A DNA stretch of 64,000 bases, taken from Lophium mytilinum (Eukaryota). The DNA lies in NCBI GenBank assembly GCA_010093605.1, contig MU004201.1, forward strand, positions 1-64,000. Direction: 5' to 3'. Within the stretch, counting starts at the first letter, position 1. The number at the start of each line of letters is the position of its first letter. The notes beneath the pieces were generated by a model that did not search any database, was not told where the DNA came from, and saw only the letters and a program-made list of their open reading frames with translations. The position numbers were made by a program, and so were the translations under genes. This document shows positions 1-64,000 of this stretch, one piece after another.

Positions 1-11215: not shown

Positions 11216-12484
11216 GGAGCCCCTCTACAAGGCTGCAGCTTTAAAAAAATAAAAAAGCAACTTTGTGTTTTGCTAGAGAAAAATCCAAAAAGTTTAATGT
11301 CCTGCACACGGTAACTTATATTCTACATTATATTCTATTTCTTAACTTTATATAGTTATTTCCTATATAATATACTCATCTTCTAGCAGTATTTATAAGC
11401 TACAGATATATTTTAAGTATTTAAGCTTATAATTCTATGTATAACTATGTTAATTTACTTTATAAAGTTTTAATTATATACATAATACTAATAATTACTT
11501 TTAGTGCCTCAAATCTAGATAATCAAGTATAGATTACGTATTTACTGTATATAATAAGTGAATTTATAAAATAAAACCCCCAAATACCTGATTTTATCTG
11601 CTACTATAAGCCTGTCTTATTAATATTTATATCTAAAAGCTTTTCTAATTCAATTTAATATATTAGGACTGTAGCACAGCGGAAATTTGATCGGGCACAC
11701 TAGTCGTCGGCCGTTTGTATGACTGTGCGCGTGTTTGTGTAACCGGTCATGAGCGTTCGAATTTGCCACACACCCACGCGTTTTGATACGGTCATCGCCG
11801 AAGTCGTTTGCAAAACTGGTCGGAGGATATATAGGGAGGCCAGAGTATCTGGTCATAGAAATTTTGACATAGTCGTTTTCGATTTTTGATAAATATCTGC
11901 TCGCCGAGCTATTTCTTTTGAAGTGGGCGGAGCTTCCCTATTTTACTGCAAGAGAGCCTAAAAAGCGCCTGTAGTATAGCACTGTTGTGGCCAGTGTAGC
12001 GCGCTTTGTTGGTGCTTAGAAGCTACTTGTTCCTTGTTAGACCGCATAATCGTTCGCTGAGCGCTGAATTTACTGTCCATAAATTTTGCGTGTATCGCGA
12101 CGTGGCAGCCTTAATTTGCTTGTGTGGGCGCAATTTATCTTGCATTATTGTGCTCCGCTTTCAAATTTTGGCAGGATACCAGCTAATTAATTTTAGCTGG
12201 TCCAAATGGTGGGTGTGGATTACTGACTACTAGTCAATGATTCAGCGAGTTAGTTAGAGGTAGACTTAAACCGGGTACCGCCTTAATAATGCGTGCTGGG
12301 GATAGAAACCCTTTATATTAAAAGCCTATGTTTTAGCTTTATGGCAGCTTTTATTAGCCTAAATAATTCTATTGCGGACGGCTTTTTAAGAGATTCAGGG
12401 GGGGCAATTAGATGACCTAAAGTTTTATTTTAGCGCTCAGCGTTACTATTTTACTGATGGTTGGGAGCCTAGCTCCCTTACTTT
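11216..12484 (+). repeat. Truncated terminal rDNA unit (IGS/ETS only)
   Basis: Matches 1-1269 at offset 11215 and diverges at 12485, 84 bp before the 18S would begin. Confidence 0.92.
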
Positions 12485-12912
12485 TCTTAGGCGCAAGTGG
12501 CTTTATTTCTTTAGTAAAGTTATGCGGCTTTAGGATAACTTAATGGTTTACTGTAAGCCAATTATTATTAGCGCCTACTAGCGTGTTTTCCTTCCTTTAG
12601 GAGAGAGTATTAGCTTTAATATTGTCTTTTCTAAGTTAATATACAATCTTAAAGTCAAACTAAGAGAGAATAAGCTCTATCTAGCGTAGCAGCGGCTAGG
12701 CTGCTTAGTAGTTATTAAGGACTCTAAGTTCTCATAGTTCGTAATAACTTAAATAGGGTTTTTAGGATTAATACTTCTAAGTTCCGGCTAAAACTCCTTA
12801 AGAGCTTAAATACTAGCTATTACTTCTTAATTATAGATGTTGTATTTAGACTCTACAGGGCTATATTTCTTAGTGAAGAAAGCTATAGAGTATAGAATGC
12901 CGTTAGTCCTAT
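12485..12912 (-). mobile_element. RIP-mutated Ty3/Gypsy pol fragment (RNase H region)
   Basis: Reverse complement aligns by eye with 41400-41830 of the Gypsy copy. Confidence 0.75.
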
Positions 12913-13125
12913 TCTACTTTAGTATTCCTTAGGGTTAGGCTTTAATCCCTAATTCTTTATGCTTAGTATATTATACTAGGTTATGCATCTATATATATTA
13001 GAAAGCCGTCTTACTACTAAGTATATTAAGCGTGCCTCTATAAAGCTTGCGCCTTAGGTAGATACTATAAGTAAGCGCTTTTATCTAGGTTATAGCTTTA
13101 TTCTTTATTGTGTTTATATGCGGGC

Positions 13126-13621
13126 TGTTAGGCCTTGCGGGTAACATTAGCTTGTAAGTATGTAAGTAGCTAGTATTAGAAAGTAAGATTGCTTCTTAAT
13201 TACATTTTTTTGTGGCGCTGTAGTAAAACTAGCTGCCCGGCCTTACACTTTAAGAAGCACAATGGTCCCGGGTGGGTTTCTAGTTTAATTGGGCTTGTAA
13301 GTAAGCTTATGCCTAGGTTTTAGCACCGTTAGATTGTTCCGGCGATTGGGGCTAACAGTATTCACTAATCCTGCGGGGGTTGCTAGGGAGAAGGGTCTGA
13401 GGGCTCTAGTGACTGGGGTAAATACTAGGGGGTAACTTGTGCGCTTACACCCTACGGCCATCCTACAAGAATGTAGGACCCTGGAGAAAAAGGAGGTAGT
13501 ATTAAGCCTTGCGGGTAATATTAGCTTATAAGGGTATAAGTAGCTAGTATTAGGAAGTAAGATTACTTCTTAATTACACTCTTTTGTGGCGCTGTGGTAA
13601 AACTAGCTGCCTGGCCTCACA
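13126..13621 (+). mobile_element. TRIM-like miniature LTR retrotransposon, copy 1
   Basis: 122-bp direct repeats at 13126-13247 and 13500-13621 (TG...CA ends, one mutated), 252-bp noncoding interior, purine tract GGAGAAAAAGGAGG before the 3' LTR, 5-bp TSD CGGGC/CAGGC. Confidence 0.88.
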
Positions 13622-14017
13622 CAGGCCTTACTTTAGATTAGGGTTTAACTGCACTTCTAGTACTCTTTAGTCTATAATAAAGCCCTTTATAAAGCCCTAT
13701 ATATCTACTATAGGCCTAAGTTTAACTACTATATAAATTTTAGTAAAGTGTATAGTATATTATTTTTCTAAGGCAAGTACTACGCTGTGTTTTTTTACCT
13801 ATGCTATGCACCGCTTATAGGCTTTCTTAATAGCCCTATAGTTCTCTTCTATAGTTTAGCTATATACAAAAATATATTTATAATCTATAAAACTATAGTC
13901 TATTATATTACTATCTTAAAGGGTTAGTAATAGCGTGCTAGTAAAGAAGAGAAAGAGAATAAGTAATAGGAAGGAGCCCTATAGTATATCTATAGTAACT
14001 GTAATTAGTTCTACTAT

Positions 14018-14240
14018 TGTAAGGACTTGTAGGCTATATAGAGAAAGGTAAGGTTTCTATTACTATACTATAGAAGTTGTAAGATAAAAAGAGAAAAGAG
14101 ACGCGAGCGCAGCAGCTAGAAGTACGCTGCTGTGCACGCGCTAACGCGCTAACGCGCTAGCGTGCTAAGAGGCGCAAGAGCACGTGACCTACCTGCCCGT
14201 CCTGCAACAAATAAAGGAAAAGGCCTTGCAAGGCCTAATA
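14018..14240 (-). mobile_element. Solo LTR of the Gypsy family (~215-bp LTR)
   Basis: Reverse complement of the LTR at 43779-43993; flanks ACTAT/AGTAT. Confidence 0.85.
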
Positions 14241-14303
14241 AGTATATAGCTTCCTATAGATAACCTAGTTATACAGTCCTATAGAAAAGACCTATTAAAC
14301 TTT

Positions 14304-15073
14304 GGGGAGGGGTTCTAGCACACCCCCTTTTAGCTCGTAGCACACCCCTTTCTTTATCCATCCACACCCCCTTACATCTAATCTTCTGATTAGCCCAGAG
14401 GGCTCGGATTACTGCTCCGGCGCTTTATAGTAAGGCTGTACAGCCTTCCTATTTCATTGTGCATTCTTACCGTTTCTAATAGCCTATACTTAGCTGCGCA
14501 TGAGGCCATAGATAAGGCTATAGATAAAGCTGCATATATAGGCCGTACGTAAGGCCGTATATAAGGCTACTTATAGTAAGGCTATATAGTATACCTATTT
14601 TACTATATATACTTCCCGTTTCCTATATATATAGGCTATTATATTGCTATATATATGCCTACGCGCCTAGAAGCATGCTGAAATAGTTAAAACCTTACCT
14701 TAGTACAGCCTCTCCGCATTAAACCTAGCCCCCCTCTATTTCCACCTTATATAGTGCTATCTAACGTAGAAGCTCCTTATAGAAAAGCCGCGCTGCCGCT
14801 ATCTAAGGCTGAGGCTTAGGATAAGCGCTGTCTTAATGCTGTAGAATATAGCCCTCCGTAGATAAGGATGAGGATAAGATTGTAATTTGTGGCCACGCCG
14901 CATTTAGAATTAGTGAGCGACCTAATTAAGTAAATCGGAGGCCTTAGAGCGACCCTCCGGGCCAATTAGAAGATTAGACGGAAGGGGGTATACGTGGAGT
15001 AAAAAGGAGGTGTGCGTGGAGTAAAAAGGAGGTGTGCGTGGAGTTAAAAGGGGGTGTGTTAGAACCCTTCCCC
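14304..15073. mobile_element. Non-autonomous DNA transposon (MITE) with ~100-bp TIRs, GGGGA...TCCCC ends and an 8-bp TSD
   Basis: GGGGAGGGGTTCTAGCACACCCCC at left and GGGGGTGTGTTAGAACCCTTCCCC at right; TAAACTTT on both sides; empty site visible in the LINE copy near 56194. Confidence 0.85.
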
Positions 15074-15134
15074 TAAACTTTATTATCTATCCCGGCATGC
15101 TCTATACTTATGGATTATATATTATTTATTTATA

Positions 15135-17140
15135 TAGGCCGGTGCTAGGTATATAACCCCTTTTTACTACTTATATAATGCATTTTTACTGCCTGTATAA
15201 CTACCCCCCTAGTAGACCTTTCACCGTGTTTTAATTAGCTTAGAGGGCTTAGAAGAGGCTCCGGCCCTTTACCTAACTTATATATAGTCCTCCCGTTTAA
15301 TCTATAGGTTGTATAGCCTTACTATCTTATATATAGCTACGTGTCTATATACCTAATTACCTAGGAGAGTACTAAAATTATCGATTTTACACCTAATAGC
15401 GGCCCTTTCTCTATTACCGATGGCCTATAAGCACCTACAGTACTAGGATAAAAGTATATGCTAATAAACCGTGCGCACCCCACTAAAACGCATTGCGTTC
15501 TTATCTTCTAACACCACCACTACCATGGCACGACGTTTTTTTGGCCAGGGAATTAGCGGGAACGCCTAAGGATTATAAGAGCTTTCATCTAATGCTTGCT
15601 TAGCTATGCTAGTAAAGTATAAAGCCGGCGTTACTAATTAAGATCTAGCTGTAAAGTTTAGCTGTTCTTCCCGGACTGTCTATAATATAATTAAGCACTG
15701 GAAACTTTACAACACTACTACTTCCTTGCTTTAAAGCGGCCGGCCAGCAATAACTATAGTCCGGGAGAAGTAAATGCTCTTTTGGCTTGCTTGAAAATAG
15801 CCTAGAATAGAGTACTTCTAGCTAATAAAAGATGCTAGCCTTTTAGCCCGGGCTAGGCCCCCTTCTATAAGAACTGTAGCTTGGATTCTCTAGAGTTTTA
15901 GTTTAAGAAACTACTATTATACTAAGAAACCTAAGCTGAAGCTGGAGCATGCTGTTTTATAATGCCAATTCGCCAAAAAGCATACAAATTGTAATTGGAA
16001 ACACCGGGTTGTTAAGTTTATAGATAAGTGCTTAGTATAGTAGGGTTCTAGAGAGTAAGTAGAGTAGTGCTTTAAGTTTCTAGATAAGAGATTTAACTCT
16101 AAGATGGTTATAGAGAAAGAGAAGAATAAGAGAATATTCTAGATAGTATAGGGGGCCATTTAGGTGACCCTTAATAGCCGGGTTAGCCAGTTACCCCTAA
16201 TTATTATGGAAAAGGACTTTATAGCTAAGAAGAATAGGTACTTAGGCAAGAGCCGTACCTAAACTTTAGAGAAAAGGCTACTACTACAGTACCTACCTAG
16301 GAACATCTTTATGCAAGATAATGCACTAATTCACAATACTAATTAGACTAAGAATTGGCTAGAAACCTATAGGATTTGGACGCTCAAATAGCCCCCCTAC
16401 TTACCGGAGTTAAACCCTATTAAGCACATATGGTGGGCGCTTAAGAAGATAGTCTATAAGCTTTATCTAGAGCTGGCTATAATAGGTAATTTAGAAAAGG
16501 ATTAGAACGCCTTAAAGGCTGCTTTAAAGAAGGCATAGATAAAGATACCTAATTTAACCATTAGGACACTTATTAAGAGCATGCCTAGGCGCTTAGAGGT
16601 AGTAAAGAAGGCCAAGGGCTGGCAAACTAAGTACTAGGACCGAGCAAGCCTCAACACTAAATTAGGCTTGATTTCCTTATATTGTTGTATTATTTTATAA
16701 CATAAGCGCTTAATTATAGAATTTAATATTTAGGCCCGTGCGTTGTATTTAGAATATACTTTTATTAACTAACTGTACGTAAAGTCCTTATTAATAAGGT
16801 CCTCCGCATACTTATTAAATCCTTATTAGCCACCTTACAAGCTGCCTTACAAGGCTACAACTAGCCTGTTAACTGTGCTGTGCTTCCGAAGACAGGCTGT
16901 AAACCCCGGACCTAAGCTTCTAGTAGCGCAACCTGTTACTTAAGGTCTGCCTTAATATTCTTACGTCTATTTGCATAGAATTAAGTTTTTAAGGCAAATC
17001 TTCTATAGCTTTAGAGGAGTTGTGCCCTTAAGCAAGCTAATTAAAACGCGGTAAAAGGTCTACTAGGGGGGTAGTTGTATAGGCAGCAAAAATCCATAGT
17101 AGAAGTAGTAAAAAGGGGTTGTACACCTAGCACTGGCCTT
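15135..17140 (+). mobile_element. RIP-inactivated Tc1/mariner DNA transposon (~2.0 kb, ~110-bp TIRs); transposase pseudogene at 15526-16637
   Basis: Inverted repeats at about 15135-15240 and 17034-17140; TA flanks; remnants FMQDNALIH, YLPELNPIKHIWWALK and GWQTKY*. Confidence 0.88.
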
Positions 17141-17944
17141 TATATAATACTTAGTTAAACACTCCTAATATATCTAAACCAAGAAGTAATACTATAAGCG
17201 GTAAGTTTCCTTTCTATATAGTATACATCCATTCTATAAGAAGCTTAAGTGCTGTCTATATAGAGTGCTCTAGTTGTACCCTTATCTAGCTAGGCAGAAG
17301 TATGCCCTTTTCCTCCGCCAACTTAGGGAGTCTTTTAGGTATAATTTATTTAAACTACTTACCTATTATTTCTAGTAGAGTAATAGGCCTATAAGCTTTT
17401 ACTACTATATAGAACCCTTTTTAGGCCTTTTATAGCACTACTATTATTAACTCCTTAAATAGCTAGGAGGTAGTGTCTTTTGCGTAGGCACTTTATAAAG
17501 AAGCAGGCAAGCACGGGTGCTAGTTACATCTTTCACTTCTTTAGGAATCTATTTGTAACTTTTATAGTTCTTAAGGCCTTATCTAGTGCAATTCCTATTA
17601 GCGCTTATAATTCTAGGTATTAGAACTCTTCTATATTAGATAAGTCGGCTTAAACTAGTAGTAGAAAGAGCTATTCTACTAGTATATACGCTTTTATCTT
17701 ACTATCCGTATAGAGGGTAGAGTTATCAGGCCTATAATAGGGAGAGAATTAAGAAAGGGGCTTTTATTCCCTCCAACTGTGCGGCCCTATTTAGCTAGTT
17801 TCTATGCCTCTTTAGGGTCTTTAATTACTTTTTCTACTATGCGGCGCTATAGTTTAGTACTCTCCTTCCTTATAGCTCTTTTCTTGCAGTTATATTAGAC
17901 TTAGTATAATATCTAGTCCTCTATAGAACGCAATAAGCGCTATA

Positions 17945-18159
17945 TATTAGGCCTTGCAAGGTTTTTTTCTTTATTTATTGCAAGACGGGCATATAGGTTA
18001 AGTGTCCTTGCGCCTCCTAGTAAGCTAGCGCGTTAGCGCGCGCACAGCAGCGTACTTCTAGCTGCTGCACTTGCGTCTCTTTTCTCTCTTTATCTTACAA
18101 CTTCTAAAGTATAGCAATGTAAGTCTTACCTTTATCTATGCAGCCTATAAGTCCTTACA
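17945..18159 (+). mobile_element. Solo LTR of the Gypsy family
   Basis: 215-bp match to 43779-43993; perfect CTATA TSD. Confidence 0.88.
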
Positions 18160-18890
18160 CTATACTTTATATACTTACTTAGTCTTAGCACCTTCTTTAA
18201 GTACTCTTCTATCTATAATAGTCAGGCGTGCGTTAAGAGCCATGCTATTAGCACTATAGTATTATTTATAGCGTTATTAGTAATTTAGATAAGTTAGTAT
18301 AGAATGCGTATAAGGTTATCTAGGTCCTTCTTTTCTTCTTTATCTAGAGGGTTATTCTAGTTTGCTTCTCCGCATACTCTTCTATACTAACTACTTAGAT
18401 TTCTCTTTAGAATAGATAATATAGATTTATATTGCCTACTAGTATATACTCTACTTCCTTATAAGTAGAGAAAGTAGCGTATCTATAATCCTGCATGGCT
18501 TTAGGTTATAGATAATATAAATTTAAATATCCTCTTCTCTAGCCTAGAAGGAGAGGGTAATAAGATCTAGTAAGTAGTACTTAATAGTCTACTAGCCCGG
18601 GTCTAAGCACTTGTTAATATATATATATATATTGTAGCGTTTAGGCTTTCTTAATATAATAGATAGTATTATTTCATGCGTAGTAAAGTGTATTTCTAGG
18701 TATTCTTCTATGGTTTCTAAATAGCTAGCACCAGCGGCTAAGGCTAGGCCACCTCTGCCTTCTTTAGAAACTCTTCTTAAGTTTCTTAGCTCTTATTAAT
18801 ATTGTACTATATAATAGTAAGTATATTAGGTAATCCTAGTATTAAGTACCTATAAAATCCTTAGAGTCGGCTATTATAGCCCAGCTAGCC

Positions 18891-19012
18891 TGTAAGGTCG
18901 AGCAGCTAGTTTTACCACAGTGCCATAAAAGAGTGTGATTGAGAAGCAATCTTGCTTCCCAATACTAGCTACTTGTACCCTTATAAGCTAATGTTACCCG
19001 CAAGGCCTAACA
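18891..19012 (-). mobile_element. 122-bp TRIM LTR
   Basis: Reverse complement of the TRIM LTR with intact TG...CA ends. Confidence 0.85.
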
Positions 19013-19526
19013 CTACTATACCTGATAGTATTACTAAGACTAATACTATTAGTTATGTACGCCTAGTTCTACCTACTAATTTTATAGGCAATGCTATTAA
19101 GAACGCCTTTAGCGCTAATCTATAATAAATGCCTAGCAAGATAGTTAAGAAATATAGCGTTAAACTTAAACTATAAAGTTTATAATAGACTTATCTATAT
19201 ATACTAGCGGTAGAAGAATTATAATCTACTATTACTAAACGGCTATATAAACCCCTATCTAAAGGCTATAAAAGTATAACTTCTACTTTTAAATAATTCT
19301 TAACCTACTACTTTTAGCCTAGAATATATAATATCGACCGGTAAATTAAGGTTTATTATTCTTACAACTATATTAAACACGCTCATAAGGGTAAATAAGG
19401 GTTCCTTAAGCTACTACTAATCCCTAATTATTACTAGACTAATATTACTATTAACTTTATTAGATCACTTCTAGTTAGCAGCCGGTTTAGTAGAAACTCT
19501 TACTATATTATAGTAATTATTAACTG

Positions 19527-19740
19527 TGTTAGGCTTTGCAAGACATTTTCCTTTATTTATTGCAAGACGGGTATATAGGTTATATGCCCTCGCGCCTCTT
19601 AGAAAGCTACCGCGTAAGACGCGCACAGTAGCGTACTTCTAGCTGCTGCGCTCGCGTCTTTTTTCTCTATTTATCTTACAACTTCTATAGTATAGTAATA
19701 TAAACCTTACCTTTATCTACACAGCCTATAAGTCTTTATA
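19527..19740 (+). mobile_element. Gypsy-family LTR, preceded by a degenerate integrase-like fragment (~19020-19526)
   Basis: Matches the 43779-43993 LTR; the upstream segment resembles the integrase region near 42300-42570. Confidence 0.7.
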
Positions 19741-19759
19741 ACCTTAATGCCTTTTTTAT

Positions 19760-21720
19760 TCTTCTATATAATCTTTTTAATAATAAAGCCAGGGTAAGTT
19801 AGCGCGCTACTTTTAATAATAGTCTATCTCTAAGCTACTTATATCTATGTTTTTAGGCACTCTATGCACCTCTATAAGCACTGCAGGCTATTATATACAT
19901 GCTAATTTATTTAGCACTATTATCTACTTCTTTTTTTAAAAGTAAGAAAGCTTTAATAACCTTATTACCTATATACGCCTCTACGTCTCTACTCTAGAGC
20001 TTCCTAACGCTGTATATCTTAGACATGTCCGGAGGTTCTATAGTCTAGAGCTTTTCTATAATAGTTGCATTATTATTATCTCTAGTAGGTAGATTGCTTA
20101 TTAGCATTTTTAATATAGATAGTAATCTTATTATAAAGCCGGGTAGTAAGCGTTTCTATAGTACTGTAAAAGAGTATAACTTAGGAGTAATCTTACTTTC
20201 TACTACAACTTACTTATACTCTTATAAGCTAATATTATCTATAAAGCCTAAGACTTCTTATTATATAGTTGTTTAGCATTCTCTTAGTTTTTATTTAAGC
20301 TAGGGGTTACTATATATACGGACGTTATATAATCTCTATACTAAGGGTTTATCCGGCGCCTAAGGTTCTGCCGGCGCCTAAGGTTCTGCCAGCGCCTAGG
20401 GTTCTACCAGTGCGCACTTAACTACATAGTAGTTTTATAGCTAGAGCCCTTCTCCTCTCTATGCAACCTTGTTAATAGTAATACAACTCTTTTATTAGCT
20501 ATAAACCTAATACTTATAGATGTCTATAAGCTATATTATATATAATACGTTTCCTGTAGCCTTACTATAGGCCTACTTAGTCTTGCTAGAGCCTATAGCC
20601 CCTAGTTCTATTTAAATAGCTGCCGCTGCTACAGCGTACGTCTTTTCTTATAATAATAACGCGCGTACTTCTTCTATTACCTTCTTTCTAGCATTCTCTA
20701 TTTTCACTTTTAATTGTATATATAGTTTCTAGTATAGCTCGGGCAATGCGCTTAATAAGTTATTAATAGCGCGTCTAATAAACTCTTAGATAACCTAGTA
20801 GAATTAGTCTATCTATATAGAAGAGGGTAGCTTATTCTATAGTTAGGTCTATATGTACTAGGATTTATAGAAAGTATCTTAAATACCTTGGTAGGTAGTT
20901 TTAGGGGGCTTTAGATAGTATTAAGGTTTTACTTAATAGTATTATTATTGTTATTAGTTCTAGAAGAGCTGCATAACTAGAGTTGTAATATATTAACCTA
21001 CTATAACGCCGCTAGCACTACTTATAGAGCTCTAAAGCTTTATATAATTATCTAAAGGGCCTTAAGTAAGGCCTAGAGGCTATAGTTATATTATAGTTTT
21101 AAGATACTGCAAGTTTAATTATATTATATTATCGCTCCGGTGTAGTATTCTAGTATATTTAGCTTTATCTTTTATATTCTATATTTTTTATACTAGTATC
21201 TTTAGTAAAAGGTATATTTATATAGTATTAGTAGCTGTACTTATATACTAGCTTACCACTAACTAACGTTTCTAAATCTGCTAAGTTGAAAAATTCTAGA
21301 TTAATTTAAAATTTATGTCAAAACACCTAGAAGTAAGCTAAGATAGATAAAAGCTTACTTTATTATAGCTTCTTTATATTAAACCTTGCTTCTCTATATT
21401 CCTGCCGCTTTTTCTACTACTATATAGCCTCTTTCTATAGTACTATCTTCTTCTATAGTAAGCTAGATATATTATTACGTTGTTTCTTAGCATTCTCTTA
21501 GTAGTCATTGAGGCCAGGGGTCATCCCGTGCACGGACGTCACGTGATCTCCGGGCCGAGGGTTCTTCTGGCGCCCGGAGTTCTGCCGACGCTCAGGGTTC
21601 TGCCGGCACGCACTTAACTACGTAGCAGGCCTGTGGCTGGAGCCTCTCTCCTCTCTATGCAACCTTGTTAATAGAAATACAACTTCTTTGCAGCTATAAG
21701 CTTAATATATATCTTGTGTG
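19760..21720 (-). mobile_element. Degenerate LINE ORF1-like relics with an 18-bp tandem repeat
   Basis: 20960-21130 resembles the LINE 5' region at 59710-59860; CCGGCGCCTAAGGTTCTG occurs three times at 20353-20410 and again, less mutated, at 21560-21610. Confidence 0.45.
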
Positions 21721-22084
21721 CAGATGCAGCTATAAATATAGTAGTAGGTAAAGCTATTAATGTAGTAGTTAATATAGGTCTAGATATAATTTAGATGCAG
21801 GCATAAAGAGAAAATAAAGATAATACTATTTATAAATATACTACATAGAGAGTATTTAAAGATAGTAAAAAAGTTAGGTAAGTAAACTAGAAGCTGTAGA
21901 GTAGTAATCTAGGCTAATTAGAAACTTACATAAAAGGGGATATATATAGAGTAAGAAGAAGTTATATATATAGCTAAAAGAAAGTATATTAGAAGCTTTT
22001 TTCTTAAATATAATATTATTCTTATTGCTTAGTTATATTAAAGTAACTAGTAAGCAATACTAAATTTTTTCTCTATATATGCTG

Positions 22085-22775
22085 TATTATTTCCCTTTAT
22101 ATACCCCCCTCCCGTCTAATCTTCTAATTAGTCCTGAGAGCTTAGATTACTACTCTAGTGCTTACGTATCTTAATTTAATAGTAAGGCTGTATAGCCTTT
22201 CTATTTTATTATATATTCTTACTTTTTCTAGCAATCTGTATATAACTACGCGCTGTGTGTAAGGCTATATAGTAAGGCTATAAAGTATACCTTTTTATCT
22301 ATATATACTTTCTGCTTTCTATATATATAGGCTACTATATACTATATATATGCCTATGTATATAGAAGTAAGCTATAATAGTTAAAACTATACCTAACTA
22401 CAGCTTCTTTGTATTAAACCTAGTCCTGTTATATTTCTACTACCCCTTTTTAGCTATCCTAAGCTGTGCAGTAATATATACGCTTTAAACACCTCTTTAG
22501 CTTCTTCTAGAGAATTGTAAGGCTACTATAGTATTAGCTAGAGCTCTATTATATTTACTATAGTAGTAGAAAATAAGAACACTAGTAAGATTATAATTAC
22601 TTATAGCTATGCTATATTTAGGGAGGGTATTTAGAATTACTAAGCAACCTTAATAAGTAAAGTAGAAGCCTAAGAGCAACCCTTCTAGCTAATTAGAAGA
22701 TTAGATAGAAAGGGGTATATATAGAAGAAAAGAAGGGTATATATAGTAGAAAAACCCGGTGTAGTATTACTAGTG
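22085..22775. mobile_element. Degenerate copy of the GGGGA-ended MITE family
   Basis: Shares the TCTAATCTTCTAATT / AATTAGAAGATTAGA subterminal inverted motifs and the interior with 30408-31225. Confidence 0.65.
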
Positions 22776-23746
22776 CCCTATATTAGTGATTATGAAAAGT
22801 TTGTTAATTTTTGCATGATTATTTAGTTTAGTGATTGTCAAAAAAACCTACAATACTATTTTTAATGTATAATATAATTCTTATTAGCCTTTTCTATTTA
22901 GTAAAAGTATAATAACTATTAATATTTAATATAGATAAATATAGATAAGTCTAACTATACGCTAGATTAGCCGAAATATAAATTCTTAACTTAGTAGACT
23001 TTATTTCTTAATATCCTGCTGCACCTAAGGATATAAAGAATAACTTACTATTTAATTTTAAGAATAGCTTACTACTTAACTTCAAAAAGAAAGTACTATT
23101 AAAGCAATACTATTAAAAAAAAACCTACTACTAAAGGAAAAGGTACCATAGAAGAGGGTAATATAGTAGTACTAAAGATATAGGTAACATAAAATAGATT
23201 TAAGTAATATAAAATAGTTATATTAAAGCTACAATCTAACAGCTTAACTCTATTTATAGGTATATATAGATAAGTATAGTAATATAACAACCTATATATA
23301 CTAGACACTTTGTATTATTATTAACTATATATATAGTTTTTTATATAGCTTTTTACTGGCTATATATAGACTATAATAATAAAATAGAATAAAAGAAAGT
23401 AAAACAACTATAGAGTATTTCTATACAGGAAAAATATATACAGCTACAAAAAACTATAGTAGTATTTTAAGCACTCTGAACTAGTTGGAAAATAATATAT
23501 TAGGGCGTTATATATAGACAAAGTAAGTCCTAAAATAAGAAAAAGGTATTTTATATTTAACATTAATTTTCAAAGTAAGAAACTGATTTTATGTAGGAGG
23601 TATATACAATTGTTATCTTTCTAATAGTAGTATAAAAAACTTATAACTAATTAATTCANNNNNNNNNNTTACTAGAAGAAATGTACTATAAATAAATACT
23701 TAGACTTACAATTATTTGTCTAGTAAATCATTAAGATTTATTTCTT

Positions 23747-26224
23747 TTATATATCATTAAACCCGGAGTTTTTAATTTTATTACTATCATAAGTATTAAG
23801 AGTATTTTTAGCTTTTTCTATATATCTCTCTACTTGTCTACTACTAGAATTACGATCTTCTAGCTGTATTGGAGAACCTAAACTAGAATAAGTTCTAATA
23901 GATTGATAGCTATTATCCTGGGGGTTTTCTTTATTAATGGCATCTATAGTATCTTCTTCTGGAATATTATCTAATTTTGGGATTGGTTCTGAGCTTTGTC
24001 TTAATCTGTATTGAGGTTGGGCCCTACTTAGGCTTCCTAAATTAGCAGAAGATTGAACTCTCCTTATTCCCCTTTCGTTAATTTGAGTAGTATTAGAAGT
24101 ATTTAACTCTCTATTAAGCTCCTGTTTTTGCGTACTAGATTGTTTAATAGATGATTCATCTATATTAGTTTTAAACCTAGTTTCTGGGTTTTTACTTTGT
24201 TGTAGAAATCTTAACTCATCCTGGGTTTTCTCTATGTTAGATTGATAACTACTACCTTTTGGAAGGTCTTTTAGAAAGGACTTAAAGGTATCTTTAAGTT
24301 CTTCTTGTCCTTTAGTTGAAAGCATATATGGATATCGACAGGTAATAGCATTTTCTATTGCTTTATCTATTTGTTTAATACTGTAATAGCTATGTGTTTT
24401 ACAATTTCGTCCTCTACATGGAAATATAAGTTGGTAAAAATAGCGTAATTGTAGCCAGGTAAAAGGTTTAAAACGTAATTCATTTAGAACTATTATAGTA
24501 GCTAGTAAATCTAATTTATTAACACCTACTGGGTGTTCATGAATTTCCCAAAATCTACGCTCAGTTTCTTTTCGATTTATCTTTTTAGCAAAAAGCACAC
24601 TTAGAAGTAGTTCATTGTTTTGTTGTGCCATAGTAGGGTGTAAAAACCGTGCAGTTATATTAATGCTATCTTTACGAAGTAATCTATTAGTATAAAAAGA
24701 TTTATACCATTTATTAGGATCTTCATTAATAGGATCAAATGATCCAGGAACTTGGGATTCCGGATCTAGAGTTTGGATTCTAAGTGAGTATATTATACTA
24801 AATTTAGCTCTTTCTAAATCATATTTAAATTGAGGGAATCTTTCTACTATATTAATATCTTCTGTTACATCTAATGCATCTACATCTAAAGCTAGTGTAG
24901 GAGCTATAGTTGTTTTTAAATTTAATGCATTTTCTATTTTTACTCTAGTACGAGTAATGCTTGAAAGTTCAGAAGAATAATCATAATCACAGCTACTATG
25001 TAGTAGATTATCTTTATTCTTACTATAGTTTATAGTAAAACTCCCTTCATAGAAATTTCTATAAATATGTTTATTTAAAAGTATTCTCATACCTCTAGCA
25101 AATTCTATTTCGAGAGGTTTTTGTTGAATAATAATGCCTTCCTTTGAAGTTTTTTTAATAAATGGGGTTTGAAGAAAAGCTTTAAATATATTATCTGCAT
25201 TTAAATTTGGAAAAACTAAAGCTAAGCCACGTTCAAAGTACTTTTTAAGTCGACGTTCAAATGTAAGACTACGACGAGTAATATCTACAATAGTACATCC
25301 ACTTAGTAAAGAGTAAGCAGCTAGTTCAGTACCAATAATTCTAGGGCCTAGACTAAAACATAAAGCAACCGCTGCAGCTGTTATATCAAAACCGTAAAGG
25401 ATTTGACTTATACTCGTATAGGACCGTAGAATAATTTGAACCTTTTGTACTTTCCATTTTAGAGAAATAGAATTAGATTTTTGGCTATGTAATTTTTCTT
25501 GTCTTTGTAGAAAAGATTTATCCTCTATAGAAGTATTTGGATATAATATAGATGGCGAGGGTTCAATGTTACAATCTTTTTTATCTAGTTGTCGTATTGC
25601 AAAAGATGGGCGGAAAGTAACACTGTTATTTGTACGTGTAGCTAAAGTTAATTGTAGATGATTATTAATCCATTTTCCAAGTTCTTTAACCGCTTGTTTA
25701 TATTCTTCTTCATTTTTATATCCGTAAAGAAAAAAATCAATATCATTTGACTGGATATTTTCATACATAAGACTATGAATTGAACCTCCAGCAATACAAA
25801 TATGCGGTTTCAAAGAGTTGGGTAGAGTTTCTAGATAGTAGGTCCAGAATGGTATTAAGTCTTGTAAATTAATAGTTAGATTTGGGCAATCTGAGTTACA
25901 AACACTTAAAAATGGAGTATTAGGTTTTTTTCCTGAATTAGGTTCCTTATAAAGAGAGAGTTTATTCATTATAGTACGATTAACTATAATAGACTGAAAG
26001 TCATACTTTTCATTTATAAGATGAGAGTTAAATCCATAGAGTATATTAGATTCTAGATCATTAAGAGGTTCTTGTTTCTCAGATTGTATATGTTTAATAT
26101 TATAAATACTACTATCAATAGACTTAGACCAAGTAAATAAATAAGGATCTAGTTCGCCTATTCGTCGTCGTTGGTCATTACGGAGTAGGGTTTCTTCAAG
26201 ACTTGGAGTTTCTTGGAAATCCAT
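23747..26224 (-). CDS. 825-aa protein with a Pol-beta-superfamily nucleotidyltransferase domain resembling a giant-virus/fungal family, followed by a C-terminal region of unknown function
   Basis: Intronless 2478-bp ORF in stop-rich DNA; motifs IAGGS..SNDIDFFLYG, VQIILRSYTSISQILYGFD, DITRRSLTFERRLKKYFERG, PGSFDPINEDPNKWY. Confidence 0.8.
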   Translation of the reverse strand: MDFQETPSLEETLLRNDQRRRIGELDPYLFTWSKSIDSSIYNIKHIQSEKQEPLNDLESNILYGFNSHLINEKYDFQSIIVNRTIMNKLSLYKEPNSGKKPNTPFLSVCNSDCPNLTINLQDLIPFWTYYLETLPNSLKPHICIAGGSIHSLMYENIQSNDIDFFLYGYKNEEEYKQAVKELGKWINNHLQLTLATRTNNSVTFRPSFAIRQLDKKDCNIEPSPSILYPNTSIEDKSFLQRQEKLHSQKSNSISLKWKVQKVQIILRSYTSISQILYGFDITAAAVALCFSLGPRIIGTELAAYSLLSGCTIVDITRRSLTFERRLKKYFERGLALVFPNLNADNIFKAFLQTPFIKKTSKEGIIIQQKPLEIEFARGMRILLNKHIYRNFYEGSFTINYSKNKDNLLHSSCDYDYSSELSSITRTRVKIENALNLKTTIAPTLALDVDALDVTEDINIVERFPQFKYDLERAKFSIIYSLRIQTLDPESQVPGSFDPINEDPNKWYKSFYTNRLLRKDSINITARFLHPTMAQQNNELLLSVLFAKKINRKETERRFWEIHEHPVGVNKLDLLATIIVLNELRFKPFTWLQLRYFYQLIFPCRGRNCKTHSYYSIKQIDKAIENAITCRYPYMLSTKGQEELKDTFKSFLKDLPKGSSYQSNIEKTQDELRFLQQSKNPETRFKTNIDESSIKQSSTQKQELNRELNTSNTTQINERGIRRVQSSANLGSLSRAQPQYRLRQSSEPIPKLDNIPEEDTIDAINKENPQDNSYQSIRTYSSLGSPIQLEDRNSSSRQVERYIEKAKNTLNTYDSNKIKNSGFNDI

Positions 26225-28938
26225 TATGGTTTTATGTATATATTGTAATTAATAAACTGTTTTTAACGAAATAAAAGTAATAGAATAAGTTTTTTAGAGT
26301 AAAAGTAGCAAAATAGAACTAATATAGTAAAGAAAATGTAGCAAGTAGAGATAAATTTAAGCTATCTGTATTAATCCTTATATATACTTTCTAATTGAAC
26401 TTAGTATATATTTTAAAATAGAAAGATAAGTTAAACATTCTAATTAAAAGGTGATAATTTTAATAATACAAAGACAGTAGATTATTATCTTATTTTACTT
26501 TAGGGTTTCGCTTGAGTTATAATACTTAGTTTATTATTTAGAATAATTATTATATAAAACTATAATTATTATGTTAAGAAGATTATTATCACGATTAGTT
26601 TTGTTATGCTAGTATATTTCTCACTAAGGTATAAAGTAATTAGTAGCTTTAAATCATACTATTCTAATAGAATAAGCTAATAAATATAGATTAAATATAA
26701 TATTCAACCTAAAAACATTGAATAAAGTTAATAATATAACTCGAAAGTATTAGCAAGAATTATAATAGATAAAAATACTTATTTTAAATTGAATAACCTA
26801 ATTACTTATTGTTTAACTTTCTAGAGCAACTGTGTATAACTATATAAGAAATATATATATTACTTAACATTAGCGTAATACTATAGTTACTATTAGTCAA
26901 ATTATCTATTATTATATTATAACCACTAGTGTTGCTGCTGGTAGAATTAATGCAATAATTTAATCTTATGTTGTCTACTCTATAAAACTATATACTGCTA
27001 CATAGTATTTAGATAAAATAACATAGTTTCTATATATAGCACTAAATACATCTTTTATATAGATTATATAATAATACTTTTAAATATAACTTAGAAAAAC
27101 CTCTTATTATATGTTTCCTTTAAACATGTAGCTTTAGTGAATAGAAACTATACTATTGTAATTAATAGTAGATTTTAAAATCATAGGATATATGTATTTC
27201 TTTAGCTTATTATATAATAATATGGCAAGTAACTAGATAAGCTACCTACTCAACTATATAGTAAGCTTGCTGTTATCTTCTTTATAGTATAAATAGACCT
27301 TCTTTAGTATATTATATTATTCTCTAGCTATAATGATTAAGGTATAGTTATTAGAGACTAGGGAGCTGTTTTATTCAGGCTAATCTATAAAAAGAAACTG
27401 TACTCTACTAGGCAGTATTTGGATTTGAAAACCTGTCGTCTATAGATTATTATGCTAAATCCCTACTTATATCACAATTTAGCTACTAGAAATATATAGT
27501 AGATCTATTAGGTCTAATATAAAACTAGCTATCTAGATATACTCTCCTAAACTAAACTGGGTAGTTTAATGCTTTCCCTTAGATTTAAGTTAAGCAGACT
27601 TCTATATAGAAATGCTTGTTTAGGATTATTATAGATACACGTATGCTAAGTAGGTGTATGGATATTATTACTTTAAAGTGCAAAAAGATATTAAATTAAA
27701 TTATAGGGGCTATGTAAATTAAGATAAGTAGAAAGCTATTTAGTATACAGGTAGTATATAGCTATTAGGTAGATATACATTAGGTAGTAATATTACTCTA
27801 CTCTAGATTTAGTTTACTTTTAGTGGAGGTAGAGTAAAGAATATACAATAGAGGGTAGAGAAAGTTATTAGTATAGTTAATAGTCTATAGTATAGAGGAA
27901 GTATATTTTATATAAAAACGCTATTCTTCAATAAGAAAACTAATAAATAGAAAGCCTTACGCAAAATAGAATGTAGCAAATAATAAATACATAGTAGATA
28001 GAGAGTATATTATATTATAAATGAGCTATTACTATAGAGATAAGCATATATTATAGAAATTATATTCTAGAGCTATAATAAAAATTTTATATAACCTATT
28101 TTATATAATAGAAGGTATATAGCAGGTATAGGGTTTAATTATATAGCTAAAGCTTAAAGGCTTATAGAAGGACTAAATAGTAATGTTAGATTTGCTACTT
28201 GCCTTCTACCTAGACGGGTTAGTAGGTAGTATATTAACGGGTAGTATAATATTTTATTAGAAGACTACTATAGCAGATAAATCTAACCCTTAATAGAAAG
28301 CTACTATAGCCTCTATTTAGTAGCGTTTTAGGTCTAGAACCTTATAGTAAAAACGGTAGAATATAGAGAATATATAGTTTAGATAGTATATAGCTTTCCA
28401 AAGAGGCTATTAGGGTAATAGAAATGCTACTATAAATAGAAAGATTAATATCTCCTCCTTTCCCGCCGTTTTAGCTATTAATAAATAAAGCAGGAGGTTT
28501 ACTTTCTATAAAACCTACTAGGCTAATACTTTAGGCCCCTTCTTTAACCCAAATAACTTTTTAACTCTGATTTAGTATTACTACATTAAATAGTTTAGCG
28601 CTATCTTTAACGTGGGTTTTATAGCTTAGCGCTATATATTTAGATAGGTAAAGCCGTATTAATAGAGGTAGAGTAGTACTAAGTAGCCTAGTATTTAAAT
28701 ATAGAGTAAAAACCTGTTGTAACCTATAGACTATGATTTTTAGTTAGTAAGTATTATATTTGTAAATGTTATAAGCCTTTACGCTTTATATCTTATTATA
28801 TACTCTATTTAGTGCTAAGTAATAATAATAGTTGTAGTTTTTATTACATTGCTATATAGTAGTACTATTACCTCTTTTTCTACTTTCTTTTTATTTGCAC
28901 TTAGGTAAAAAGTACATTAAGTATCTATAAGCATAATT

Positions 28939-29415
28939 TGTTAGGCCTTACGGGTGACATTAGGTTGTAAGGGTACAAGTAGCTAGTATTAGGAAGTAAG
29001 ATCGCTTCTTAATCACACTCTTTTGTGGCGTTGTGGTAAAACTAGCTGCCCGGCCTCACACGTTGAGAAGTACAATAGTCCCGGGCGGGTTTCTAGTTCA
29101 ATCGGGCTTGTGAGCAAGCTTGTGCGCAGTTTAGCACCGTTGGATTATTCCGGCGATCGGGGCTAATAGTATTCACTAATCCTGCAGGGGTTGCTAAAAG
29201 GGTAACTCGGGTGAATACTGGGGGGTAACTTGTACGCTTACATTCTACGGCCGTCCTACAAGGACGTAGGACCCTAAAAGAGAAAGGAGGTAGTATTAGG
29301 CCTTGCGGGTAACATTAGCTTGTAAGGGTACAAGTAGCTAGTATTGGGAAGCAAGATCGCTTCTTAATTACCCTCTTTTGTGGCGCTGTGGTAAAACTAG
29401 CTGCTCGGCCTTATA
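28939..29415 (+). mobile_element. TRIM-like miniature LTR retrotransposon, copy 2
   Basis: 122-bp LTRs at 28939-29060 and 29294-29415; interior homologous to copy 1; purine tract AAAAGAGAAAGGAGG; TSD TAATT/CGATT. Confidence 0.88.
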
Positions 29416-30407
29416 CGATTGCAGTTATACTTCTAACTATGCAGCTAGCTTTATAGTCTTTACTACTAGATTATAGGATATATTGTGCCTACTAGAAGTA
29501 TACTATTATACTGCTATTAGATTATATTAAATAATAATTTTCTTTTATATATTCCTGCATGCTAATTAAACATGCTTCTAAATAGGCCCTAACCCTACCT
29601 AGTCTATATGTACTTCTCTATAGGAGTTGTGTCTCTATTAGGCTATAGTTATAAATTACTACTTGTATTTTCTATATATAATTAAAAATATCCTTTCAAA
29701 AAATAAGGATAGAATTATTAGTAAGCTATTAATCTTTTCTCTTATATTAGCTATTATTGTATATTTTAATACGTACTTTTGCGTCTAGAAGTATACTACA
29801 ATAGTAGAACTCTAACTTTATTACAGATTTTCCGCATTAGACCTAGCCCCCCTACATTACTAGGGCCCTTTCAAGCTATTCGAATTATTAAACCCCTCTA
29901 TTACTGGCTTGTATAATTTTATCTAACATAAAAGCTGCTTAATTACAAGCCGCGCTAGTGCTACCTATAGCTAAGGCTAAGGCTTAAAATAGGTAGAACC
30001 CTAATATTCTATAGCTATCTTCTATAGTACTACCTTTATTCTTACTACTTTATCCTTTAAATTACTAGGCTAGAAATACTTTTTAGGTGTAGTAATAGGG
30101 CAGTACGGCTAGAAGCTGTAGTAAGAGGTAGAGGAAAAGATTAATAATATAATTACTATTTATAGCTATACTGCATTAAGAAAGAGTATGTAGAATTAGT
30201 AAAAAGCTTAATAAGTAAATTAGTAGCTTTATTAGACCTTTCTAGACTAATTAGAAGTTTGGATATAATAGAAGTGTATATGTAAGAGAAATAAGTACTT
30301 AGAGCAAAACCCTGGTATAGGATTATTAGTCATCTAATTAAAAGTATATTTAATAGTATAGATAAAGAAAGGTAAATTACTTTTCTAAAGAATCCAAGTT
30401 AATTTAA

Positions 30408-31225
30408 GGGGACTAATAATCCTATACCGGGTTTTTCCTCCATGTACACCGTGTAATTCCTCCACATACACCCACTTACGTCTAATCTTCTAATTGGCTC
30501 GGAGGGCTCGGAATACTGCTCCGGCGCTTCATGGTAAGGCTGCACAGCCTTCCCATTTTATTGTGCATTCTTACCGTTTTCAACAGACTATTTGGCCGGG
30601 CGTAAGGCTGTAGATAAGGCTATATATATAGGCCGTGCGTGAGGCTATATATAAGGCCGTATTTATAGTAAGGCTATATAGTTATAGTAAGGCCGTGTAG
30701 TATACCCGTTATACTATGCATACTTCCTATTTCCTATAGTGCATAGGCCGTTGTATTACTACCTACGTGCCTACATATAATTATGCCAAAATAGTTAAAT
30801 CCTTACCTTGTTACGGCCTCTCCGCATTAAACCTGGCCCCCCTACATCGCCCCTGCGCCCCCCTAGCTATCCTAATCTCCTAACGCCTCTATATGCTAAT
30901 TATATAATACCATCTAACATTAGAGCTCCTTATAAGGAAGAAGCGCCGGCACTGCCTAAGGCTGAGGAGCTAGCTAAGGGGGCGGCTGGAGGGCTATAGT
31001 AAGAGGTGTATTATAGAGAAAGAGATTAAGGTTAAGGTTGTAATTGCTTATGGCCACGCCGCACTTGGAGAGAGCATTCGGAATTAGTAGTAAACCTAAG
31101 CGAGCGAATTGGAGGCCTCGTAGGACCTCTCCAGACTAATTAGAAGATTAGACGTGAATGGGTGCATATAGAGGAGAAAACGGGTGTACATAGAGGAAAA
31201 ACCTGGTGTAGGATTATTAGTCCCC
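30408..31225. mobile_element. MITE with GGGGAC...GTCCCC termini and an 8-bp TSD
   Basis: GGGGACTAATAATCCTA at left and TAGGATTATTAGTCCCC at right; TAATTTAA duplicated at 30400-30407 and 31226-31233. Confidence 0.88.
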
Positions 31226-32190
31226 TAATTTAATAGATAGTATTATTCTCTTTTTTACTATAGTATTATCCTTTATTCATTGCTATTAAATAAAACATTA
31301 TTTCTATTAGGCTTTGCAATACCTTTTCCTGTATTTATTACAACAGGAGCACTTTAATTATATACTTTTCCGCTTCTAAGCAAGTTAGCGCATTAGTGCA
31401 TATATATAGTAGTATACTTATAGTTACTATACTTACCTCTTTTTTATCTTTCTGTTTTACAACCTCTATAGTAAAAGTAATAAAAACCTTATACTTACTT
31501 ATATAGCCTATAAATTTGTCTTAAACTAGTTTAGAGAGAAAAGTCAAATTAGCAGCTTTACTTAAGAATTAAAGAATATTATCTTTCTTTCTATAGTATA
31601 TAGTAGTAGGAAATATATATAATTATATTACTAATTTAAAAAGACTAGAAAGTATATAGAGCTTTTAAGCTTAAATAGGGCCCGCAAATTAGTGTTATTT
31701 AAAATAGTATAGTCTAAATATAAGCTTTTATTAAGCTTATAGTGTTTACCTAGGATGTAAGTTTAAGAAAGCATGCAGAATGTTTAGGGTAGTATACTAG
31801 CCTACTAAAAAAATATAATATAGTTAATTTGAAAACACAATGCAATTAAATTCGCAGCATCTTGGAAATATAACCTAAGAAGGGCCCCTTAAGGCTACTT
31901 AAGACCCTATAAACGTTTGCAAGCAGTATTAGAGCCTTACAAGTAGTGCTGGCGGCGTCGCAGTAGAATTACGCATCGCGACCCCTATTATAGAGCACGA
32001 TTAATAATACTAACTATAACCCTAAAACCAACCCTATAACCCAAAGTCTAAGTAGAATGTCTACGCTAATATCTAAGCACTAGTTTAAGAAGTCCGCAGT
32101 ATCTAAGACTACCTATAGAATAAGCCTTAACCACCTAACCCTAAGATAAATAACATCCTCTAGCACCTCTGGAACTTCGCAGGACGCGTA

Positions 32191-33545
32191 CAGTTAGTGG
32201 ACTTAAGTTTGATCCGAGCCCGCGCACGGCCACGAAAATCAATAGGAACTCGGTGTCATCACTTCAATAGTACAACACGGCTGTGAGGCCTGGTGATACA
32301 ATTTCATGGTGTTTTAATAGCCATATGCTAATACTTGGTTTGCCAGCCCTTAGATTGCCTAAGAGCTTCCACCTGATTTAGCATGCTCCGAACAAGTGAC
32401 AAAATCAGTGAATCAGGCAGCGCCAGCCATGCCTCCTTGATGGCCACCTGTAGCGCTTTCCAATCAGCTTCTGCTTGGCCCATTGTTAATAATTCTGGAT
32501 GCAGCTTGTAAACTATCTTCTTGAGCGCCCACCACATGTGCTCAATGGGGTTAAGGTCCGGTAAATAGGGTAGCTATTCCATGGTCCAAATCCCGTGAGA
32601 TTCCAAAAACTTACGGGTCCATTTAGAGTTGTGAATGGGGGCATTATTATGCATAAATATCTCCCCTGGCTGGTATTGTTCTAAGAGGCCATCCTCTAAT
32701 GTCTTAGTGTAGCTTCTGCCCGAATAGCCCATCTTTTTAGCCTTCCAATCCCGTTCTATGATAATTAATGGCGACCGGCCGGCATGGCCGTCCGGTGTCA
32801 CCCAAATGGCTGCCCACACCATCTGTGACATCCTGTTGGACTTCTCTTTCTCCGTAATTATCTCTGGGTGGTATTTCTTATAAGAATAGCGGAAGCACCA
32901 CTCTGCCTGCTGCCCGGAGCCCCTCTGCACGGAGCACTCATCCGTGAACTTAATAGTTGTGCCTTCCTAGTTGAAATTCTTATAATCCTGAGCAAATTGG
33001 CGGCAAATTACAGCATGCTTAGGCTTTAGTAATGGCCTCTTAGCACACCTGCGCTTGTGCAGGCCATTCTCTCCAAGGTAGCGTTGGATGGTCTTCTTGG
33101 AAATGGGGTGCTTCCGATTCGGGCGGGCATTTAGGTCTGCCTCTTTGATAATCTGGGAATACTCCAATTTTGGAGCTTTTCTCACAATTTGAATGATGTC
33201 CCGCTTCTCACAACGTGTGAGAACCTCTGGGGGCCCAGAGCATGGCAAGGAATCCGTGGTGTTGTGTTCTTTGAACCGTTTAATCGTGGTGTAGATTGTG
33301 CGCACGTTGCAGCCAAATTTAGCCGCCAAATCCTTGTTGGAAACATACTCTTGGTGCTTGGCGATGATGGCTGTGCGCTGTTGAGATGAAAGCTCGCCAT
33401 TCCCTCTTGCATTCCCATTAATTGGAGTTCCAATTGAGCGTGTTATTGTGGTGTGGTGTGGAGGTGAATGGGACGCGTTCCTAACGCGACGCGATTTTGG
33501 TGGGGTGCGCACGGTTCATTGGATGAGACTTAAGTCTAAGTACTA
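32191..33545 (-). mobile_element. impala-like Tc1 transposon (1355 bp) inserted in LINE ORF1
   Basis: Imperfect 25-bp TIRs starting CAGT; TA on both sides; empty site in the LINE copy near 59500. Confidence 0.9.
32328..33512 (-). pseudogene. Tc1-family DDE transposase with two in-frame TAG stops
   Basis: Three collinear same-frame ORFs: HTH region, FTDECSV, FMHNNAPIH (catalytic D changed to N), LPDLNPIEHMWWALK; the true start codon is uncertain. Confidence 0.88.
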
Positions 33546-36500
33546 TACTGGCCGGCCTCTCGGGCACCGCGGAGGACCTACAACAAGCGCCGTGGAAGAA
33601 GATAATAAAGATAATAGAGAAAATAAAGAAGGGCGTATAAGCGCTATGTGCACAAGGAATAACCTATGCCGCGGTGGCGGCAGGAAAGAATAGTAAGACT
33701 ATAGGAAATAAGGAGTATATAATATAGACTACCTATAAAATTACTATATATATTAAGGATAAAGCGGAATACACAGTATTAAATAAATACTTAAACGCGG
33801 CTATTACCTATAAGCTCTAAGCAGCAGAAGAGCCCGACACTATAAAGATCCACGGAGTAAAGAAGCTGTAGAGTAGCAATGTAAAGGCCTACGTGCTAGA
33901 TATAGCGGGTAAGGAGGCCCTACTAAAGAAGAAGGAATGGATAAAGGTGCTAGGCAAAACAGCATAAATCCAGCTGCCTAAGGTCCTCCTAGAAGTGCAT
34001 GGCGTGCTAAAAGAAATAGATGTAGAAGACCTAGAACTATAAAGTAACATTATATAAGATAATAAGGAACTCTACCTAGGCCTAGTTTTATATAAGGTTA
34101 TATAGGAATACCCGAACTAGATCTAGGCTATTAAGGATGACCCTAATTAGCGCGCCTTATTAGCCATTATTACTATAGGCACGGAGGTAATAGCGAGTAA
34201 GATTATAGATAAAGGAATAGCATAGAACGGATACATGCTAGAAGCCTTAAGGTATAAGGCAGGCTTTACGGCCACTTAATACTTCCAATGCTAGGGCTAT
34301 AGGCAAGTTGCACGGCACTGCAAGAAGGAGATGGCATGCGCAACGTGCTCTGGAGCGCACGACACAAGATAATGCATAGAGGAGAGCCTTAGGAAGTGCG
34401 CTAACTACAAGAGAAGCCACCTATTGTATAGCGCAGCATGCATAGAAAAAAAAAAAAACTTAGCTAAAAGCTAACGTAAGAAGGTAGGCTGCACTAACCC
34501 ACTACAAAGCCAACTGCATAGTAATATTCTAATCTATAGCAGAACTACAGGCTCTTAACGCGGCTAGGAAGAAGAGGAAGGCCTCCGAGAATAGCGATGC
34601 ACTTAACGGCAGCACCCAGAAAGGACGCGGATGGCCTCCCCTGTTTGCGGGTACATATAAGAACCCAAAACAACTAAAGATTAATAGAGTACTACAGTCT
34701 GCCTATGCTACGTAGACTACCCAATTAGGGCATACTTCCCGTTTAACGCAGCAGCCTTGCTATAGCAGCCCTTAGCCTTTCTATAAAGCCCCTTAGCCTA
34801 CCTATAAGATGCTACACTACTCTTAAATAACGGCCTACGGTAGCAACGCCGGCCTATTATCATTTAACGTTACTTAGGTGCCGTCTACCTAGGAAGAAGA
34901 GGTAGTAAGCCACTAGCTCCGCATGGAGGCTAGCTAGGCTACAACAGCTAATTCTAAAAACTCTATAGATACCTAATAATAGAACAACCTAATATACTTA
35001 CTATGATATAGTATAACATTAATAAAAGCCGAGAGACTTAAAGAGTTTCTTTAAGGCGGCCGGCCTTAGCCGCTGGTGCTAGCTATACAAGAACTATAGA
35101 AGAACACTTAGGACTACACCTTACTGCACATAAAACTCTACTATCTACTATATAGAGGAAGCCCGAACACTAGAATATATATATATGTTAATAAGTGCCT
35201 AAACCCGGGCTAGTGGACCGTTAAGCATTACTTACTAGACCTTATCACCCTCTCCCTCTAAGCTAGAGGAGAGAATATTTAAAACTACAATATCTACAAC
35301 CTAAAGCTACGCGGGATTATAGATATACTGCCCCCTATACTGCAGGAGGAGGCGGAGTATATACTAATAGGCGATATAAACCTATACTACCTGTCCTAGG
35401 GAGGAATACAGGTAGTTAGTATAGAAGAGTAGGCAGAAGAGCTTATCCGCATTACAATGGAATCAGGCATAGACCTAGCCACAGAGGAGGGCATTAAAAT
35501 ACGGGCAAGAGGAACGTTGCGAACTACAATTAACCTTATATTTATAACCGGATGGCTAATAGAACAAACAACGTCCTGCATAGTTTAAGAGGAATAGAAC
35601 TATAACTTAGACCACCGCCCTATATATATAGAGTTTAACATTACACTACTAATGGGAACTTAGTAACCCCAACGCCGGCTATAGAAGAACGTTGTATAGA
35701 AGGATGTGTAAGAGCACCTTACGGCCTAGCTAATATAGCTAGAAAGCTGGAACAACCCCCTGGATAAAGAGGAAGAGGAGAACCTAGACAATTTTGTGCG
35801 CATCCTATACTAACTAATTAAGATTACTATTAATGCTACAGTGCTAATAGCACGGCCCTTAATACACGCTTTACTATTATAGATAGAAGAGTGCTTAAAA
35901 GAGGTGCACGAGACTAGGTAAGTATATAGAATGTGGCGCTCATCGCGTTCTATAGAGAACTAGATATTGTATTAGGTCTAATACAACCGCAAGAAGAGAG
36001 CTATAAGAAAGGAGAGCACTAAGGCATAGCGCCGTATAGTAGAGAAAGTAACAAAGGACCCTAAGGGGGCATGGAAGCTAGCCAAATAGGGCCGCACGGT
36101 TAGAAAGAAATTAAGGCACCCCCCTTAATTCTCTCCCCTCTCTAGGCCCGGTAACTCTACCCTTTATAAGAACAACAAGACAAAAGCGCGCATACTAGCA
36201 GAATAGATCTTTTTACCTCCGGTAGAAGCCGACCTTTCTACCCTAGAGGGGTTCTAATACCCGGAACTATATACTACCCCTATAGATGTCACTGTAGAGA
36301 ATATAATCTTAGCGCTAATAGAAATTGCACTAGATGAGGCCTCCGGAATTATAAGAATTATAGATAGATTGCTAAAGAAGTGTGAGATGCAACTAGCACC
36401 TGTCCTTGCCCGGTTCTTTATAAAGTGCCTATATAGAGAACACTACCCCCAACCATTTAAAGAATTAATAATAGTAGTACTACGCAAGCCCTAGAAAGTG

Positions 36501-39500
36501 TCCTATATAATAGTAAAGGCCTACAGGCCTATTACTTACTGGAAATAATAGGTAAGCTGTTTAAACAAATTGTAGCCAAAAGACTCTCTAAGTTAGCGGA
36601 GGATAAGGGCATGCTGCCGCCTAGCTAGATGGGGGCACAATTGGAGCGCTCTATATAGACAGCACTTAAGCTTCTTATAAAATAGATCCACGCTGTATAG
36701 AAAGGAAACTTATAGCTTATAGCATTACTTCTTAGCCTAGATATATTAGGAGCGTTTAACTAAGTGTTACACGAATAAATAATATATAATCTACGGGCCT
36801 AGAGGGTGCTAGAATAGATAATAAGGTTTATAAAGTCCTTCCTATAAGATTATATAACCTAGTTATCTATAGGAAACTATATAGTAGAACTAATTGCAGT
36901 TACTATAGGTATACTATAGGGCTCCTCCCTATTACCTATCCTCTTCCTCTTCTTTGCTAGCATACTACTACTAACCCTCCAGAACCGCAACACAACAGCC
37001 TACGGTTTCATAGACGACATAAACATCCTTACGTATAGCTAAACTACGGAAGAGAACTACAGGGCTATTAAGAGAGCCCATAAGCTGTGCAGGGAATAGG
37101 CGAGAAAATATAGCATAGTATTTGCACTAGATAAATACCACCTTATCCACTTTACTAGAACCCGCATAGTAGTTAACCTTAAAGCTATAGTAGATATATA
37201 GGGCTTTATAGAGGGCCCTATTATAGACCTAAAAGTGCTAGAAGTATAGGTAGACTCTAAGCTAAAGTAGGGCCCGCATATAAGCACTATAAAAAACAAG
37301 GCTATAATCTAGATAGGGGCGCTTACTTAACTTACGGCATCCACCTAGGGCGCAAGCTTTAGAAAGGCACGCCTAATATACTTGGCAGTAATACAACCTG
37401 CTATTATATATAGATATACAACCTAGTACACCGTACTAGGTATAAAGGAAAAGCTTAGTAAAATAAAGCTTAAGCAGCTTAAAACGGCCTAGAACTATTA
37501 CCTCTAGAGAATCTTAGGGGCATATAAAACTACAAGCACTAAGGTGCTAGAATATAAGACGTTGTGCCCCCCACTTTAGATGAAGCTGGAGGAGCTTACA
37601 GCGGCCTACGTAGACTGCACGCGCAAGGGGCCCGCACGCAAGCATATTGAAACAGCATGTAGTAAAATATAAAGAGAGATCCACGCCAACTATAGACCGC
37701 TTACAACACTAAAACACAGCCCTAGCAGGCAAGATGTACTCCGCAACCTAGTAGTAAAGGCCACGAGGTCATGCACCAGGTTTAAGAGGGAGTTAGAAGG
37801 AGCCTATAAGCGCTTAAGGCAATTTACAATTAATTGTAAATACAAAGAGAAATAGAAGAAGAAATAGGAGTCCTTCTGCAAATCCGCGCGGTGAGAGCCA
37901 CTGACACTGGCTCTTAACACTAAATAGAGTAAATAATAGGAAACTGCGCATAAGGGGCTTATAAAGGTTAAAAGCACTATTCTTATAAACCTACGGACGG
38001 AATATATAGGGCTTATCAGCTACCTATATTATATGCAAGTGCTAGGCCACCTAATACTAGCCTACCCCTGCGGGCACGGCCTCTAATTGCCTCGCCATGT
38101 AGTAATAAGCTATAAGAGGCACGTAGAGGGCAGAGGTAAAATATTTAAGGAAGTAAATACCCGGACGTACAAGGAAATATATAATAGTAAAAAGGGACCT
38201 AAGGTAATAGCCTGCTGGTTTCTATAGAAAATGGACCTACTACCCTACCTCTTAATAGCTAGAGAGATAGAAACGGAAAGAACGTAGGCTTAGCCTTCCT
38301 ATTTCTAACAGCCTTACTATTTCTAATAGCCTGCCCATGGGCCGTATATGAAATGGCCATTAGCTATGCCATGGCCCTTAGCTATGCTGTAGCGGCTTGT
38401 ACCCACCACGTGCAGCTATAGACTCCCCCCGGCACTTAGTATAGATAGTTAGCTTTGGGTATCTAATATATACTCTCCGGCGTATACTCCTGTTCCTTAC
38501 AGCCCTCCTATTTCTAAACAGTCTATCTATTTCTAAATAGCCCTTCTATTTCTAAGTAGCCTGTCTACTTTACAACAGCGTATATATAAGACTCCTCTCC
38601 CCTATTAACTAGTTATACTATAAAAGCTTATACTTACTATAAGTAGCTATATACTTCCTATCTATAGACTATAAGCTGCATACTTAGCTAAGCTATAGTG
38701 GCCTATACTTACTATTATAGCTGCGTACTATATATAGCCACCCACAGCCTTCCTATTTTAGTTTAGTCCCCCTATTTAGTCCTTCCGCTTCAGTCCTCCA
38801 GCACGCTCTGCCGGCCCTCCGGCCTCAGCCCTCCTATTCTTACAGCCTACCTATAAAACGACAGCCTACCTATAAAACAACAGCCTACCTATAAAATAAT
38901 AGACTATCTATAAACTATATACTTTGTATATACCCCCCGGAGCGGGACAACATTACCGCCGCTAAATTAAGCCTGCACTGCGGCTAGATACTACCTATAC
39001 GCTATACAGCTTTCCCGTCTCTAATAGCCTACACGGCCTCTACTATTTACTTTACCTTATTGCCTTAGACGAAGGTCCCGCGAGCGCACTACTTGCACGC
39101 AGGCCCTTACGCTAATTCTATACCAGCTAATTATCCGGATTCTACTCGGCCCGAACCTAGGAAGACAATAATAAACTAACCCGGATAGATATAGGACAAC
39201 GCATTTTAATGGCTTATTCTATAGTAGCTCTTATAGACCTACTATATATCCCCCAAAGTAAATGTAATAGAGAAGGGCGTTTTACGCCAGATATAATAGA
39301 GTATAAGGTTTTCATCTAAAGGCTGCCCGGCAGCAAACGATTTCCCCTTATAAATTAGCCTACATAGAATAGCTGCGTAGACCCTAACGGGAGCTACACT
39401 AGCGTAATAGAACTTAATAATAGTAATAATATAGTTAATTTTATAGCATTTTAGAAATATAGCCTTAAGAAGGCCCCTATAGCCTATATAAGGCTTTCTA

Positions 39501-39568
39501 GATAATTATATATAGTCTTAAAGCCCTATAAGTAGTACTAGCGGCGCTGTAGTAGGCCATTATATTAC

Positions 39569-39690
39569 TGTAAGGCCGGGCAGCTAGTTTTACTACAGCT
39601 CCACACAAGAGTATAATTAAGAAGCAATCTTACTTCCTAATACTAGCTACTTATACCCTTACAAGCTAATATCACCCGCAAGGCCTAATA
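39569..39690 (-). mobile_element. Solo TRIM LTR
   Basis: 122 bp with a perfect ATTAC 5-bp TSD. Confidence 0.88.
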
Positions 39691-40644
39691 ATTACAACCT
39701 ACAATGCATAGTTTCTCTAGAGCTAATAATAATACTACTACTGATAATAATAACTCTAATATTATCTATTACCCAGTTAAACGCCTACTAAAGTAATTAA
39801 TACATACTTTATATAAAGCCTAGAGTATATAATCTTACCTATAGAATAAGCTACTTTTTCTTATAAATATACACTTACTACTATTTTATCTATAGATTTA
39901 TTAAACATGTTATTAACGGCCTATTAAGCACGCTAATTAAGCTACACTAGGAACTATAGGTAAAACTGACAAGAAAATTAGAGCATAACTATTAAATAAT
40001 ACTTACTAGACCTTATTACCCTCTCCCTCTAAGCTAGAGAAGAAGATTTTAAAATTTATAAAATTTATAACTAAAAGCTATATAGAATAGTAGCTACGCT
40101 ACCTCCTATACTTAGTAAAGGGATAAAGCATGTATTAGTAAGTAATAGAAACCTATATTTCCTATTCTAGAAGGAAAAAAAGTAATTACTATATAAGAGT
40201 AGGTAGAAGAGCTTATCTATATTATAATAGAGGTATGTATAATATTTAGCCTTATAAAGCCTCTTCTTTTTATTATTATAGGACTAGTATATAGGGTATA
40301 TACTATTACCGCCTTTAATAAGCTAGCATATTACCGCATATATAGCAGTATACTTCTAGCTACTATATATATATCTTTTTTCTTTCTTTACCTTATAACC
40401 TCTATAGTATAGTTATATAAACCCCATCTTTATCTATACAGCCTTAAAATCCTTATATATATATCTAGCTTTAGATAAAGGTAAAGAAATATAGAGAGAG
40501 AGATATAACATATTATAGTTAACCTTAGTTTATAATAGAATAGTTTATCAAATATGTATTATACTTTGTAGTTTGAAAAGTATTATATTTTTTAACTTAG
40601 AGTACTCCCTTATAAATAGAAAGTAAGAATAGGTATCCTATTCT

Positions 40645-43600
40645 ACTAATCCGAGAGAACCTAGCTAGGCTATTAAAAGCTAAGATCTTTACTAAGATCA
40701 ATATCATTGCTGCTTTCAACCGAGTACGAATAAAGCCTAGAACCGAGTGGATGACAGCCTTCTAAACGCGGTACAGAACCTATTAATACCAAGTAATGCC
40801 CTTTAGCCTCAGCAACGCCCCTGCTACCTTCTAATAATTTATTAACATAGCTCTCTATAAGTATCTTAATAAGTACACTACAGCCTACCTTAACAATATT
40901 CTCGTCTACAGTAATAGTGTAGAAGAATATTAAGAACATATTAAAGCGGTTCTAACTAGGCTGCAAGAACGCGGCCTCTACGCCGATATTAATAAGAGCT
41001 AGTTCCACGTTATAGAAGTAAAGTTCCTTGGTCTTATTATCTCTATAAATGGGATAAAGATGGACCCCATAAAGCTAGAAGCTATCCGCAACTAGCAGCT
41101 CCTTTGGACAGTAACAGGAGTTCTAGAATTCCTAGGTTTTACTGGATTCTATTGACGGTTTATTGCCGGATACTTATTAATAGCCCGCCCCCTTACCAAC
41201 GCAGTAAAAGGAACCGGACACTCAAAAGGGAAGCTAACTAAGGTTATTATTACTCTGGAATTTGAAGCTGCTTTTTAAAAGCTAAATAACGCCTTTAAAG
41301 GTAATTAAATCCTTATAGCTTTCAACACTAATAAGATAATATACGTCTTCTATAATAGCTCTAGATGGGCTATAGAAGGAACACTAAAGTAAAAGGGGGC
41401 TAATAGTATTCTATACCCTATAGCCTTCTTCTCTAAGAAGCATAGCCCCGTAGAGTCTAACTACAACAGCCTACAATTAAGAACTAATGGCTATTATTTA
41501 AGCTTTCGAGGAGTTCCGGCCGGAACTTATAAGTATTAACCCTAAGAATCCTATTTAAGTTATTACTAACTATAAGCACCTAGAGTCTTTTATAACTACT
41601 AAGCAGCTTAGCCGCCGGCAGGCTAGATGGAGCCTATTTCTTTCCTAGTTTAACTTCAAGATTGTCTATTAACCTGGGAAGGATAACATTAAAGCTGACG
41701 CTCTTTCCCGGAGGAAATAAGATATACCAGCAGGCGCGGATGATAGTAGGCTTACGGTAAACTATTAAGTTATCCTTAAGCTACACAACCTAGCTAAAGG
41801 AATAAAGCCGTTTACGGCTAAGGAAGCCGTTATTGCTATACTTACTGCACTTTCCTTTAGCACTAATAACAATTAGCTAGACAACTACGTTACTAACGAT
41901 ACTATTGACACCGTACGCCTCTATCTAATGGGAGAAGGGGACGATAACAAAAAAGATGAACCTGAAGAGAGCATTAATTAAGAACCTACCTTGGTAGAAT
42001 CCATAGAACCAGACGGACCGCCTACAGCAGAGCTAATAGCTACTGCCTACGCAGAAGATAAGATCTCTAAGGAGATCTTCCCTATACTAGAGCACCCTAC
42101 GGGCTTCCAACGCCGCATGCCTAAGCACTTGCTTAAAGCTAGATACTAATTCTCTCTAGCTAACTATGCTATTCAAGGATCATAGACTAACGCAGTAGAT
42201 AACCGTTAACTTCTACTTAATGGAAGGGTCTTTATTTCTAATAATAAGCCCCTACAACGCCGACTATATGCAGAACAGCATAATTACCCTGCTATAGAAT
42301 ATAAGGGATATAAGCGCACGCACTTTACTCTTATCTAGCACTACTACTGGCCATATATGGCTAAGGAAATTAACTAATTCTGCGACAACTATACTATCTA
42401 CTGCTATTCTAAGTATTCCTAAGGTAAGAAAGACGGTTTCTTAAAGCCCCTACCTATCCTAAACAAGCGCTGGCAGCATCTTAGCGTTGACTATATTATT
42501 GCCCTGCCTAAATGCATCCATAGAGGTATTACGTATAAGCCCATTATAGTAGTCTGTAATAGACTAACTAAACGCCGCCACTTTATCCCTATAGATAGCC
42601 TTAGCTCTAAGGCTCTTACGAGCCTTCCTTCCTATCTTCTTCGCACTGCACGGAGTCTCCTAGTCTATCCTCTCTAATAGAGGAAGCAACTTTATCTCTA
42701 AGTTCTAGAGACGGCTCTACTAACGCCTAGAAATCTCTCTTAAGATGTCTACCGCCTTCTACCCGGAAATAGATAGTTAAACTAAACGTTCTAACTAAGA
42801 ACTTAAAGAATATCTTTAAAAATACGTTAATTACGCACAAGATAACTAGGTAGACTGGGCTATCTATTACGGAGTTCTAAGTAAATAACACTGTTAACGC
42901 CTCTACTAGCATAACGCCCTTCTTTGTAGATACCGGCTACCACCCTAGTACCGGCCTTAAGCTAGCTACCGCTATTAATCCAGATCTAAGTAGTAGAGGC
43001 AAGGAAGAAATATAGATTACTACTAATATTACTACATCTATAGAAAACCTAACTTAAGTTCTTTAAGAAAACCTAGCTTGGGCTTAGAAATAATAAGCTA
43101 AGCACGCTAATGTACACCGAGCAGACGCTCCGCAATTTAAGATAGGAGCCCTAGTCTATATCGATACCAGGAACTAGAAAACGGAACAACTAGCTAAGAA
43201 ACTTAACGATAAGTATGCCGGCCCTTGGCCTATTAACTATATTGTACCAGGAAGTAAAGCTATATAAGTATAGCTTCCCAAACACCTTAAGGTAGAAGGG
43301 ATGTTTAACGTCTTCCACCCTAACCTTCTATACTTATATAAGCCCGACCCTATTCCATTATAGGCTTAACCTAAACTATAACCTATCTACCTAGTTTAGG
43401 ATAAAGAAATAAAGACGTAAAAAGAAGAGTACCTTATAGACGAGATTGTAGATAGCCGCTGTATTAGACGAGGAGTTTAATATAAGATTAAGTAGGTAGA
43501 TAATCCTAAGTACTACTAGGAGCCTTCTAAGACGTAGATTGACTACTATAACGCTTGTTTATTCCACTGGAAGTACCCGCGTAAGCCCTGCCCGCCCACC

Positions 43601-43993
43601 TAAGTTTTACCACCTGGTTGGACACTCTGGAAGGAGGATTAAGATAATTTTTATAGTGTTAGCAGTATAGAGCTAGCTAGATTAAGCTGGAGGAACGCTT
43701 GCATAGTTAATTTAGTTTATAACCTTCTTTCCTTAGCTACTCCTTATAGGAGCTCGGACCTAAAGGGAAGGGGGGTAGTGTTAGGCCTTATAAGGCCTTT
43801 TCCTTTATTTATTGCAGGACGGGCACGTAGGTTACATGCCCTCGCGCCTCTTGGCACGCTAGCGCGTTAGTGCGCGCACAGCAGCGTACTTCTAGCTGCT
43901 GCACTCGCGTCTCTTTTCTCTCTTTGTTTTACAGCTTCTATAGTATAGTAATAGAAACCTCACCTTTTGCTATATAGCCTACGAGTCCTTACA
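40645..43993 (+). mobile_element. 5'-truncated RIP-mutated Ty3/Gypsy chromovirus: RT, RNase H, integrase, chromodomain, PPT and 3' LTR (43779-43993)
   Basis: YQVMPFSLSNAPATF, AYLNNILVYS (from YLDD), FLGFTGFY, KPLPILNKRWQHLSVDYI, KYAGPW, EEYLIDEIVDSR; PPT AAAGGGAAGGGGGG. Confidence 0.9.
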
Positions 43994-46900
43994 ATAGTAG
44001 TAATAAGACGGCACTAAAAGCAAGCATTACTATTCTAGATAGAAGATTACTTAGAGGAAGTATATAAGACTAAGAGGGTATAAAGAATATAGTACTTGTT
44101 ATATTCTTTAGAAGACTAGATATTATACTAAGTCTAATATAACTATAAAAAGAGATCTATATAGAAGGAAAGCAATAAGGTGTAGCACTATATAGTACAA
44201 AAAATAATAAAAGACCCTAAAGAAGTATAGAAACTAGCTAAACAGGTTTATATAGTTAGTAAGGAATTAAAGCTTCTTTCTTAATTCCTTCCCCTATTCT
44301 AGGGCTAACAACCCTATTTAGCATACTAATAAGTAGAGAAAGACACGTAGACTTGTAAGATAGTTGTTTCTACTACAAGTAGAAGGGGATCTATTTAACT
44401 TTAAGGGGTTTTAATACCTAAAACTATATAATAATACTATAGAATTTACTATAGAGATATATTCTTAGCACTAAATAAAGCCGCGAGACATATAAGAATT
44501 ACTAATTAGATTCTAGCGAAATGTAAGATGTAACTAGCTTATATATACTTGCCTACATTTTTGTGAATTACTTATATAAAGGGTGTTACTAGAGGGTGTT
44601 ACTATATACTAATTAAGTAATTATTAATAGTAGTTCTAAGTAAGCTCTAGTAGACGTTTTATATATTAGTATATGCCTATAGGCCTATGGTGCTGCTAGA
44701 AATTATAGGTAAGGTTGATTAATAGATTATACCTTAATAGCCCTCTAAAATAGTAGAGAAAAGAGTTACACTACTACCTAGCTAGATAGAGGTATAGCAA
44801 AAGCGCTCTATATAGATAGTACTTAAACTCTTTATAGATTAAATCTATACTATATAGGAAGGAAAGTAATAGGTTATAGTATTACTTCTTTATATAGATA
44901 TAATAGAAGCGTTTAAATAAGTATTATATAACTAAATGTTATACCTTCTATAGATTTAGCTAGTACTAGAATAAATAATATATTCTCCTAGGTTATTTCT
45001 ATATAGCTGCGTAAAAAGCTAGCTATAGAAAGCTTTATACAGACCTAATTGCCATTACTATAGATATACTATAGAATTGAATTAAATTACCTATCTTTTT
45101 TCCCTTCTTTACTAGTATACTACTGCCAGTTCTCTAAAACTGCAATATAGTAGCTTATAGGTTTATAGGTAAAATAAATATCCTTATATATATTAAAACT
45201 ATAGAAGAGAACTATGGGGCTATTAAGAAGCCTTATACTATGTGTATAGAATAGCTAAAAATGTGCAGTATAATAATTCCTGCAGATTAATATTACCTAA
45301 TATACTTTATAAAAGCATATAGGGAACTTAACCCAATAGTTATAAGACATATATAACGCTTTATAGAGCGCCTAATTATAGACTTAAAAGTACTATAAGT
45401 AGACTTTAAGCTAGAGTAGGGTTTATATATAAGTTTTATAAAAAATAAGCCTATAACTTAGTAAGGGCCCTTACGTTAGTTACGCTACTATTAATAGGGT
45501 AAACCCTCAAAAAGCACTTATTATACTTAGTAGTGACCTGGTTAACTATTATATATAGATGCACTACCTAGTATATTATAATAGAACTAAAGAAATAGTA
45601 ATGCAAAGCAAAGAATAAGTAGCTTAAAATAGCCTAAAACTACTACTTCTATAACATCTTAAGGTATAAAAGATAAAAAAAACTAAAGTGCTAGAATACA
45701 AGACGTTATACTTCTACTCTAGATAAAGCTAGAAGAGCTTATAGTAGGCTGTATAGACTACACACATAAGAAGCCTGCCTGTAATAATATGAAAGGAGAA
45801 ATCTATAACTACTATAGGCTGCTTAAAGTAATAATAAACAGCACTAGCTATTTAAATATACTCTAACCCTAACCTAGTAAAGGCTATAAAGCTACTATAA
45901 GGTTTAAAAAGGTATTAGATAGCGCCTATAAGCGCTTAAGTTACATTATAACAAAGTATTAATATATAAAGAGATAGGTAAAAGAGTAGGAATCCTTCTA
46001 TAAACATGAAAGCTACAAACACTAGCACGTTATATTAAAAAGAGTAAACAATAAGAAGCTATATATAAAAGACGTATAAAAGTTAAAAATATAATACTTA
46101 TAAATCTACTACTAGAATATATAGGACTTAATAGATACCTGCACTATATAAAGATACTAGGCTACTAAACTAGAGCTTGCCCCTACAGATACTCCTTCTA
46201 GTTAGCTAGGTATATAGTAATAAGCTATATAAAGTATACTAAGAGTAGAGGAATACTATTTAAAGAAATAATAACTAGAATATATAAGAAGATATATAAT
46301 AGTAAAAAGGAGTCTAAAGTAATAGCCTTATAGTTTCTATAGAGAATAGACTTACTACTCTATCTATTACTAGCTAGAGAACTATTATTTTATAGCTATT
46401 CTATTATACACTAGCCTATACATATAGCTATATACTACTTAAACTCTATATACTCTATATACTTAGTATTATAGTGTAATATAGATTTATAATAGAATAC
46501 TAAAATTATTAAGTATATAACAGAGTGGCTGCAAGGAGAAAGAATAGGACGCGGAGCGCTGGCTAAGAAGTAGGCGAAGCTAATGCTAAGCAAGGTTGTA
46601 TAATAGTAGCACGTAATAGAGATTATATAACGCTATTACTTATAATAGAAATGTATTATAATAAGGGTCGCGTTATAGCTATAATGCTTAGTATATTCTA
46701 AATAGTACCTATTACCCCTAACTCCTCTATCGCGGATAGTTATACTATTAAAGCCTGTACTTACTATAGATAGCTGTATACTCCATATTATATGGAATTG
46801 GCCTATAAAGTCTATTATATATATCCTATTTATTATAGTATATCTATTTCTTAATAGCTTTCTATTTTATTGTAACCCTATAAAGCGTTATACTACCCGA

Positions 46901-47790
46901 GCTTTATATATTGTATATACTGCTTCCGGCTTAGTACGCACTTAATAGAGGCTATAAGACGCCCTTTAGTCCCCCTATAGCTATTAGTATACTATAGAAG
47001 TCTATACTTACTATATATAGATATATACTTTACTATATATTTTCCGTTCTTTATAGCCCTTCTATTTATAGTTAGCTTTCTTATCTACTATTAGTCCCCT
47101 TAAATATTAGCCCTTATATAAAATAAAAGACTACCTATAAACTCTATATATATCTACTATATATTTCTTACTACTATACACTGCCTAACTAAGTTCTCCA
47201 ATTGGTTTACCTTTCTATTTACTAGCTATCTTGTCTATTAGAAATTAGGGTAGAATAGCGTTACTGCTACCTAATAAGCACCCGCCTAACGAATTGTATA
47301 CTATCTATACACTATACAGCCTCTCTATTTACTCTAGTTTTCTTATATTCTTTAGCTTATATAGCATCTATAATATAATTTAATTTAACTCTACTTGCAT
47401 TAAATAAACGAAAGATACCCATAGGCTTATTTAGCATGCGTGCCTTTACGCTAATGCTATACTAAATCTTTGCTCCAGATTCTAAATAACCCGACCTAAA
47501 CCTAGAAGAGCAACTATAACCTGATCTAGATTAAATTAAAAGGATATATTAAGATAGCTTATTCTATAGCAGGGTTAATATACCTACTTTGTATTTCTAA
47601 TAGTAAAATAATAACAACAACGAGGGTATTCTGCTTTATATACTATAGAAAACAAGGTTTTAAACTAAATACTACTTAGTAGTAAACAATTTGCTTTTAC
47701 AATCTAGCCTTAGTAGAATAGTGCAAAGACTCTAATAGGCGCTATACTAGCGTTCTAGAATTTAATAATAATCGTAATCTACCCAACTAT
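43994..47790 (+). mobile_element. Heavily degenerate LINE ORF2 and 3' region copy
   Basis: Colinear by eye with 35900-39430. Confidence 0.7.
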
Positions 47791-48228
47791 TAAATATAAA
47801 TGCACTATCTAATATACTACTTCCGGTATCTAGAAGTAGCTTAGTAATGCAACCGTAAAGCAACTTATTAAAATAATCCAGAACTACTATCTTTAAAAGA
47901 TATACTACTTATATATATATTCTATTAGCTTAATATATTTACTTAAAATACTATAGCTAATGTAGCACTACTGTTATTCTATAAAATTCGTTTCTATCTA
48001 GTGCTTTTATATAAAGTCAAGATTTACTATAGCTTAATCCTAATTTTATATAGAATGAAAACTAGCTTTTCTTTTAATAATTAAATCAACTTACACTTAA
48101 AACTTAATTACAAATCTTACTTTAACCCTAATGCTAATGTATGTTATTTTTATAACAGATTTATCATAGAGTACACTTACTAGAAAAGAACACTATAATA
48201 GTAACTATACTTGTATAATAGTAAATAA

Positions 48229-49728
48229 TTAGGTGATTATATCTAGATTATTTGCGAATTTTCTTAATCGTGCTGTATTATATTAGTTTTAATTATTAAG
48301 TATTTATTTACTATGCTGCTTACTAGAGAACCTATTATCTAAGTGTGCCGTAATATATTAGTTTTAAGTATTAAGTATTTATATATAAAGCTACTTACTA
48401 TTCCACCTCTTTTCCATTTGTGCTGTATTATATTAGTTTTAATTGTTAAGGATTTATATATAATGCTGCTTACTATAAAACTCATCAGAACTCCCTAAAG
48501 CTGGATTTAAGACTTCTAGATTTGCTGTATCTAAAGCTCTATTGCTAGATATAGTATCTACTGGAGAACTTCTAAGAGAAGAACTATTACTTTTGGAGAG
48601 ATCGTTAAATGAATTTGATTCTACACCTAAGTAAACAACTAATAAATATACTTTTTTTATTTTTAACTTACTAAGTGATTCTGGACTATTTCTACTATTC
48701 AAATTAATATCACTATAAATTTCCTTTTCTTCTTTCTGAGTTTCCGGAGGATTATGAGGTGTATATCCTGGTTCATTATATTCTTTTACTTCAATTTTAG
48801 AATTTTCTAATGCTACATCTACAAATTAATATTAAATCAATATAGATATTTTAGGCTTTAACTTACTTAGAGATTCTTGACTATTTTTACTCTTTAAATC
48901 TATATTACCATAATCTTCCTTCTCTTTTTGCTTAGATAATAAAGGATTAGAAGGTAAATAAGGTAAATCGTTATCCCTAGTTCCTGTTTCTTTAATATCT
49001 GGCTCTTCAAGATTAGTTCTTTTAGGTGCTCCATCCTGTTGGGTAGTATATCTAGAAGTATCTTGATAATTCCGTAGTCTTTTTTGACTTGCTTCTAGGT
49101 ATGCTTCTATCTTATGCATAGTTTTTAAATGTGCTTTCGCCCTTTTAATTTCTGCATATAAATTTGACTTAATTCTATTAGGATTTTGAACTTTCTCTAT
49201 TTCTTTTGGAAAGATAATACCATCCCAATCATTTTTGCACCATTGTTGTGTCCAATCCGGCCAATCAACCTTTTTAGTTATAGGGTTAATTGTAAGGTCA
49301 ATTTGTTGAAAGGTTTCAGTAAGTACCTTACTACTAAATTTTAGTATAATTTACTACAACATTAAGAAGAAATACTAACATAGCATATCGATCAACCGCT
49401 TTTTTAGCCTTTCTTTTAAAATTCTCTGTAGTAGAAGATGATTTCAAAATAGTATTTATTTGAAAACTAGTATAAAGCTCCAGCATAGCAGTTCTCTTTT
49501 CAGTTCTACTACTAATTCTAATAGATGTATTATAAATACTAGCTTTAAATTTAGCTCCCCATTTTTGGGTTTGTTGTTTTAAATCTATATTTGGAGGTAC
49601 AGTTTCCCAAGGCCAGTGGGAACCTGGCACTTCTAAATCCTCCCAAGGAATACTAAACCACTAGTTTTAGTTAGTGTAAAACTATAGTAATCATTAATTC
49701 AGCGTTTATATACCTTCCCTGGAGGCAT
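48229..49728 (-). CDS. Spliced orphan gene, ~375 aa, function unknown
   Basis: Exons 49728-49714, 49660-49380, 49330-48867, 48818-48672, 48626-48474, 48422-48399 and 48272-48229 join in frame (1128 nt) across GT...AG introns (45-53 nt, the last 126 nt if the middle microexon is skipped), several with CTAAY branch motifs; begins MPPGKWFSIPWEDLEVPGSHWPW. Confidence 0.65.
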
Positions 49729-50823
49729 AATATATTTAAATGTAAGTAATACTTCTATAAGAGTTACTAACTCTTTTTATATAAAGAAAGAAAGTTTGAA
49801 TATTTAGATAAAGAATTTAAAAGGCTCTATAATTGTAGTATCTTAGTTATTAGAAATAGGTAGAAGATATTAGCTTAAATCCTAGAAATGAATAAACAAT
49901 AGATAGAATAAATAAAAGTTTTGAAAAGCTTTCTTAGTATAGAAGATTAAAAGCTTAATGCTTTTTAAAAGGCTTTTAGACCTTTTACTATCTTATATAT
50001 AGGAAAACAAATAGCTAATTAAAGTAATTTTGATTGAGGTGTTTTAAAAAACTAAGAAATTGAGATTTCTTTTGAATGCAAATAACTAAAAAATATTATC
50101 ATTTAAAATGCATTGATTTTTAATAATCTATAACCTAGATACTAGTAAATTAGAGATTTAATCGAAGTTAAATTTTATTTCCCATATTTTTAAACTTAAA
50201 CTTTATAGTATTCTTATAATATTTACATTATACTTAATTATAGAAGGGTATATTAAACAGTAAAAGTAAAGGAGAATAAGTTTTTTTAATTGGTATCTAT
50301 AGTCTAAGAAAAGTCCTTTAATATTAAATTAATAATATATATTATGCAAATAATAGCAATTAAGAAAGTGTATTAAAGCTACCAAAAGTTAAGAAACACA
50401 TTATTTAAAATTAAAAGAAGATATCTTTAGTTTGCTTTACAGCTAACTGACTTTACATTTTTTAATTAAATAAAGAATACGGTTTTTATTAAAGCTTTTA
50501 ATAGATATCTACTCTTAGTAGATATATGCATATATATATATTACTAGCTTATAGTTATATATTTCCTAAAGACACTTGCTTTTACAAAATAAAAGTAAGT
50601 ATTTGTTATTATAATAGCCTATAAATATCCTAGTCTAGTAACTTTCATTCTATGCTATTATAAACTTAAAGATTATATTTGAATATATACTTTTTTAGAA
50701 AGAATTGTTGCTTTTATTTAGCTGATTATATTAAAATAAAAGTAAGAACATTTCTTTTAAACTGTTACCCAAGCTAGATTTAATACTAAAAGATAAAAAT
50801 AGTTTATTACTCCTGCATTTAAA

Positions 50824-51104
50824 ATGAATATAACTCCGTATATGGAAGAAATAATTAAAAATATACAGTCTCTACCGGATGGAGTAGATAAAGAAACATT
50901 ACAAAATTCTATTGATGTTACTATTGAAGTCTTATATAACTTAGTTGTAGAGAAACAACGTTTAAGATGTACACTTATATAAAGAATAATAGTTATATTA
51001 CATCTACTAATAAGTATTTAGGCTTAGCAATTCAAGACGCACAACATGAGGTTGGACGTTTAATGGAGATTATACATTGTGCTATTAAAACACACCCTAA
51101 GTAA
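50824..51104 (+). CDS. Small spliced ORF (75 aa, likely helical), divergent from the 49728 gene
   Basis: MNITPYMEEIIKNIQSLPDGVDKETLQNSID...; intron 50969-51021 (weak GTACAC donor, CTAAT branch, TAG) keeps the frame to ...AIKTHPK*. Confidence 0.45.
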
Positions 51105-54100
51105 AATACAAACTTTAAGATAAAGCTTTCTTTTCCTAACATTTCTTTTATTAAACTTAATAATTTCTTTTTTATTTTCAATCTAGATAGTTAATATATA
51201 TGTTAGGTAATATATATTCTCCCACTTTTCATTATTTTAAATTTAATTTTATTTTATTAGTACTAGATATAAATATATAACAGTATTACATTTTTAACAC
51301 TTAGAGTTTAAAGCCTATATTTAATTAGATCTATATTATCCCTAATCCAAGTACATAATATACTTTTTTTACTATTTTAATTTGTTTTAGTAGTTTAATG
51401 CTTTATATAAATATTTACAACGTAGTGCTTAATATCTATCTAGTATACTATACTATTCTTGGGCACTAAATAATATACTTCTTGTTTGAGTTTTACATAT
51501 ATAACTAGCTAGTGTAATACTTTTATTAGAGAAATGAGAACTAATTTAAAGTAACTATAAAATAGAAAGTATACTTCAGTCTAGCTATTATTATCCTAAT
51601 AAACCTAATAAGCTTATAATAAACCTTTTACTACTATGTATATAATATAAAACTTTACTAAAGTAGTTATTATAAAAAGAAAGTTTATAGTAGGAGACTT
51701 ATGTAGAAATAATTCTCTTTATATATTAAGAGATAAATCCTTGCAGGATTATAATGCATGCAGAGGACCTATATATATCTAGGCCTAAAGAAAGTATATA
51801 ACTTACAGGGGCCTTATAGGTCTATAGCTTGCAAGGCACTATAGAAAAAAAATATATACTATCTTACTATTTTACTATATAGCCTTACTATAAGCTATCT
51901 ATCTACTATAAGTACTTTAGTTACCTTACGCTACTTTCCCCCCTTTTAGAGGTTTAATTCTGCGCCTAAATAGCCTTATTATACAACCCTAAAATTCCGG
52001 CAGGAAAAGAATAAAGGGAATAAAGAGCAATATAGTATTAGTAGGGTTATATATTACTAGTAAGAGCTATATGCTATAGTAACATTAAATTTAAGCTTTA
52101 AACGCTAGATATTTAATATATATATTACTATATTATACTAGATATATGCGACACAGAAAGTTCTATATAATTACTCTAAAGCTCTACTACTATGCTTTTA
52201 GTTTTCTATTAAGAAGCTTTGCGTAGTTATACTATAGATCTAGGGTTCTAGTGCTAGTTTAAGTAATTATACCCTATACGCTTCTATGCAGAGTATACGC
52301 GTGGCTTACTATATATATAGTAAAGTTTATACAGTTTCTATAATATAGTAAGAAATATTACTAATAGTTATATAATAGCGCAATTTCTATACTCTACTAG
52401 TAAGCTAGGGAGAATAAAAAGGCCTATAGGTTAACAATAGTTATCTATTATAGAGTAGAAGTTTCTAATGCTTAGCACTATACTCTTATATAAGGGTTTT
52501 CTAAACTAATATTCTTATAAATATAAGTATAAGGCGTTATTACGTGCTTCTTACTTCCCAAAGTGTAAGTCCCGGTGTACGTACGCTATTATTTCCACTT
52601 CTTGCGGCATTGTATTAGTCTCTAGTGCGCGTAGTGCGGATATAAGGGCACCTAGAGGGTGTTAATAATATAGGCTCTTATATCTAGTAAACTATCTACT
52701 TATAGAAACGCTATATATAGTATTACTATAGTATTATATAGTCTTTTATTGTGCGCAATGCATGCGTGGGGCCTAAGTCTTAAAAGTAGAGTATAGAATA
52801 AGGGTAATTTAACTAATCTTATACTTTATAGAGTTGGATTATCTTTAACAGCCTATTAGACCCTATAGAACCTTAGTGCCACTATTTAGATATTTGCGCT
52901 TATAGTATTATAGGTTGCTAAAATTACCTATATATATGCAGCAATATTATTATAATCTATTAGCTATTAGCTATATAAATTAGCGGTAATCCTAGTTAGC
53001 TTTCTAAGTATATAAACGTTACCTAGGCTCTTTTAGCTTTCTTTCCTCTATACCCCATTTCTTTAAGAGGTCTTAAATCTATTCTATCTCTCTTTAACTC
53101 TTTCTTATACTTTTAGCATTAAAGCTTTATCACTAAAGCACTATATTCAAGTATAAGAATATCTTAACGCTCCTCTTATTAAAGCTTAAGCTATCTCTAA
53201 TTATCTACTTCTACAGCCTTCTTACCCCCGTAACTACTACTTATGCTATATTTATAGCTTTACTAAAAAGGACTAAAGTTAAATTAAGGCTTCCTGTATA
53301 TAGAAGATCCCTTATAGTAAGTGTATAAAGTATAGTATAGCTTAGTATAAATGCGTGTTAGTAAGTACCTCTCTACTAGATAATCCTAACTATACTAACT
53401 TCTTTTAGATTCTTCTAGAGTTCTATAAGGCTGCGTAATGCTTTATATACCTAAAATATATCTATAGATTATTCTCTTAGGCTCCTAGTAATAAAGTAAG
53501 CTTTAAGAAGAAGGATTAGATAGAGAAGCTTAGGTGTTATAGTACTATAATTATAACTACGCTAAATAGTTTAACCCTATGTTAAACCTTTAATATAGCT
53601 TAGAAGCTAGAGGTTAAGACTATAGAAAAACGTAAGTAGTTTAGTGATTTATAGAAAAGATTACTAGAAGCGTATATAGAGAGATTAAGGGTATATATAG
53701 CTTTACTAGTAAGTGTATATAGTATATCTACTAACTTTATACTATAGCTAGAGATTAGTTTTACGGGACTTTTAGTAGAAAGAGTATAGCTAGTATAAGT
53801 AAGCCTTCTATAGATGGCTACACCTTCTTAGAGGTAGTAGTTTTAGTACTAGGGGTTTAGAAGGTTTAGCTTTATATTAGCGTTTTGCTTATATTAAACT
53901 AATACCTATTATGTACTTATAGTTCTTAAGAGGTTCTTAGTAATTAAAAGGCCCTAATATATATATATATTCTACCTTCTACTATAATATACTTACTATA
54001 GACCTCTAGCCGCCACTACTATAGGCCTATGACTTCTTATAGTACTATAGAAGAAGGTAGTATAGTAATATATTAGTACTTATTCTTATCTTCAGCCCAA

Positions 54101-54249
54101 TTCTGCATTAAGTGATAATATAGGAGGGCTAGGCTTATTACAGTAGAGCTATAACAAGGTAAAGGTTTAACTTCTAGGCGCGTAGGTATATATCTAGTAA
54201 TACAATAGCCTATATATATAGAAAATAAAAGAATATATTATAAAATATT

Positions 54250-57200
54250 AAGAGTATACTGCTTTCCTATAGATGCAGCTATTTTATCCAGGCTTATTTA
54301 TAAGAGAAAACCGTTTGCTGCTAGGCAGCATTTAGATAAAAACCTTATCCTCTAATCTAGCGTGAAGCGCCCTTCTCTATTACGTCTTTCTATAGGGGAT
54401 ACGTAGTAAGTCTATAAAAGCTACTATAGAATAAGCTAATAAGATGCGTTATCCTATATCTATGTAGAAAGGTTTCTTATCATCCTCCTAGGTTTTGGCT
54501 AAGTTGAATCTGGATAAATAGCTAGTATAGAATTAGCATGAAGGCCTACGTGTAAATAGTGCGCTTGCAGGCCTTCGTCTAAGGCAACGAGACGAAATAA
54601 ATAGTGGCCGCGTTAGCTATTAAAATTAAAAAGGCTATATAGCGTGTAGGTAGTATATAACTACAGTATAGGGTTAATTTAGCGGCGGTAGTATTATTTT
54701 ACTCTAGGGGAGTATATAGGAAGTATATAGTTTATAGGTAGTCTATTATTTTATACGCAGGCTGTAAGAGTGGAAAGGCTAAGACCGGGGGGCCGGTAGA
54801 GCATACTAGAAGAACTAAAGCGGAAGAACTAAATAGAAGAACTAAATAGAAGAACTAAATTAAAATAGAAGAACTATAGGTGGCTATATAAGGTATATAG
54901 CTATAATAAAAAATATAGGCCCCTATAGCTTAGCTAAGTCTATAGCTTATAGTCTATAGACGAGAAGTATACAGCTGCTTATAGTAAGTATAAGCTTTTA
55001 TAGCATAACTAGTTAATAGCGGGAGAGCAGCCTTATGTATACGTTATTATAACCTAGATAGGCTATTTAGAAATAGGAGGGCTATTCGGAAATAGGTGGG
55101 CTATTTAGAAATTGAAAGGCTATAAGGAATAGGAAGTATATACTAGAGAGTATATACTAGAAACTAAAGCTAACTATCTATACCGGGTGCTAGTTAAAAG
55201 AGAATATAAAAATAATAAAGGGGCAGAGGATATAGTTCTAGTATACTATAGATAGCTTATAGCTACGCATATTAAGTATAATCTGCTTTAACATAGCTAA
55301 GGGCTATAGTATAGCTAAGAGTTGTAGCCGGGGCCATGTTAAGCTACTTAAGCTTTATTTTACTAAGCTGTTCCTTTATACCTAGTATAGTATACTAGGT
55401 TATGCATCTATATATAATAGTAGGCTATATTACTACTAAGTATATTAAGCGTACTTTTCTAAACCTGGCGCCTTAGATAGATGCTATAAGTTAAGTAAAC
55501 GCCCCTATATAGGTTAAAGCCTTATTCTTTATAGTACTTATATACGGGCCCTACTTTAGCTTAAAGTCTACCTATACTTCTAGTAATCTTAAGTCTATAA
55601 TAAGGCTCTCTACAAAGCCCTATTTATCTACTATAGCTTTAAAGTTAACTACTATATAAGTCCTAGTAAAGGGATAAGGTAGTATTTATCTAGTATAAAT
55701 ACTATAGTATATTTTCTTACCTATTCTATACACCGCTTATAGGCTCTATTAATAACCCTGCAGTTTTCTTTATATTTTAGCTATAAATAAGTGTCACAGA
55801 ACTAAAGGGGTATTGTAGGAAATAGGTTGTTAATTATAACTAGGAAGAATCTATAAGGAGCTAGGGCGGCGCCAGCTCTAAGACTATAGTTCGGCTAGGG
55901 CGCACGGACCAGCAGCGGTCACGTGACGGCCTGCTTACGTAATGGCGCGCGAGCTACGCGCCTACGCGGAGAGCGGGATGTAGCTATTATAAAAAGAATG
56001 TTTATATTATCTATAAAACTATAGGCTATTATATTACTATTCTAGAGGGTTGGTAGTAGTATACTAGTAAAGAAGAGAAAGAAAATAGGTAATAGAAAGG
56101 AGCCTTATAGTATATCTATAGTAACTACAATTAGTTCTACTATATAGCTTCTTCTAGATAACCTAATTATGCAGTCTTATAGAAAGGACTTTGTAAACCT
56201 TATTATCTATTCCAGCACCCTCTAGGCCTGTAGATTATATATTATTTATTTATATAATACTTAGTTAAACACTCCTAATATATCTTAGCTAAGAAGTAAT
56301 ACTATAAGCTATAAGTTTCCTTTCTATATAGTATAGATCTAGTTTAAGTACTATCCATATAGAGTGCTCCGGTTGTGCCTCTATCTAGCTAGGCGGTAGT
56401 ATACCCTTTTTCTCTACTAACTTTAAGAGTCTTTTAGCTATAATTTATTTAAATAGCTTACTTATTATTTCTAGTAGAGTAGTAGGCCTATAGGTCTTTA
56501 CTATTATATAGAACCCTTTTTAGGCCTTATATAGCACTACTATTATTAATTCCTTAAATAACTAGAACGTAGTGTCCTCTATATAGGCACTTTATAAAGA
56601 AGTAGGCAAGTATAGGTGCTAGTTACATCTCGCACTTCTTTTGGAACCTATTTATAATTCTTATAATTCTTAGGCCCTTATCTAGTCTAATTTCTATTAA
56701 CGCTAAGAGTATATCCTCTATAGTAACTTCTATAGGGGTAGTATATAGTTCTAGGTATTAGAACCCCTCTAGATTAGAGAAGTTAGCTTCTACTAGTAGT
56801 AGAAAAAACTATTCTACTAGTATGTGCGCTTTTATCTTATTATCTGCATAAAAAGTGGAGTTACCGGGCCTAGAGAAGGGTAGGAATTAAGGAAGGGGTC
56901 TTAATTTCTTTCTAATTGTGCGGCCCTATTTAGCTAGCTTCTATGCCCCTTCAGGGTCTTTTATTACTTTCTCTACTATATAGCACTATACCTTAATACT
57001 CTCCTTTCTTATAACTCTCTTCTTACGGTTCTATTAGACCCGGTATAATATCTAGTCTTCTATAGAATGCGATAAACGCTACATTCTATACACTTACCTA
57101 GTTTTATGCACCTCGTCTAAGTACTCTACTATCTATAATAGTAAGGCGTGTGTTAAAGGCTATACTATTAGCACTGCAGCGTTAATAGTAATTTTAATAA

Positions 57201-59875
57201 GTTAGTATAGGATAAGTATAAAGTTTTCTAAGTCCTCCTCTTCTTCTTTATCTAGGGGGTTATTCTAGCTTTCTAGCTTAATTAGCTAGGCTATAAGGTG
57301 CTTCTATATATTCTTCTATATAACGTTCTTCTATAGCCGGCGTTAAGGTTGCTAAGTTACTATAAGTAGTGTAACGTCAAACTCTATGTATATAGGGCAG
57401 TAGTTTAAATTATAGTTCTATTTCTCTTAACTATATAGAATATTATTTATTCTATAAGCTATCTAGTTGTAAATATAAGGTTAATTATAGTCTATAGCGT
57501 TCTTCTTATCTCCGTTTTAATGCCTTCTTCTATAGCTAGGTTTATGCCTGCTTCTATTATAATTTAGATAAGCTTCTCCGCCTGCTCTTCTATGCTAACT
57601 ACCTATATTCCTTCCTAGAACGGGTAGTATAGATTTATATTACCTATTGGTATATACTCTACTTTCTTATATATAGTATAGGGGGCAGTATATCTATAAC
57701 CCTGCGTAGCTTTAGGTTATAGATACTATAAATTTCAATATCCTCTTCTCTAGCCTGGAGGGAGAGGGTAATAAGGTCTAGTAAGTAATACTTAACAGTT
57801 TACTAGCCTGTATCCAGGCTCTTATTAATATATATATATATATCCTAGCGTTTAGGCTTCTTCTATGCAATAAATAGTATAATTTTTTACGTCGTAAGGT
57901 ATAGTTCTAGGTATTCTTCTATAGTTTCTATATAGCTAGTACCAGCGGCTAAGGCTGGGCCGCCTCTATCTTTTTAAGGAACTCTTTCTAAGTCTTTTAG
58001 CTATTATTAATATTCTACTTTATAATAGTAAGTATATTAGGTTATTCTATTATTAAGTATCTATAGAGTCTTTAGTATTAGCTATTAAAGCCTGGCTAGC
58101 TTTAGCATAGAGCTAGTGGCTTACTACCTCTCCTTCTTAGATAGACAGCACCTAAGTAATGTTAAATTATAATAGTCTAGTATTGCTGCTGTAGGCCGCT
58201 GTTTAAGAGTAGTCTAATATCTTATAGATAGACTAAGGGGCTTTATCTAAAGGCTGAGGGCTGTTATAGTAAGGCTGCTGCGTTAAATAGGAAGTATGCA
58301 CTAACTAGATAGTCTACATAGTATAGGTAGACTATAGTACTCTATTAATCTTTAGTTATTTTAGGTACTTATATATATCTATAAATAGGTAAGGCCTTCC
58401 TTATTCCCTCTAGATGCTGTTATTAAGTGCATTACTATTCTTAGAGGCCTCCCTATTCTTCTTAATTACCTTAAGAGCTTAGAGTTCTGCTATAGATTAG
58501 AATATTACTATACCCGGCATTCTACCAGTGCTATTATTGTTGCTGTAGTTGGCTTATAGTAGGTTAGTACTATCTACCTTCTTATATTAGCTTTTAGCTA
58601 AGTATTTTTCCTTATAGTGCATGCTGCGCTATATAATAGGTAGCTTTTCTTATTATTAGCGTACTTTTAAATACTCTCCTCTATGCATTCTCTTATATTA
58701 TAAGCTCTGGAGCATGTTGCATATACTATCTCCTTCTTATAGTGCCGTGCAATATGCCTATAGCTCTCGCATTAGAGGCATTAAGTAGCTGTAAAGCCGC
58801 CTTATACCTTAAAGCCTCTAGTATATATCTATTTTAAGCCTTTTCTCTATCTATAATCTTATTTACTATTACCTCTATACCTATAGTAATAATAGCTAAT
58901 AAAGCGCGCTAATTAGAGTTATTCTTAATAGCCTAGATTTAATTTAAGTGTTTCTATATATCCTTATATAGAACTAGGTCTAGATAGAGTTCCTTATTAT
59001 TCTATATAATGTTACTTTGCAGCTCTAGGCCTTCTACATTTATTTACTTTTGTACGCCGTGCACTTCTAGCAGGACCTTAGGCAGCTAGATTTAGCTAGC
59101 ACCTTTATCTATTCTCTCTTCTTTAGTAAGGCTTCCTTAGCCGCTATATCTAGTATATAGGCTCTTATATTACTACTCTATAGCTTCCTTACTCTATAGA
59201 TTTTTATAGTGTCGGGCTCTTCTACTACTTAGAGCTTATAGGTAAAGTCGCATTTAAATATTTATTTAATACGGTGTGTTCCGCTTTATCGTTAATATAT
59301 ATAGTAATTTTATAGGTAGTCTACGTTATATACTCTCTATTCCCTACAGTCTTACTATTTATTCCTGCCGCTACCGCAGTATAGGTTGTTCTTTATGCAG
59401 AAAATGCCTATACGCCCTTCTTTATTTTCTCTATTATCTTTGTAATCTTCTTCTATAGCGTCTATTATAGGTCCTCCCCGGTGCCTGAGAGGCCGGCTAG
59501 TACGCGTCCTGCGAAGTTCTAGAGGTGCTTAAGGATAATATTTATCTTAGGGTTATAGGATTAAAGCTTATTATATAAGGAGTCTTAAATACTACAGGCT
59601 TCTTAAACTAGTAATTAGAATTAGACATTAGTATAGATATTCTATTTAGACTTTAGGTTATAGGGTTTATTTTAGGGTTGTAGTTAGTATTATTGGTAAT
59701 GTTATTGATAATGCTGCATAACAGGGGTCGCGACGCGTAATTCCACTGCAACGCCGCTAGCACTACTTGTAGGGCTCTAATACTGCTTGCGAATATAAAC
59801 AGGGCCTTAAGTAGCCTCAAGAGGCCCTCTATAGGCTGTATTTCTAAGATGCTGCGAAATTAATTATATTATGTT
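54250..59875 (-). mobile_element. Second long RIP-mutated Tad1-like LINE copy with internal deletions
   Basis: Reverse complement is colinear with 31830-39380 and lacks the Tc1 insert. Confidence 0.85.
55792..55991. mobile_element. ~200-bp GC-richer insertion in the LINE RT, probably a solo LTR of a third family
   Basis: Starts TGTCAC; interrupts sequence that is continuous at ~13865; imperfect ATAAG/AAAAG flanks. Confidence 0.5.
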
Positions 59876-60769
59876 TTTTTCTTCTATATATATACTTTAG
59901 ATTTCCTATTTATATACACTATAGTATTACTAAATATATATCTATATATCTAAGAATATACTTAAACTCTTATCTTCTTACTATATTATAGTCTTTCTAC
60001 ATTAAGCCTAACTCTTAAATGATACTACTATACCTCTTTGAATATTCTAATTAATAAACCCTTCCATTTTCTTTTCACCTAAAATATAGCTAAAATAGGC
60101 TAGTACTATTTAAAGCTATACCTAACGCCTAGAATAGGTCTATTCTACTACTATAGAATACTATCTTCTATAGTATCAACTTTATTTATAATACTCTTTA
60201 AGTTAAACTACTAGCTACTAGATTCCTATAGAAAAGTCCGAGGTATTCTAGCTAATTAAAGATTAAATAAAAGAAGTACATCTATAATAAGTTTTATTAA
60301 AGCTAGAAACTTTAGAATATAATATATAGTAAGCTACCCCCTCCTATAAATGTAGATTATGTTTGCTGGTATATCTAATTTTAAATTAGATATACTAGTA
60401 CTAACTACTTAAGTATATTAGCTAAGTTATACCTAGACCTATAGTTATAATTTATATAAAGTATGGAAACATAAATAGAAATTAAATAGAAGTTAAGAAT
60501 AGAAAAGGTATATATAGAGGAGGGATTTTAATATACCTCTTATTAGGGTTATATATATATCTTTTTTACTCCATATTTACTTTTCTTATCTAATTTACTA
60601 TCTAGCTTAGTTTACTATTCTAATCCTTTTCATATATTTGCCTAAGTTAGTTACTGAGTCTAGATATAGCATGGCTATATATATTTATATTCTTATTTTT
60701 AATCTTAATGTCTATGACATATAGGAATAATAATTAAAATTATAGAGAGAGGCTATAAAGAGTTAAGAT

Positions 60770-60891
60770 TATAAGGCCGGGTACCTAGCTTTTCTACAGC
60801 ACTGTAAAAGCAGGTAATTAAGAAGCAATCTTGCCTCCTATTACTAGCTACTTGTACTCTTATAAGCTAATGTTACCCGTAAGACCTAATA
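60770..60891 (-). mobile_element. Solo TRIM LTR (degenerate)
   Basis: 122-bp match; flanks AAGAT/AAAAT. Confidence 0.75.
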
Positions 60892-62426
60892 AAAATTACC
60901 TTTATTTTAAGCTTCAGCTTTAGCTTACAGCCTTTCTATAAGACGTTTCTATATTAGATAGCATTATATAACGTGGAAACAGAAGAGTATATTTATTAGA
61001 TTAGCTAGGAATTTAAAGTTAGTAGTAGCAGCAATATAGAAAGGCTAGGCTTAGTATAGAGAAGCTATCATATAGTAAGAATTTAACTATTTTAGGAGGC
61101 TCCTATATATAAAGGTATATATATAGCAATATAATAGCCTATACTTATAGGAAATAAGAAGTATATGTAATTAAATAGATATACTATATAGTTTTATAAT
61201 AAGGCCTTATATATAGCTATATATAGCATTATAGCCGTAAGAAATCCCTTACTGTAATAAATTTCTAGTAAAAATAATAGCGTTATATAGTTTCTATTAT
61301 ATTCCACTATTATATAACTTTGCTTAGCGCTAGCCTTACCTACCTCTTACCTAGTGCTCTGCACCCTACTCTCTGTTTAGAGCTACTTTATTGTAAAGCT
61401 TTTATAGAAAGCTCTCTTAATAATCCTTATATTATACTGTAATATATAGAATAATAGAAATACTAATAATATATTATAAAATAGGAAAGGTATACAGCTT
61501 TCCTATTATTAATAAATGTAGCAGCGCTAGAGTAGTATCCTAAGCATTCTAGGCTACTTGAAACACTAGATAAGATAGAAGGAATACACGTAGTTGAAAA
61601 ACGCAGAAGATAGCTAGTAATTAAAGTGGGTACTAGTACTAGCTTTTTAATACTAAGTCTTATTAAAGTTTATTTAAAAGCTAATATTAGGTCGTGAATT
61701 ATAGAATAATAGAATATAAACTATTTCTCTATAAAGTGTAAGCGTATAAGCTTAATAGATAAATTAATAGTTAGAATCTATTCTTAGTTTTATATAATAT
61801 AAATGTATATTCTAAACCCTAGATTTAATTTACTTAGTTTGATAGCCAGATATAGTTGATATTTTTTAAAGTATTTAACTACTCTTGCAGTTATAATAAG
61901 AACTCTTTATTTAATATTAATAACTACTTCCCTGGTAGCTTTCTATAAAGAGATTATATATTATTATTCTTACGCTATTAAAACAATTTGAAAGACCGCT
62001 TGTATAAAGATGCACTAGTTTAATTAAAATAAATATTGCTTGTTTAGGTTTAATTGAGTGTAATCTATATTATTTATTAATTTAATGAACTATTTACTTT
62101 AATTATACATATCTTTCTACTATTACTATTAATATTCTATTTAGGTCAAATTTAAAAAGAAATATTGTTAAGTAAAATTTCATATTTCTATATATATACT
62201 AGATTAATCTACTTTATTTGCTTTTGAATGTATTATTGTCTTTAGATTATATATGTTCACTTCATTACATTAACTTGTTAAAGTGATTTTAGTAAAGCAA
62301 ATACTACTTATACTTCTTATATATAAAAGGACCTAACTACTACAATCTCTATAAATTAATATAGAAAGCGTTTATATTAATAATAGAGAGATTTATTTTG
62401 CTATACTAGATTGCTATACTAGAAAA

Positions 62427-63118
62427 ATGGCCACTGATTTCGACAAATATAAAGATTTTAACCCTTACTGGAAAGAATTTGAAAAGGTATTATATGGTTA
62501 TACAGAGCAAGTGATAACTACTATTGAAGAAAAAAACATTGAGTGCCAAGAGCTATATAATAAAGAACGCCCACATCAAAGTAGACAAGATCAGGAACAT
62601 CCACCTTTATGTAAGATATAGAAGCATACTTATAACTACTCTAAGAATTAAAAGCTTAAAGATTATAGCCCTAAAAGAGAAGCATATAGAAGTAAAAATA
62701 TAGAAATAAGTAGATAGAAGATAAGATATTTAAGAAGAAGAATTAGGGTTAAGCTTAAGTTTAAAAGAAATCTATACTAACTTTATAAAAGATAGGCCTA
62801 TCTCTAAACCTTATTCTACAGAACATAGCAAAGATGAAATCAATACTGAATTAGTAGGTAATTTAGAAGAGCAATTAGATACTGGAAACCTTACTACTAC
62901 TGAAAAGGGTAAGAATATTATTTATTATAATATAGTAATACTAATATTTAATAGAGGATATTGTAAAATTAAACGAAAAAGGTTATAAAATCCGTTGCCA
63001 ATGTCAAAAAGGAGGCTGTCAAAAAATGCAGAAAAACTGTTCCTGTCTTAAAGCTAGCCAGAAGTGTGGTGAAGACTGCAATTGTAACCTTAACTGTAAA
63101 AATAAATCTGAAGCATAA
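62427..63118 (+). pseudogene. Spliced gene ending in a tesmin/TSO1-like CXC (CRC) cysteine cluster; middle exon has premature stops
   Basis: Intron 62909-62954 (GTAAGA..CTAAT..TAG) joins in frame to CQCQKGGCQKMQKNCSCLKASQKCGEDCNCNLNCKN; four in-frame TAA/TAG codons at 62701-62736. Confidence 0.6.
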
Positions 63119-64000
63119 AGTATGTTTAAAAATACCTATACTTTATTAGTATATATATACTAATATATCCCAAAGAGCTAAAGTGTAATAAATACTATAC
63201 TTTCTTTCTATAAAACTACTTATAAAGGAATATACTATTATAATTATAGTTAGGTATTACAAATAGAGTTCTTCTAAAGGATCAAATAGAAATAATTATT
63301 CATTTCAGCTCTATAGAGTAATAGTAGTAAGCTATATTACATTTTTAAATATAAAAGCAGTAAGATAATAGTTTTTAATATTTTTCTATATTTTTTCTTT
63401 AATTCTATATCCTTTTTTTGCTAGACATTAGCTTACTAAACTAAATTGTTTTATATATTTTGTATATCAAACATACACCTACTACTAGCTTTTTATATAT
63501 TAGTAGTACTTAGTTAGTATAAATATAGTAGATAGTAGAAATTAAATGTCTATGTTTTTAAACGTATAGTATAAAAGAAAAAAAGAATGTAAATATAGTT
63601 TATAAAATTAGTCTACTATACCTAAAGTAAACGTGCTAGCATATATACGTATATATAAAAATAAATTATAGAGTATATACTTCTTCTAGGAAAACTTAGA
63701 AAGAGTGAAAGTAAAAGATATAAATAACTATATAGTTTAAAATAGCTACTTTAAGTAGTATAGTAACTATATAATATATAGAGAAATATCCTCTACTAGC
63801 TAACTGAAAGATAGAAGAGCTGTATAGAACGCTTTACAAGTAAAGTATTTATATTTAAAAAGAATTAGAAAAAGCTCTTTTATAGCAAGTTAACTATAAC
63901 TTATAGTAAACTATAAAATAAAGAAGAATAGAAAAATAAAAGACGTTAGAAAGCAATAACAAATAGAAGGCTTTTCTTTATCATATCCATACTTTTTTAG

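Follow-up and report, generated by a model that had tools for sequence, protein, structure and literature searches.

A divergent Gad2-family nucleotidyltransferase homologue encoded on a single-copy island within RIP-mutated repeats near the rDNA of Lophium mytilinum

How does a long open reading frame stay intact among RIP-mutated repeats beside an rDNA array, what does it encode, and where did it come from? These questions are raised by a locus in the window, the whole 64,000-nt stretch of Lophium mytilinum contig MU004201.1 analysed here, in which a sequence-only reading had proposed an intact, intronless nucleotidyltransferase (NTase) gene of giant-virus type. The ORF was confirmed on the minus strand at 23747..26224 as one uninterrupted, intronless frame of 825 aa running from ATG to a TAA stop. 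The stop-to-stop frame around it comprises 833 codons and the remaining five frames across the same interval contain 39 to 136 stops apiece, so that a frame of this length is not due to chance at a G+C content of 30% (GC3 15%). The CAA and TGG codons said to be kept were indeed counted (38 and 7, respectively), together with 6 CAG and 8 CGA. Ten stop-to-stop frames of at least 150 aa were detected in the window, six of which are artefacts because they are positioned on a 470-N run (10746-11215). Of the others, one lies within the LSU rDNA, where an Rfam search of 6200-8200 detected no group I intron at E<=0.01, one is the 825-aa ORF itself, one of 182 aa is part of a Tc1/mariner relic and one of 172 aa is located at 48832-49350. 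The earlier description of the ORF as the only long one outside the rDNA holds broadly, except for the additional 182-aa and 172-aa frames.

The N-terminus (M1, D17 and R21) and the core of the product align with eight relatives (alignment A1, the ORF plus these eight), and residue conservation was assessed in a second alignment of 114 sequences (A2). The predicted NTase head and neck, aa ~100-415 (24980..25927, minus strand), was modelled by AF2 with a core pLDDT mostly above 90; an insertion at about aa 205-255 was modelled with low confidence and occurs elsewhere in A1 only in relative P0008. All the motifs quoted in the sequence-only reading were found in the translation. The catalytic signature hG[GS]-x12-DhDh (25736..25789, minus strand), conserved in A2, consists of IAGGS (aa 144-148) with G146, G147 and S148 at 25781-25789, followed after 12 residues by DIDF (aa 161-164; DIDFF, aa 161-165) with D161-I-D163 at 25736-25744, in agreement with the Pol-beta superfamily signature hG[GS]-x(9-13)-Dh[DE]h. 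Downstream are QIILRSY (aa 263-269), ILYGFD (aa 275-280) and the DITRRSLTFERRLKKYFERG block (aa 314-333), with further family-conserved residues of A2 encoded at 25268..25438 on the minus strand: Q263 (25436-25438) and F279-D280 of the GFD (25385-25390) are invariant, and in D314-x-x-R317-R318-S319 (25268-25285) S319 is invariant and D314, R317 and R318 are at least 90% conserved. In full, the residues invariant in the 114 sequences are G146, D161, D163, F165, Q263, F279, D280, S319, R325, K328 and Y329, and A145 and G147 are at least 90% conserved. A canonical third catalytic carboxylate is not evident in A2, in which the invariant candidates for its place are Q263 and D280.

Behind the head and neck, the C-terminal conserved module of the family is encoded at 24665..24979 on the minus strand (aa 416-520; A1 and A2) and ends with the GSFDPINEDPNKWY block (aa 494-507; 24704-24745, minus strand). 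Its residues P488, S495, P498, W506 and Y507 do not vary in A1, and their counterparts in A2 are conserved either fully or to at least 90%; of the AF2 model, residues 352-416 (model numbering) belong to this module and have high pLDDT in part. A helical extension, aa 536-640 (24305..24619, minus strand), modelled as helices with a pLDDT of ~55-65, was recognised from A1 and from a pairwise BLASTP match of aa 536-635 to residues 562-656 of P0008 (32% identity, E 9e-6). As this part is common to the closest relatives it is not a foreign fusion, and the earlier claim of an unrelated C-terminal module of ~300 aa had to be given up for all except about aa 640-825. The tail, aa 641-825 plus the stop (23747..24304, minus strand), is rich in S, N, Q, K and E and is probably disordered; no relative aligned in the protein searches beyond about aa 640, that is over the last ~185 aa, and an Atlas search with aa 536-825 returned no usable match.

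The relatives of the ORF form a large family. HMMER identified 1834 representatives at E<=1e-3, the best identity among 1.84 billion representatives was 35% with no orthologue above 50%, and no identical protein was present in either protein search. The precomputed label PF26128.2 was carried by all seven matches of the word-index protein search, among them relatives at E 1e-17 to 1e-20, and by 10 of the 13 matches of the profile search, and 30 of 30 Atlas feature matches belong to the PF26128 "Gad2" set. Among the PHROG families, phrog_4400 matches the ORF at E 3.9e-6, and four of five scanned relatives match phrog_1614, annotated as "nucleotidyltransferase". No Pfam match to an NTase domain was obtained because the PF26128 model was absent from the library scanned: the ORF gave nothing at E<=1 except Dit_N, and none of 21 relatives (0/21) matched an NTase domain in that library. 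The Dit_N match was judged spurious. Ankyrin repeats, which the sequence-only reading did not see either, are not represented among these Pfam matches of the ORF at E<=1. By sequence comparison, the 825-aa product is best assigned as a divergent member of the Gad2 family (PF26128), which is known but uncharacterised.

In the relatives, the NTase is fused to RING (P0017), WD40 (P0043) or DUF6940 (P0128), and to BTB or VWFA in viral proteins. At E<=1e-3, 75 structure models of BFVD matched, including those of Hokovirus, Pithovirus LCPAC, Pandoravirus and Fadolivirus. A further 14 giant-virus loci of the family were found in IMG/VR with 23-36% identity to the ORF, and one 480-kb viral contig contained six family matches across five ORFs. 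The earlier mention of a poorly characterised NTase family in Nucleocytoviricota proved sound, in that this Pol-beta-type family is abundant there and its members are often labelled "ankyrin repeat protein". When 50,697 phage records were searched by tblastn with the NTase core, no match reached E<=1e-3.

The AF2 model of the ORF product has a pLDDT of 72.7 and a pTM of 0.69, with a high-confidence core. Its best structural match in VIA-align was 3wfo_A (Z 10.3, rmsd 3.7 A, 189 aligned residues, model residues 8-318), which together with the core pLDDT above 90 points to an alpha-beta NTase fold. A-adding and CCA-adding enzymes were the best solved matches (Z 10.3-8.5), followed by bacterial poly(A) polymerase (PAP) 3aql (8.4), TENT5C (7.6) and Pol beta (~4.4); 32 chains reached a Z of at least 8 and all were NTases among the matches listed. 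The best Foldseek match was 3wfs_D (E 3.7e-4). The modelled fold is thus similar to that of the head and neck in class II CCA/A-adding enzymes and in bacterial poly(A) polymerase. A PDB sequence search with the single 825-aa protein yielded 0 matches at E<=1, and the family profile aligned the catalytic block to the human CCA-adding enzyme 1ou5 as a weak match (E 0.12). Two [FeFe]-hydrogenases found with the same profile (E 0.022 and 0.034) matched a low-complexity stretch and were taken as spurious. The ORF is not assigned to the class II CCA/PAP family itself (PolyA_pol head, PF01743), there being no HMM match, a GFD where a preprint on Pandoravirus homologues puts motif B (bioRxiv 10.1101/2023.12.02.569716) and only a DITR that resembles motif D.

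A careful tree was calculated with IQ-TREE (LG+C20 PMSF, 43 rows x 462 columns) and took in 11 IMG/VR giant-virus loci and 29 of ~160 representatives. The ORF was placed within a 13-member clade with support of 100/100, as sister to the other 12 at 97/70, and the same 13 rows were grouped by FastTree on 175 rows (SH-like support 93). None of the 11 viral loci fell inside the clade, all of them lying across that branch, so that nesting among giant-virus sequences was not observed with this sampling of viral loci and representatives; an IMG/VR scan with clade-specific patterns confirmed none of 13 stretches. Two of the 12 other members have ties to eukaryotes: P0010 corresponds to KAI9671330.1 from the lichen fungus Alyxoria varia (28% identity to the ORF), and the metagenome locus L015, a putative match to P0016, lies next to dynamin domains that are divided between two ORFs, with only 56% of its contig covered by ORFs. 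The sequence-only reading had described the YFERG and DPxxWY forms as closer to the viral version, and neither the tree nor the scan supports this; the YFERG form is no discriminator, since P0010 also has such a block in the form KYFRRG. On these alignments, the ORF branches off first within a small clade, some members of which are linked to eukaryotes and which stands apart from the giant-virus radiation. It may stem from ancient vertical descent with many losses or from an old horizontal transfer.

These results bear directly on an origin by endogenisation, in which the gene would derive from a Nucleocytoviricota genome or a virus-derived insertion and be its only intact remnant. Such an origin would be consistent with a family dominated by giant viruses, as the BFVD models, the IMG/VR loci and the 480-kb contig attest, with an intronless gene of low G+C in repeat-rich DNA, and with the finding of one named fungal protein among 20 relatives looked up. 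It is not supported, however, because all 11 viral loci fall outside the clade of the ORF; the identity to viral loci lies in about the same range as that to clade members, the two eukaryotic ties are found inside the clade, and no Pfam domain, viral or other, was detected in 12 kb of flanks translated with X at stops (0/24 frames). The AT-richness is explained locally by the RIP-type bias of the flanks, and the most likely cause of the low G+C (30%, GC3 15%) is a mutation pressure towards AT in an AT-rich region affected by RIP, with selection that would have purged damaging changes from the ORF; a GC3 of 15% would equally fit an AT-rich viral donor. Taken together, we regard a giant-virus origin as unlikely, and on present evidence the ORF does not document giant-virus endogenisation in an ascomycete.

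The genomic setting was examined with two runs, X1 and X2, from the likely source sample and probably the assembly's own data. In each, one contig of 7258 nt covers 22194-28500 with 0 differences. The ORF lies on a single-copy AT-rich island at 22904..28500 that continues to the start of the first repeat family at ~28.9 kb. Depth over the gene is flat at 55.5 (X1) and 22.4 (X2), mostly so from 22904 on, and rises up to ~18-fold in the flanking repeats, the summed X1 depth being 1019 at 22202-22435. With this depth, and with no second copy of the ORF found in the 64-kb window, the gene was rightly described as single copy. The SSU, 5.8S, LSU and 5S rDNA occupy 1354-9759, and the spacer reaches ~12485 because 11216..12484 on the plus strand, an intergenic spacer copy that forms the edge of the array, is 100% identical to 1-1269. 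The edge is 11.3 kb from the ORF, in keeping with the earlier placement next to the rDNA.

Between the array and the island, the left flank (13126..22779) consists of diverged repeats with a strong RIP-like signature, comprising families D1-D13 and inverted pairs I1-I15 at 60-93% identity. These families stop near 22.8 kb and restart at 28939, and the right flank (28939..31396) contains copies of D1, D2, D3, D4, D7, D8, D12 and D13. Left-flank dinucleotide ratios at 11.3-23.6 kb are 1.74 for TA/AT and 0.59 for (CA+TG)/(AC+GT), and the flanks have high RIP indices, compared with values of about 0 for the rDNA. With degenerate repeats and retrotransposon relics around the ORF, the earlier characterisation of the surroundings as RIP-mutated transposon DNA was borne out. 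No transposon class could be assigned in the immediate flanks of the ORF, and transposon domains were seen only farther away.

The presence of the same families on both sides (D1 at 13126 and 28939, D7 at 14328 and 30432, and likewise D12 and D13), with retrotransposon and Tc1 relics nearby, would suit a gene that travels as cargo of a large transposon or mobile island, which would also explain its patchy distribution and repeat setting; the fusion of the NTase of relatives to varied domains is typical of fast-evolving conflict genes. Against this, the island is single copy by depth, the flanking copies are short (67-194 nt), 80-93% alike and of a kind found region-wide, no terminal repeats bracket the gene, and transposase, integrase and tyrosine-recombinase domains are absent within 6 kb on each side (0/24 frames). 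Cargo of a mobile element is thus considered quite improbable.

The claim that the ORF was spared from RIP was borne out in part: its signature is weaker than that of the flanks, but the ORF is intermediate and not RIP-free. Its dinucleotide ratios (TA/AT 1.22, (CA+TG)/(AC+GT) 0.82) lie between those of the rDNA and the flanks, and in the tail, aa 641-825, which is nearest to the left repeats, the bias is more strongly RIP-like than in the core (TA/AT 1.33 vs 1.20). These values could be those of a dying gene, in which the frame is still open although expression and selection have ceased, and which is slowly worn down by RIP spreading from the neighbouring repeats. The only candidate for expression was one 166-nt contig of X3, a run whose RNA nature is guessed, identical to 25673-25838 at a depth of 3.8, with non-coding flank covered too, and the best protein relative is only 35% identical. 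The ORF itself nevertheless speaks against decay, in that 11 of 11 family-invariant residues are kept and all 51 codons one RIP-type transition from a stop (38 CAA, 6 CAG and 7 TGG) are intact, whereas the far shorter Tc1 relic, whose best named relatives are from Dothideomycetes, already has two in-frame TAG codons. Furthermore, a local minimum of the composite RIP index sits exactly on the ORF (0.12-0.73 inside vs 1.2-1.7 outside, including 1.2-1.7 at 27.5-30.5 kb). A gene in decay is very unlikely on this evidence.

A 10-N scaffold gap lies at 23659-23668, 79 nt past the outer end of the stop codon, and leaves the ORF untouched. Reads across it had been named as a check, and one contig each of X1 and X2 bridges it with 136 letters; there is consequently no mis-join at the gap, and these contigs are not independent support because X1 and X2 may be the assembly's own source. 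That the ORF is a contaminant or mis-assembly foreign to the fungal chromosome is hardly credible, since the two N runs (10746-11215 and 23659-23668) and a gene composition differing from that of the rDNA are set against the unbroken contigs over 22194-28500, the same RIP-type repeat families on both sides and an rDNA spacer that resumes identically past the 470-N gap.

Overall, we consider it probable, though well short of certain, that the ORF represents a host gene which is functional, single copy and intronless and encodes a divergent Gad2 (Pfam 38 PF26128) Pol-beta-superfamily NTase. The enzyme would use D161 and D163 to hold two metal ions for the binding of an NTP, and nucleotide transfer would be template-free to a 3'-OH, most likely of RNA. 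The D314-x-x-R317 block probably takes the place of EDxxR, the motif with which class II enzymes read the base, and the helical extension and disordered tail would serve binding or localisation. A more speculative proposal, which we hold to be improbable, is that the 13-member clade represents a eukaryote-resident Gad2-type lineage, not recently imported from a virus but a long-separated sister of the radiation in giant viruses and phages, and that the fungus keeps the ORF under selection, within RIP-degraded heterochromatin bordering the rDNA array, for a role in genome conflict. Its product might then tail the RNAs of repeats or of an invading element, or alternatively modify a nucleotide or nucleic acid sensed by a defence system, and would parallel in a eukaryote the anti-defence role of the phage protein.

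If the ORF is a host gene, a fungal member that is single copy and has kept all catalytic residues would offer a eukaryotic entry to the biochemistry of a large family (1834 representative clusters) that spans phages, giant viruses and eukaryotes, provided that the host can be cultured and transformed. The locus is also a clean case of an intact gene on a small unique island (~6 kb) within RIP-mutated repeats near rDNA, and such island genes are easily overlooked by annotation. We know of no member of the Gad2 family with a known substrate. A literature search found no work on fungal or other eukaryotic Gad2-like genes and none on PF26128 by name, and none that joins Gad2 with giant viruses among the matches listed.

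PF26128 was founded on Gabija anti-defence protein 2 from Bacillus phage SPbetaL7, described as a protein of ~400 aa with an NTase domain predicted by AlphaFold2 (Yirmiya et al., bioRxiv 10.1101/2023.05.01.538930). According to the same preprint, it cancels Gabija defence, which is the sole experimental fact found for the family (bioRxiv 10.1101/2023.05.01.538930), and on its mechanism the excerpt of a 2026 review says only that it is independent of Gad1. The ORF shares with phage Gad2 the PF26128 label of its relatives and, with these relatives, the matches to phrog_4400 and phrog_1614, but its product is twice as long and has an N-terminal segment, the helical extension and the disordered tail in addition. 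The anti-Gabija role of the phage protein cannot carry over to the ORF, because its host is eukaryotic and Gabija is bacterial.

The Pandoravirus cluster 7 BTB-NTases are described as predicted class II NTases of relaxed specificity with a conserved Gln at the place of the third carboxylate, a DFD block and two conserved Arg (bioRxiv 10.1101/2023.12.02.569716). On this description, they share with the ORF the Pol-beta motif A, the invariant Gln, a DFD or GFD replacing the RRD of motif B and two Arg downstream. Cluster 7 and the BFVD "ankyrin repeat", BTB and VWFA proteins have the same predicted fold as the ORF product (BFVD E down to 2.3e-15); unlike these giant-virus proteins, the ORF lacks BTB, ankyrin, VWFA and RING domains, belongs to a clade separate from all the giant-virus loci used in the tree and resides on a fungal chromosome.

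Among solved enzymes, the TENT5/FAM46 poly(A) polymerases (7cqz, 6w36 and 6jyj) form a second tier, with a Z of 7.0-7.6, which in such a range may mean only a common arrangement, over 196-204 aligned residues that extend up to model residues 8-416; they differ in an identity of 8-10% and an rmsd of 4.3-4.8 A. The first tier consists of the class II CCA/A-adding enzymes (3wfo/3wfr/3wfs, 3h37, 5hc9 and 1ou5) and PAP 3aql, whose head and neck match at Z 10.3-8.4 with an rmsd of 3.5-4.1 A over 157-189 residues and whose motif A block aligns with that of the ORF. Sequence identity to these is 11-15%, the ORF lacks RRD and has EDxxR only as V-D-I-T-R, and the tRNA-holding body and tail domains of class II enzymes are replaced by an unrelated beta-rich module plus helices. 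The structural match to this class suggests template-independent nucleotide transfer to the 3' end of RNA.

On the minus strand of the window, an ORF search identified a single ORF that runs from ATG to stop at 23747..26224; it is 825 aa long and lies within a stop-to-stop frame of 833 codons. The other five frames across the same bases contain 39 to 136 stops, and the open length of this nucleotidyltransferase (NTase) ORF in 30% G+C DNA is thus not a matter of chance. Every motif quoted for it in the sequence-only reading was found in the translation and in the order claimed, these being IAGGS (aa 144-148), DIDFF (aa 161-165), QIILRSY (aa 263-269), ILYGFD (aa 275-280), DITRRSLTFERRLKKYFERG (aa 314-333) and GSFDPINEDPNKWY (aa 494-507). 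A census of stop-to-stop frames of at least 150 aa in the whole window (n = 10) also bore out the description of the ORF as the only long intact one outside the rDNA: six of the ten sit over a run of 470 N at 10746-11215, and the rest are one frame in the LSU rDNA, a frame of 182 aa belonging to a Tc1/mariner relic, a frame of 172 aa at 48.8 kb and the NTase ORF itself. Since the N-terminus of the query aligns with the N-termini of its relatives, with M1, D17 and R21 invariant in an alignment of the query and its closest relatives (A1), the ATG at 26222-26224 probably marks the real start of the gene, which requires no intron.

The NTase gene is present once and the assembly is soundly joined around it, although the two DNA sequencing runs used, X1 and X2, probably gave the assembly and are not independent of it. 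One 7258-nt contig in each of X1 and X2 covers 22194-28500 with no differences and bridges the 10-N gap near the NTase stop, which is replaced by 136 letters. The depth was flat at 55.5 (X1) and 22.4 (X2) in most bins of 22904-28500, compared with a repeat depth of up to 1019 (X1) and 481 (X2) at 22.0-22.4 kb, and no second copy of the gene was found within the 64-kb window, in agreement with the single copy proposed earlier. A further run, X3, whose RNA nature is a guess, holds three contigs 100% identical to the window (21991-22735 and 25673-25838); one of 166 nt matches 25673-25838 inside the ORF, and the other two lie on the non-coding repeat flank. X3 is filed under a different organism, so its data must contain this genome or one very close to it.

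The rRNA and intron model search placed SSU, a group I intron, 5.8S, LSU and 5S at 1354-9759 on the plus strand. Window positions 1-1269 are 100% identical to 11216-12484, and positions 1-95 to 10651-10745; as both flanks of the 470-N gap (10746-11215) thereby repeat the window start, the gap lies inside overlapping spacer copies and may be a scaffolding artefact and not missing DNA. The group I intron (RF00028, 106 bits) at 3182-3543 (+) starts 31 nt beyond 3151, where the SSU match ends, and probably lies within the SSU gene at its far 3' end. The LSU match at 4090-8697 spans 4608 nt against a model of 3401 positions, and within it, in an insertion of more than 1 kb, lies a 230-aa open frame (6940-7629, +) that encodes a homing-endonuclease domain of the His-Cys box type (PF05551 zf-His_Me_endon, E 9e-15); Rfam showed no group I intron at E<=0.01 in this insertion region. 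The 5S rRNA gene (9640-9759, +) is located in the spacer and shares its strand with the 18S-5.8S-28S unit; such linkage of 5S is unusual in Pezizomycotina, the probable host group.

The rDNA spacer ends at about 12485, 11.3 kb from the NTase ORF, and beyond this point TpA/ApT is 1.57-1.75 and (CpA+TpG)/(ApC+GpT) 0.48-0.59, extreme RIP indices compared with 1.08 and 1.05 in the rDNA. The flanks of the gene carry 13 direct and 15 inverted repeat families (60-93% identity), the same families being present on both sides, and the indices together with these families uphold the description of the surroundings as RIP-mutated repeat DNA. The term transposon DNA holds for the region, in which a degenerate reverse transcriptase relic (~36.5-37 kb, +; RVT_1, E 4e-6), a degenerate gypsy-like pol relic split over two frames (~40.6-42.4 kb, +; RVT_1 E 4e-18, RNase H, Integrase_H2C2) and a Tc1/mariner transposase relic were identified, but not for the immediate flanks, where translation of the closest 12 kb, with stops written as X, gave a Pfam domain in none of 24 frames. 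The Tc1/mariner relic occupies a single frame at 32331-33515 (-) with in-frame TAG codons at 32967-32969 and 32574-32576. Among named proteins it is most similar to those of Dothideomycetes (58% identity to one of Mytilinidion resinicola, followed by Pyrenophora tritici-repentis and Stemphylium lycopersici), and metagenome transposases share 66-67% identity with it. Taken with the RIP signature of the region and the match of the NTase to the lichen fungus Alyxoria varia, these relatives suggest a Pezizomycotina host, although transposons can pass from one species to another. Amid heavily RIP-type DNA the G+C of the relic is 48% and its dinucleotides bear no overall RIP signature (TA/AT 0.75), which, with its likeness to these relatives, suggests a recent insertion. 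Three adjoining open frames of 108, 172 and 123 aa at 48454-49660 (-), without Pfam match, have an internal repeat …NS[PQ]ESLSKLK… in common; at a G+C of 0.30, TA/AT of 1.23 and (CA+TG)/(AC+GT) of 0.92 they are almost identical to the NTase ORF in dinucleotide make-up, and may represent a further gene in decay, on an island that is likewise less affected by RIP.

The NTase ORF has 30.2% G+C (41, 34 and 15% at codon positions 1, 2 and 3), and its TpA/ApT of 1.22 and (CpA+TpG)/(ApC+GpT) of 0.82 fall between the values of the rDNA and of the flanks. The composite RIP index in 500-nt steps was 0.12-0.73 in the ORF versus 1.2-1.7 at 22-23.5 kb and 27.5-29 kb, the most RIP-like part being the probably disordered C-terminal tail, closest to the left repeats. 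In Neurospora and Leptosphaeria, RIP can spread beyond repeats into neighbouring single-copy sequence. The ORF nevertheless keeps 38 CAA, 6 CAG and 7 TGG codons, each a single RIP-type transition from a stop, and is intact, whereas the shorter Tc1 relic already has two TAG codons. The intermediate indices and the intact stop-prone codons point to an AT-biased mutation pressure that would act on the gene in this AT-rich RIP region and would be countered by purifying selection. Composition alone leaves the origin of the gene undecided, since descent from an AT-rich viral donor would yield a similar GC3.

Against the Pfam library without the PF26128 model the query gave nothing useful. The precomputed label PF26128.2 was present on all seven word-index search matches and on 10 of the 13 profile-search matches, and in the protein Atlas, which names PF26128 'Gad2', all 30 feature matches of the query were inside Gad2. 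Of the nearest Atlas clusters, one is 90% viral (Nucleocytoviricota) and automatically named 'Ankyrin repeat protein family', one is 54% eukaryotic and one 96% eukaryotic (diatoms). An exhaustive HMMER search found 1834 representative relatives at E<=1e-3; 303 of these reach E<=1e-10 and three E<=1e-30, and the best shares only 35% identity with the query. In PHROGs the query matched phrog_4400 (E 3.9e-6), and four of five relatives matched phrog_1614 'nucleotidyltransferase'. According to the founding preprint (bioRxiv 10.1101/2023.05.01.538930), Gad2 is a protein of phage SPbetaL7 that cancels Gabija defence, is an NTase by AlphaFold2 prediction and is toxic upon expression in bacteria; of how it acts, a 2026 review still says only that it does not depend on Gad1. 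The family is already known: it is catalogued in Pfam 38 (by the Atlas label), its phage founder is treated in that preprint and viral members in another (bioRxiv 10.1101/2023.12.02.569716), and databases contain eukaryotic members. A literature search for fungal or other eukaryotic Gad2 members found no paper. The gene of the window is a new, deep-branching member of this known, functionally uncharacterised family.

The giant-virus connection noticed in the sequence-only reading is real at the family level. In BFVD, 75 models match the query at E<=1e-3, among them Hokovirus, Pithovirus LCPAC, Pandoravirus, Fadolivirus and Bodo saltans virus, several of them under the names 'Ankyrin repeat protein', BTB or VWFA. 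In IMG/VR, 15 of the 30 stretches picked out by a pattern scan were confirmed, in 14 loci on giant-virus contigs at 23-36% identity, and one 480-kb viral contig has six family matches in five ORFs. A FastTree phylogeny of 175 rows was built from the query, 163 proteins (P0157, a cluster duplicate, was dropped) and 11 of the 14 viral loci, omitting L005 and L011 (duplicates of L004 and L007) and L014 (a fragment with a stop); the query fell within a 13-row clade with SH-like support of 93. An IQ-TREE analysis (LG+C20+F+G4 PMSF, 43 rows x 462 columns) comprised the query, the 12 other clade members, 17 representatives chosen from top scorers and FastTree neighbours, the 11 viral loci and two metagenome ORFs. 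It recovered the 13-member clade at 100/100, and the query as sister of the other 12 members at 97/70, a placement with which the quick tree agrees; the order within the clade is unsure because branches are long, the end branch of the query being 1.38.

A scan of IMG/VR with clade-derived patterns confirmed none of 13 stretches. Two of the 12 other members can be tied to eukaryotes. P0010 (KAI9671330.1), a protein of the lichen fungus Alyxoria varia known from a MAG, is 28% identical to the query across aa 122-512 (pairwise E 3e-41). The other is the locus L015, an 8194-nt contig equal in length to the one recorded for P0016, with Dynamin_M and GED domains upstream in separate ORFs; its ORF cover of only 56% fits a eukaryote with introns. 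Two related metagenome loci outside the clade, L017 and L018, are by contrast 92-94% coding on one strand. The trees, the clade scan and these ties favour the query's group being a eukaryote-associated subfamily, deeply separated from the viral radiation. The proposed endogenisation of a giant-virus gene in an ascomycete finds no support in the tree, where the 13-member clade is separated at 100/100 from all 11 viral loci used.

The earlier suggestion of an unrelated C-terminal fusion of ~300 aa stands only in part. The nearest relative, P0008, shares residues 536-635 of the query with its own residues 562-656 (32% identity, pairwise E 9e-6), and this helical stretch is also present in the nine-sequence alignment A1. 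Only aa ~640-825, rich in S, N, Q, K and E, gave no relative in the HMMER search, the pairwise comparison with P0008 and the Atlas search. Five clade members (P0009, P0011, P0012, P0015 and P0018, the last of the same length as the locus L016:710-3460) have a common conserved C-terminal extension of ~350 aa, …C-x-N…D-x-P-x-E-L-x-W…N-G…C-Y…P-R-G…, which is without Pfam match and is lacking in the protein of the window.

In the 114-sequence family alignment (A2), G146, D161, D163, F165, Q263, F279, D280, S319, R325, K328 and Y329 are invariant, and conservation reaches at least 90% at A145, G147, D314, R317 and R318 and in the SFxPI...WY block. With GGS, 12 residues and DID, the query has the Pol-beta signature hG[GS]-x(9-13)-DhDh. 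An AlphaFold2 model of aa 95-660, built on A2, had a mean pLDDT of 72.7 and a pTM of 0.69, with a high-confidence core and low confidence at about aa 211-233 and 520-566. Foldseek against solved structures gave A-adding/CCA-adding enzymes as best matches (3wfs, 3wfr and 3wfo, E from 3.7e-4), with TENT5/FAM46 and bacterial poly(A) polymerase coming next. VIA-align superposed model residues 8-318 on 3-225 of 3wfo_A (Z 10.3, rmsd 3.7 A, 189 aligned residues); Thermotoga CCA-adding enzyme entries scored Z 9.1-9.4, 3aql 8.4, TENT5C 7.6 and Pol beta only about 4.4. The family profile block 'liAGGsv...nDiDiF' aligns to a 21-residue stretch of human CCA-adding enzyme, non-significantly (E 0.12). From the predicted fold and the motifs, the query is read as an active, template-independent NTase. 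It would most likely extend an RNA 3' end, and D314-x-x-R317 may be its base-reading motif.

Peculiarities like those of the query family are described for Pandoravirus 'cluster 7', which the preprint (bioRxiv 10.1101/2023.12.02.569716) predicts to be a class II NTase of relaxed specificity. Motif A is present in that cluster, a conserved Gln lies at the expected place of the third carboxylate, and DFD replaces RRD with two conserved Arg downstream.
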